A DNA stretch of 64,000 bases. It comes from Monocercomonoides exilis PA203 (lineage: Eukaryota; Protista; Preaxostyla). Under the pieces are notes generated by a model that saw only the letters and a program-made list of their open reading frames with translations, did no database searches and was not told where the DNA came from. Below are positions 1 through 64,000 of this stretch, one piece after another (positions within the stretch are counted from its first letter, which is position 1; each line of letters begins with the position of its first letter). The stretch is from the NCBI GenBank assembly GCA_001643675.2, contig LSRY02000021.1, positions 496,001 to 560,000 on the forward strand, written 5' to 3'. The position numbers were made by a program, and so were the translations under genes.

Positions 1-1324
1 GCATCAGCAGCAGCAGCAGCAGAGGAAGCGAGACCTGCAGAGGCATGGAGAGGGAAAGGGTTTCCTGCGCAGAGTGCGCGGATGGTGGAGGGGAGATACC
101 CAGGCGATGTGGCAGTAGCAGGAGCAGGAGCAGGCAGAGGAAGAGAAAGGAGCGAAGAGAGAGGGAAAGAGAGAGATTCAGCGAGTGGAAGAGAGCTTCT
201 TTTCTCTGTCTCCTCGCTGGCTGCACTTGAGGCCGCGCCTGTCACCATTGGAGGATCACCGTTCACAACCATCTTTCCAATCATGAAGCCGCAAAGGACG
301 ACATCTGGTGCGTCAGACTCATCCAACATCTCTTCTTCTTCTTCTTCTGCAACGGCTGCTGCTGCTTCTTCTCTTTCTGGCTCGAATTTCCTGTCTCCCT
401 TCAGAGACCGTTCAGCTTCTTCGACGCCATCCTTCCACATCCGCTCCATCGCTCCGCAGACACCCACACACGACTTGAGCACACCCTTCGCCTTCGTCCG
501 GCACACCATTCGTGCCATCGCCTCTATCTTCGCACTCAGCCTCACTCCACAAGCACCAAAGGGCTACCACCTTTTCTCCCCTACTGCCTCCTTCTCATCT
601 TCATATGTCTCTTCAAACTCATCCTTATCTACATCATCATCTTCTTCATCTTCTTCTGCTTCTTCTTCCACTCTTTCCTCAGACCGCTCTGCTGACGCCT
701 CGTCCCGTGCCCTCGCCCTCATCAACCCTCAGCAAGACCCCCTCCCTCCATACTCTTACCCAGCTGAGTCCATCTCTGTCTGGGCACAGCTCTTCCTCTT
801 CCACATCTTCCTCAGCGTGGCTGACTGCGCCGAATGGGCAGGCAGCTTCATCTTCTCGGTGCAGCCAGCTTGGAGCTGGATCGCAGCGTTTGATGCCATG
901 TGGCGAGGAAACAGGCAAAACCAGCTGTTCTCCTTTGATTCGGATGTCCAGAATGGAATCATTCCTCATCTGCCCTTTGAGGAGCAGCAGACAAGCAGTG
1001 TGGGTGCTTCTTCGTCGAATGCTGTGTCATTTCTGGCTGCTCCTGCACCAGCCACTGCTTCTGCTTCTTCTTCTACTTCTTCTTCTTCTGTATCACCACT
1101 GACTTCTCTGCCAACCTCTGCCTCTGTCGCATTTGCTGGCTATGTCGCTTCTCATTCACCATCATCTTTATCTGCTGCTTCTGCAACTTCGTTCAATGCA
1201 AATCAGTCTGCTTTCCCTTCGTCTCCTCATCAGTCTCCTTCAGCAAATAGAGTGGGTGTGCAAGCTATGCCTTCTCTTTCTCTTCCATTTGCTGTTGGCA
1301 ACACATCTTCTTCTTCTTCTTCTT

Positions 1325-1355
<31 letters not shown>

Positions 1356-4300
1356 GTCATCATCATATTCCTTATCTCCTCCTCCTCCTCTCCGTCTCTC
1401 CCATGACTTCATCGTGCCCCAGCGCTTCTCTGACATCGAGCTGCGTATCATCTCTCTCTTCGTCCCTTACTTCCGCAAGTGCCTCGAATACTTCATTTCT
1501 GCCCTCGGCCTCTTCACCCAGCATCTCTACGAGTTCTTCACAGACGATGCTCAGCCCACCCTCGTCCCCTTCCAGCTGACTGAGCCCTCACGCAACTTTG
1601 TCATCGCCAACCGCCCGTACACCTCCAGCGTCTCTGCTGTCCCCTCTTACCGCCCTTCCCCTCTCTTCAAGTCTGTCCTCAACGGCGGCGGTGTTGGTGG
1701 CATCTCCATCCCAACCCCACCAGCCACCCCTCTGCCTTCAAGCTCCCCTTTCCCCCGCTCTTCTCCTCAGACTCCTTCCATCATCGCCTCTGCTGCCTCA
1801 CCTGCTGCAGGAGTGGGGATACCTGCCTCTATCAGCGCCTCCACCCAGATGCCCTCTGTCTCCCCACCTCCACTCAAACACCAGCTCCCAAAAATGAAGC
1901 TGAAAGTGCCCTCAGAACGAGACTTCCTCATGTTCTGGGCGCGGCTCGCAGTCGCCGACTTCGCAGAAGGTGTCCTCTTCACCCGCACTTTTGACTCGCT
2001 CTGTACTGGCGTCTGCCCCAAATTCACTTTTGCTCCTTCTCGTTTTGTGTCAGCAGCGCAATATGAAGTGTTTCAGGGGATAAGCTCTTCGCCCAGCCCT
2101 TCTCTTTCGTTCGTGTTTCTGGTTGTTTCTATGCTGTCTTCGTGTCTTTCCTCAAACTTGGCCCAAAAATGCCCTTTGCTCACCACACACATCTTGTCTG
2201 TCATCCTTACTCTTCTCGGAAAAACGGAGAAATTTTGGCATCTTCTGAAGAAAAGAGAAGCAATCCATGCACAGCGGAAAGCTATTCCATTTGTTGCTCT
2301 TCTTCGCGATGCTCCTCTTTCGCCTTCGACATCACTGAGACTTCATCCTTCACGTGAGAATTCTCCTCCTCCTGCTTCTTCTTCTTCCTTTTCCTCCTCT
2401 TCTTCTTCTACTTTGCATTCACCTCCTTCCCAGCAAACTTCTTCATTCATTCCTCCTTTTGCTCTGCCTCACAGTCAATTCCAAACGGCCACAGTTGCTT
2501 CTGCAGTATCTACTGCTCCTTTTTCCTGCACCTCACATTCTCCTCCTCCTTTCCGCACGTCTCATTCTCGTTCTCCTCCACTTTATTCTTCGCATCTTCC
2601 ATTGTCCGCAAACATCCGCTCTTTCTCTCCACCTCCTCGTCTTTCGCAGCCACCTCATCTGCAGCTTCAGCCTCCGACACATTCAATTCCTTCTTCTTCC
2701 TCTCATTCTGCTTCATCGTCTGCTTCTTCTTCCTCTTTCTCCTCCTCTTTCTCTTCTTCATTCTCTGCTTTGAAATCAACCGAGCACAAACAAACAGCAT
2801 CTGAAATCTTGCAACCTCTTCTCGATTCTATCCTTCTTCATACAGCATCCTACATCCTCAACTCCAACAGCCCGTCCATCGTTGCTCGCTTCTTCAATCT
2901 GTCATCTGTGTTTCAGTATTATGTTGATGCTTATCCCTCTTTCACTTCATCCTCTTCTTCATCTTCTGTTTCACCATCTGAAGATAATAACAATTCTTCT
3001 TCTTCTTCTTCTTCTTCTTTCCCATTTGGATTCATTTCTCCATCTGATTTCTCTTCCTCCACTTCAAATACACCTTCTCTTCCATCTGTCTCAAAACTCC
3101 CTCACACTTCATCATCATCTTCCTCCTCCTCATCCTCATCCATGCCACTTCCTCCTCTTCCTTCTTCTTCTTTCCCTTTCTCTCTCCTCTCTCCCTCGTG
3201 TGTCTGGGCATTCATTGGCATTGTTGCTGCGAATGCCGGAAGAGCTCAATGGCAGCAGTTAGCTCGTTCATTTCCTTCTCAAACAGCTTCTTCTTCTTCT
3301 TCTTCTGTTTATTCACAAACACATTCTGAACAAGCTTCACTCAGCAACTTCGGTGTGCCACTTTCTCGCGCACAACCAGCTGTGCCTTCTGTGAAGACTG
3401 CAATTTCACCATCTATCTGTTTCAATAACAATAATAATAATAATAACATTGTCAGTAACAACAGCATAAACAACAAATATCCTTCCACATCTCCCTCACT
3501 TTCCCCTTTGTCTCCTGCAGCCACTCGACAAATCCCTTCTTTCTCTGTGTCTTCTCCTCCTTCTCAATCTTCCCCCTTTCCATCTCCTTCTTCTATCTCT
3601 TCTTCTCCAGCACACCCACCTCCTTCTCTTCAGCAACTTCTGCCTCAGCTTCCTCAGAACGAGTCTCAAATCGCGTCATCAAACAGCACATTCTTAGCAT
3701 CGTTCATTCGGATGATGGAACACAATGGCTGGTCTTCAGTGAAGACGGGTTGGGCCACAAAGAAGATTCTCATCCAGAGGCAGAACAAGGAGATGGCCAC
3801 GATGCATTCATCAGTGCAGTCATGCTTGGCAAGACTCAGTCGGCGTTCAGCACAGAAAATCCCGTACTGGTTTTGGGCAGACAACAAGTCAGAGAAAGCA
3901 GAAAGGGCAGAAAGAGCAGAAAGAAGGAAAAGGTTGCAGAGGATGCAAAAGCAAGGCGGCCGATTGGGGAGAAGCAGCAGGTGGGCAGAGAGAGATGCAG
4001 TACATTCGCTTTCAGACAGGCAGTATGAATATCTCGAAGCAAAAGCAGAAGAAATGGAGCGCAACTCGTTTGCGAACCACTGTCTGACACTGCTCCGCTT
4101 CCATCTGCTTGTTCTGGTTGCATTGAGCCATCCAAATGAAACAGCATCAACATTTGTGGCAGCCCTGCTGTTAAAGTTGGCACACGATGCTGCGATGAAG
4201 GAGAACCCGTCAGAGGAAGATGCAATGCTGCAGCAGAATGTGAATCTGTTTCTGGTTGCATTTCAGGAGAAGAGGGATGCGGATGACGAGGAAGCACAGG

Positions 4301-7300
4301 AAATGAAAGGGGCAGGAGATGGAAAGAAAGGAAAAAACGATGATGACTCAGAAGAAGAAGAAGAAGACGATGGCGATGACGATGATGATGGTGACGAGGA
4401 AAGTAGTGGAGGCAGGACAAGAGAAGAGAGCGAGGCGTGGAGCCGGACGAGAGAAGACGAGACGACACGTTCAGACACAGATTTCTCAGACCAGCCAGTG
4501 TCTGTGCCTATCCAAGGGAAGGCATACAGATCGTATGGCATCTCCTCTGATCGCTCATCTGCCCGTTCGCTTTCTCAGACCTCGCTTTCTCCTTCTACAT
4601 ATGCTCCTTCAGCCACATCGATGACTGGAGTGACTGCAGACTTCGACGAAACAACCACCGCATCCTTTTCGGCGTCTGCAGGCTCCAACGAAGTTGTCAC
4701 TGTTTCATCGTATCGCAGCCTCTCTCCTTCGCAATCGCGATCGCCTTCGTATTTGAATGACTCCTCATTCCACTCACAAATGAGCTCAAGACACTCTGCA
4801 CAGACGATGTCGCCACCAGCCACAGCATCTTCTGTTATGAGTGGTTCTCGTGTGGTTAGACATTCAAAAGCTGTCAGAGGATCTTCATCATCATCATCTT
4901 CTTCTTCTTCATCCTCTTCCCGATCTGCTTCTGGTGCTTCTTCCAACAAGCATCTTATCCGAGGCAAAGATGCCAAGTTTGCGCAGTGGGCATCTGCCAC
5001 TGTTGCTTCTTATTTCACCTCCACCCTCGCCTTCCTCACTGAAACCACTCGAATTTCGCCTCAAAAAGTGATTGCGCTGAAGTCTGGTGCCACTTCTGCT
5101 GGCTCGTCTGTGCTGAACGAGAGGCAGAAAAGAGCACAGCTGCGCATCCAGAAGGCGCTGCGGCGCATTGAAAAGCAGAAGCAGAGGGAAGAGCTGAGGA
5201 CAAAAGCACTCAGAGACTGTCTGATTGGGCTGATCCTGGGCAATTCAGTGCTGATGAATGAGATGGTGACACTCGCACGCGATGCTGTCTATTCGCACCA
5301 GCGCTCGGCTCGCATCAAAGAAAAGCTGAGCAGCTTGGATGCTGTTGATGAACTGAATTTTGCATCCATATCGTCTTCCTCTTGCAATTTCAATGATCTT
5401 CTGCAGCAGCCTTTGACTTCCACATCTGCTTCTTCTTCTGCTTCTTCTGCATCATCTGCCCATCCATTCCCTGCCAACCATCCCACTCATTTATCTCCCT
5501 CTACTCGTTCTCTCTCCTCTGTCAGCTCAGGCAGAGGCCGTTCTCCTGCTCTTCCCTCCCTCCCTGCTCATCCTTCTCATCCAGAGCTAACCCTTCAGCC
5601 TGTGCCAGCATCTGCCCACAATTCCCCTCCAACACGAGGAAGCTCCAAATCTGACTCCCCTTCAAATGCATCAGCGTCTTCTCCACTGAGAGAGGTATCG
5701 AGTGAGACTTCACAGGAAAGGAAGCCTCAAGAAAGAGGAAGGGGAAGAGGAAGAGGAAGAGGGGAAAAGAGCTCTGATATTACTGGAATGAAGCAGAGCG
5801 GAAAGAAGAAGCCAAACAAAGATGAGAACGAAGAGCTTGTCAGACTCGCTGACGATGGGCGAGAACCGCTTTGCACATCGCTTTTGGGCTCATTCTTGTT
5901 TGAAGAAGAGATATTCTTCCCTCCAAAGAATATATTAGCTGAAATACGCAGACAACTACAACTGCACAAAGAAGAGCAGGCAGCCAGCTCGCCTGTGTCT
6001 TCTGCAACTGGATCTGTCCATGCTGTTCCTTCGACTCCTCTCTCACCTCCAGCTGACACCATCTCTCGTTCCTCTGCTCATTCGATGCAGAGTGGCTCTA
6101 ATAATACCAGAGCTGCCAGTGAGAGTGTGTTTCGCATTGCTCCGCTTTCCCCTCCTGTGCCTCGCTCTGCTCGAACATCCAGACCTCAATCTCAGTCTCA
6201 ATCTCAATCTCATTCACATTCTCATTCACATTCTCAGTCTAATTCTGTATCTCTTTCTCAGCCTCGCTCAGCTTCTCCTTCTTCTTCTTCTGTTTCTCCC
6301 TCGCGCAATTCTTCTGTCCAACCAAAGAACACCCGCAGAAACACAAATGCCTCAGCCTCTTCTGCTGCTTTCATTGCAAATTCTTCTTTTTCTGGTTCTT
6401 CTTCATCATCTTCATCATCGTCTGCTGTGAGAATCGCCCACATCTCTCCTTCTGTGTTTGCCTTCGTCTATTCTCTCCTTCCTCTCTTTCTGAGCCATCG
6501 CCATTTGCTTCGCTGGTCGCCTTCTTCAAACACAATACGCGTTCTCATTCGCTTTCTGCAGAGCAACAGCGCTGTCGGCTCTGCCATTCAGATGGGAAAT
6601 GCCTCAAAAACATCGAAAACTTCACGTATTGGTCGCTTGAATACTTCCTCTTCTTCTTCATATTCTTCTTCTCTTTCTACTTCCTCCTCCTCCTCTGAAT
6701 CTGCCTTTCTTCTTCCATCCTCTTTCATCTCCGTCACATCTCCATTATATTCATATTCTTCCTCCATTTATCCTCCTTCTCTGCTCTTCGAGTTTGCCAA
6801 GCGTTGCATCGATCTCTTTCTGTTTGAGTCTGCCCAGCTGTCTCATTCGCAAATGCTTCCTTTTCCCCCAAAATGGATACAGCCGTCTCCTCAGCCCAAT
6901 ATGACTCCAGGTGATTCTCCTTCTTTTTCTCCTTCTTCATTCTCTTCTTCCTCCTCCTCCTCTTCCGCTTTGTCTTCTTCTGTCCAAACTCCTCCTTCCA
7001 CCCCTTCCTCAGCCACTCCCTCTGTTGCCAGCCATTTCTCATCCAGCCCTGTTCTTCTGCCTCCTTCACACATCTTCCCTTCGTTTGCTCAGCAGAAGCA
7101 GAAGTTGCATCTTCTCATTTCGCCTTTGAAACAGCTGGCGTTGGTTGTGGCACTTGTTGACTTGTGCATTTCTGCTTTTGCAGCTGAAGAAGCGAGAAAG
7201 AAAAGAAATTCGTCAAACAGAATTGAAAGTTATAACATCACAAGAGAATACAATGGAAGAAGAGACAGATGGAGGACGAAGTCAAAGCAGCCAATTCTTG

Positions 7301-10300
7301 CCATTCATGAAGTCGAAAGAAAGTCTTCTTCTTCTTCTTCCTCTTCCTCTTCATCAGAGCACAACCCAATTCAAAATGCCTCACTTTCATCGATTGTGAC
7401 TGTGGAGCAGCTGTCTTCGTGGATTCTGTCTATTCTGATGAAGATTGATCTAAACTCTTTCCCACTCGCAATGCCATCTGCTCTTTCTGCTGTTCAGATG
7501 ATGAAACAAAATAAAAATAAGAATAAGAATAAGAACAAAATTAAAAGCAGTGACAAAAATGAAAGTGAAAATGAAGGCGAAAGCACTTATGTTAGTTTCC
7601 ATTCAGAGAAGGAGAAAGAAAAGGAAGATATTACTTCGATTGGGCTAAGTTTGAGAAGCTTTGGAGTGTTAGGCGGAAATAAAAGAGATGAGGCAAAAGG
7701 AGAGAATGAAAAAGAAATTGATGAAATTGTGAGCAGTGAAGATGGCAGTGACACTGATGACGACGATGAGAATGATGACGAAGATGAAGATGAAGCTTTG
7801 CTTCTGATGAATCAAACAACTTATGCATCTTCTTCTTCTTCTTCTTCAACTTCATCATCATTATCTTCTTCTCTTTCTGAATTGGCTTCTCGTATTCCTT
7901 GCACTTTCCTTTTAACTCTGAATGACACATGCAAAAGAGCATTTGTTGTTGGCCATCGCATCAGAATTATGCTGTCTCGTGATTGGAATCAGTATTTTGC
8001 CTCAAAAAGTTCATATTCTTCGTATTCTTCTTCCTCCTCCTTTTCTCCTTCTTCTTCTTCATCTTTCACTTCTTCTTCCTTGCATGCTCCCTCTCTCATG
8101 CCATTTGATGGTGGTTATTCGAGCTATCCTTCGTCATATCTGAATGGTTATCAAAATTCTTCATCATCATCAGCCTCATCATCGCTTTCTCTGTATTCTT
8201 CAAGCAGCACATTGCAATATCAGCAATCTTATTCCCCTTTTTATTCTCTTCTCCATTGCGCTGCTCTGCTTATCACACCACAAAAGCATGTTCCTTCTTT
8301 GACCCAGTTGAAATCGTTATCATCGTCACAATCTTCTTTGTCTTCTTCTTCTTCGTTGTCGTCTTCTTCTCTTTCTCTTCTGTTCACTTTCCCCTCACTC
8401 GATGAAATCAAATCCCATCTCCATTTCCTCTTCACATCCAATCACATGTTAGCTGCCCTCCGCTTGCTCCAATTTCTTTCTCATGTTGTCTCTTCTCAGC
8501 TCATCACAGAAGACAATACAAGCTCATCTCATTTCTCATCTTCTGCTTCTTCTCCTTCCTCCTCCTCCTCTTATTCTTCTTCTTCTTCTTCAACAGCATC
8601 ACTCTCCACATCAGATACTTCCCATCTTCTGCAACAAGACACAGAAATGATCCCAATTAGCAGCACTTCTTCCACTCCTCCCCTCTCTCTGTCTCATTTG
8701 AATTCAAGTTCTTCTTCCTCCTCTTCCTCTTCCTCTTTCATTCAATCGATCGAGCATTCCCTTTCCTCTCGTCTGCGCTCTTCCCTCCTCTTCCCTCAGC
8801 TCCGCAGCTGCTTCGAGTATTTCTATTCTGTTGCACCTGATCTCATCAAAGAGATGGAAGACGTCTCCTCCACCCTCCTCGTCTACACCGTGCCTTCTGT
8901 TCCCCTTGCCCCTCCCTCAGAATCATTGAAGTTTTCTTCTTATTCTCTCTCAAACTCTGCCTCTGCCAGTCTGCCTGCTGCCTCTTTGCCTTGCCCACCG
9001 TCTATCACTCAGTCTATTTCAGCTGCTGCTTCGTCGATTCTGTCAACAGCTGCCTCCTTCTTCCAGGCAATCTTCCCGCAGAAGAAGATTAAAGAGAACA
9101 TTCTATTGAACTCGTTCTGTATTGGCATTTCGACTGATTTGGAGTGGAAGAAGATGGTCGCATTGACTGATGGATGGAGAGACAGGCTGAAAGAAGACGA
9201 AGAAGACGATGCGGAGAATGCGGAGTTGTTGTGCAGTGAAGATTGGGATGTGGTGGCGAAGCAGAGGAAGAAGATGTATTCGAAGAAAAGAGCATTGTGG
9301 AAGAAAGTGGTGGATGAAGATGGCAAAGAAGAAGGAAAAGGAGGAGGAAATATTAACAGATTGTTCTTCTTGAAGGAGAAACATAGCGAAATCGCCTCCG
9401 AAAGAGAATGGAACAAAGCATCGCGTATTGTCCAAGCAGAAGCAGAGCATCTGAAAAGAGAGCGGTTCAACATGAATATGCCAATAACGCCACCTTCAAA
9501 GAACATCTCCAGAATTTCGTCTGCTTCTTCACTCGCAGCAAACTTGTCATCTTCTGCTGATCATGTGTCTGGCACGAACACCAGCTCACCTCAAAACAAT
9601 GGAAAAGAAGTGAATGCTGCTGAACATTTTCCTTCTCCCTCATCATTTGCAATTGGATCTTCTTCTTCCTCTTCCCCTCCTCCTCTAACTGACAAGCCTT
9701 TCTTTTCAGTGGGTGTTTTGCTTATCTCTTTTCTGTCTATTCCAAAATGGCATCAATCTCCCATCTGGCTGTCTATGATGGATGCTCTTTGCTTCTCGTC
9801 TTTGAGTGTTGTGGCTGAATGCAACCAGATTGTGAAAGGAAAAAGAAGATCATTCAGAAGAATATCGTCGGGTTATCTTTCTTCTTCTTCCTTTTCTTCT
9901 TCTTCTTCTTCTTCAGAAAGATTCATTGGCCATTCACCATCACTTGCAGATGTGCTGTCCAATCAGACTCATCCGATGCATTTTGAAGGGTGTGGAGTTG
10001 TCGATATGGTACTTCCAGTGTTACTGGACAAGATATTTGAGGAAAGATTGAATGATCAAAAGAGAGATAAAGCGAGAGAAAAGGAGAAAGAAAGTGAAAG
10101 AGAGAGGGAAAGAGAAAAAGCATTACGAGCAGATGGATTTGCAAAAGCGGAAGAAGATTCACATGAAAACAAAACAGAAAACAAAGAGGAAGCATTTAAA
10201 GTGGGCATTTTGCAGTATTTGTTCACGAAAGAGCTGAAATGGATGAAGAATGTGGCAATTCAATATCCATTCCTATTTATCTCTATTCTTTCCTCTCTCA

Positions 10301-13300
10301 CCTCTTCCTCTCTCTCTGCTCATCCTTCTGTGAGTATCAGCCAAAGCACAGCTGAGCTCATTCCACAGCAGCTTCAGCTTCATCAGCAGCAGAACTCACC
10401 TTCCTCTCCTTCTTCCATTGCATCGCTGTCTCCTTCCCAGTCCTTCAGCCATCCACATAACACAGCAGAGCAATCAGTCAGAAATATTCCAAATGTGTCA
10501 AATGTATCAAATGTGTCTTCATTGCCAGCATCGCTTTGTGTGTTCATTGCCAATTTCATCATCGACAACTGCTTCCCCAACAGCCATCCACTCAACGTGG
10601 CTCATCCGCTTCTTCTGCACTTCTTCCTCATGTTCCTGACTGAAGCTCAACATCGCTATGATCTTGCATCCTCTTCCTCTTCATCCTCCTCCTCATCATC
10701 ATCTTCTTCTTCTTCTTCTTCTCTAATCAGCCCCTCTGTCAAGAAAGTCCCCTCCTCTCTATCTTTTCTACAATCCATCAATTCTGAGCACACGATGCCT
10801 TTCTTCTACTCTCCCGATGAGTTCTATCAACAGCTGCGTTCTTCTATTGGCACAAAAGCCCTATCAAAAGTGTCTGAAGCCCTCAAAAACTGGACAGAGG
10901 CGGTGCAGTTTATGAGAGACGAGATTAAAAACCAGCTCGATTTGCTGCTTCCCCAGCCGCTTTCACCTGCTTTCTCGCCAATTCTGTCAATGTCCCCAGA
11001 TTCATCACCATTGCAATCACCTTCTTCTGTTTCTGCTTCTTCTTCTGCTACTGCTATGTCTGGTTCAGCTTGCAGATTCGACTCATTTTCAGCAGTCAAT
11101 CCAAATGATGACTTTCAAAAGAGCATGTTTAAGTCTCTCTATTCTCCTTTGACTTCTTCTTCTCCTTTGTCTCCTTCCTTTGCGTATTCTGCTGTTCCTG
11201 TGCCAACTGCCCCATCTGTCAAAGCCAAACCTTCAGGTCCTTCCTTCTTCCCTCTGATTGAGCAGCCTTTTGCTCTCCTGGCATCTCCCCAGACTCCTTT
11301 CACTTTGTCATTCTTTTCACTCTTCTTTCCTTCAATCAACACTTCTCGACAGATCCCCCGTTCACTGAATGCTATCGTGTCGTCACTGCAGGCAGAAGTC
11401 GGTTATTCTTCTTCCTCATCGTCGTCTTCATCGTCGTCTTCTTCTTTTCAGCCTTCTTCTTCAAAATTGCGTTATTCATCCACACAAAATCAAGCTTCAT
11501 CATCATCATCTTCTTCTTCTTCTTCTTCTTCTTCTTCCACTTCTTCTTCTATTTCCTTTGGCTCGACCTTCTCCTTCCCTTCCTCGTCTGTCGTCTTCAA
11601 GCTGCGCCGCTCCTTCCACATTGCTTTCCTCCAAATCGCCCAACAGCACCTCGACCATCTGCTTTGGGAGTATCGCTCTATAAAGTCCATCCTTCTTCCT
11701 TCTCTTTCTTCTCTCTCTGCTGTTGCCCAGTCTCCCAGACAGCCTTCCTCCCCTTCTGTTCAGGAGCTCATGTCTGTCCACTCTTCCTCTCCTGTCGCAT
11801 TTGCTTCCTCCTTCCCACTTCCTGCTCCTTCCTCTCTGCTCTCTTCTCCTTCCTTCTCCTCCATCTCCTCGCCTTCTTCCCATCTCTCATCTCCCTCTCC
11901 CTCTGCCTCTCCCACTAGCTTCATTCACTCACAAGATAACTGGTTCCACTCATCCATGGAGCAGTCACTCCTTCTCTTCCCCCACATCGCCCTTGCCCAC
12001 CGCTGCGTCTGGCATCCGCTGTATGCTGACTGGCTCATGCCCCTCTTCCTCGTCGGCCACGTCAGACCTCTTTCACAGCCCCCCTCTGAGTATTATGCTC
12101 TGCTGGCTCGTAAAGGGCACAGAAGCAGCGGGAATTCGTATTGGAGAGAGAGTGATAGAGGAAGGAGTGGTGATGTGTTTGTTGCTGCTGATGATGATGA
12201 AGAGGAGGGAAACAATGATTACTTTGAGATGGCTACAAGAGATGCCAAACAAGCTGCAGCTGTCAGAGTCAATCTCGATTCCTATCTCATCGACGATGAT
12301 CACATTGCTACTGACTCATGTGCATCCACTGCTCCTCTTCCGCAAAAATCTTCCTCCTCCTCTTCTTCTTCTCTTGCTGTTCCTTCTCTCTCCACTCCAA
12401 CTCCTCCTTCCTCTCCTGTCTCTCCCTCTCTCCGCAGCGACTCTTCTGTCACAGCTGAGTCCACCACCACCCCCAGCACCGACTCTTCCTCTCTCCGCAC
12501 TCAAGTCTTTGCTTCTTTTGCTCAATCCTCTGTTGCCTCTCAGGCTGCAGCCACTGGCTTGATTGTTCCCCTCCCTTTCACCAACACTCTCCCTCTATTC
12601 GATCTCGAATCGCTGACTGAGCTAGACTCGGGAATGCGAGTGCACCACACAACACTCGCAAACTTTGTGAAGCAGGTGCTGCAGCAGGTGCCTCTCATTG
12701 AGTCCTCTTCGATCATCCAATCCGCTGCACAACAAGGAGGCTTTGCCCAGTCTCCAATGGCACCGGCGATGGATGGCACTCCCTCTGTCTTGTTGCAGAG
12801 TGTACAGCCAGCCACGCCTATCAGGAGAGACAATGCGCATCTGTCGCACATCCGGAGCCTCTTCACCATCACCCAGACGTCCACACAGAAGCCGGTCAAA
12901 TGCAAATACCTCATCCCACAGCATGTGGTGCGTGCTGCCTCGAAGGAAGCTGGAGGGTTCTTGTCAGGAGGAGGAGTGGGAGGAGGAGGGAGAAATGGAA
13001 TTGGGTTTGGAGAAGATGGAGATGGAAACGATGGTGCAATGATTCTTGTGCCGTCTCAGAGGTGTTGTGAAGAGACGATTCTGATAGCGAACATTCCGAG
13101 TGTGCAGATGAGCAGCGCCCACAGCGCAGCCTGCTCCACTCTGCGCTCTCTGCGACACCAGGCAACAGTCTCTGCAGCTGATCTGGTGTACCCCGCCAGC
13201 CTCACTCACATGGCAATATCGCTGCTGCATCTGAAGATTATCGTGCACAAGTTCCGCAAGCTGCTCTCAGACATTGCCAACAACAGCGGTGCAACGGAGC

Positions 13301-16300
13301 ACGACAAGCGGGCGAAGACCAGCCAGACGCGGAAGGTGATTGAGAACTGGATTTACTACTCGCTCGCAGCATACGGCACGTTCCTCGAGCAGACAAATGA
13401 CTTGAGAGCTGCTAATTTATTCAGATCGACGACGAATTCACCTTCAAACCGCAGAAGGCGCAAGGCCACGTTCACTGGGCCCTCAAACACAAGTTCATTG
13501 AACTACTCCACAAACTTTGCTTCTTCTCCTTTTGCCTCTGCTTCTCGCTCGTTTCAGGTCAACATCTCACTCGTGGCTGCGATGTATGAAGAGACCATTG
13601 CCCTGCTGTTCACCCTCGTTCCGCTGGCAACATACAACATTCAGGAAGAGATTGTCCGTGCTATCTTGTCAAAGCCTTCCATTTCTGTCTTTCTTGCCAA
13701 CTTCCTCGTGCCGCACCAGCTGTCCCTCACAAACTGGCGCAGTTTGGCTGACACTGCCTTCAAAAACGTCTGCAAAAGCCTGATGTCGTCCTCTTCTTCT
13801 GTTTTGGCCTCTTCTTCGGGCTCTTCTCTTTCTTCGTCTGTTGCAGCTTCACCTCTGCCTTCTCCGCCAGCCTCACCTCCACCAGGGCAGCAAATATCGA
13901 CAGAGTTCATCTTCTCCACAGCATTTGCCCCTCATCCAGCAGATGGCTTGACATCAACTCCTGCTATTTTTAACTCTTCATCATCTTCTTCTTCCTCTTC
14001 GTCAACTTCTTCTTCCTCCTCCTCCTCTTCTTCTTCTTCTTCTTCAAGCGTGTTAAGTGCATCAACCATTGTATCAACCGAAAGGAATTCTCCGCCCATT
14101 GTCATCCATCCTTCAATGGCTGCATCTGCCCCCTCTCAATTTCGCCAGCAGCAGCAACAGCAGCAGTCAATGGGCATATCTCCCTCGCCAGGTGTTGCTC
14201 TTCTTCCAGCCCACACTCACATCGGAAGCTCCTCTTCTTCTTCAACTTCTGTTGCCACCGTCTCCAGCCTGTCTGCTGCTTCTACCCTTCTTCTCGCATT
14301 TGCCGCGTCTCAGGAAGATTCCCAGCTGACTGTGGTGATGCGAAAGTTCATCAACATTCCGCTTGTCTCCATCGGAATCGCCTTTCGCGAAGAGTTCAAA
14401 ACCAACCGCTTAACCGTCGTGCCTATGCGCCCTCCTCCTTTCTCATACTTCGCATCTGCCAATAGCTCTTCATCATCGTTGTCTTCTCTCGATTTGCGTA
14501 CAACCACTTCTGTTTCTCTGCCTCATTGTTCTCTTTCCTTCATCCCATTCTCCTCCTTCTTGTTACCGAACTCATATTCCTCATACACACTGAAGCCGAT
14601 TGTGCAGCTTATCTTCAACTGTCTGGCGTATCTGCATTCGATGGGAGCTGACTACTTCATCACAGCTGGACAAAGCAACTATGTGAGCGACAGTGACACC
14701 ACTTCTGCACCAAGTGCACAGAGCCCTTCAGGAACTGACTCAACTTCCAATGAAATCGGAAGCCAGAAGAGCAAAGCTGCATCGTTTGCCTCCTCTTCGC
14801 GTCTGCCGCAGTCTCGCTTCAGTGGAGCAGGGGATGAGAACGAAGAGCTAGAGCGCATTCAATCAACAGACATTTATGCATCACAACCACGCAATGTCGG
14901 AAGCACACCAGCAAGTGGAAGAGGAGTTAGTGATATTTCACAATCTCCTCCATCCAGCCAGCAGTCAACAGCAGCATTGGCATCGTTGCAGAGCTCCATC
15001 CGGGTCATTGTCACAGAATATCCTTCGTATGCTGCCAACACATTCATCCGAATGCTCCAGACGATCTTCCAGCTGCAGCACTACGACAACACTGCTGCCA
15101 TCCGCTGTGCCACTGCCTCAATTGAGCAGAAGAGGCCTGTCGGCTGCAATTCGCTTCCTCTGCCCTTCCATGGCTTTACTTCACTCTATCCATTTATGCC
15201 CACGCCAGGACAGCAGGCGTGGCTCGATCTCATCGACATCACATGCAACCAGCTGGTGAGCAGCTCTGTTTATTCGATGATGTCTCCCTCAGACACTGGC
15301 GATCAGTCAAGCAGCGACACCCACAGCAGCTCATCCATGCTGAGAAAGGCATCAACAGGCTCGTCTTTCTCCTCCACGTTCTTTTCCAACGTCAACCCGT
15401 ACATCTCTCAGTCTTCCTTCTCTCCGCTCATCTGGCTGGCACTATCTTCTCAGGTGCTGCACCTGCCTCGCCTCTTCTCGTGCAATGCGTTTGTTCCATT
15501 CTCACCAGGCGGAAAGGAGTTTGCGTGGGATCTGAACGGAGTGCTGTGTCCATCAATTGTCATTGTGGCTGGGCTGCTTGAGGTGGCTGATGCACTCAGC
15601 CAGCTGAGGTGGCCGTATTGGCGCGAGGGAAAGATCAGCGGAGAAAAAGATGGAAAGGATGAGGAAGAGATGAAGTCGAAGATAAACGCGAAAGTGAGGA
15701 TTAAAAGAGATAGATGGACTTTGATGGCGTTAGCATCGCCGGAGCAGCAACATGAATACTATGAAAACTTGTACGAGTCAACTAAAATCAGATTCAGAAC
15801 ACCCAAACCGAAAGAAGAGAAAGAAGAAAGAAGCACAACCAATCGAAGCGACGGCTCTTCTCCTTCCTCTTCTTCGCCTCCAGACACAGCAGAGTCTATT
15901 CTTCTGGCGCAGCAAACGCCACATGCGCTGAGTCCTGCGCATCTGAGGGGCATCTCCACATTCATCAAGCAGTGTATCTTGCAGCTTGTTCGCTTCATTC
16001 CCTCGCAACCTCCGCTGTCTGACACGACCATCAAGGACTTGTCCTACCTCGGCTACTCCAACACATCAAGGCCGCTAAAGAGAGAAAATACAGAGAATGC
16101 AGACAACACACCAAGAACAACAAAAACAAAGCATTCAAAAGGAAATAAGAGAAGGAAGAGGAGAAGATCGCTTGGTTCGTCTTGTCATTCTTCGTCTTCT
16201 TCTCCTCCTGCTCCACGCAACACATCTCCAACTCCTTCGTCAGCCACCCAGATGGTTGCCAAAGAATACAGAAGAGAGGCGAGGAAGACGTTGTTGGAGT

Positions 16301-19300
16301 ACAGAAAGAAAGAGAGAGAGAAAAGAGAGCAAGAAAAAATGAAGGAAAATTTGACAGGAGAGGGACAAGAGGATAATAATGCAGAAGATGGGGCAAATGA
16401 GGAAAGAAAATCATTAGCAGAAAGAGGAAGGAGCGAAGAGCAAAGGAGAGAAGACACAGAAGCAATTGAACAGAGTGAAGAAGAGGAAGATGATGAAGAA
16501 GAAGATGAAATGTCTGATCAGTTATCTCAGAAAGAAGAGGATGAGTTTCTCCGAGTAAGAGATCTAAGTGCAGAGAGAGAAGAGAAACTGAGAAGAGAAG
16601 CAGAAGAAAGAGAAGAAAGAGAAGATGATGATGAACGGGATGAAGGAGATGAAGGAGATGAAGGAGAAACCAATGAAATAGTCGAAGAAGTAGGAAAAAG
16701 CAGAAACAGAGGTCGAAGTGGAAGTCGAAGTCATTCAGGTGAAGAAAACGAAGATAGCAAAGAAAGAGAAGACAGCAGAGAACGAGACTCTGTTTTGGAT
16801 CGTATTGACTTGACAACAGAAGCAGAAGAGCAGCAAAAAGAGAGCGAAACAGAGAAAAAACGCAAAAAACACAAAAAAGGGAAGGGGAAAGGGAAAGGGT
16901 CAAAGAGCAAAGAAGAAGCAGCAGAGGACGAAGAAGCGAGGAAGAAGCGAGAGAAAGAAATCGCCGACTACAAAGAGAACGTGCGAAAGCGGAAACTTGC
17001 CTTCCACCCGCAGGTTCTGCTGGAGCTTGTGTTCCATTGTTATTCTCCGCTCATCTTCCCATCGCCATACTGCTCTTTTGCCTCGTTCATCCAGGCCACA
17101 TCAGCTGGAAGATCGTCTCAAAGCGACAAGAAGTTCATGCGCTCTCACATGTCGCCTTCTCCTTCTGTTTCGCAGCAGTACGAATCATCTCCATCTGCCT
17201 CTGCCTCAGCTTCTGCATTGCCATCTTCGTCAGCCTCACAATCAGCAGCAGCAACAAGCTCAGAAACAACCCAGATGCCTTCGCAGTCATTCGACGGAGA
17301 GATCAACATGTCTGTCTTTGACGAGCCAGAACAAGGTGGCTTATCTTCCTCTTCTTCTTCTTCTTCCACTTTTTCCTCTCCCAATTCACATCTGACTGCA
17401 TCCCATTCAACAGATCTGATCTTATCTCAATCTGCTTCATCAACCTCTTCTGCCTCTTCCTTCGGCGAGCAGGCCTCGTCACTTCCATCTGTCGCACAGC
17501 AATTCGACCGGTCGGGTTCGCAGCAGTCCATTCGCACAGCCCACTCGCTGGGTGTCTCTGCTGGTTTATCAGACTCCTCCAACGACAACACAGCTGCCTC
17601 TCTGTCTGCTGAGACAACACGTTCTTCTGATACAAAGGCAACCACAGCAAGCACCACAACCACCACAACGACAGCCAACATGGTGTATCATTCGTGTGCA
17701 TCAATACCGCCTTCTGAGCAGTCAGCAGACACATCTGCGTATCATCCAATGCCCATGTGCATCCCTTCTTTCCCTTTCTCTTCAGAGGCAGATGGTGGTG
17801 GATGCATTACGCAGATCATGCAGGACTGTGCTGAGTGCATCTCAGTCATTCTGAAGAAGACGAACGAGAGAGAAATGAGCGAGATCCTGTGGAGGACAGA
17901 GCTTGAGGCGCGCGACAAGGCTGCTTTTGATGCTGAAAACTACATTTCTGACCTGCCGTTAGAGATCATCCTGGCTGAGCGAGAGAAGAGGAAGAAGCTG
18001 AAGAACTCAGATTTCAGCTGGGCTTCTCAGCTGCTGACTTCAATGAATTCACACGGAAAGAGCACACGCCGTTCTACTTCAAAAAAGCCCATTTGGCAGC
18101 AAGCTCCGCTTCCTTCGACTGTCTCGTCGCTGTTCACAACCATCCTCTTCTTCTACAACAACCTTCTCGAATGGAACGCCTTCAGTATCTCGGGATTCCC
18201 TCTGATGCAGTCAACACAGTACAACATGACTGTGGTGCGCTCCACGTGTGCGTTCCCCTTCCATCTGTATGTGACTGAGCTCTTCGCCAGACTGCCCTGG
18301 AACCTCTGGCAGCGCTTCCCTCCCTTGCTGATCGCCCCGCTGCTCAACATGGCCATCCGCGAGTGGTCCATCTTGGGTGAGTCCTTCCGCAAACAGAAGC
18401 TGGCGCTGCTTGCATCGCCTGCCCAGTCTCCGCGCCCGTCTCCTGCTGCCTCGCCGATGCTGTCTGAATCTCCTGCTCCATTTGTGTCTGGCTCTTCTTC
18501 TTCTTCTCAGAATGGGCCTTCTCTTATAATGGTACCTTCCCAGGTTATTTTCTCGGCTGTTCCGCAGACTGCCATCTCTCTTCATTGCCTGATCCCTCAG
18601 ATTGCTCTGCAGATCAGCTGGATTGACGCAGTGATTGGCATCGATGGCAAGCAGAGGAACGAGCAACTGATGCAAAGAAGACGAAAGCAGAACGAAGTTC
18701 TGTTTGAGACGCCTGTCACACTGAAAATTAAGCCACCCGAAAAGGAGCTGATAGCAATGCGTGAACAACAAGAGGAAGAAGAGAAAGAAGGAGCAGACAT
18801 CAGAAGTCAAGTTGATGAGACTGAGATATTCATCAAGGCAACAAAGGCAGCTGCATCCAAGTCGCGAGCCACGCTAACAGAAACCGCGTCAACTTGTTCT
18901 CTTCATTCAGACTACACAAACAGAGAGCAAATAACAAATGTGGATTATTCACTAAGTGAACAGCAGGCACCCACAATGAACTCACTCACTGTTGATAGAG
19001 ACCGTGCTGGAGACGACTCAAACACAGACAGATCACTGCACACAGAAACGCAATCAATGGCAACTTCTATCAAAGACCCATCACTCACGAGCATTCCTCC
19101 TCCATACTCTTCTTCTTCTTCTTCATATCCAGTTCAGCCTCCTTCCCCAGCAATCACTGAATCTGCTTCGCTGAATGATCCAACTTCCCAATTTACAGAT
19201 CTATCGCAGCTGCCTCAGGAAGAGCGTATCAAAAAGCTCTCCTTCTACGACGACAGCGCCACAGATGATACACACACCTCCATCTTCACTGGCTCCCCCG

Positions 19301-22300
19301 AAGCACAGCAGCAGTATGCGGTGTGTCTGTCCTCTCTGATTTCCCTCCTCTTCCTGTCTGCCGCAGAGACAGTCACATTCCCCATCCCGAAGCACACCCT
19401 CCAGCGCACCCCAGCCTCGTGGCGTCTCTTCTTCTACTTCCGCTTCAACCTCCGCCAGCTGTCCTGGATCCCTTTCATTGTTCTGTCTGTTCCTCAGCTC
19501 AAAGCCGGTCTCAGCTGGGTGCTGTCTCTCTTCCACCCGCCGCGCTCACTTAGCTCCTCGTCGCGCCCAACAGACGCTCTCCGCTTCTGCTTCAACTCAG
19601 AAACAGAAGTGAACGAATTCGTAGCTCTCGCTGACAGGCTCGCTTTCCTCATCTGTGTGGAGCCTGAAGGCACAGACCAGCTGTGGCGCTATGTGAAGAG
19701 GAAGAAGCTGCCAACAGCAACACTGATGATGGAAGACGACTACGACGATGATGATCTCGAAGAGCTTGCCAAAATACACGAAGAACAAGAAGATCCAAAT
19801 GCTGCTGCTACTTCTTCTGAAAAGGCTGAGAAAGACAAACTTCATTCTGATTTTGATTCGGATGATTCCGATGTAGAACCACTGATCAATTCTTCGTCTT
19901 CCTCTTCTTCTTCTTCTTCAGACGCAAATGCTGCATCGTCAGTGTTTGATGATCCTCCACCTTCATCTCCCAAACAGGAAACAGAAGAAAGCGATGTCAA
20001 CGAGCCAACTGCTTCTGTCCAACTGCAAGCTTTTGCAGCCAAAATCCTCACAGTTGACTTCTGTCGCCTGCAGCTGTACTTCTTCTTCACGTGCTCTTTA
20101 CTTGCCACCCGCTTCACCCGCCGTGTTCCTTTGACGGAGTCTGCGCACGGCATCAACTACTTCATGTCTCCCAGTGCATTTGCAGTGACTGCACATCTAA
20201 AAAGACTCTTCTTCATCATCCAGCTCATTCAGATTGGGAGGCCTTCCCCTCCAAGGAGAAAGCTGAATGCTCTTCTGAAGGCACAAAATGGAGAGTACGA
20301 TAGCTTCGACGAGACAGACAGCGAGTACAGCAAAGAAGATTCAGACAGCGACGAATTCGACGAAGAAGACGATGTGCAGCTCGCACTGCAGCTTGTCCTT
20401 CCCTTCCAGCTGCGCCGTCCGCCCGAAGAGAACACGCCAGTCGCAATCAGAAGAAGACACAGCGTGCATACAGTCTTACTGCTGCGGTACTTGTTCCAGG
20501 GATACATCACATCGATGCTGTTCTTCATCGATCTCTTCTCTTACAAGCAGGCACTGCGCTCAACCACAGAAGCAATGCATTCGGGAAGGCATCGGGGCAA
20601 CTCGTCGCCTTCTGTTTCGTTCATCCCCACCGTAGCTCGTTCCCCTTCGCCGGACAAGCAGGATGCTCCTGTTGTCCAGATATTCTCTTCGTCTTTGGCT
20701 TCGCCTCCGTCCTTCCGCAGACTCCACATTGTATTTTTCTTGACTCTTATTTCGCGTTTATTTGCTTCATTCACCCGCCCCAATCAGTTCTTTTCTGTTG
20801 TTCAGGCCGCTCTCGTGGCTATTCTTTCTTTCATTCATATTTCATACCACACACGCACTCACCAGCACCAGTTCTTCTCTGGCTCCACGCAAACATCCGA
20901 TCCTCCTCCTTCTCCTCTCTCTTCTCCTGCTTCGCTTCCTCGCAGTCAGAACTCCTCTCCCCTCACTGTGCCAATTACGCTGATTCCGTCTGTGTTTCTG
21001 CTGGAGTTCATTCTCTCTGTCTCTGTCAGAGCCAAACCCCCGCCTCTCCCTGCTGACATGGGCCCATTCCCTTCGAGAGTGGAAACTGAGCTAAACAAAG
21101 TGCTCGATGACGAAAAGAAAGAAGGAGGAGGTATCACTCCAAATTCACGGGGAGGCAAAGATGTCAGACGAGCACATGCTTCTGGAGACAGAAAACAGAC
21201 TGAGGATTCTGATGACGAAGACGATGAGCTTGCAAAGAAAGAAAAACAAGGTGACAAAGCGGAACAAACTTTTTCCGATGAGCTTGCAGAAATCTACGAC
21301 TCGTACAAAAACTACATCACTCCATTACCCTTCAGCGAGACACCATTGGTGTCTTTCAGGGATCTGATTGTTGCCTTAACTCCTTTCATCCGTGCTCTTT
21401 TCCTTTTCTCCTCACCAGCTTCTGACTTTGCCCGTGCAAGCTTTTCGGCTGCAACAAGCTTCTTCAGCCAGCCACCCTGGAGTGGTCGTCACTCAGCAAA
21501 CCCTTCCTCCTCTCCTTTCCCAATGTCTCCAACCTCTCCTTCTGGCAAAGGAGGCATTACTTCTTCTGTATCTCCTGCTGCTGCTCTTTTCCAGTCTGTC
21601 GATGCATCCAGCGACCAGCCGACAAACGCAGAACTCGAGCGAACAGGTGCCCTTCTTCCGACTTTCCTGGCTGCGTGTGCCCAGAGATCTTATTTCCTAT
21701 CCATGTCCTTTGTGATCCGCTCTTTCCTGCCTCTTCTTCTTCCAAGCACGTATGTCTCGTCTATTTCTCTGTCTCAGCTGTCTCCTTCGCTCACCCCATT
21801 GTGCCAGAGCATGACTCTTGCAGATGCCTTCAACATCTTCCAGACAATGGACTGCTCATGCTACTCAGACTTGCGGAGGCCGAGCCTGTTTCGCACCCAT
21901 CTGTCACACAGCCCCGCAAGTGCTGCTGTTATGATGCAGACATCCTCCAACTCAGTTGCCCCTCCATTGCGTGATTCAACTCCATTCTCTGCACGTATTC
22001 AAGATCTTCCTTCGTCTTCTTCCTCTGCCATTCTCAACTCCATCATCAGCACCCTCGCAGCGTCGGCGTGCTTTGAGGTGTTTTTAACCGACCAGTCGCG
22101 AGAAGTGGAAGCGATGCCGCTTCTGATTGATCTGGCGGTGCTGATGATCTCCTCTGAAATGAATCCTCAGCTGTGTGAAATCCTGTCAAATGTCTTTGTT
22201 TCTGTTTTGTCACTTGTCGAATCGAGACATTTCTGGCAGAAGAAGATTCCTATTTCAAGACCTGTCCGGATATTCATGATGGTTATATTGGCGTTTGTCA

Positions 22301-22763
22301 GCTATCACTGGCAAGATGCTGTTGAGATGAAAGAAAGTGAAAGCAAAAAATATTCAAAGGTGTGATAATTAGCATTTTTTAAAAATGGATTAGGCATCTC
22401 TTCTTTTTTCTGATTTTATTTCATTTTCTTTTATTTCAAATTAATTTCAATATTTCTAGACATATCGAATGCTTATTGAAAAGCTCAAAAAGCATAGCAA
22501 ATCACAGAAAAGCGCAACTTACAAAGAAGTCCTAGCTTCAATTAAGCACACAATTAAAAAGTATGATGTTCTTATTTTTTATGTTTTAAGTCATTATCTT
22601 TCTAATTCAACGTTCGCTCTGAAATTGCTTTTAATATTTTAATTTTTAACAAATTTTACAAAGTTCTGACAATTCGCAGATAGCAGGTAACTTGTCGAGC
22701 ATTGGTCAATCGCTCTTTCCCGAAAATGCGAACATATTTCGTTTTTCTGATGATTCATATTAA
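1..22763 (+). CDS. EPG5: Giant EPG5-like (ectopic P-granules autophagy protein 5) homolog with massive low-complexity insertions; 5' end lies upstream of the window
   Basis: The frame is open from base 1 to 22359. GT-AG introns at 22360-22459 and 22561-22663 then give the C-terminal exons TYRMLIEKLKKHSKSQKSATYKEVLASIKHTIKN / SDNSQIAGNLSSIGQSLFPENANIFRFSDDSY* (TAA 22761-22763). Collinear blocks resemble EPG5 as I remember it: ILSKPSISVFLANFLVPH (~13660), FARLPW (~18285) followed by QISWIDAV (~18610), KKIPISRPVRIFMMVILAFVS (~22240) and a terminal LFPE. Coding status is near certain; the family call is from recall. Confidence 0.65.
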
Positions 22764-23119
22764 TTATTTACATTTCTAGTTTTTATATAGTCTTCATTCA
22801 GTTATTTTTTGATTGAGTAAATTTTGTTAAAATGATTTCAGACTTTAATTTCGCCATTTTTCGTGTTGTTTAATGTTAATGATTGTTTTGATATTTAAAT
22901 GTTATAATTAAGTATTTTTTTTCTTTTCTTTTCTTTTCTTAATTTAGGGGATGTGTATGCTTTCTATTTCTTGTTCTATTCTTTTCGTTTTGTTGATTTT
23001 CCCCTGCGCTATTTTTTTTATGTTTGTTTGTTTGTTTAGCAAAAGAGTTTTATAATAAAAATTAATAAGCCAAACAGAACAAAAAATTGTCTTATAAATA
23101 AAAAAAAATAGAAATTAAC

Positions 23120-24381
23120 TTAACAAAAAAGTTTAAATATCAGTCCAGTGAATACACCGCCCAAAAACATTGAAGTTACGAAAAATGCTGACTTTGTCTT
23201 GAAATTATCTTCATCATCTTCTATTTGCAGTGTGTTTTTGTATATCTCAGTCTTATTTTTATAAACTTGGTGGTTTGGTTGAATTGAAGATTTTTTAACT
23301 TTATGATTTGCTTTGGTTGAATTTTGACTAGGTGATTCAGGAACAGTTTTCATTCTTTGAAGTAATTCAGCCCACTCTTGTTGCTTCTTCTTCTTCTTAT
23401 TTCTCAATCTACTTTTTTCGGATGTATTGCTTGTTTCTTCCTGTTTAATTTGTGTTGCTTGTGTCGCTTCATTTTCTTCAATCAATTTGCAAGATGGTTT
23501 TCCATACAATTCTTCTTTTAATGAAGCAATATCTTCTTCAACTTTGATGGATAACTGTTCAGTTTTGCCTTTGATAAGATCGAATTCTTCTACTTTTTGT
23601 TGAATGTTTAATGATTGCTCGTTGAAAGAGAACTCCTTTATCTCGTTGCTCGTTTCTGAAATTTCCGATTTCTCTGCTATCTGTTCAATTTCTTCCAGAT
23701 TTTGGTTGGTAAAGAAATTTTTCTCTTCATTTTCTTTTTCTTTTTCATAAAATGCATCTTCGGTTTCATTTGTGCTTGAGTTTGTCATGGAACGCACTTG
23801 TTCCTCTGATTTATTTGTGCGTGTCTGCTGCGGTGTTCGAAGCATTTCTGTTGAAATACTTTCTTGAGATTCTCCGGAATTTTCAGAAGATGTGTGTGAA
23901 GATTGAGTGTGAAGTGAAGGTGGTGATAATTTATTTGGTGATTCCGATGAAGTGATCTGTAAGTTGTTTTCTTTGTTTCCTGGTGAAGTGAGAAAGTCCA
24001 TTTCGGAATTCTTTTCTTCAAAGTTATCGTTTTCGCAATCTGCATAAATATATTCTTCTGATGGCTTTTGAGATTCTTCTTCATTACAATTTTCACTCTC
24101 ATTTGATTCACTTTCTTCGCATTCTTCGTTTTCCTCCGAATCTTCATTTGCAGCATTTAGTGACTCAATCAAAGATAAGAGCTTTTGTTGTTGGAGTGTA
24201 AATGTTCGAGCTGATTCTCCAAAGGATTTTAATTTTAATGTTGTTTCCTTTTTTGTTTCGAAATTTTATGTTAGAATTGTACAAATAAAATTAAACATGA
24301 AAAATTGCAAACGTTTGTTGTATCTGTAGCATTTTCAAGAGATTCTCTAACAGGATCAAATACTACGTTGTTCATTTCCAT
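23120..24381 (-). CDS. Hypothetical acidic/low-complexity protein with a single C-terminal transmembrane anchor (tail-anchored)
   Basis: 350-aa ORF 24172-23120 ending KSAFFVTSMFLGGVFTGLIFKLFC*. A probable first exon starts at ATG 24381 (MEMNNVVFDPVRESLENATDTTN) and is followed by a GT donor. No recognisable domain. Confidence 0.7.
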
Positions 24382-24517
24382 TAATATATTTTATTTGTGA
24401 AAATACAACTTTGTATTCCTTCCAGAAAGTTTTTAAAGTATTTTTAATTTAAATATGTGAAATGTTAGTTTGGTTGTGATCAGTGAAATGAATACTGAAA
24501 ATTTTCGTTTGTTGAAC

Positions 24518-27500
24518 TCAAGTAATTGCAAGCGATTTAAATTCTCTTTTTCTTATTTCGCTTGCTTTCTTTCTGATTGTCAATTCATCTTCGTGATCCT
24601 TTTTTCTGATGTTAAAAAAGCTACATATTTGCCCAAATGTTTCTCCAAATGTGCCCTGAACATTAATCCGTTGGCGAACCCACATAGGAAGATTATCGAC
24701 CACTTGCTTATCTCCAAATCGTTTATCAACTAAAATTACAACCCCATAATCATTTCTGTGCCTAATCACTCTTCCTGATAATTGCAAAAAGATTGATTTT
24801 GATAAAGTGGGGAAAAAAGAATATGAGATATGGTATTATCAATAAAAATTGTCATGCCTATTGATTGATTGATCGATCTAAAGCAGAGGTCATTGTAAAC
24901 TTGCTGGCAGAAGTCCGCTCCGTATGTGTCTTGATAAAATTTTAGGCGAGCAGACAAAACAGGATCAGACTTGTTTGGATAAGGCATGCCCACAATCATT
25001 GCGGCTCTGATGGAAAAAAAAATTATTTAAAAAAGAAATTTTCAATTTAAATTATGTTCAATAAAATGAAATTGAAAATAATATAATAATAATAATACAA
25101 ATATTTCATTTTGATTATTTGCTGTTATTTGAATGATAAATGGCATACCTTGCATATCCATCTGCAAAATTGATCCCTTCGCTCATCTTTCCTCCCATCA
25201 CGCAACACAAAATAGCTCCGTTCAAATGCTCCGACTAAATTCATTCGCAAAAAGAAGGGGAAAAGCATCAAGCAAACATACAAAGTATAAAGATCATGTG
25301 ATAATCAAATTTCAATAGTTATAAACCTTCCAAGAGTCATCAATGCATTGTTTGTATTGCTTCAGCTGTTCTTCTCCATTTTCGTCTCTCTTTTCGACAA
25401 AAACCTTTTTGTGCTTTTCTATTTCTGATAGCAGCGATCTCTGGTCTTTGCCCCACTTCATGTTCTGCCAGCAGCGCAGACAACTGTCCATCATCTGAAA
25501 AGAAGAAAAGAAGATTAAAAAGCCATCAAAGATTCGGTGCACAAAGTTCAGAACATGATGGCCCAATGCTTGGAACTGCTGTTGGTTGTCTCGATTGGAA
25601 TAAGTAAAATCCTAATTTTAATTTGAAAAAATAAAAGAAAGAAAAGAAAAAAATTGTTAATTCACAATAAATCGAATTGATGAATGAATGAAAAGTTACA
25701 CTAATTAATCTGGGAATAAGAATAATAGCACACATAAGGCATCAGTTGCCTCTGACTTGTTGAAAAGGATGCAGTATCGTATGATTTCAGTACAAAAGCA
25801 GAAAATTGATTGTCTTTGATGATGTGGTTCCAAGAGTTGAAATAGAAACTTGGAGAAATCAATGGAAGTTTTGCATCGAAAGAAGAGGGAAGAGCTGAAA
25901 AGGGAAGAAGTTGGCCTGCTAATGAACGAATCTGTTGCATTAAAAATAGCATAAATATTAAAAAAATCAAACACAAAGAAGGAAATAGAGAAAAGATATT
26001 GTCAAGTTGAAAACAGCAAGAAGCTTGAAAAAAAGAAGATGAGGCTTAAAATAGTACAAATTTTTTCTCAATGCTCAAACAGAAAGAAAAGATATTTTTT
26101 TTTCTTCTGAATGAAACATACAGGTGAAAGTGTTCCACCCACAAAAACAATCGAGCGAGCAGAAAGAAGAGGAGAAAAGTAGGCAGCGGTGTCAACAAGG
26201 ACGAAATGAAGCATTGTGTCATATAAGCTGAAGGGAGTACTGTTGAGTTGGTTTGAAAGAGAAAATAGAGATGAAGTGATCTCATCATACGCAGATGAAG
26301 ATGAAGAAGATGAAGATGAAGAAGGAGATGAAGAAGATGATGGATCCGTTGTTCGGAAGATGTTTGCTTCTTGCAACAAAGCATTTCTTTCAAACTCCAA
26401 ATCATCATCTTCATCGTAATCAGAATCAAGTGAATTGTATTCATCTGAAGAGTCGTCATCATCATCAGACAAACTATCTTCAGAATGTGATTTCATTCCT
26501 CTTGTTCTCATTCTGCGCGGTTCTGAATTCTCCTCTTCTTTATCCACATTTATCATTTTCATTGCTTCCTCCTCTTTCTTCTTCATTCTCCTTCTTTCCT
26601 TCCTCTCTCTAATCTGCCTCGCCTGTTCCTCTTTCTCCTTAAGCTTTGCCAATGCCCCTTTCTCTCTCTCCTTCTGCTGTACAATTATTCTGCCCTGTGA
26701 ATCTTTCACTGTCAAATACTGCACAAAACGGAAGAATGAACGAAGTGCATTCCTTGGATGAGAAGACAGTATCGCAGACAGATCAGATAGAGACATAACA
26801 GAAAAGATGGAGTGTTGTGAATCAGATGAAGTGGAATTTGAAGAAGGAGAAGAAGAAGTCGATGATGATGATGATGATTGGTTTCTATCTCCAAAGGATG
26901 TACGTTTCTCTGGAGAAGACAATTTATGGTGTATTGAGCTCGGAGAAGACAAGCCAGCTTCGTCTGCAACGTCGCATTCCTGTTTGATTTTCTCCACTGT
27001 GTTGAACAGCTGCTGCATCGGGTGGTGTGTCTCCATCCAGTTTTCAAGGGCAAAGAAGTTTGCATCAATGTGTGTGGATGCAATAAAGCCATCAATCGTT
27101 TCAGATGCAGAATAAACATCGGAAAATTGAGAAAAGCGAGATGAAGAAGAGGCAGACGAAGGGAAAGAAGAAGAAAAGGGGGATTTTGAAGGCTGTTGTG
27201 TTGGAAAATGTGAAGTCAAAAGATATGATATCAAATGAGTGCATATATAATACAATTGAATGTAGTTATCGATATGCTTGGAAACTGTTTTTCTCTCCAA
27301 TTTGGGCTTCAAAAAGAAACATAAAATGAGATATACACAATAAAGCTGATGATATAAAGAAGAATTTGATATTTAGAAAAAATGAAAGTTAATAATTAAA
27401 AAAGCCGTTAATGAAAATACGCATTTAATTGAACAATGAAATACCTGCTGAAGTGTCAATGCAACCGAATAGCATTCATCAACAGCTGATGGGATGTGAT

Positions 27501-28889
27501 GTGCTTCATCAAAGACAATGATTGACTTGTTGGAAATTTCAATTGCAGCAGCTTCGCGTGACTCTTCAAAAGATATTTCATGTCAAATATTATTTAAATG
27601 AAATTATTGAATAAAGAAGCATATAAGAAAATTAACATTTATTCAACTTTTTTAAAAAAATTAATGGTGAAACCTCTGTTAAGAAGATAAGAATATGGAG
27701 CAAGTACGAAATCAGAGTTAACAGCCGCTGCCATTACAGCTTTGTACGGGCATGCCTGCAATTTTGCACCTGCACAATGCAAATCTTCGATGTCCATTGG
27801 AATATGCTTATGTCATTTGAAAAAGTTTATTGAACTCATGCCAGAGAAAACAATATTAAATAATGAATACTTTTATTCTCTGTGCCAAAGTACTTATTGA
27901 ACGATGATTGTCAAAAGGGCATCTTTCTAAAAATGAAGCGAACATGATAAATATCAGAATTGAAAGACGAAAATCTCTCAAAATTGATGATTCGCATACT
28001 TTTGGGATTCTTTTCCTTTTCCATTGAAGCACATGCCTCTTCTATTTGATGCGACTAAATTGATTCAGTTTGACAATCAAATAAATAATCTTTTCAAAAT
28101 ACAAAATAAAAAATCCATACCTTTTTTTTGCAAACACTTTCATTTATGCAAAGAAAAGATCTACTTCCAAGAACGCAAAGAGAGTGGCATCCTCCAAATT
28201 GACATTGCTTAAATTCTGAAACAATTTGCTTTATTTGGGTGTGTGTTCTTGTGCAAATAATTATTTGATTTTCTAGCTCTTTATTATCAATATCCGTTGT
28301 ATCGTCTTCATCGTCGTTTAACTGAAGTTCTTGAAATCCATCAACATAATCATCCAAATATTCCTAAAAGTTAATTAAAAAATGGAACATTAAAAAACAA
28401 TGAATGAATAATATGAATGAATCAAATAATGATTAAACATCTTTTGAATATGTTTGTTCGTCATCATAGCCATCTGTTTGAACCAATTGCAGTTGTCGAG
28501 CTTGTTTTCGTTTGAAGCGCTGATATTTCGCTCGAAGAACTTTTTTGTCTTTAGCCAATTTTGAAAAGGCATCACTTGCTTTATCGTCGTTATGCTCTTT
28601 TTCAGAGCTTCCCTTATGTTCTTCTGAAAGAATTCCATTTGTTGAATCTCTAAGATATGCTCTAAGAGAGCAAAGAAGACTAAGAGTTTTTCCCTAATAC
28701 GATCTAATTGAAGTATTCGAATATAAAATAATTGAAAAATAATACAGTTCCTGTTGGACTTTCTAAAAATGCGTATTTGCCGTGCTGAACGCAATTATAC
28801 ACAGCATCCATAAATTCAACTTGAATGAAATATGGATCGTAAGGAAATGAGTATTTATCTTTTGCATTTTTTATTACATCTTCGTCCAT
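24518..28889 (-). CDS. DDX11: DDX11/Chl1-like Rad3/XPD-family Fe-S DNA helicase, multi-exon
   Basis: Motifs [19 protein letters not shown](GKTLSLLC), [38 protein letters not shown] and [26 protein letters not shown] occur in order across roughly a dozen exons. The N-terminal and GMPYPN/NQSIGR motifs fit the Chl1/DDX11 subfamily best. Confidence 0.85.
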
Positions 28890-28985
28890 GCAAAATAAAA
28901 AAACAAATACTGAATGCTCGAAGAAAAAAAGCAAAACAAAAAATAAAAAATAAAAATTTTATAAAGGGTAAACAATATGGTTGGT

Positions 28986-29636
28986 TCATAATGTTTTGAG
29001 AAAGGCTTTTTTGAATTCTGCAAAATTTAATTTCCCGTCTTTATCTTTATCTGCTGCTTTTATTATGGCTTCGTAATGCTTTGAATCAACAGGTTCTCCT
29101 TCACTAACAAGTTCAGCAGCCTTAATCAAAGCAGCATGGTCAACATATCCTTTGTGTTCATCATCAATTAATCTGAAAGAAGATAATGCTTCTTCATTTG
29201 CTTGAACGAGAGCCTAGAACAAAAAGTTAAAATTCGATTTTCATTTAAAATTTTGAATAAAACATTAATTGCTAACCATTTTAGCTAAAACAAAATCTGT
29301 AAAATGTTCAAAATCAACACTTCCATCTTCGCCATATTTTTCAACGAGTTTATTAATTTCATCTATCTTTGTTGGATATCCAAGGATTAGCATGGCAAAT
29401 TTTATTTCACTTGGTTCAAGAGTTCCATTGTGATCGGTATCAAAAAATTCAAACGCTTCAAAAATCATTTGCCTTCTTTGAGCCTCGAGACCAACTTTTT
29501 GAATGTTAGCAGAAGCTGGAATTTTTGGATACTGAAAAAAAAACAGTTTAATTGTTAAAATCTAAAGGCAAACGTAATCTTCAACTGAGTCCAAAATTTT
29601 CTTTCTTCTAATTTCTATATCATCTATTTCTGACAT
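28986..29636 (-). CDS. Centrin/calmodulin-like EF-hand calcium-binding protein (3 exons)
   Basis: Exons 29636-29574, 29531-29277 and 29213-28986. EAFEFFDTDHNGTLEPSEIKFAMLILG (centrin-like EF1), GSVDFEHF, FRLIDDEHKGYVD and ADKDKDGKLNFAEFKK. Confidence 0.85.
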
Positions 29637-30374
29637 TGTAAATATTTATTTTCGTTGTAAAGCTGAGGGAATTACCCCCAAACCCCAACTCAAAAAACCA
29701 AAACCATATTAAATTTCACAAATTCATCGAATAGTGACAATTGAAAAAATATTTCAATAAAAGAAAATATATATTTATAAAACAAAAGAAATTTAATTTT
29801 TTGAAATTGGATTTTTATTCTTTTTGAATCAGCAAAATTTTAAAAGCTGAAAACGAATTTTTGTGAAATAATTCTTGGTGTTGAATATAGTTCGTGAAAT
29901 GAATAAAATATTCATTTGTAATAACAAGCAAAATTTTAACTAGAACAGAAACGATTGAGGCTTCTGCATTTTAATGTCTTTCTTGAGGAATATCTTACAA
30001 CACAGAGCATGCAATAACGAAACGGAAGTTAAAAAAAAACTTTCGCATCGGCACAATTTCAAAATGGATAAAAAGCAATTTATAATCTAAGGGAAAAAAA
30101 GTAAACAAAACGCCAAATGATGAGTGAACATAGATAGCAATATATCTAAAAACAGAAAAACGATAATTCGAACAAAAAAATACTACTTTCATAGGTTGTC
30201 AAATCAACCTAAATGTGTAAGCTAATGTATAGGTATATATATATAAACAAATGAAAAGCATTTCTTAATTCACTTCCGTTTCACAACAGTTTTATAAAAA
30301 ATGAAAGGCGAAAAAAAAATAAGAAAAGAAAAGAAAAGAAAAGAAACGAAAAGAAAATTTTTCTTTCTAAGTTT

Positions 30375-30864
30375 TCATTGCGAGTTAGAAGAAAGAGAAG
30401 GAGAAGGAGAAGGAGAAGAATAGCGTGGAAGAGATGTATCAGACGAAGGGGTGCATGAAGGAGAGAGTTGGGGTGTGGATGAAGGCGAATCTGCAGCTTG
30501 TTGAGCAGCCTCAGCAGCAGCACTGGGAGAACTTGGTGTTGCTGGTGGATCTTTCGCATTGAAGTCACATTTTGAAGCATCAGAAGCAGAAGCAGAAGAA
30601 GAAGAAGAAGAAGAAGAAGGTGTGACTGATGTTGCATTAGAAGCAACATCTTCAGTTTGATTTTCTGTTGATTTGTTGGATTGATCATTAGCAACGGCAT
30701 TTTCTGTGTTATTCTTCTTTCTCAATGGTTCCCTTCTTGCTTTGAGCACTGGTGGATCACCCATTGGCCACATCGGCCCAAGTATTTCTTCCACATCCAT
30801 CGAAGACACAAGAGAAGATGATGCTTCATTCCCAGATGATGCTAACAAAGAAGGAGAAGAAGAA

Positions 30865-30900
<36 letters not shown>

Positions 30901-32869
30901 TGCTGTCCTGTCTGATGTAGTGCTTGCCTTCTGCCTGACAGCTGCTTCAAGCATTCATCCAGCGACAGAAATGTTTTCATAATGTGATCTTCGTCTTTTT
31001 TGATCTCTTCTGCTTCCATTTCTGGAATCTCCGAGAAAAACGTGTTCTGATCCGGGATGTTGTAGCACGTCACTCTTCGATTCGCTGGCAGTGTCATTTC
31101 AATAGGCGACAGCAAATCCAGTCCAAAGTTCATCTTCCACCTGCCCTCTGGATGGAAGATGCGTTCTTCATCTGTCCTCGGAACAGGGTCAAAATGGAAA
31201 AAGCGCTGCCTCCAGCCCTTCTGAGCATCCTTTCTCATCTTCGCCTTCTGCCTCTCTCTCACCTCGACTGTGATCTTCTCTTCCTTTGCCGTGTCGTAGT
31301 CCATCTTCTGCAGCGCTTCTGTCAGTTTCTGCCAGACAACACGCGACTCACAGGGCTGCTGGTGGGGCAGCGCCAGTGTCAGCTTAGAGAGATAGGGCGA
31401 GTGCTGCATTGAGAAGAAAACAAAGGTGTCCAATGGAAGAGAGGAAGGCAGAGGCTCTAATGTGGCTGATTCACTTGCTGATGCTGTGGATGATGAGGAG
31501 GAGGATGATGATGATGATGTTTTTTCTTCTTTCTCTCGTTTTTTCTCTTCTAATTTTTCTTTCTTTCTTTCCGATTTCTCTTCAGCTTTCTCTTTCTTTC
31601 GATCAGCTTTCTCTTTTTTCTCTCTGTTTTTCCGCTCCTCTTTCGTCTCTTTCGATTCTCTTTCTTTCCTAAGCTCGTTTTCTTTGTCATCCTCACGCCA
31701 CTTTTGATGCATCTGGCTCTGAATTTCAGCATATTCTGCTGGAACAGCGTATGAAACAGGGGTACGATGGTCAACTGCGAATGATAAATCTGTCCAGTCT
31801 CCACTCGCTGTAATAATAGGTCCTTCTTTTGGCCATGTTTCTGAGCCAGGAACTTTGGAGTAATCTCCTTTCCATCCTTTTATCCGCTTTATTTTCATTT
31901 CAAATTGATTATACTTCCCTCCAAATGTGGGCTTGGCAAGAAAGTTGAATTTTGATATTAATCCGGTTTGTTGGCATTGAATGAAAGTCTTTCCAACTGT
32001 CTCCATTCGCATTTTCCCAAAGAGAATTCCACGAGCAAGAAATCCAGGATACTTCAAGCAATATGTCTCTCTACGTTGCAGAAGATGTGCAAAAATGGTA
32101 CCAACCATATATGTTCCCACAGTATTTCCGGAAAAGCTTGACTTTGCTCTCATGTGACCCTCAACAACATATCCTCCATCAATATTTTCAAAATAAAATG
32201 TAGAAATTGGAGGGTGATGAGAGACTTGTTCGGAAAGATACCATGTTCTCGTTCCATCGGGATGATCCCAGTAACAACGGAAAAATTCTCCCAGTGTAGG
32301 ATTGTAAGGCTTCCTCACTTTTCTTGTTCTAATATGGAATCCAGAGAGGAAAAAGCGAGAAATATGAGTTAATCTATCAACAGGATCGTCCAAAGTGAGT
32401 GCATGACGAAGTATTTCAAGATGGGAAAAAAGATTTCCTGTTGACTCAATAAAAGATTTTGATTCACAAATGAATGCAGGCACTATTATTTTTTATGACA
32501 AAGGTATCGGAATATTGCGAAGCTTCATAAATTTCACGATATACAAAAAAGTGCACACATGTTACTCTTGTCAAATCCATTCCAAAAGTGACTTGCTTCA
32601 TAAGATCCATAAAAATGCTTCTTGGTTTTTCATCAAGCACTGCAAAAAGTATGAAAATGAAAAACTTAATGATTTTGTAGTGCACACCTTCTTCAGGATC
32701 ATAGACAGCCTTCATTGTAAGTTTATCTTTTTCCGAGTCATCTGCAATCAGAGCAGTCGAATCATCTTTTGTTTGTATCATTAAAAAATTCAAATAATAA
32801 TTCGGATTATTGATTTTCCTTAATTTATAATTTTCGGAAAAGTTAACCATTATAACTTATTGATGACAT
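30375..32869 (-). CDS. Oxysterol-binding protein-related lipid transfer protein (short ORD-only, Osh6/7-ORP5/8-like) with charged and Ser-rich insertions
   Basis: OSBP signature EQVSHHPP, KPYNPTLGEFF, GMDLTRVTLPAFICE (split by an intron), ESRVVWQKLTEAL and EKITVEVRER. The 5' exons are approximate. Confidence 0.9.
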
Positions 32870-33339
32870 TTTTATTAATCAATCTCTTTTTCATATTAAA
32901 TTGCATTTGCTTTTCTAAAAAATCAGAAGGGAATATTGAAGTAACTCAATTATACTTAAAATTATTGTTGAAATGAATATTACAATGAAAAATTGAATGA
33001 AAAAAGCTATCTAAAAAGTTTAAGTCAAGAGCCCACAAATAGAATCTTCAAATTTTTAAAAAATGAGCAAAACAAAAGAAGGAAAAGGCTAAAAAAGAGG
33101 AGCATCACTTTCCCAACATTCACAGGTCATTCAATTTCGTAAAAAATTGGATGTACAATAAGAAATTCAAAGATAGTCTCAGCAACGTCGAAGTGATGTG
33201 ACGTTGCAGTGTGGATGATGCAGATTATTTGGGGATTGTCATTCAGAATGATAAGAGAAAGTGCAAATGAATAAAAGAAATACTTCAAAAATAAAAAAAA
33301 AACACTAAAAAAAAACAAAGAAGAGGAGAGAGAAAGAAA

Positions 33340-33445
33340 GAAAGAGAAAGAGAAAGAGAAAGAGAAAGAGAAAGAGAAAGAGAAAGAGAAAGAGAAAGAG
33401 AAAGAGAAAGAGAAAGAGAAAGAGAAAGAGAAAGAGAAAGAGAGA
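33340..33445. repeat. (AAAGAG)n hexanucleotide microsatellite
   Basis: About 16 tandem AGAGAA units, directly visible downstream of the phosphatase gene. Confidence 0.95.
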
Positions 33446-33820
33446 TAAATAGAAGTTACGCGAAAGAAATAAGGTTGGAATAACCAAAAGTAAAGAATAT
33501 CATAGAAGTATATAGAAGTGTATAGAAAATCACAAACTATGAGATATAAAGAGAGAGAAAGAAGATAATGCAGATGAACATTAGTGTGATTAATTGCTCA
33601 AGTTGAAGATCATTTCGACCTCAAAACTCAACTCAAAAATATCATTCATTCGCAGCTTCCTCTCTTTTTTATTAGCCTTTTTTTTTTTATTTCCTTCTTA
33701 TTTTTTTTTTCCTTCCTCTTCTTCTTCTTCTTCTTCTTCTTCTTCTTCCTCTTTCTTCCTACCTTCCTTTTCCCATTGCCATTCCACATTTCCACTGCAC
33801 GATCCTCTCCTTCTCATCTC

Positions 33821-36800
33821 CTACATCACATTGCAGGCAGCTATCTCATAGTATGTTTTGCACTCTGGATGGACAACTGCATCAAACTGATGAAATTCCA
33901 CATCCAACTCGCTATTCGCCTCTTGCTTCTCTTCCTCTGTCATCTCCTCTTCTTTCTCTTTTTTCTCTCCTTTGCCTTCTTTCTCTTCTCCTTTCCCTTT
34001 CTTATCCTTCCCTTTCTTCTTCCCTTTCCCTTTCTTCTTCTTTTCTCCTTCGTTTTTGTCTTCTGAAGGCGATGTTGAAGAGCTGGCTTGTTCATCTCCT
34101 TCTTTCTTTTCGTCTTCTGTTTCTTCTTTTTTCTCGTCTTCTTCTTCTTCTTCGCCTTTCTCTTTATCTTTTTTCTCTTTTCCTTCCTCTTCCTCCTTCG
34201 CTTTCTCTTCTTCTTCCTCCTCTTCCTCTTCCTCTTTTCCTTTCTCTTCTTTCTCCTCTTCTTTCTTCTCATTCTCTCCTTCCCCTTCCTTCTTCTCTTC
34301 TTCTCCTTCATCACTTCCTCCTTTTCCTTTAGCCTCTTGCTCTTCTCTTTCTTTCTCTTCTCTTTCTTTCTCTTCTTTTTCTCTCCTTTCCACATCACAT
34401 CGTCTGCGCAGAATAAGAAAGCCAGCCTTGTTTCGCTGCTCGCAATAGTTTGGCGCTGAAAAGATTGTTATCTGAAGATTTGATAGAAAAAGTTTGTTTT
34501 AAAAAAAGAAAAGAAAAGAAAAGAAAAGAAAAGAAAAGAAAAGAAAAGAAAAGAAAAGAAAAGAAAAGAAAAGAAAAGAAAAGAAAAGAAAAGAAAAGAA
34601 AGAAATGAAAAAGATAATAAGCATAGCAAAAGGAGTTATTTTCAAAGAAATATAAAGTCAAAAAAAGAAAGATAAAATAAGACAAGACAAGATAAGAAAA
34701 GAAATATTCAATTAGAATAACAATATCAATGAAATATGGAAGAACAAGTGATGTCTTCATACAAGATGCCCGTCGTGCTCAACAGTATAACCTTCTTCTC
34801 TCATCTCGTGTGATCGGATAAACAGCGAAAGACGATTTTCTTCCAGAAAGTACTGAAATAAATAACGATGAATAAGGCAGGAGGATACATTAACAGAATA
34901 AAAGAAGGAAAAATAAAATTGAAATGAATATTTTTTTTAAAAAAAAAAACCAAAAATAAAAGCGTAAAAAATGAACAAATAATTAATTAATTAAAAGACA
35001 GATATTAAATCGTTTTTTTGAATTTTATTCTTTCTTTTTCCTATCGAAATAGCAAACTTTTGTGACATTCGGTCCAAAATTGCACCCAAATGGACGAAGT
35101 GTTTCTTGAATGCCTGTCATTTGCATAGGATCAGACCACTAATTTTCCATGTTAAAAAAAAAGAAAGTTAGAATAAAAAGAAAAGAAGAAAGAAAGAAAG
35201 AAAGAAAAAGCCAATGAAAAATAAACAGGAATGAAAAAATGGAATAAGAATTGTTAATGATGTGCATTTGGTCAATATCATTGAAAAGAATGTGACAATT
35301 GAACGTTCAAAAATATTGAAAAAAAAAAATAAACATTTATGGAGGAAATATATTTAATGAATATTTTGTTCAAGAAAGAATGCGAAAACTTTTCACAAAC
35401 CAACATCTGAGCCATCAGCAGCTCTCCGCCTTCTTCGCCAGGCTCAGTGAAGCGGTTAATTTTATTGATGTCTGCGATTGTATATCCCAACTTCTTGAAC
35501 AGCCCGCCGTGCTGTGTTGAAAGTGAGGACAATTTGAAGCAAGCACATTATAAAAACGTTATTATGCATTAATTGTTTCAGAAGAAAGAATTAACATAGA
35601 TTTGGGATACAGATAAAATCAATAATATAAATGACAAGTCGTATGAAATAAATTGGAATTAGAAAAAAAAATTGTCTTTTCATTATAAACATACTGTCAC
35701 AAATGCCTTTTTGTTAATAGTTGCACAAATAGGCAACGACGCGAAAGTATCGAGAAAACGATTGTATATATCTTCATTATACTTGTCAAGCACCTATTGT
35801 ATTATTCAATCAACATCAAAGAATATAAATCATCAAAAGTTTAAAAAAAAGTAATTATGTTTTGTATCAATATGTATCGAAAAATTAAACATATATTTCT
35901 TTAAATTCAATATCAAAAAAAAAAATGCAAATTTTATTGATGGTGCTTCAAATCTTTTCTGAAAAAAAATTCTGCAAATGCAACGCAAGCTCACCTCATT
36001 CTTAAAGCCATAGTCGGTTGTACACATCTCTGCTTCGTGATTTCCCCTCAATAAATAAATTGCATTTGGCGAAGCCAATTTTATCGCGAAAAGTGTTAAT
36101 GCATTCTATATAAATCGAATTGCAAAAGTAATTTGAAAAGAAACAAAGAATAAAATACAATGAAACATATGTGAATAAAAGTGAAATAAGAATAATAAGT
36201 TGAGAAAATTACCTCTGATCCAAATGATCCTCTATCAACAAAATCGCCATTGAAAAGGTATGGATTATCTTCTGAAGGAAATCCGTTTATATCAAAAAGA
36301 TGAAGTACATCAAAATATTGTCCATGTGTATCCCCCTAATTCAAATTTAACAAGCACATTATATATATAAATTAACTTATTTAAATTTTGAAAAGGTAAT
36401 ATTTAAATTGCATGCCACAACAGTTAGATGTCCATCACGAGGAATTGTAATTTCAACACAATTAGGTAAAGGTGTCAGAAGCATTCGTGTTTGCTCCAAT
36501 AAATGTTTTGCTTGTGAATTTTTCATTCTTTTTTGTTGTTTGAAAGCATCTATAAGTTTATCTGTTTTCAAAAAAAGAATATAAAATGAATTCAAAACAA
36601 ATTTTGAAGATTAGGCACACATGCATAATCATAAGTTATTGGATTGGGAACATCAAGAGAATCTATTTGAAAAGAGTGAATATAATAAGTAAAAGTTATG
36701 AAGTATACAAATATCAGTCTTCATAAACAAATACATACCAGCCTCGTTCTTTCAAGTTTGAAATTATTATTTCCAAATAATTATTATTCAAATGCATATT

Positions 36801-36896
36801 TTCTATTCGAATTGTGTAACAAATTTAATCACACCTTCTTTCGGAACCAGGACATTTCCAGTTTTTTACCACTTCAAGATCTTCCCATACACCCAT
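33821..36896 (-). CDS. PPP-family Ser/Thr phosphatase with a PP5-like catalytic domain, no TPR domain, a large E/K-rich insertion and a C-terminal CNVM
   Basis: Spliced motifs [70 protein letters not shown] and [10 protein letters not shown]. Probable ATG at 36896 ([10 protein letters not shown]...), stop TAG at 33823-33821. Confidence 0.88.
34505..34603. repeat. (AAAAG)n pentanucleotide microsatellite, intronic
   Basis: About 19 perfect AAAAG units. On the transcribed (-) strand it reads (CTTTT)n just upstream of the acceptor of the last phosphatase exon. Confidence 0.95.
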
Positions 36897-37372
36897 AAAT
36901 TTATAATTTTCTTATGATTTTTATGAGAAATAGTTTTTCTTGATATGCATTGCTTTGTTCATCAATAAAAAAAGAATCATGTGTAACTGTTCAAAATATA
37001 TTTTTTCTTTTAAGGTATAAAATAACAAACTTTCATATTAATCATAATATTAATCTCATAATTCTTATTTTTTCAAAAATTAAGAAACAACTAAAAAAAA
37101 TCATTTTTATGAAATTGAATTAGAAAAAAATGAGTATCAAACTGAAAGATGACAAATTAACAAAAACTTAAAGGATTCATTGAGATGATCGTTGTGACTG
37201 AATTTTTCAAAGTTCATGTGAATACTGAATGAAAATTGATTCTCCTGAATAATACTGGAGATGCGTTGGAAAGCTTATGCAAAGCATTCTCTGTTTTTTT
37301 ATTAACTTCAACTGATATCGATTTTCAATTTCTACTGTTTTTTTTTTTTTTTTTTTTCACATAAATAGTTTT

Positions 37373-37982
37373 TTCTCTCGATAATATTTGTACTCAGACA
37401 CTTTTTTCATTTAGCTGGCAACAGCTTAATTCAATCTTGTTTCAAACAGAAAATAGCAAAAAATGTTTGCATTTTTTGTTTGTGTTAATAATGGTGGACA
37501 CTTTCAATAACTGTGGACAGTGGAATCATCTTAACAACCGTTGATAGTTGCTTTTTTACAATTTACATAATTATTCACTCAATGCTTATGAACTTATAAG
37601 ACATACAGAAATGAAACAACTTGCTCTGAAGAATTTTGAAAAAAACATTTTCAATTTTCGGAGAAACTCGGAGAAATTAGATTCTCCGAGTTTCAACAAA
37701 AATAAAAAATAATTGAAAAATTTCATTGTGTTGGATGAGTGATTTTAACAATTCATATCGGTTCATATTCAATGAAGGAATAATTGTGTTTATTGTCAAA
37801 AAGCAACTATCAACGGTTGTTGAGATTTCTCTTCTGTCCACAGTTATTGAAAGTGTCCACCATTATTAACACAAACGATAAAGGCAGACATTTTTAGCGA
37901 TTATCTGTTTGAAACAAGATTGAATTAAGCTGAACCCAGCTTAATTTAAAAAAGTGTCTGAGAAAAAATATTATCGAAAGAA
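37373..37982. repeat. Degenerate ~610-bp fold-back palindrome (arms ~190 bp) with a concentric central hairpin
   Basis: 37373-37562 is the reverse complement of 37792-37982 with clustered mismatches (e.g. tttgtgttaataatggtggacactttcaataactgtggacag vs ctgtccacagttattgaaagtgtccaccattattaacacaaa). A central perfect 13-bp stem, gaaactcggagaa (37663-37675) / ttctccgagtttc (37682-37694), has the same symmetry axis. Confidence 0.92.
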
Positions 37983-37989
37983 TAAATAA

Positions 37990-38916
37990 TGTTTGAAATT
38001 TATTGTGACCCAAAAAATAAATCAGGAACAAAAATTACTGGCTCTCCAGAGCACTTTCAGAAAAAATAATAAACAGGGAATCTTCAAAATACTTTATTTT
38101 CTATTCCTGAAAATGTATTTTTTTTTTTTTTCCTTTTCAGTTTTTGTGTAAAGATTTGGTATTTTTTGTTTTATTTTCCAAAGTCAAAGGCTTGCTCATT
38201 TTTCTACGAGCTTTTTCTTTTAAGTGTTCCGAGTGTTATTATTGTTATTAAACTTCACTTTTTTTTTTTTTTTTTTGTTTTTTCCATCTCATGATTTTTT
38301 GATAATTTGAAGAATTCATGTGTTCAAATGGCTGAATTTCATTTTTGAAAACTTCCATTTATTATATTTTCAAATAAAATAAAAATTTCATATTTTCATC
38401 GTTTTTCTGTTCCCACAAAAAACGTTTCTTTTCCCAAAATAATAACATTGCATAGGCTTTGTTTCCATTTTTGAGAAGTTTTTATGTGTGAACAGAAAAA
38501 CGATGAAAATATGAAATTTTTATTTTATTTGAAAATATAATAAATGGAAGTTTTCAAAAATGAAATTCAGCCATTTGAACACATGAATTCTTCAAATTAT
38601 CAAAAAATCATGAGATGGAAAAAACAAAAAAAAAAAAAAAAAAAAAAGTGAAGTTTAATAACAATAATAACACTCGGAACACTTAAAAGAAAAAGCTCGT
38701 AGAAAAATGAGCAAGCCTTTGACTTTGGAAAATAAAACAAAAAATACCAAATCTTTACACAAAAACTGAAAAGGAAAAAAAAAAAAAATACATTTTCAGG
38801 AATAGAAAATAAAGTATTTTGAAGATTCCCTGTTTATTATTTTTTCTGAAAGTGCTCTGGAGAGCCAGTAATTTTTGTTCCTGATTTATTTTTTGGGTAA
38901 CAAAAAATTTCAAACA
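37990..38916. repeat. Near-perfect ~925-bp inverted repeat (arms ~425 bp, spacer 77 bp); foldback/MITE-like
   Basis: 37990-38412 is the reverse complement of 38490-38916. The differences I found are a T18 vs A22 homopolymer and two substitutions near the outer end. Confidence 0.97.
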
Positions 38917-39405
38917 AAATTTTTTTTAATGAACATATTTGTTTGTTTGTTTTATTTTTTGTATTTGTGAAAAGCTGTATGTTAGCTAATTAACACAAAA
39001 AAATTCAAGAACTTTTTAAGAGGAATGGTTTTTACTTGCTGTTTTTCTTTTTTTATTTCTTTGAAAAATGTCAATTTCCATTAATATTTAAGCCAAGATA
39101 TTTCTTGCCATTCATGACAAATGGAGTCAAAAAAATTTCTTTTCGTTTTTGCCCTTGTTAATAGGTTTCAAAATTGATTGCAACTAGCCAAGTGATATCA
39201 TAATAAAGGTTATAATGGTTAGAAATCGCTTCATTTAATGTTTTCCAGATTGTCAAATGATTATTTTGAGCAAAACATAAAGCTCCCACATACACTTGAT
39301 GATGAAGATTTATTATCAGAGTTTGTTAAGTGTAGCATTATTTATAAGTTTCTTTCTTTCTTTTTTTCAAAAAATGTGCAATTTTCATTTTTTTGATGAA
39401 ACGAA

Positions 39406-42400
39406 ATGCACACATGTATCCTTATTTATTATTCATGGAATAAATATTCTGTTGGAACTTATATTAGTTCATTTTCCTCAAATTCCAAGGACTTGAAAGA
39501 AAAAGTTGCAAAATTAACTGAAGAGAAGCAAAAACAAAACGAGGATAAAAAATTACGCCTTATTGAAAATTTCGCAACTCAAGATTCAGGGCTTTTACGC
39601 ATAGGAGTTGAAACTGATCCTGAGCTTTCCAAACTTGAGAGAAGAAAAGCAATGAATAAAGTTGGAGGAATTCTGAAAGATAATGAAAAAGAAAGAATAA
39701 TCATAACTCAAAAACATCCACCTTCATTAGAGAAAAAAGACTGCACACAAATTAGAAATAAACAGAATCAGCACGAAACATGGCGTCAAAGCAGTATAAT
39801 TCCAAAATTAGAGAATTACCAAAGAGATCAACAACTTGATTTTCGCCGAGCCGAACAAGAAAAGTATGCTGCAGAGCTTGCAGATCAGATTAAAGTTAAG
39901 AAGCAAATTAAAACAATGGATGAAAATATTTCATATTTGAAAGCTAATTATGCAAAAACTGAAGATATGAAGAAAGAATCAGACAAAAATGTCAGTCTTC
40001 AAGGAATTTCCATACAACCTCGAAGCAAGCTTCTTGCATCGGATGCTGAAGAAGAAGACAAGGCAATGAATGACTATTTCCAAGGAAAAAAATTCAACGT
40101 TTGTGATTCAGATGAATTTGATAACAAGGAAGATTTATGGGAAGATGAATATACTCGTTATTTGGAAGCAAGAGAAAGAAAGAGCAGGAGAAATTATTCG
40201 CCAATTGATGACAATTCAGTTTATAATAAACAAAAGAATGATTGGTTTGAACGAAAGAAAGAATTTGAACATCTTCAATTGAATAGAGAGAACGAAATCG
40301 ATCAAAATTTTCTGAACCGAGAAAGCAAAAAAGAAAATTACCCAGACGAAGAATTTTACATGTGCGCAAGAGATTATACAAAATCGCCATCGGAACGTAA
40401 GCCATGGAATGATGGACATTCTTCAACAGATCTCAATCAAAGAAAGTTAAAACTTCAAAAAGAATATTGCCGTGACTCTGACTCAAGGGATTTCCATTTA
40501 GCAGGAGAAGACAAAAGAGCGAGGCACATGCCTTTTTCGCCAGCAAGTTCATCATTTTCATATGCTTCTCATTATTCCCCATCTCAAGTGGAGAACACAT
40601 TCCAGCAGAGGCAGTGTGCTAAAGAGCTGAGCGAGCAGGCGGTCATCCAGAAGAGAGTGGAGCAGGAAAAAGAGCGGAACGAGAAGAGAGAAGCGCTTCT
40701 GCGAGAGAGAATGAAGAAGAAAGTCGAAGCCGAGGAGAAAAGCGGGTCTATCAGCGACGAGTGGTTCCAGGGCTTCGGGAAAGAAGGCGGGGGCGCTCCG
40801 TTCCGAGACGAAGAAGGGAACATCATTGCAGTGCGGGGCAGGCGATTCAATTCTCCTCAAGTCAAACAGCAAATTCAGCAGCTGTCAAGCAAAATGCCTT
40901 TGAGCGGGAATTCATTTTACAGTTTGGATGCACGTTCACCATTATCTGCTGCCTCCGTCGTCGCATCCCCTCCTGCCCAATCCACTTTCTCTTCTTATTT
41001 TTCGACTCCTGCTTCTCCTGCTTCTCCTGCTTCTCCTTCTTCGCTCCTTTCAACGCCCCCATTTTCGCTCCTTCCACCGCTTTCTGAATACGAACGGAAG
41101 CAGAAAGCGATCAACCAGTACAAAGCTGATCTTGCACTGCAAATAGCGGAAAAGAAGAAGAGAGAGGCCGAAGAGAAGAGGAAGGAGAAGCTGCAGGAGG
41201 AGGAAGACGACAGAAGGCTGGCAAGAGAACAGGAAAAGGAAGACAGAGAAAGAGAAGAGCAGGAAAGAAGACAGAAGAATAAAACTAATGAAAGTTCAGT
41301 CATTGGTACCCCCATCGCACACAAGGAAGAGATTGAGGCACAAGATGACACAGACGTGCAAGAAGTGCCAGACATTATGAACAGAACGATGCGACTTAAT
41401 CAAAGAGAGATTGAAGAAGAAGAGAAAAGCAGAGTGAAAAATGATGAATATGTTGCTGATGATGAAGAAGAAGCAGACAGAACAAATGATTTCGAAAAAG
41501 ATGCAATGAAAGAATTAGAGAGAGATGCCTCAGCAGCATCACTGATGATACATGACACGAATTCCGCTTCTTTGCATTCAAATTCTTTTCACTATCAGAA
41601 ACATCACACACATCAAAGAGAATATAACCACAGCGGTAGACACAAGAACGAGAAAGGCAAAGACACTCATCATCGGCATCAGCGTTATTCGTCGGATGAA
41701 TCTGATGTTTCTTCACAATCACTATCATCATCGACTCTTTCACCTTCTTCTTCTTCTTCTTTAAGCGTTCGCAATACAAGCTCTTCAACATCTCGCTCTT
41801 CTCATCATCATCATCATCATCATCGGCATCGGGATCATCATAATAACCACAAACATCATAATTCTCACAATCATCAGCACAAACACGCAAACACATCACT
41901 CTCACCGCTCAATCAAGATCTTCTCCTCAGAGCCTTGTTGGGTGCTCCGCTTGCATTAGACATTGGGAAAGGGCAGCTTCATGGAACACTCCCTGAAAGA
42001 CTTCCATCTATCAAAAGTGATAGATCAGATGAAACAGATAGGCAAGCTGCAAAAAATGAGGAAATAGGCAGAAGTCATAAATCAGATAGAGCGCCTGGTG
42101 ATGGATTGCTGTCTCGTACGTATCCTAATGCATTGTCTACACTTTCTTCCAATCGTTATTCAACTCCGCAAACACACTCTTTTTATTCTGTGATGCCTTC
42201 ATTCAGCCCAATTTCACTGTCTCCAATGAACACTTCATCAGCATCGCCGTTTCATTTCAACTCTCCTTCTTTTATTTCAATGCAGCAGCCACATCATCCC
42301 AGCACTCTTCCTCAGTTTCTTCCTCCTCTCCTTCCTGCTTCATCGAAGAACATGCCATTTATGTCTGCCAATATGCCTGTTGATTCAAGCAGCTCGCAAA

Positions 42401-44196
42401 GTCTTCATTGCGTCACCCGCTTCACACTGGCCACTGACCATCCACAAACACCACTGCCGAATTTGAGAGGCATCTTTGATGAGAAGGCGGCAGGAGGAAA
42501 TGAAATAGAAGGAGAGAACCAAAGTGGGAAAGAAACAATGAGAGATCAAGATGACTGCACAACAAGAAGAACGGAGAAAGAACGAGAGAAAGAAAAGGAG
42601 GAAAAGGAAAAAGAGGAAGAAGAACAAAACAGATTGGAAGAGCTATTTCTGATGTCTCGCTGCGAAGATGAGCAAAAAAGGCGGATTTTGATGGGGATTT
42701 TGGAAGAAGAAGAACAAAGATTGCAGAAGGAGAAGGAAATGCTTGAAGAAAAGAAGAAAAAAGAGGAAGAAGATGAGGCAGAACGAGTTAGGATTGAAGA
42801 AGAGAGGGCACTGCTGGCAGAAGAATCGCAGCAAATTGAAGAGCAGAGAGAAACTGTTGCGATGATGATGGAAGAGCTGCTGCAGAAAGATCAGGCAGCA
42901 ATCAACCGCCGCAAAAAGCTGAAGGAAAAAGAGAGGCAGAATTCGAAAGAGGCGAAAGAGCTGATGGAAGCTATAAATTTGGAGCAGCAGCGTCTGGATG
43001 AAGCGAGGGAGAGGACGCAGATGGGGATGGAGGAGATGTTTATGGAGCGCAGGAAGATCGAAGAGAAAGAGAAAAAGCTGAGAGAAGAGAAAGATGCAGT
43101 GCAGGAGAAGCTGTTGGAGGTGGAGATGAAGGAAGAAGAAAGGAAGGAGGAGATTAAAAGAAAAGAAGAATTAGAAATGAAAGCGAGACAAGAGATTGAA
43201 GAGGCGAAAGAGCAAGCGTTGATGGAATGCGAAGAGATGCTGCAGAAGGAAAGAGAAAACAACGCGCTGACACAACAGCAATTGAATGAGCAGCTTTTGG
43301 AGAGGATGAAGAAAGAAGAAGAAGAGAGAGAAACAGAGATAAACAGAAAGAAGGAAGAAGAGAAGGAGAATGAAGAGAAGAAGAGGAAAGAGGAAGAGAG
43401 AAGAATGTATGTTGAAGACATGTTAGGACAGATTGAAGTGGAAAGGAGAAGAATAGAAAAAGGAAAAGGAATTGAAGTAGTGGAAACAAAGGAACAGGAG
43501 AATAGAAAAGAAGATAAAGATGAAGATGAAGAAAAAGAAAAAGAAAAAGAAAAAGAAGAAAAGACGGAAGAGAAGCAAGAAGGAAAAGAAGAAACAAAAG
43601 AAGAAGGAAACGAAAAGATTGATGAAAAACCCGGAACCGAAAAAGAAAGTACCGAAGCAGGAGATCCAACGATTGAAAAAGAAAAAGAAGAGCCGATTGA
43701 CAAGAAGGATGAAGCAGATAATGAAAAAGAGAGGGAAAAAAGGATCGAAGAAGAAAATATCGAACGTCAACAAGAAACGAATGTACAATTGGAAAATGAG
43801 GAAGGAGCAGAAAGGAACGGCGAAAAGGAAGAAAAAGAAAAAGAAAAAGAAGAAAACGAGAAAAAAGATGAAAAAGAAGAAGATTTAAAAGGAAAGGAAA
43901 AAGAAAAAGAAAAAGAAGTGAAAGAAGAAAGCGAAGAAGGCAAAGGAGTAAATGATGGAAAAGAAAGGAAAGAAGAAAAAGAAGAAAAAGAAGAAAATGA
44001 AAACAAAGAAATCGAAAAAGAAAAAGAGACAAACAATGTAATGAAAGGAGATGAAAATGAAGATAAAGAAAATGTCAGAGAAAGTGAAGATAAAGAAAGA
44101 AAAGGAAATCAGACCCAATTAGAAGAAAAGGAAAAACAAAAAGAAACCAAAATGGATCAAGAGAATGAAGATGCAACCAAACCAAGCATTTCATAA
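39406..44196 (+). CDS. CSPP1/CCDC66-like centrosomal/ciliary coiled-coil protein with a His-rich segment and a long E/K-rich tail
   Basis: 1596-aa ORF containing GFGKEGGGAPFRDEEGNII (~40770), which resembles the WG.GGGGAP.RD..GN motif of CSPP1/CCDC66. Repeated Y..EL..QI.EK coiled-coil motifs (KYAAELADQIKVKK, QYKADLALQIAEKKKRE). The true 5' exon(s) probably lie around 39250-39320; the ORF-track start looks intronic. Confidence 0.7.
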   Translation: MHTCILIYYSWNKYSVGTYISSFSSNSKDLKEKVAKLTEEKQKQNEDKKLRLIENFATQDSGLLRIGVETDPELSKLERRKAMNKVGGILKDNEKERIIITQKHPPSLEKKDCTQIRNKQNQHETWRQSSIIPKLENYQRDQQLDFRRAEQEKYAAELADQIKVKKQIKTMDENISYLKANYAKTEDMKKESDKNVSLQGISIQPRSKLLASDAEEEDKAMNDYFQGKKFNVCDSDEFDNKEDLWEDEYTRYLEARERKSRRNYSPIDDNSVYNKQKNDWFERKKEFEHLQLNRENEIDQNFLNRESKKENYPDEEFYMCARDYTKSPSERKPWNDGHSSTDLNQRKLKLQKEYCRDSDSRDFHLAGEDKRARHMPFSPASSSFSYASHYSPSQVENTFQQRQCAKELSEQAVIQKRVEQEKERNEKREALLRERMKKKVEAEEKSGSISDEWFQGFGKEGGGAPFRDEEGNIIAVRGRRFNSPQVKQQIQQLSSKMPLSGNSFYSLDARSPLSAASVVASPPAQSTFSSYFSTPASPASPASPSSLLSTPPFSLLPPLSEYERKQKAINQYKADLALQIAEKKKREAEEKRKEKLQEEEDDRRLAREQEKEDREREEQERRQKNKTNESSVIGTPIAHKEEIEAQDDTDVQEVPDIMNRTMRLNQREIEEEEKSRVKNDEYVADDEEEADRTNDFEKDAMKELERDASAASLMIHDTNSASLHSNSFHYQKHHTHQREYNHSGRHKNEKGKDTHHRHQRYSSDESDVSSQSLSSSTLSPSSSSSLSVRNTSSSTSRSSHHHHHHHRHRDHHNNHKHHNSHNHQHKHANTSLSPLNQDLLLRALLGAPLALDIGKGQLHGTLPERLPSIKSDRSDETDRQAAKNEEIGRSHKSDRAPGDGLLSRTYPNALSTLSSNRYSTPQTHSFYSVMPSFSPISLSPMNTSSASPFHFNSPSFISMQQPHHPSTLPQFLPPLLPASSKNMPFMSANMPVDSSSSQSLHCVTRFTLATDHPQTPLPNLRGIFDEKAAGGNEIEGENQSGKETMRDQDDCTTRRTEKEREKEKEEKEKEEEEQNRLEELFLMSRCEDEQKRRILMGILEEEEQRLQKEKEMLEEKKKKEEEDEAERVRIEEERALLAEESQQIEEQRETVAMMMEELLQKDQAAINRRKKLKEKERQNSKEAKELMEAINLEQQRLDEARERTQMGMEEMFMERRKIEEKEKKLREEKDAVQEKLLEVEMKEEERKEEIKRKEELEMKARQEIEEAKEQALMECEEMLQKERENNALTQQQLNEQLLERMKKEEEERETEINRKKEEEKENEEKKRKEEERRMYVEDMLGQIEVERRRIEKGKGIEVVETKEQENRKEDKDEDEEKEKEKEKEEKTEEKQEGKEETKEEGNEKIDEKPGTEKESTEAGDPTIEKEKEEPIDKKDEADNEKEREKRIEEENIERQQETNVQLENEEGAERNGEKEEKEKEKEENEKKDEKEEDLKGKEKEKEKEVKEESEEGKGVNDGKERKEEKEEKEENENKEIEKEKETNNVMKGDENEDKENVRESEDKERKGNQTQLEEKEKQKETKMDQENEDATKPSIS

Positions 44197-44734
44197 TTTG
44201 GAGGTTAATTATATGCTTTTCCTTTATATTTCCTTTCCAAAAGCGATAAAAGCAACAATCTATTCGTCTTAACGAACGAATTGCTTGAGATAGTTAGAAA
44301 GCAATTTCAATCAATATTTCTTAGAATTTTCGTTTTTTTATAATCTCATCTTGCCAAAGCCTCCAACTGTTATATCAAATCTTTCGATTTTCTTGATTAA
44401 ATAATTAAGAAAGAATAAGGACAGTGTTCTCTTCTTTTTGACTTCATCCAATAACTTCGATTTTTGTTTTAGCATTGAGAAATTTTAAGTTTATTAGGTG
44501 TTTCACAATTAAAGAGTAATTTATCTTATACATTATTTCTTTGTTTTAATTTCAATTTAACTTAAAAAGAAGCATCCTTTTAGCAATTTATTAATTAAAT
44601 ATTTGTTTTAACTTATTTCAAGGAACGAAACAAGCAAACTTGTTTTTTTAAAAATGTTAAAGATGAAAACCAATGAAAGAAATTTGACAATCACATTTGA
44701 ATTAACATAAAATGAAAACGTAAAAAATAGAATA

Positions 44735-45242
44735 TTATGTGTAATACAATTCTAATCCCATTCCATCCTTAATTTCATCTAAAATTCAATGAAAATTTAT
44801 AACTGCAAGAAAATGTTTGTAAAAAAAAGAAAGCATACAATCATCCAACGTTAAATGGTCCTTAAAAATAGTGTACCATTTTTGCAAACGAATTTTTTCT
44901 GGTCTAGTACCGCATTGAGCTGCAATTAGTTTTTTAAAATCACCAATTGTATCATCTGAATTGCATTTGACTCTTATTTTCCTTCCAAGTCGATCTGTGC
45001 AATTAAAATCATGAAAAATAATTTTTTAATAAAAAGTTATCATCAAAACCATTGCAAATAACTTCAATCATTTCCCCATCTGAAAGTCCTGGCTTTGCAA
45101 CAGGTTTAACTTCCTCAAGCTTTTTGCTTTCTTTAGAATGCCTTTCTTCTTCTTTTAATTTATGCTCTTTTTGCCTACGAATATCGTCCACTTTTTTATC
45201 TTTACGTTTATCCTCTAAAGCATGATGAGATGGCTTTGGCAT
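44735..45242 (-). CDS. UBL5: Ubiquitin-like protein 5 / Hub1 with an in-frame 57-aa charged N-terminal extension (3 exons)
   Basis: Exons 45242-45050, 44994-44839 and 44778-44735 give ...[73 protein letters not shown]. This is the Hub1/UBL5 consensus, including the C-terminal YY-X. Confidence 0.95.
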
Positions 45243-45480
45243 AAAAAAGAGGAAAAATAATATTTATGGATCATTACAATTAAACTTTTTTCTTCTTTGT
45301 AAAAAAGACTAATACCCCAAAAAAGATTTACTCTAAACGAAAAATTAAAAAAATCACAAAAAAACCATAAAGACCAAAGTATCACCGAAATTATTTCTAA
45401 TATCAAAAAGATCAATTTGTTTCATTTCTAGCCTAAATGATAAAAAATGAAATAAATAAATTATCAAAGAAATAATACTT

Positions 45481-48400
45481 TCAGTGAGAGTCAAAACAAC
45501 AAACCGAGCAAATTTCGCATTCTTGTGTTGAAGATTTTACACTGAGTGACTGATGATTTCTAAACAGCTTTGTTATTTCTTTCCACACAAAAGGCGAAAC
45601 TGAAATTGTCGGAAAGCAAAAGTGAAGCTAAAGAAAGAAAGAGAATAACAAAATATGATTCATAGAATTAATCAAGTAGTTGAAAATGAATGGAAATTAT
45701 GCAAAGTTATTTCGAAAATATAATGAAAAGTGAAAATTGATAAAAAGAAAAAAATGTAATTTCTATAAAGACAAACTTTGTTGTGAGAGCACAGAAGAAT
45801 TGAGGTGAGTGTATCATCCAATGGGTTTGAAAGTGTTGTAAATGAAATCAATCGCTCCAAGGGAAGCAAGAATTCTCGTGGACGATTCAAGTCAATTCCT
45901 GCAAGTCGATCAATGTCCAGTTCGGGTGAAACTTAATACAAGAATTGCAAAATTATGAAATAGAAAATATTTTATAAATAGATGAACAATAAAAAGCCAT
46001 AAATCAATATCAATAAAGCAGTTTCCAAAAATAAATGAATTACATAAAAGCTTGTCGAACAAAAGAAAAAGCAAACGAGGGTCAAGTGTGTCAAGGAATG
46101 GCTTTATGCCAATTTTTCTCGATTGACGTGGTTGTATTGCTGTTGATTGAGGTAATGAAGAAGAAGAAAACTCCGATGAAAAAGAGAAAGAATCATCATT
46201 TTGACCTGGAAATGCAGAATAATCTGCATTGTCCATTTTCCTTCTGATAGTCTCCACTATCAGCTTCTCTTTCATCCTCTGTCGTTTGCTCTGAATGTGC
46301 AGCCATTCTGAGTCATTTCTGTCTCTCACCCTGTCTTTCTTGTCTCCTCTGCCCATTTCTTTGCCCATCTCATGGATTTCATTCTCTGCAATACAAGCTT
46401 TCCCCAGCTCTTCCTTCGGTGTTAGCAGCTGAGCAGCAAAGGAGTTGCTTTTCATTTCGCATCTTTTGTAGAACAAGATGTATGCCTGCTGGCTGAGCAC
46501 TACTTTCTCGTCGACTTTTGTCAATTCGCTGTCGTTGCATTCAAACCACACATTCAGCATCGGATGGAACATGTAGCACAGATAATGCCCGCGGCTGGCC
46601 ATTCCCTTGTGGACGATGACTGACGAGAGAGAGTACATGTAGGGCAGCGCTTGCTCCTGGTGCGATGGCTGGTAGCTCTTGAGGAAGGGAGAAAGATCTG
46701 GTTGGTAGTGGAATGGGAAAGATAAAATTTCAAAAATAAAAATGTGATAAATAAGCGTAAAAGAAAACATAATGATAAAGAAATTTAATTTTCAAATTGA
46801 AAATTTTTTGTTTCATTAAAACTCTTTTTGATAAAGGAAAAAATCTTTCAGTAATTTCTTATCCAGTTAAATATCCTCTCCTCATCACCAAACAATGTAC
46901 CTAAATACTTATCAAACAGCACGTTATCCTCTATTTTATACGGCGCCTGCCCTACAAACTTGAACCTCTTCACCTGGATCACAAGATACTCTGGGCACTG
47001 GCTGACCAGCGTTATCTTCTCCACATCGCTCAGCTGCTTGCAATTGTCGCATTTGTACTTGTTTGTCTCGCCGATGATTTCAGGCAGACAGAAAGTGGAT
47101 AGGCACTCGGTGAGCGTGACGGTGTGGCTGAGGGAGGAGAAGAAAGAGGAGAAACGCTCCATCAGACTGCGAGACGACGTGGAGGGGGAATAAGATGTGG
47201 AGATGGCTAAAGAGGTATGGGATAAAGTAATTTTGTGGATGGAGAATGAAAAAATGAATAATTAGTATTAATATCGCATAATGAATGCGTAAAAAAAGAA
47301 ATAGAAAAAGAACATTCTTTTTAATAAACAGGATTAATAAAGCTCTCTTTCTCAAGATAATCTTATTCCCATCTCTTTCTTTCTTTCTTTCTTTCTCTTC
47401 CTCATTTTCTCAACTTTCCCCATCGCCACGCACATCTTTCATTCAGCCTCTTCACATCCTCTCTTGTTGGTATCGGGACGCTGAGGCATATGAATTGCTG
47501 GGTGGTTGCTGACACGTGCTGGCAGTTGAAGCAGCGTATGGTGCAGTGGAGAGTCCCCATAAACACACGGGTGATGATGTTTGTGGGAGAAGAAGACAGA
47601 TGCTGCAGAACTGAAGAAGAAAGGCGAACAAGCTGGGAAGATGATGCTTCGAGTGGTTTGGGCTGGTGAAGAGGTGAGTTTGTGAGGTTTGTTTCGAATT
47701 GCACTTTCTCGTTGACTTTGCTTGAATCACAAGACTGCTTCCTATCCATCTCATCTCTGTTTATTCCACTTGATTCCTCGTTTTGATCCCACATCTCATT
47801 CATCTTCTCTGCCATTTCTCTCATTTCCTCTCTCTCTTCGCTCTCTCTTGCAAGCGCTGCAGTGACCACTCCTTCCCACACCTCGTCGTATTCATCACCG
47901 ATCTCTTCATTGATTGCATTCAACAAGAACACCAATGCCTCGTGTGCATCGCATTGGATGCCGCCACGGAACATCTCGTTTCTCTGGGACATCACTGCCA
48001 GCAGGCGGCGGGGCGTGACGTAGGAAGGGATGGTTACTGGAGGAGGGGGAGGAGGAAGAAGAGGAGAGGAAGAAGAAGACGATGATGAAATTCGTTTTAT
48101 TCCAGATTCGTTGAAAAGAGAAGTGTTATTTAAAGAAGAAGAAGAAGAAGAAGCCATTTTGCTATTCAAATCTCTTTGGGGACTGTTTCCCCACATGACT
48201 TGAAGCAAAGATGCCAACGCAGTTGTCACCAGCGGATCTTCTTCTCTGACCAGCTGAGGGAAAAGAACATATGGATTGTCCAGGAGAGGAAGGATGGAAG
48301 AGAATGAAGCAGCAGAATAAGAAGAAATAGAAGAAGAAGAAGAAAAAGTTTTGATTTCCTTTGAGACAGAACGAAGAGAAGCAGAAGAAGATACTGTGTG

Positions 48401-50736
48401 AATGGATGAGACACTTGGAGACTTCACAAAGGTGTTTGATGTTGCCTGTTTCACAAACCAATCTGGATGACTGAAAATAAGAAGGAAGGTAAAAAAAAAA
48501 AAAAAAAAAAGAAAAAAAGAAAATCAAATAGAGAGATAGATAGAAAAAGTGCGGTTATATTATTTGAATAAATTTCTAAATATTTCAATATAAAAGCCAA
48601 AGTCATTCGCTAACAACAAAAACAGTAATAATAATAATAATAACATTTCCCCTTCTCAACCAATAGTATTCAAAATAATAACAATAAGCACACTCATCCT
48701 TCAATCTCCTTGCCGCTTCCTTTCTCCTCTCTCTCCTCCTCGCCCTGCCTTTGATGAACGCATCGTCCAGAGGCATGTTGATCAGATACGCTGCCAGTGG
48801 AACACAGCAACAGAGTGACTGGATAGTTGCATTGAGAAAGCAGCTGTTGCCCAAGTTGATCAGCCCGACACGACATGGCTGAGTGTGTTGAGGAGGAAGA
48901 AGGGAAGAGGAATGGGAAGATGTGAGTGGGGCGTGAGGGAGAGAGAGGGAAGTTTGAGGAATGGGAGAAGAAGAAGAAGAAGAAGAGGAGGAGGAGGAGG
49001 AAGAAGAAGAAAGAGGTTTGCTTGTGATGATGAATGATGGTAGTGAGCGAAGACGGATGGGCTGAAAGCGAGGGAGAGGTTGAAGAGAAGAGAGATAAGC
49101 AGAAGAGGCCGACGGCTGTGGAAACAGTGTAAAAGGAGGAGCATTCGAAGGTAATGAAGAGGAAGAAGGAGCTAATAAATTTACCGCTCCTTCTGCTGAT
49201 GAATTGAATGAAGCATAAGATGGATGAGTCGGATACGGAATAAAAAACGATGGGACAGAATTTGCCGGAAACGCAGCTGCTGGTGCTGGCTGGATTCCTT
49301 TGAGAGGCGAGTGAATGAAAAGAGGGGGGCGGAAGAGCGCATCGGGTGAAGAAGGAAGAATGGGAATATCTGTGTCATCTGTCAAATCAATTTCTGATGA
49401 AGTTTTCGTGTCAATTTCATTCAGGTCGCTTTTATCGCTTGTTTTGTGATTGTCCTCAGATTGTTGTGTTTGAAGGGGAATTGAGGGAAGACAAGAAGAA
49501 GATTCCTGCCATTCGGAAGATGTTTGTGGTGTTTTGTTAATTGTTTGTGCAGAAAATTGCTGATTGTTGTCAAAAGACTGACTTTTTGGCATTGGTTGCT
49601 GAAGTTCACTGATGAAGTGTTCACTTTCGGTCAATTCACTCAACCCAAAAAGTGTTGGATCAGTGTTTTTTGATTCGTTCTTTAGCAGATGCTCTTCGTT
49701 GGCATTTGGAAAACTTGTCAAAGAAGTATTGACGTCTTCGTTCAATTTGCTTTGATCTTGTTTGTTTTGCGTTTTGTTTGAGTCAATTACTTCGCAAGAT
49801 TCTGGCATGCTGCTGCAACGAGACCCACCTTCTGTTCCTGCAGCGGCCGGCTCTTTTTTCCTCTTTTTTGGAGCACCACCATTCAAGCAGACCACAATTT
49901 CTTTATTTTGTCCGGATTTGTGCAGCATTTTTGGTAGCATAGATGTAAGTTCCACCCATTGGGACGGACTTAACAAAAACTTTGTCATCTTTTGAAAGAA
50001 TGATTGCATCTTTTCGTGTTCCTTTTCAGCTGGCTCATAATCAGTTTTAATTCCAGAACAGATTGATAAAGTTTCGTTGTCAAAGTCTTCCAATCTCTTA
50101 TGCTTTTCCTCAACAAATATTGATAATGCTTCTTGAGATTCATTCGCGCCCACATCGCTCATTTCTCCCACTGCTAAGTTCTCTGATTTTCCACTTGAAA
50201 AATACCTTTTTTCATATTTGTGCATGGAACTATTTGAATTAATTGTTGATTTTTGTTCGGGCAAAGAATTACTAATTTTTGAAGAAGAATATGCTATATC
50301 AAGCATTTGAACAAGTTTTTGATGAACAAGAGAAACGGAAGGCTGAAGGTTACTGCTCGATATCTGTTCATGGAATATAAAAATGGAAATAAATAATAAA
50401 AAAGTGCAAATGAAGCACACATATCGTTTACATTCAAAGCACCAAGTTTTTTGTGAAAGAAAGTTATAAAAAACGGAATGAGCATTCAATTTTATGAAGC
50501 TGAAAGTATGTTTTCTGCAGCAAGAAGAGCATCCAATAAACGAGCAATGACAGTTCAGACAAATCCAAAACATGCTACATTCGCATCTACATAAAGGACA
50601 TTTCCCTTTTAATCCATCTAATTGATTCTGAAACCATTGTTATTCAAAAACAAGATAAAAGTCAAACGATAAATCTGCTGGATTTGAATCGAGGGATCTG
50701 CCACGCTTCATAAAGCGAGCAGTGCGTACAAATCAT
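45481..50736 (-). CDS. Ubiquitin-specific protease, USP20/USP33-like (zf-UBP + USP catalytic + probable C-terminal DUSP), multi-exon
   Basis: N-terminal Cys/His-rich zf-UBP (CTHC...CPLCRCECSMFWICLNCHCSFIGC...KTWCFECK), Cys box GLINLGNSCFLNATIQSL, QCDAHEAL, FMGTLHCTIRCFNC, YKCDNCK, His box VIVHKGMASRGHYLCY, WFECNDS and QAYILFY. The C-terminal exons contain LLCSH and VSPFVWKEI, which look DUSP-like. Confidence 0.88.
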
Positions 50737-50976
50737 AAAAGAATCTCTCTTATTTTTCTATTTTTTAGCTTTATAATCCTATGTCAGCGATATTTTCACT
50801 TTTCATAAAATTTCCCATGATAAATTATTTTTGAGATATTTATCTCGAACAAATCTGCATGAATATTTCGGTACAAATTGTATTTTCAAAAACTTCAATA
50901 TGCCAAATTTTTCTGATGAATAATAAAAATTCTTTTTCGCAAGACAATGGTAATATTGATCTTCTTACTAAATAAA

Positions 50977-52510
50977 ATGAACTTTTTTCTATTCTTTTTA
51001 ACTGTATTGCAAATCGTTGTGTCAGACGATTCCGATGAAATAATGAAAGTTTATGTTGCGCATTCAGGCATAGATACAAATCCAGGAACTGAAACTGCAC
51101 CGTTTGGCTCGATCCAAGCGGCTGTTGATGTTCTTAAGAAATCAAAAAAAGAAGGCGAGATATATGTTTCTGAGGGAACATACGATTTTGAGCCCATTAA
51201 AATTGAAGGTTTGTTGCGAAGTTTTGTTGAGAAATTTTATATTTTAAAAATTTATCTTTAAATTGTTTCATGCAGACCAAGACGTCAAAATCATTGCAAA
51301 AGGATCTTGCCATCTTAAAACATCTGAAAGAAGCAAGAAATCTTTATTTACTGTTTCAAAGGGTTCTTTCGAATTAGAGGGATTCTTTATTGATGTTTAT
51401 GGCATTATATCAACTCCATTGATGTTAGTTGATACAAAAGCAACGATAACCAGTTGCGTTATCTCAGCACTTGGAGAGAATGAAGATGGGCGTTCAAAGC
51501 CAGTTATTCAACAAAAAGGTGGTGAAACTTACATTGATAAATGCCAAATTACAGGATTTGAATTCCTCACAAATCCAGCTGCAACTGTTATCCAAGTTGG
51601 AGGGAAATCTCCAGCTACTACACTTACTGATTGCTTCATGACCTCAATGACCAAAACTTCTTCTGGAATTGTTCTTAGCGTTGACAAGGAAGTTATGGGT
51701 GGATTCAAGGTATTGTGCCAGTTCTGTGACTTCACTGATATTTTCCCACCTGTAATGGGAGGTGGATATATAACTGCGGGAAATTTGATTGGTGATGGGC
51801 AGTTTACTCTGACGAAATGCAACTTTATGGGGCATAATAATGTTAGTGGAGGAATCATATTTGCTAATCAGAAATTGGGTGAGGGCTCATACAAAGAAGA
51901 AGTTGATGAAGGAGAAGAGACAGATCTTGAAGAAGACGAGTTTCATATGATGGCATTTCCAGTTCTTCCTCCATCGGCTGTGCCAGTTGGAGGATGGTAT
52001 TACAGCGATGATGCAGAAATGAGCATTCAATATCCTCATTTCTACAAGACAGTTTTGCGAACAGGCAATGTTTCTTCGACAGGCGAAATTGAGCTTGATG
52101 AAGGAGAAAGCCCCGACGGAACAGGAATTATGATTGATGGAATGCCATTCACTTTCCTGACTCGTGCACTGATGTCTGTGCAATTGCCTTGTGAATTCTT
52201 GGATGAACGAAAGCAGCCAAGATTTGAAAACAAAGAAGAGAAGAAAGAAGATGAAGAAAAAGAGAGGGGACAAGGCATTTGCGGAGAGTGGGAAGGGAAA
52301 ATGCTTCATTTGACTACGCCTTGCAAGCCATCTCAGAAGGATATTAAAGAAGGAAAGGCGGTTCCCCAGTCCATTCAGCACTTTTTCATCAAGTCAACCG
52401 AAGAAAAAAGAACAAGAAAAGAAAGAGAGCAGCTTCTTGGTGTGAGATCGGCTGTGTTCCAAATCTTGCACCAATCGCCTATTCAAATGAAAGACGATAA
52501 AGAAGAGTAG
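50977..52510 (+). CDS. Secreted/surface protein with a signal peptide, a DUF1565-like N-terminal motif and a predicted right-handed beta-helix (2 exons)
   Basis: Signal-like start MNFFLFFLTVLQIVVS, then VYVAHSGIDTNPGTETAPFGSIQAAVD...IYVSEGTY (typical pectin-lyase-fold N-cap). Intron 51209-51275 (GT..CAG) joins it to ORF 51263-52510, which has repeating I.SC.I / L.DC.M / L.KC.F strands. Confidence 0.72.
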
Positions 52511-52998
52511 AGACAACAGAGAAAACTAAAAGAAAATAATAATATATCGAGAAGATAGAAGGACTTGGTGTAATATCAACAAAATGAAAGGATCAATTTT
52601 TTAGCTGAGTCTAATTCAATCCTCACAACATTTTTCCTTCTTTGAGATATTTGCTTTTATATGTTTTTTGTTTTTTTCGATTTTATTATAATTAATATTA
52701 ATTTCATTATAATTTTGAAAACGTTGTTATTTTATTTTTTCATTTGCCAACTTATCTTGTTATCTTCTCTTTTAATCAGCTTCAATTTTAGCATTTTATC
52801 AACATTTTATGTAAATTCAAAGAAATAGATATGTTTTTAAAAATGTTAAATTTTAGAAACAAAAGAAGCATTTTGCAAAATGATGAAGGTTATATATCAA
52901 AATAAATGATAACAATAACGATAAATTATGATTTGCTTAGAGCATTAGCTTTTGTCGTTGTTGATGGAAGTGGTTTTTTTTTCTTTTTTCACAAATTA

Positions 52999-53831
52999 CA
53001 CCAAAAATTATTCAAGATCGAAAAACTTTAATTCAAAATCGAAAATGTTTAAAACAACATCGAAAAACTTTAATTCAACATCGAAAATTATTATTCAAAA
53101 TCGAAAAAGAAGTTAATTAGTTCAGAATTTCAATTCAAGTCAAAACAAAGGATATTTTATTGAAACAAATGTTGATTACAACAAATAATTATTTATTGGA
53201 AATGTTTTTCTTTCGTTTTATACGACTGTTTTCAATGATTAAGACTGATATCAATCGATTCTTTTATAAATATGAAAATTGAAAATGTTTTATTGAATCA
53301 GTTTCCAATGCAATAAATGAAATTCAAAACATTTCGTATTCAATAAATGAGATGAAATTCTGTCTTTTTGTGCACAAAACAAGATCATGAACTGTCCTAT
53401 CACTTTTGTTTTTTCTTGAATTCCTTGTTATCTCCTGAACACCTGTGAAAAGTTTAATTATCACTCAGTTTTATCCTATTTCCACTATTTCACACAACCT
53501 AACACAAAAAAAAAAAAAAACATCAAAAAATATTTTTCTAATTGAAATTGACATATTTCTCAGATCAATAACAGAAAGAAAAGAAACTGACATGATTTTG
53601 AATTTTGAAAAAATTTTCAAAATTTTTGATGATAAAGAATTTTCGATGTTGAATTAAATATTTTCGATTTCGAATAATTAATTTCGATCTTGAATTAAAC
53701 TTTTTCGATTTTGAATAATAATTTTCGATGTTGAATTAAAGTTTTTCGATGTTGTTTTAAACATTTTCGATTTTGAATTAAAGTTTTTCGATCTTGAATT
53801 AAACTTTTTCGATGTTGAATAATTTTTGGTG
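52999..53831. mobile_element. Non-autonomous DNA transposon (MITE-like): CACC...GGTG termini, TA target duplication, ~110-bp TIRs built from 21-bp subterminal repeats
   Basis: TA|CACCAAAAATTATTCAA at 52997 and TTGAATAATTTTTGGTG|TA ending at 53833. The left arm (52999-53109) matches the reverse complement of the right arm except for one extra 21-bp unit (consensus TCGAAAAAnTTTAATTCAAnA). No internal transposase ORF. Confidence 0.85.
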
Positions 53832-54167
53832 TATTAGAAATAAGAAGATTAATCAATGATGATAAAAATTGTTTTCCAGCTCAATACTGAACGGCAATCA
53901 ATCAAATAAACTTATAATAAATTTCTCTTTTCTCATATATTTATTTTTAAATTTTATAATTTAACTTTATTGATAACACATAAATAATTGTATTTTCGTG
54001 ATCAAATAACACAATTTAATTCGAATGCAAATTCTTTGGTGTGCAATTTCACTTTCATTTTATCACATTTAAATGTTTTTCATGAAAAACATTTTAATTG
54101 TTATCTTGAAAAACAAGAGAAAAAGTGATCCAACCAATATTAGTACACTTATATACTTTATCGGGAA

Positions 54168-56619
54168 ATGTTCTTTCTTGTTGCTGCTTTTCCAGGTTGA
54201 TTATTTAACCTTGTTAACTGTGTAATAAATGTTGTTTAATATATTGTTCATATGTATATTTTTAAAGATTTTGGAGATAAAGAGAACAACATTCAGATCA
54301 AAAATGGGAGATTGAATTTTTCTGCTACAAGAAATAAATGCAATGATTTTAAATGCTTAATTGCATTTTTAATAGTTGTAGCTGTTTTTGCAGTATTCTT
54401 CATCTACTCTGCAGCAGTTTCAAATTTGCAGCAATTCTCAATGCCATATGATTATCGGTTTGTGCATTTAAAAAAAGATTTCATTAAAACGAACAATATC
54501 TATGTTTATGACATATTTTCTTTTTATGTGTTTTGCTAGAGGTGATATTTGCGGTGCAAAAGGTGATGTGGATCTAACCAAAAAGCCAACGCTTTTTTCT
54601 CCACATGGAAATGACCTTGGAAATGGTTGGTGCGTTAAATCATGTCCAACAAAAACGTTGACGTGCATGTGTGTGGATGAGGAGCCAATAGAAGCGGAAA
54701 ATGAAAGTGATTGTGAGTTCCATGGAGATCAATGCTATTTTATGAATAATACCATGTTTCATGAAAATCATCATTACTGCATTCCGGAATCTCCGCAAAG
54801 TCGCGAATATGAAAATGCAGCTCATTCAGTTTTGGTTGATTTTGTCTCTTCATTTTGGACGATCATAGTTGCTGCAATTATTGCTGTTGTCCTTTGCTTT
54901 GCATATATGGGCTGCATGAGTTGCTGTGCTCGCACTTGCGTTTGGGCTTGTATTTTCATGGGACTTGGATGCTTTTTCCTTGCTGGGTTTATCATGATTG
55001 TTTTGGGAATTGCTTTTATTGGTAAAGCCAGCGAAGATGATAAAGGAGCTTTCACTGCTTTGATTTTATTTGGTCTTGTTATACTAGCATTTGGGCTGGT
55101 AGCTTCCTGTTGCTTATACTGCTGCAAGGAAAGAATTACTCTCGTTTCATATTTGATTGAAGCTGCTTCCAAGGCAATTACATCGATGCCATGCTTACCA
55201 TTGTTTTCTGCCTTGTTCTCAGTTGTTTCATGTATCGTATCTGTTCTATGCTTCTTTTCAATCCTGTTTTATGTTAGTTCCAGAGACTTGGAAAAAGTTG
55301 ATGGCAGTTGGACGGTGGTGTTGCCAGGATATGCTTGGATATTCATCCTGTTTGTGTTTGTTGCGTATGTTTGGATGGTTATGTTTGTGTTTGGGATGAA
55401 CCAGATGACAATTGGCGGATCAATAACATCGTGGTACTTCACGCGCAATCGTTCAGGCGAAAATTCTACAAGGGAATCTTGGCCTATCTTGTCTTCGTTT
55501 AAGAGGGCATTAAGATACCATTCCGGATCAGTGGCCTTCGGAAGTGGGTTGATCACAGCCTGTACAGTGATGCAAGTGTTGGCGCAGCTTGCTGCAGATT
55601 CTGCGAAAGAGTCTGGGAACGATATTTTGCAGTGCCTCTGCGCGCTCATTGCATGCATCGTGGAGAAGATCGAGCATTATCTTGAGTTTATCACGTCCAG
55701 AGTTTATGTGCTGATATCAATAAAAGGTGAGCCGTTTTGGCCATCAGCAAAGCAGACGATGTTCCTTCTTCTGCGGAACTTGATAACCAACGTAGTGTTG
55801 GAAGATCTCCTTCCGTATATCTTTGGAATTATCGAGTTTTTGATTGACGTTGTGTCAATGTTCTTCTTGCTGCTGATGACACGCCCTGATTTCTTCGCCG
55901 GTGGAAGTGATGCAGATTCCTATTGGCCAAACAGCGCGTGGTGGTTGACGCTTCTGCTGGGCTTTTTCCTGATCGTGTTCGTGGTTGACACTATCTTTGA
56001 TACATACGTATTTGGAGTCACTTCAGTGTTCATCTCTTTCCTCCTCGATGACGAAATGTGTCAGACAAACGAAAATTGGCAACCTTTCGGCACATCAGAC
56101 CTTCGCGAACGCATGTACGGAATGAAGGTGAAAGGATATACAATGGCACAAAAGTATAAAGAGAAGCATGAAAACTTTAACTTGGCATACTATGCTGAGC
56201 CACCTCCCACATATGTCGATCCATATGCACACAGACACGATGAAACCCAGATGTATGTGCAGCCACAGCCCATGGTTCAGCAGCAGTATACATATCCAGC
56301 CCCGCCGCAACAGCAGCCACAGCAGCAGCAAATGCAGGCAACACCATATGTTGATCCGACGACCATGTACTCTTCTCCTCCTGCTGCGTATCCTCAGCAG
56401 CCATATGCGCAACCACCATATGCACAACCTCCATATGCACAACCTCCATATGCACAGCCGGGAGTGGCTCCGGCAGGAGCTCCTCAATATCCAAGCCCTC
56501 CAGTGAACTATCCTACTGAGCCAACTGTTTATCCTTCACCTTCGGGTGATCCTGTTTATCCATCAGCCCCTATGGGGACGATGAACAATCCGGGAAGAGA
56601 TGATCTCGGGAAAGAGTAA
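54168..56619 (+). CDS. Choline transporter-like protein (CTL/SLC44 family) with a P/Q/Y-rich C-terminal tail
   Basis: RNKCNDFKCL before TM1, a Cys-rich loop (DYRGDICG...WCVKSCP), about 10 TM segments, GSITSWYF and ALRYHSGSVAFGSGLI. Probable exons 54168-54195, 54268-54457 and 54540-56619. The tail has (AQPPY)n repeats. Confidence 0.9.
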
Positions 56620-58363
56620 AAAGAGAAGGCCTTTGCGAGAAAGATGATCAGCGCATCACAAAACAAAATGAATAGAAGAATAAGGAAAGGAAAAAGTGAG
56701 TCGGATAAAAAATTTTTTATAATAAAGAATGGTTTGAAGCTAGTTCACTTTTATGTTGTTTATATTGCCTTATGACTGCTTTCAATACTTCTCATATTGT
56801 ACAGACTATCATTCATAGTTTTTAAAAGTTAAGCTTTGTTAAAGAATAGTTGCGCTTGAATGAAAGCTGAACAATATCGAAAGGCAAAGGTGGTAAAAGC
56901 AAATAAACAACAGAGCTATTGAGAAGACAGCGAAGAGGATGGGATGAAGATTTAAGGAGTAAGCTGACATCTTTCTTGTAATCGCTTTGATTGCTGAGTG
57001 TTCGTTGTGTCTATGTGTTTTGGTTTATTTTCGTATAGCTCGTTTTTATTTTATGATAATTTGAAAATAGGTATTTTTTTTATCATATATATATATATTT
57101 TTTAATATCATCTGTTAGGTGCGTTTTATTTTAATTTTTTGTTGCATTCAACTTTCTATTAGTATTATTTAACTTTTTTGACGAAAGTATTTTGAGAAAG
57201 ATTGAAATCGATGAAGGAAGACAGGACTCAAACGTTAGAGACATCTGACAACAAGTCTGAACTTCATTCAATTGAATGCACAATGGAAACAGTAATTGCC
57301 ACATTCTCATTAATTTCTCTTGAAAAGACGAAGAAATGGATTTGTTTTGAGAATATTAATGTTCATATTAATTGCTGTAAATTCTGTTCACCTTTCATCG
57401 TTTTTTCAAGACGAAGAAATGCACATCATCAATATTGCTTCATTCATTTTATTCAAATATCGTATTTTGTTCATTCACTATTCAATCATTATTATCCTTA
57501 ATATTTCACAAAATTTTTCATATGAGCTATTATTTTCATTGCAGCTTTTGTAACGCAAAGCTTGAGCTTCCTTTTTTCATTCCTTCGTTTGCATTTCAGT
57601 TTTTATATTTTCAAATTAATCATTTGTAACTGTCATCTTTCACATTTTATTTTAATTTGTATGAAACACCTGAACAACTTATACATTTATGAATGAAAAT
57701 TTCTTAATAATAACTGTCCAACTTCTTTTGCATTTTGTAAAAAGGGGGTGGGAACGAAAATCTTCTGAAACCCAAATATTCTGTTTTGGAGCAATGAATC
57801 AAAGCGGAAAAAAAACAATAAATTTGTTTCTTCAATTCAGTTTCTAGCGAATGGCTGGTGAATGGGGAAAATAAATAAATAAACGGAACGAAAAAGAATA
57901 CAAGCGAACACATTGAAAAAAGTGTAAGAAAAGAAGTGAATCTAATTGAATGAAATGTGTTTAAAATTGATGAAGAAAAATGATAATGGAAAAAAAAAAT
58001 CAAACACTTAAAAAATTAAAATTACATAAAAAAATTAAATTAAATTAATTGATTTAAACATGTAGTTTCTAATCGATCTATAAATTGCTTCACAAAAGCT
58101 AATAAAACGGCAAATCATATTAATTAAAGGAGAATCATAAAAAAGGCCCTAAAGAAAAAACAGAGAAAAGATTGTGAAATAATCATTTCGGAAAATACGC
58201 AACGCATGTAAAGCTAATACTATTTGCTCTGATGCAATAATTCGCTATGACCAAAATGTTTTAAAAGAATTGTAAAGAAATTGCTATTTGTGAAGTTATC
58301 TTTGACTTTTCTTTCTGTTTAATATCAATGTTGTTTTGTTTTCGCTTCGGTTTGGTTTTCTTT

Positions 58364-59513
58364 TTACTTCCCTCTCAAAATTTGTTGGACTTGTATTTTT
58401 TCGTTTTCTGTAAGCGACGTTGGGAATCTTATTTCCAGATCAACAATAAAATCTCCTTTCCTTCCAGGCATCTTTGAAATAGGCATTCCTCCTCCCACAA
58501 TCCTTATCCGAGATCCAGGCTTTGTGATCTGTGACGGATTGGCTGGCTCAACCATGGCACTTGTAATCCTGCGCGTGTCACCTCCAAGAAAAGGAACATG
58601 AATGTCAAATCCGCACAGCGCCTGCGACAGTGAAATTGCCTGTTTGCAATGAAGATCATTTCCATCACGAATAAGATATGCATGAGGTTTCTGTTTAACT
58701 ACAAAAACGATGTCAGCCGGAATATTACCCGGGCGCACATCTCCCGCTTTTTCAAAAGTAATTTTTGTTCCTTCTTTGAAACCAGGCCTTATATCAACTT
58801 GCATTATCTTTGATTCTGTTGTTGTTGATCCATGATCATCTGTAACATTTCGCGAGATTCTCATCTTCTTTGTACAGCCATTATACAGTTCTTCTAATGA
58901 AAGCATCAAATCATGATAAATTGGAGGATCTTGAATTGTTCTCCCTTGTCTATGACGAGAGCTTGATCTTTTGCGAGACGATGAGAAATCGCTAAAGAAA
59001 TCATCACCCATTCCAAATGGATTATCCGAACCAAACATCTCAGAAAACATCTGAAATGGATCTCTAAAACTAAATTTCCCTCCGGGCATTCCGCTTGAAG
59101 AAGTTGTGAAGAAGATCCTTGGACCTGAACCAGAAGTAGTAAAGCCTCCAGGAAATCCTCCAGCTGCATCATCGTCAGAAGGTACCCCTTTTAGACCTTC
59201 TTCACCATACTTATCGTATATTTGTCGCTTTTTTGGATCACTTAGTACATCATAAGCTTCACCAATTTTCTTGAATTCTTCAGTGGCCTTTTCTTTATTG
59301 TCTCGATTTCGATCTTTGCCGGAGCATTAATTGTATTGAACAAAAGAGAAATTGTATTCGTTGATAAAAGTAATTTTTAAAAAAAAAATGAAAATCAAAA
59401 AATATTGCAATACCTGGATGCCATTTAAGCGCCATTTTCTTATAAGCCTTTTTAATTGTTTCATCATCAGCATCTCTTGCTACACCTAATACTTGATAGT
59501 AATCTTGTCCCAT
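58364..59513 (-). CDS. Class B DnaJ/Hsp40 co-chaperone (DNAJB1/4/5, Sis1-like), 2 exons
   Basis: [11 protein letters not shown]...ALKWHP|DRN, with HPD split by intron 59413-59314. Then [25 protein letters not shown], a G/F region and a DnaJ C-terminal domain ([33 protein letters not shown]). No zinc finger. Confidence 0.95.
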
Positions 59514-59729
59514 TCAAACTGTATTTTCCTTTTAAAAATAGGATTCAAAAAAACTTGTTAACAAAAATATTCTTGTAGCCCATATTGCAATGATAAATGA
59601 TCACACAAATTCTGAAATGGTTCTTTTTCGTTTATTTGTCGGCTTTTTCCAATAACATAAGCAAATAGTTATTATTTTGAATAATCAATGTTTGTCAAAC
59701 GAAAATGATGTAACCATAATATTTTATTC

Positions 59730-60924
59730 ATGTCAGCTCAAGAGGAAGAAGTTCAACAAGAGGTTATTGAAGGTGCAATTCCAATTACCAAACTTGAGGG
59801 GAATGGAATTACTGCTGCAGATATTAAAAAACTGATGGAGCAAGGGTTTTTCACTGTTGAATCTGTTGCTTTTACAACAAAAAAGAATATTATGAATGTG
59901 AAGGGAATAACAGATGGAAAGGCAGACAAATTGTTGGCGGAAGGTGTTAATATGAATAATTTTTGTTGATTTATAAACACACAAAATAATTTTTATTCTA
60001 TTTTGAATAAAAGCTGCTAAACTTGTACCAATGGGCTTTAGAACAGCAACAGAATTTCATCTTCAGCGCCAACAAATATTAAGAATTACAACAGGATCAA
60101 AGGCGCTTGATGAGCTTCTTGAAGGTTTTTCAGCTTTGAAGTTCATTTTTCAGAAAAGAAAAAATTTTTATATTTTTGCACAGGAGGAATTGAAACTGGT
60201 TCAATAACAGAAATATTCGGTGAATTTAAAACTGGAAAAACACAGATATGTCACACGTTATGTGTTACTTGTCAACTTCCACAAGATCAAGGAGGTGCTG
60301 AAGGAAAAGCTCTTTATATTGATACTGAAGGTACTTTCCGTCCTGAGCGTCTTGTGAAAACAGCTGAACGATTTGGATTAAATTCAGCTGTTTGTGTTAT
60401 GTTTTTTTGTATATTCTTAATTTTTTTACATTTTATTTTTTGTTAAACGCATTTAGGATGTTCTCGATAATGTAGCATATGCACGAGCATACAATAGTGA
60501 TCATCAAACACAACTTCTTATTCAAGCTTCTGCGCTTATGGCAGAAGAGCGATTTGCTCTGTTGATAATTGATTCTGCGACAGCATTGTATCGTACTGAT
60601 TATTCTGGACGTGGCCAGCTAAGCGACAGGCAAATGCATTTAGGGCGTTTTTTGAGAACTTTGCTTCGTTTAGCAGATGAATATGGAATTGCTGTCGTTA
60701 TCACAAATCAGGTCGTGGCTCAAGTTGATGGAATGTCTTTTGTAGGAGAAGCAAAAAAGCCAATTGGAGGTCATATTATGGCTCATGCATCAACAACCAG
60801 ATTGTCTTTGAGAAAAGGAAAGGCTGAAACAAGAATATGCAAAATATATGATTCTCCTTCTCTACCGGAATCTGAGGCTCAGTTTGTAATTACAGAGAAT
60901 GGAATTGGAGATGCTAAAGATTAA
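59730..60924 (+). CDS. RAD51: RAD51 recombinase (4 exons, 332 aa)
   Basis: Exons 59730-59943, 60014-60124, 60184-60389 and 60457-60924 join in frame. Walker [10 protein letters not shown], Walker [45 protein letters not shown] and [11 protein letters not shown]. Confidence 0.97.
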
Positions 60925-61657
60925 TTAACTTGGTTGTGGAAATACGACTGCTTTTATTTTATTTTTTACAATAAATTGAGGATGATGAAAAACATTTTTG
61001 TTGAAAGCTTTATTTTTGAAACTTTTCTTTTTTGTACAATATCAATCATTTAAAATGTTTTTTTCAGAATAGTTTGTTGTTTGTTTGTTTGTTTTTTATT
61101 TTTATTTTTTTCCTTTTTTATGAAAAAGGAAAGGATTTCTAATTTTTACTTTTGTTAATGTTTGTCTTATGTTTAGCATTTCATTTACATCATTTTATCA
61201 AAGCTATCAAACGTTTATAAAAAAAGTGAATATTAATGTTCATTTTTGAATTAATTCTTCGTTTGAATTGATATCTTCATATTAACCTCAATGGGAAAAC
61301 AAAGATAAACTATTTTAATGTGAACTTTATTTGTGAATATTTATATGTTTTGCTGAAATTTTTTTGTGAAAAATTCCCTTGAGGAAAGCTGGAAAATAGT
61401 ACTTAACTTATTCATTAAAAATTGCTTTATTTCATGATCAACGGAATTATCAACGTCCCGAATATATTTGGGTAGTTATTTTAGAAGCCCTAACATTTCT
61501 GTCAAATTTTTCGGTTTGAATATTTGTTGTGAATATCCATGAATGAATCCTGAAAAGTGATAGATCTATTTTTTGATGCCTCAACTTTTTTTTCATGACA
61601 AACTTTTGTTTTTGAAACGAAAGATAAATACCAATAGTTTTGAATGAAAATAGAATA

Positions 61658-61800
61658 CACCAAAAATTATTCAACATCGAAAAACTTTAATTCAACATCG
61701 AAAAACTTTAAAACGACATCGAAAAAGTTTAATTCGAAATCGAAAAAGTTTAATTCAACATCGAAAATATTTAATTCAAAATCGAAAATGTTTGAATAAT
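61658..61800 (+). mobile_element. Solo terminal end of the same CAC/TA transposon family (about 6 units of the 21-bp repeat)
   Basis: TA|CACCAAAAATTATTCAACATCGAAAAA followed by tandem TCGAAAAAnTTTAATTC units. No matching GGTG|TA end was seen up to base 64000. Confidence 0.85.
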
Positions 61801-62454
61801 TTGATAATTCAACATTTTCTGAAGTTAATTGTAAGTTTGAAAGTGAAAATGTTTTGTAGAAAGAACAATTAAATAGCAAATTAATAAAAATTAGTTAATT
61901 TATTATTATAATATTGAATGATAAAAAATAAATGCAAAAATTATATAATTAAAATCTACAACCACATTGGTTCACGTTCCAAATTTTTATGTTCCGTGAT
62001 AATGTTAATTTAGTCGCTAAATGAAAGACAATAACTTCAAAAAATTTTTTTGGAAAAAAAATTAATAGAGAGAACATGATATTGATATGGAATTGATGAT
62101 CTGAATTTGGTTTTTAAAAAGTGCTTTCATTAAATGAAAAAGGTTTTCTTGATGACTTTTGGTTTTTCATAATAATTAACATATTTTTTTTTTTATTTTC
62201 TCCTTCTGAAGAATAGAATAAATATATTTTAATCAGAAAAACGTGATATCAGATCTTCTTTTATTTGGGCAATCATCCTTTGAAACAACTGCTTTACGTC
62301 GCAATCAGATAAAGTATTCAAATGTTGATGCAAATTTTTTATTATTCAAATTTCAATTTTTTGTTATGGATAGTAAAAAATGAATTGATCATTCAAAAAA
62401 TATCATTTATTGAAATCGACATAAAGGCAATATTATCAAAAATAGAACGAGGAG

Positions 62455-63912
62455 ATGCAGAAAGGAAAGATCATCATTGTAGATGAAAATCACGATTACA
62501 GCAATTACTTTTACAATTCAATGAAGAAAGTTATAAAACCAGCCGTCAATTGCATCTACTGCGTACAAACAAGTCTTGTAATCATCAACAGCTCGTTGCG
62601 CGTGAGCCATATTTCCATGGCGCCTCTCACCGGTTGTCCACTCCTCACGACTCAACACCACTCAGCTGCTTCCATCTTCTCCTCCATTTGCCAAGTCAAC
62701 CCAGCAACCAAATCTCCCCTCTTCATCTCTGCCCATGCCTTCCTCGCACTCACAAACTTCTCCTTCACCACTCACCAACCAGCCATCTTCTCCTTCCCTC
62801 TCTTCTCCACCCCAAACAATCTCCTCCCAGATCCCCACTCCCCAATCCCTGCCTCCTTCTCCATCTCCCACTCCTCTTTCTCTTCGTTCGTCTCCCTCGT
62901 CCAGCCTTTCCTTTTTTCTCCTTCTTCCCTCTCTTCCCCATCCCCTTCTCCATCTCCATCCCTTTCCCCTTCTCCTTCATCTTTCTCATCCTCATCCTCT
63001 TCCTCTTCTTTTTCTTCCCCTTCACCTTCCCTTTCCCCTTCCATTTCCTCTTCCCCTTCCCTTCTCCATAACCATCACCAATCCCATCCCCACCTCCAAA
63101 TCCACCTCTATCTCCATCTCTCAAACACCCTCTTCTCCAACATCTCATCTCCCCAATCCCCTCTATCACTTCCATCTCTTCCCTCCCACTCACTCAACCC
63201 ATTCACCTCAACCACTTCTTCCTCTTCTTCCACTTCCTCTTCCACCAACACCAACACCAATACAATCCCCTCCTTCTCCCTTCGCTCATCTCTTTCCATT
63301 CATTCATCCCTCTTCCTCCACACCCACAACCCCATCGATGGTGCTGTCCTCCCCAACCTCAACAGCCCATCCACTTCTCTCTCCGCATTCAATGCCTCTT
63401 TTCTTCACCAAACACGATCTTCACCAAATGCTGCTGTTGTACATGTTGGAACTGAATCTCAAAGAGCGAAACCTGGAAGACTGGATTCTTTTGATCTGAA
63501 CAGCCACAAATTTGAATGGTGCGAATGGAAAGATACAACTGGTGGAGCTGTCCATGGAGGAGCGCTTTATGTTTATTGTGCAAATGCAAACCTCACAATC
63601 ACTTCTTGTTCGTTCAACAATTGTTCGTGCACTAATGGATACAGTGGTGGGGCATTGTTCGCTCAAAATTTATTAAATGTCAATTTCGCAAAATCCAATT
63701 TCACGAGTTGTTCAGCTGCTCATGGAGGTGCTGTCAACACATGGTATCCACAATCTTATTCTGTTTGGATATTTTCAGAAAAAATAGTGGAGAGTTGTTC
63801 AATAACATATTGGTGTGGAACTGGCTGTTATCTTTGCCTCGTCAACTCGCATTCGTATGTTCAATTTCTATTTTCCGGTACAAATAAAAAAGAATTAATA
63901 TATTTTCTTTGA
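62455..63912 (+). CDS. Beta-helix/polymorphic-repeat-like protein of an expanded lineage-specific family, with a Ser/Pro-rich pyrimidine-biased N-terminal half; probably continues by splicing beyond the ORF end
   Basis: 485-aa ORF with GGA(L/V) + C.F..C repeats (HGGALYVYCANANLTITSCSFNNCSC, SGGALFAQ, SNFTSCSAAHGGAV). The real start may be ATG 62617. A possible donor lies near 63877 and an acceptor near 63981. Confidence 0.6.
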   Translation: MQKGKIIIVDENHDYSNYFYNSMKKVIKPAVNCIYCVQTSLVIINSSLRVSHISMAPLTGCPLLTTQHHSAASIFSSICQVNPATKSPLFISAHAFLALTNFSFTTHQPAIFSFPLFSTPNNLLPDPHSPIPASFSISHSSFSSFVSLVQPFLFSPSSLSSPSPSPSPSLSPSPSSFSSSSSSSSFSSPSPSLSPSISSSPSLLHNHHQSHPHLQIHLYLHLSNTLFSNISSPQSPLSLPSLPSHSLNPFTSTTSSSSSTSSSTNTNTNTIPSFSLRSSLSIHSSLFLHTHNPIDGAVLPNLNSPSTSLSAFNASFLHQTRSSPNAAVVHVGTESQRAKPGRLDSFDLNSHKFEWCEWKDTTGGAVHGGALYVYCANANLTITSCSFNNCSCTNGYSGGALFAQNLLNVNFAKSNFTSCSAAHGGAVNTWYPQSYSVWIFSEKIVESCSITYWCGTGCYLCLVNSHSYVQFLFSGTNKKELIYFL

Positions 63913-64000
63913 ATACACTTTGTTATCTTTTTATTTAATCGTTTTCTATTTTTTTATTTGTTGATTTTTTCAATCAATTAGAAGGAGTGAAAGTTTTGCA

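Follow-up and report, generated by a model that had tools for sequence, protein, structure and literature searches.

Gene model and extent

The window, i.e. the whole stretch of 64,000 nucleotides that was analysed, comes from Monocercomonoides exilis, a mitochondrion-less organism and, as the earlier note had it, a non-animal protist. Frame 1 of the forward strand has no stop from base 1 of the window to the TGA at 22363-22365, and the listing of open reading frames contains here an entry of 7,427 aa at 82..22365 (+). The frame runs on for 1.6 kb upstream, and the start of the gene lies outside the window. The preceding stretch of the contig (L002, G000:C16:486001-496000) has its last in-frame stop at 8273; the first ATG comes at 8399, i.e. 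G000:C16:494399, and this upstream part adds 534 aa. Exon 1, whose window part is 1..22359 (+), measures about 24 kb with its upstream extension and has 7,987 codons without a stop; its last 1,500 aa are about 40% identical to the only relative found, P0001/L004. The spliced model consists of three exons in three different frames and codes for 8,053 aa. An uninterrupted frame of more than 22.3 kb with two small terminal exons and more than 7,500 aa had been described before; this description is upheld and extended upstream.

As an open frame of 24 kb is beyond chance, this is a real gene, and we conclude that the giant ORF is one protein-coding gene with three exons. The very biased composition and the strongly negative GC skew of the coding strand could be taken to mean that the locus is an artefact of assembly or annotation, or that a long open frame in biased sequence joins several genes. 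We regard this as very improbable, given the 7,987 codons without a stop, the protein conservation with the relative that reaches and crosses the spliced C-terminus, and an upstream NOB1-like gene that ends 830 nt before the ATG. This neighbour also has long serine runs.

Splice junctions and C-terminal exons

Intron 1 (22360..22459, +) is a 100 nt, AT-rich, phase 0 intron of the GT..AG type. Its donor is AAG^GTGTGA (22359/22360) and its acceptor TCTAG^A (22459/22460), and the tail of the relative is collinear across it. Exon 2 (22460..22560, +) has 101 nt, which encode TYRMLIEKLKKHSKSQKSATYKEVLASIKHTIK and a split codon. It matches residues 1190-1222 of P0001 without gaps, right behind 'KKYKK', with an alignment score of 36 vs 19 at the next best position of P0001, and none of 20,000 shuffles scored 36 (p<5e-5). 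Intron 2 (22561..22663, +) has 103 nt and is again of the GT..AG type, with the donor AAAAA^GTATGA (22560/22561) and the acceptor CAAAG^T (22663/22664); splicing to this acceptor brings back the reading frame in which the relative is matched. Exon 3 (22664..22763, +) carries the C-terminal motif SLFPENANIF and the stop TAA at 22761-22763. By BLASTP it matches residues 1224-1248 of P0001 at E=2e-4, SLFPENANIF being aligned with LLFPDHANLF.

The relative is uninterrupted throughout the part that corresponds to exons 1, 2 and 3, including LFP(D/E)xAN(L/I)F, and exons 2 and 3 align with it collinearly; this comparison supports both predicted introns. The junctions predicted earlier, 22359^22460 and 22560^22664, are therefore backed by sites that are present as placed and by the collinear tail. 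The LFPE motif had been said to appear only after both introns are spliced; it lies in exon 3, and the three exons are in different frames. An alternative acceptor at 22679/22680 would yield a lysine followed by a stop, with the loss of LFPE, and the comparison with the relative argues against it.

Conservation and architecture

P0001/L004 is a 1,517-aa C-terminal fragment from an oxymonad-like organism. It is 35-43% identical to the C-terminal 1,500 aa of the giant protein, with blocks conserved at 39-52% identity and linkers between them that cannot be aligned. Judged by this similarity, the gene is conserved in a second oxymonad-like organism. The best conserved region is 18058..18765 (+), formed by two adjacent blocks (18058-18519 and 18532-18765) with 49-52% identity, which contain the 'LPW' and 'I.W..V' strings and in which neither the Trp residues nor STCAFPFHLYVTELF vary. 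A further block at 19216..19746 (+), …SPEAQQ…LSSLISL…LSW.PF..LSVPQLKAGL.W.L.LFHPP…, is 47% identical to the relative. The last helices of exon 1 (22057..22326, +; REVEA.PLL.D.AVLM and FWQKK.PIS, the K.P.S block) are conserved as well, and their pLDDT of 55-66, best in the model of the relative, is modest. The C-terminal L(F/Y)P(E/D)-type motif is kept between the two sequences. The 'IL....I...L..F..P' block at 13645..13713 (+), EEIVRAILSKPSISVFLANFLVP, lies outside the coverage of the relative.

All the motif strings listed in the earlier note (IL....I...L..F..P, LPW, V/I.W..V and K.P.S) were found where it had located them. Among them, the LPW and I.W..V blocks are present with their invariant Trp residues, but LPW itself is not conserved, being VCW in P0001. 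The unique hydrophobic blocks are kept over at least 1,500 aa under purifying selection, which suggests an old folded protein.

The giant protein is built of such unique hydrophobic blocks, mostly helix-forming, between long linkers of low complexity that are rich in Ser, Pro and Ala or acidic. Serine makes up 20.7% of the residues, with 29 runs of at least six serines, the longest of 20. Low-complexity or hydrophobic-poor residues account for 55-60% of the protein, and the remaining foldable residues number about 2,200-3,600. Internal repeats were considered as the source of the large size and rejected, since the masked protein has no self-hits that would point to duplication of ordered blocks. 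Serine-rich filler is common to the genes of the window: most ORFs of at least 300 aa have 12-22% Ser and poly-Ser runs. The largest other ORF does not exceed 1,596 aa, vs 8,053 aa for the giant gene.

Structure models and LIR motifs

An AlphaFold2 model of the C-terminal domain from two sequences reached a pLDDT of 38.4, too poor for a fold comparison. An atlas fold search with this model returned unrelated repeat proteins at TM-scores below 0.4, a result that is meaningless with a model of pLDDT 38. The N-terminal block, modelled from one sequence, obtained a pLDDT of 44.0, likewise too poor; no beta strands were seen in it, a point against EPG5 but at such low confidence only. The ordered blocks look helical in these weak models.

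A LIR-like core, WDVV, is found at 9244..9255 (+), with an acidic run (EDEEDDAENAELLCSED) before it and a basic, helix-like stretch behind it. It is a candidate Atg8-binding motif, put forward only as a hypothesis, since LIR-like motifs are common. The 41-residue tandem-LIR segment of human EPG5 (541-581, PMC12087653) has no unique counterpart in the giant protein, its best local matches being generic acidic stretches.

Searches for known families

Pfam hmmscan of the whole protein, including the part upstream of the window, and of the relative gave no relevant match with a cutoff as loose as E<=10, and sequence and profile searches of the PDB returned noise only. The last 1,200 aa were compared by phmmer (E<=0.001) with 1.84 billion representatives, a library that presumably includes the animal EPG5s; only the oxymonad-like relative and no EPG5-like protein was found, with a query that lies outside the best conserved block, 18058-18765. 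Word-index searches of 5.8 billion clustered proteins gave P0001 only, from candidate lists probably flooded by poly-Ser words; the queries were the N-terminal block, the block with the best conservation and a two-sequence profile. Scans of JGI metagenomes found no further oxymonad orthologues. All family searches ran on the exons separately. No significant similarity to EPG5 was thus obtained by phmmer or word index; this is weak evidence against EPG5, as these searches work at the sequence-to-sequence level only and metamonad orthologues are often out of the reach of phmmer.

The language-model neighbours are generic helical-repeat families, all with scores below 0.9 and low recognition. A first search gave the clusters COBRA1 (0.78) and Med23 (0.76). 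A second search, limited to 'named' clusters, where an EPG5 cluster without a Pfam family would stay hidden, gave Tra1_central (0.87), virilizer (0.87), Med23 (0.86) and DOP1_C (0.85). Together with the helical appearance of the ordered blocks in the AlphaFold models, these nearest clusters (0.76-0.87) speak for a divergent, linker-inflated member of another giant helical-repeat family (DOP1, Tra1/TRRAP-like, HEATR5/Laa1, Mon2/BIG or Med23-like). We consider such an origin improbable. The matches have few features in common (100-156 of 256), are spread over unrelated families and are flagged by the tool as probably wrong. Pfam models exist for these families (DOP1, Tra1, HEATR5/Laa1, Mon2/BIG, Med23, VPS13-like), and not one matches even at E<=10.

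A possible divergent EPG5

Animal EPG5, a long tether made of helical bundles, is recruited to late endosomes and lysosomes by Rab7-GTP, captures autophagosomes via Atg8 through its LIR motifs, binds late-endosomal R-SNAREs and promotes the assembly of fusion SNAREs and the fusion of autophagosomes with lysosomes. The human protein (Q9HCE0) has 2,579 aa, and the C. elegans counterpart is EPG-5. In human EPG5, the blocks noted above presumably have counterparts in the same order and at similar distances from the C-terminus. Human EPG5 presumably also has L-Y-P-E some 10 residues before its C-terminus, and counterparts of the N-terminal block that lies upstream of the window. This comparison may have been guided by the motif strings of the earlier note and is not evidence independent of it; it is a lead and not a test.

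On the basis of these motifs, for which no search gave statistical support, we think that the chances are about even that the giant protein is a very divergent EPG5-family orthologue, or an EPG5-type tether. Other points in favour are that the gene is real and conserved, that its ordered blocks are not duplicated, that its foldable residue count fits, that the Pfam families of other giant helical proteins do not match it, and that the partners are encoded. A check of the genome for Atg8 and Rab7 had been proposed; Atg8 matches are present by genome search, and nine Rab7 and nine Rab7-like paralogues have been described, together with eight VAMP7 (PMC6759080). The autophagy genes listed in the same genome paper do not include EPG5 (PMC6759080).

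The main rival is a giant scaffold specific to oxymonads or Preaxostyla, whose motifs are collinear with EPG5 by chance and pattern-seeking, which is easy in a protein of 8,000 aa. Only one relative was found among the 1.84 billion representatives, the 5.8 billion clustered proteins and the JGI metagenomes, Pfam and PDB have no matches, and the motif evidence consists of short strings, of which LPW is not kept between the two oxymonad sequences. This explanation, a serious one that we nevertheless hold to be rather unlikely, has to account for hydrophobic blocks kept over at least 1,500 aa, as in an old folded protein, for a foldable residue count that fits EPG5, and for presumed motif matches that are ordered and, in the C-terminal part, about equally far from the end of either protein.

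EPG5 is described as metazoan-specific (PMC12087653, PMC10852212), as the earlier note had stated, and a search of the accessible literature for EPG5 outside animals found nothing relevant. The giant gene may, with roughly equal chances for and against, be a true EPG5 orthologue in a mitochondrion-less metamonad. EPG5 would then not be metazoan-specific but date to about the last eukaryotic common ancestor, and its helical-bundle fold would tolerate more than 5,000 inserted low-complexity residues, already in at least two oxymonad lineages. Insertions into the linkers, like those in many M. exilis genes, would account for the approximately three-fold enlargement. As an EPG5-type tether, the protein would be recruited by Rab7-GTP, capture Atg8 and promote SNARE assembly, a mechanism that is inferred because the EPG5 identity is inferred.

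If an EPG5 orthologue were confirmed in Metamonada, the origin of this tether would move to the early eukaryotes. M. exilis, in which the Rab7 paralogues are unusually expanded, would also have a factor for fusion specificity, and there would be a natural experiment on the amount of disordered insertion that a helical-rod tether tolerates. If it is not EPG5, the gene is still among the largest of M. exilis, conserved in oxymonads and without an assigned function.

Comparison with known systems

Other linker-inflated proteins of M. exilis are likewise serine-rich with poly-Ser runs, but far smaller than the giant protein. The CATCHR-type helical-rod tethers (subunits of exocyst, COG, GARP and Dsl1), to which the EPG5 shaft has been likened (PMC12087653), are also extended helical-bundle proteins that bridge membranes; they differ in being multi-subunit complexes of much smaller proteins, and no Pfam or PDB sequence match links them to the giant protein.

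The structural data deposited with one study of EPG5 are an EM map and LIR-peptide complexes only (PMC12087653). This study describes a hook-thumb-shaft architecture, in which the thumb is formed by two sequence-distant halves with a coiled coil and a beta sheet, and gives human residues 541-581 with the tandem LIR motifs (PMC12087653). In EPG5 these motifs are part of a flexible acidic loop and bind Atg8-family proteins. Compared with EPG5, the giant protein is about three times longer and 55-60% low-complexity or hydrophobic-poor, its last 1,200 aa have no similarity detectable by phmmer, and the tandem LIR was not found by local alignment of human residues 541-581. On the other hand, both proteins are very large, apparently mostly helical and without an enzymatic domain. 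Like EPG5, the giant protein has acidic loops with LIR-like cores, here of a common kind and no more than candidates, and the Atg8 and Rab7 partners are encoded in M. exilis (for Rab7, PMC6759080). The human model covers about 2,180 residues (270-2579 minus the loop 1391-1523, PMC12087653), vs about 2,200-3,600 foldable residues in the giant protein. The two may also share ordered short motifs, from the N-terminal block to the C-terminal L(F/Y)P(E/D).

Extent and exon structure of the giant gene

In the window (G000:C16:496001-560000 of the assembly G000; 82,301,135 bases in 101 contigs), the ORF listing gives a 7,427-aa open frame at positions 82..22365. This frame is already open at the first base of the window. 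In the locus directly upstream (L002, G000:C16:486001-496000) it is bounded by a stop at L002:8273 and has its first ATG at L002:8399, i.e. G000:C16:494399. On the same, forward strand, a NOB1-like gene (L002:5715-7570) that encodes a zinc ribbon and long serine runs ends at L002:7570, and therefore the start of the giant gene lies within the 830 nt before this ATG. The gene may have an additional small 5' exon.

Intron 1 has its donor at 22359/22360 (AAG/GTGTGA) and its acceptor at 22459/22460 (TCTAG/A), intron 2 has its donor at 22560/22561 (AAAAA/GTATGA) and its acceptor at 22663/22664 (CAAAG/T), and the stop codon is TAA at 22761-22763, all on the forward strand. Exon 1 has 7,987 codons, exon 2 has 101 nt and exon 3 has 97 nt, each in a different frame; taken one by one, they sum to 8,053 aa. 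The long uninterrupted frame with two small terminal exons described in the earlier note is present, and it extends upstream to the first ATG.

The 1.6 kb of the gene preceding the window (L002:8399-10000, G000:C16:494399-496000) begin with an ordered, non-repetitive block of ~235 residues, followed by an acidic stretch containing TVTDEEDDEGIHHPESAFFPWITGF. Judging by position, a thumb half and a LIR loop of the EPG5 type would be sought here.

An orthologue supports the splicing model

With the final 1,200 aa of exon 1 as query, an exhaustive phmmer search across 1.84 billion protein representatives found a sole relative, the 1,255-aa protein P0001 (E=1.5e-170). It originates from L004, a 4,648-nt Logan contig of run ERR12411199. 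Frame 1 of this contig is open from the first base and so covers the C-terminal 1,517 aa of an orthologue, whose source is most likely another oxymonad. Two metagenome scans gave no further orthologues. The identity is 35% to P0001 (BLASTP) and 43% to the full L004 fragment (MAFFT), with blocks at 39-52% identity separated by linkers that do not align. The best conserved region is at window 18058-18765, with STCAFPFHLYVTELF and several Trp residues unchanged between the two proteins; the LPW string of the earlier note is VCW in the orthologue.

As L004 is uninterrupted at the C-terminus of the orthologue, it can be used as a test of the splicing. Exon 2 aligns without gaps directly behind the KKYKK of the orthologue with a score of 36, which was reached in 0/20,000 shuffles; the runner-up position in all of P0001 scores 19. 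Exon 3 aligns to the tail (E=2e-4), SLFPENANIF in M. exilis against LLFPDHANLF. At the sequence level, these alignments support both junctions and the 22664 acceptor, in line with the two introns predicted before the LFPE motif. An alternative acceptor nearby, 22679/22680, would read Lys-stop.

Composition and size

Serine makes up 20.7% of the protein, with 29 runs of at least six serines, the longest of 20. About 55-60% of the residues are in low-complexity or hydrophobic-poor stretches, leaving an apparently foldable remainder of 2,200-3,600 residues. The ordered blocks contain no internal repeats; duplication as the source of the size is therefore rejected, and the size comes from unique sequence and linkers. 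The C-terminal part is equally long in the orthologue (1,517 aa) and M. exilis (1,500 aa), which places the enlargement before their split.

Most window ORFs of at least 300 aa have 12-22% Ser, so the serine-rich filler is not peculiar to the giant gene and seems to characterise this part of the genome more than the gene. Such ORFs, with poly-Ser runs, are the majority of the long ORFs at window 23120-63912. In window 1-22000, the skew of the coding strand is strongly negative in most 2-kb bins, both for GC (down to -0.38) and for AT, and along with it TCT (43% of Ser codons) and other codons rich in pyrimidines are used heavily.

The neighbours of the giant gene are ordinary, unrelated genes. 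Besides the NOB1-like gene, they include an oxysterol-binding protein (30375-32483, reverse strand) and a choline-transporter-like protein (54502-56619, forward). Two adjacent ORFs at 47402-50573 on the reverse strand both match the ubiquitin carboxyl-terminal hydrolase (UCH) family and probably represent a single USP gene interrupted by an intron; the match covers model positions 1-32 in the upstream ORF (48603-50573) and positions 9-140 in the downstream ORF (47402-48454). A 1,596-aa Glu/Lys-rich ORF (39406-44196, forward) has no Pfam match.

Searches for EPG5 and other families

All tests of EPG5 by tool were negative or uninformative. No Pfam match at E<=10 was obtained for any piece of the giant gene, its N-terminal part or the orthologue, and PDB sequences gave noise only. 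The 2025 EPG5 structure paper deposited EMD-44835 and LIR-peptide complexes, with no full-length coordinates (PMC12087653). The human tandem-LIR fragment 541-581 (41 letters, as printed in PMC12087653) has no unique counterpart in the protein. P0001 alone was returned by word-index searches, whether the query was the N-terminal block, the best conserved block or a two-sequence profile. The main rival to EPG5 is a giant scaffold specific to oxymonads; the sole relative most likely belongs to this group. We consider such a scaffold rather unlikely.

The AlphaFold2 models have a pLDDT of 38.4 (C-terminal domain, built from two sequences) and 44.0 (N-terminal block, built from a single sequence), too low for comparing folds; an atlas fold search with the C-terminal model gave unrelated repeat proteins, all with TM<0.4. 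The next rival is that the gene belongs to another known helical-repeat family. The language-model neighbours of the protein are assorted helical-repeat families, all below 0.9. We regard membership of such a family as improbable.

Comparison with EPG5

That the giant gene is EPG5 is plausible, and we judge the identification about evenly balanced. It is favoured by the absence of matches to any other large-family Pfam model, and by the partners Atg8, Rab7 and VAMP7 being encoded by the organism. Human EPG5 presumably has ordered counterparts of the blocks listed in the earlier note and of the N-terminal block, and its K.P.S block and terminal L-Y-P-E would be about as far from the C-terminal end as those of the giant gene. 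In the single stretch that could be checked, residues 541-581, the human sequence used here agrees exactly with PMC12087653. The motif order is a lead, which may have been primed by the strings of that note.

The earlier note had also proposed looking for Atg8, Rab7 and SNAREs: Atg8 is found in the assembly, and nine Rab7, nine Rab7-like and eight VAMP7 paralogues are reported in M. exilis by a paper that does not mention EPG5 (PMC6759080). EPG5 is recruited to late endosomes and lysosomes by Rab7-GTP; the LIR motifs of EPG5 capture autophagosomal Atg8, and the protein stabilises the fusion SNAREs (Wang et al. 2016, Mol Cell 63:781, as cited in PMC10852212). The giant gene contains candidate LIR-like cores, e.g. 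WDVV at 9244-9255 behind an acidic run. If it is EPG5, its protein would be recruited by Rab7-GTP to late endosomes/lysosomes, these cores would capture autophagosomal Atg8, and the protein would stabilise the fusion SNAREs. In the human EPG5 structure ~2,180 residues are modelled (PMC12087653), which fits the 2,200-3,600 foldable residues of the giant-gene protein and is counted in favour of EPG5.
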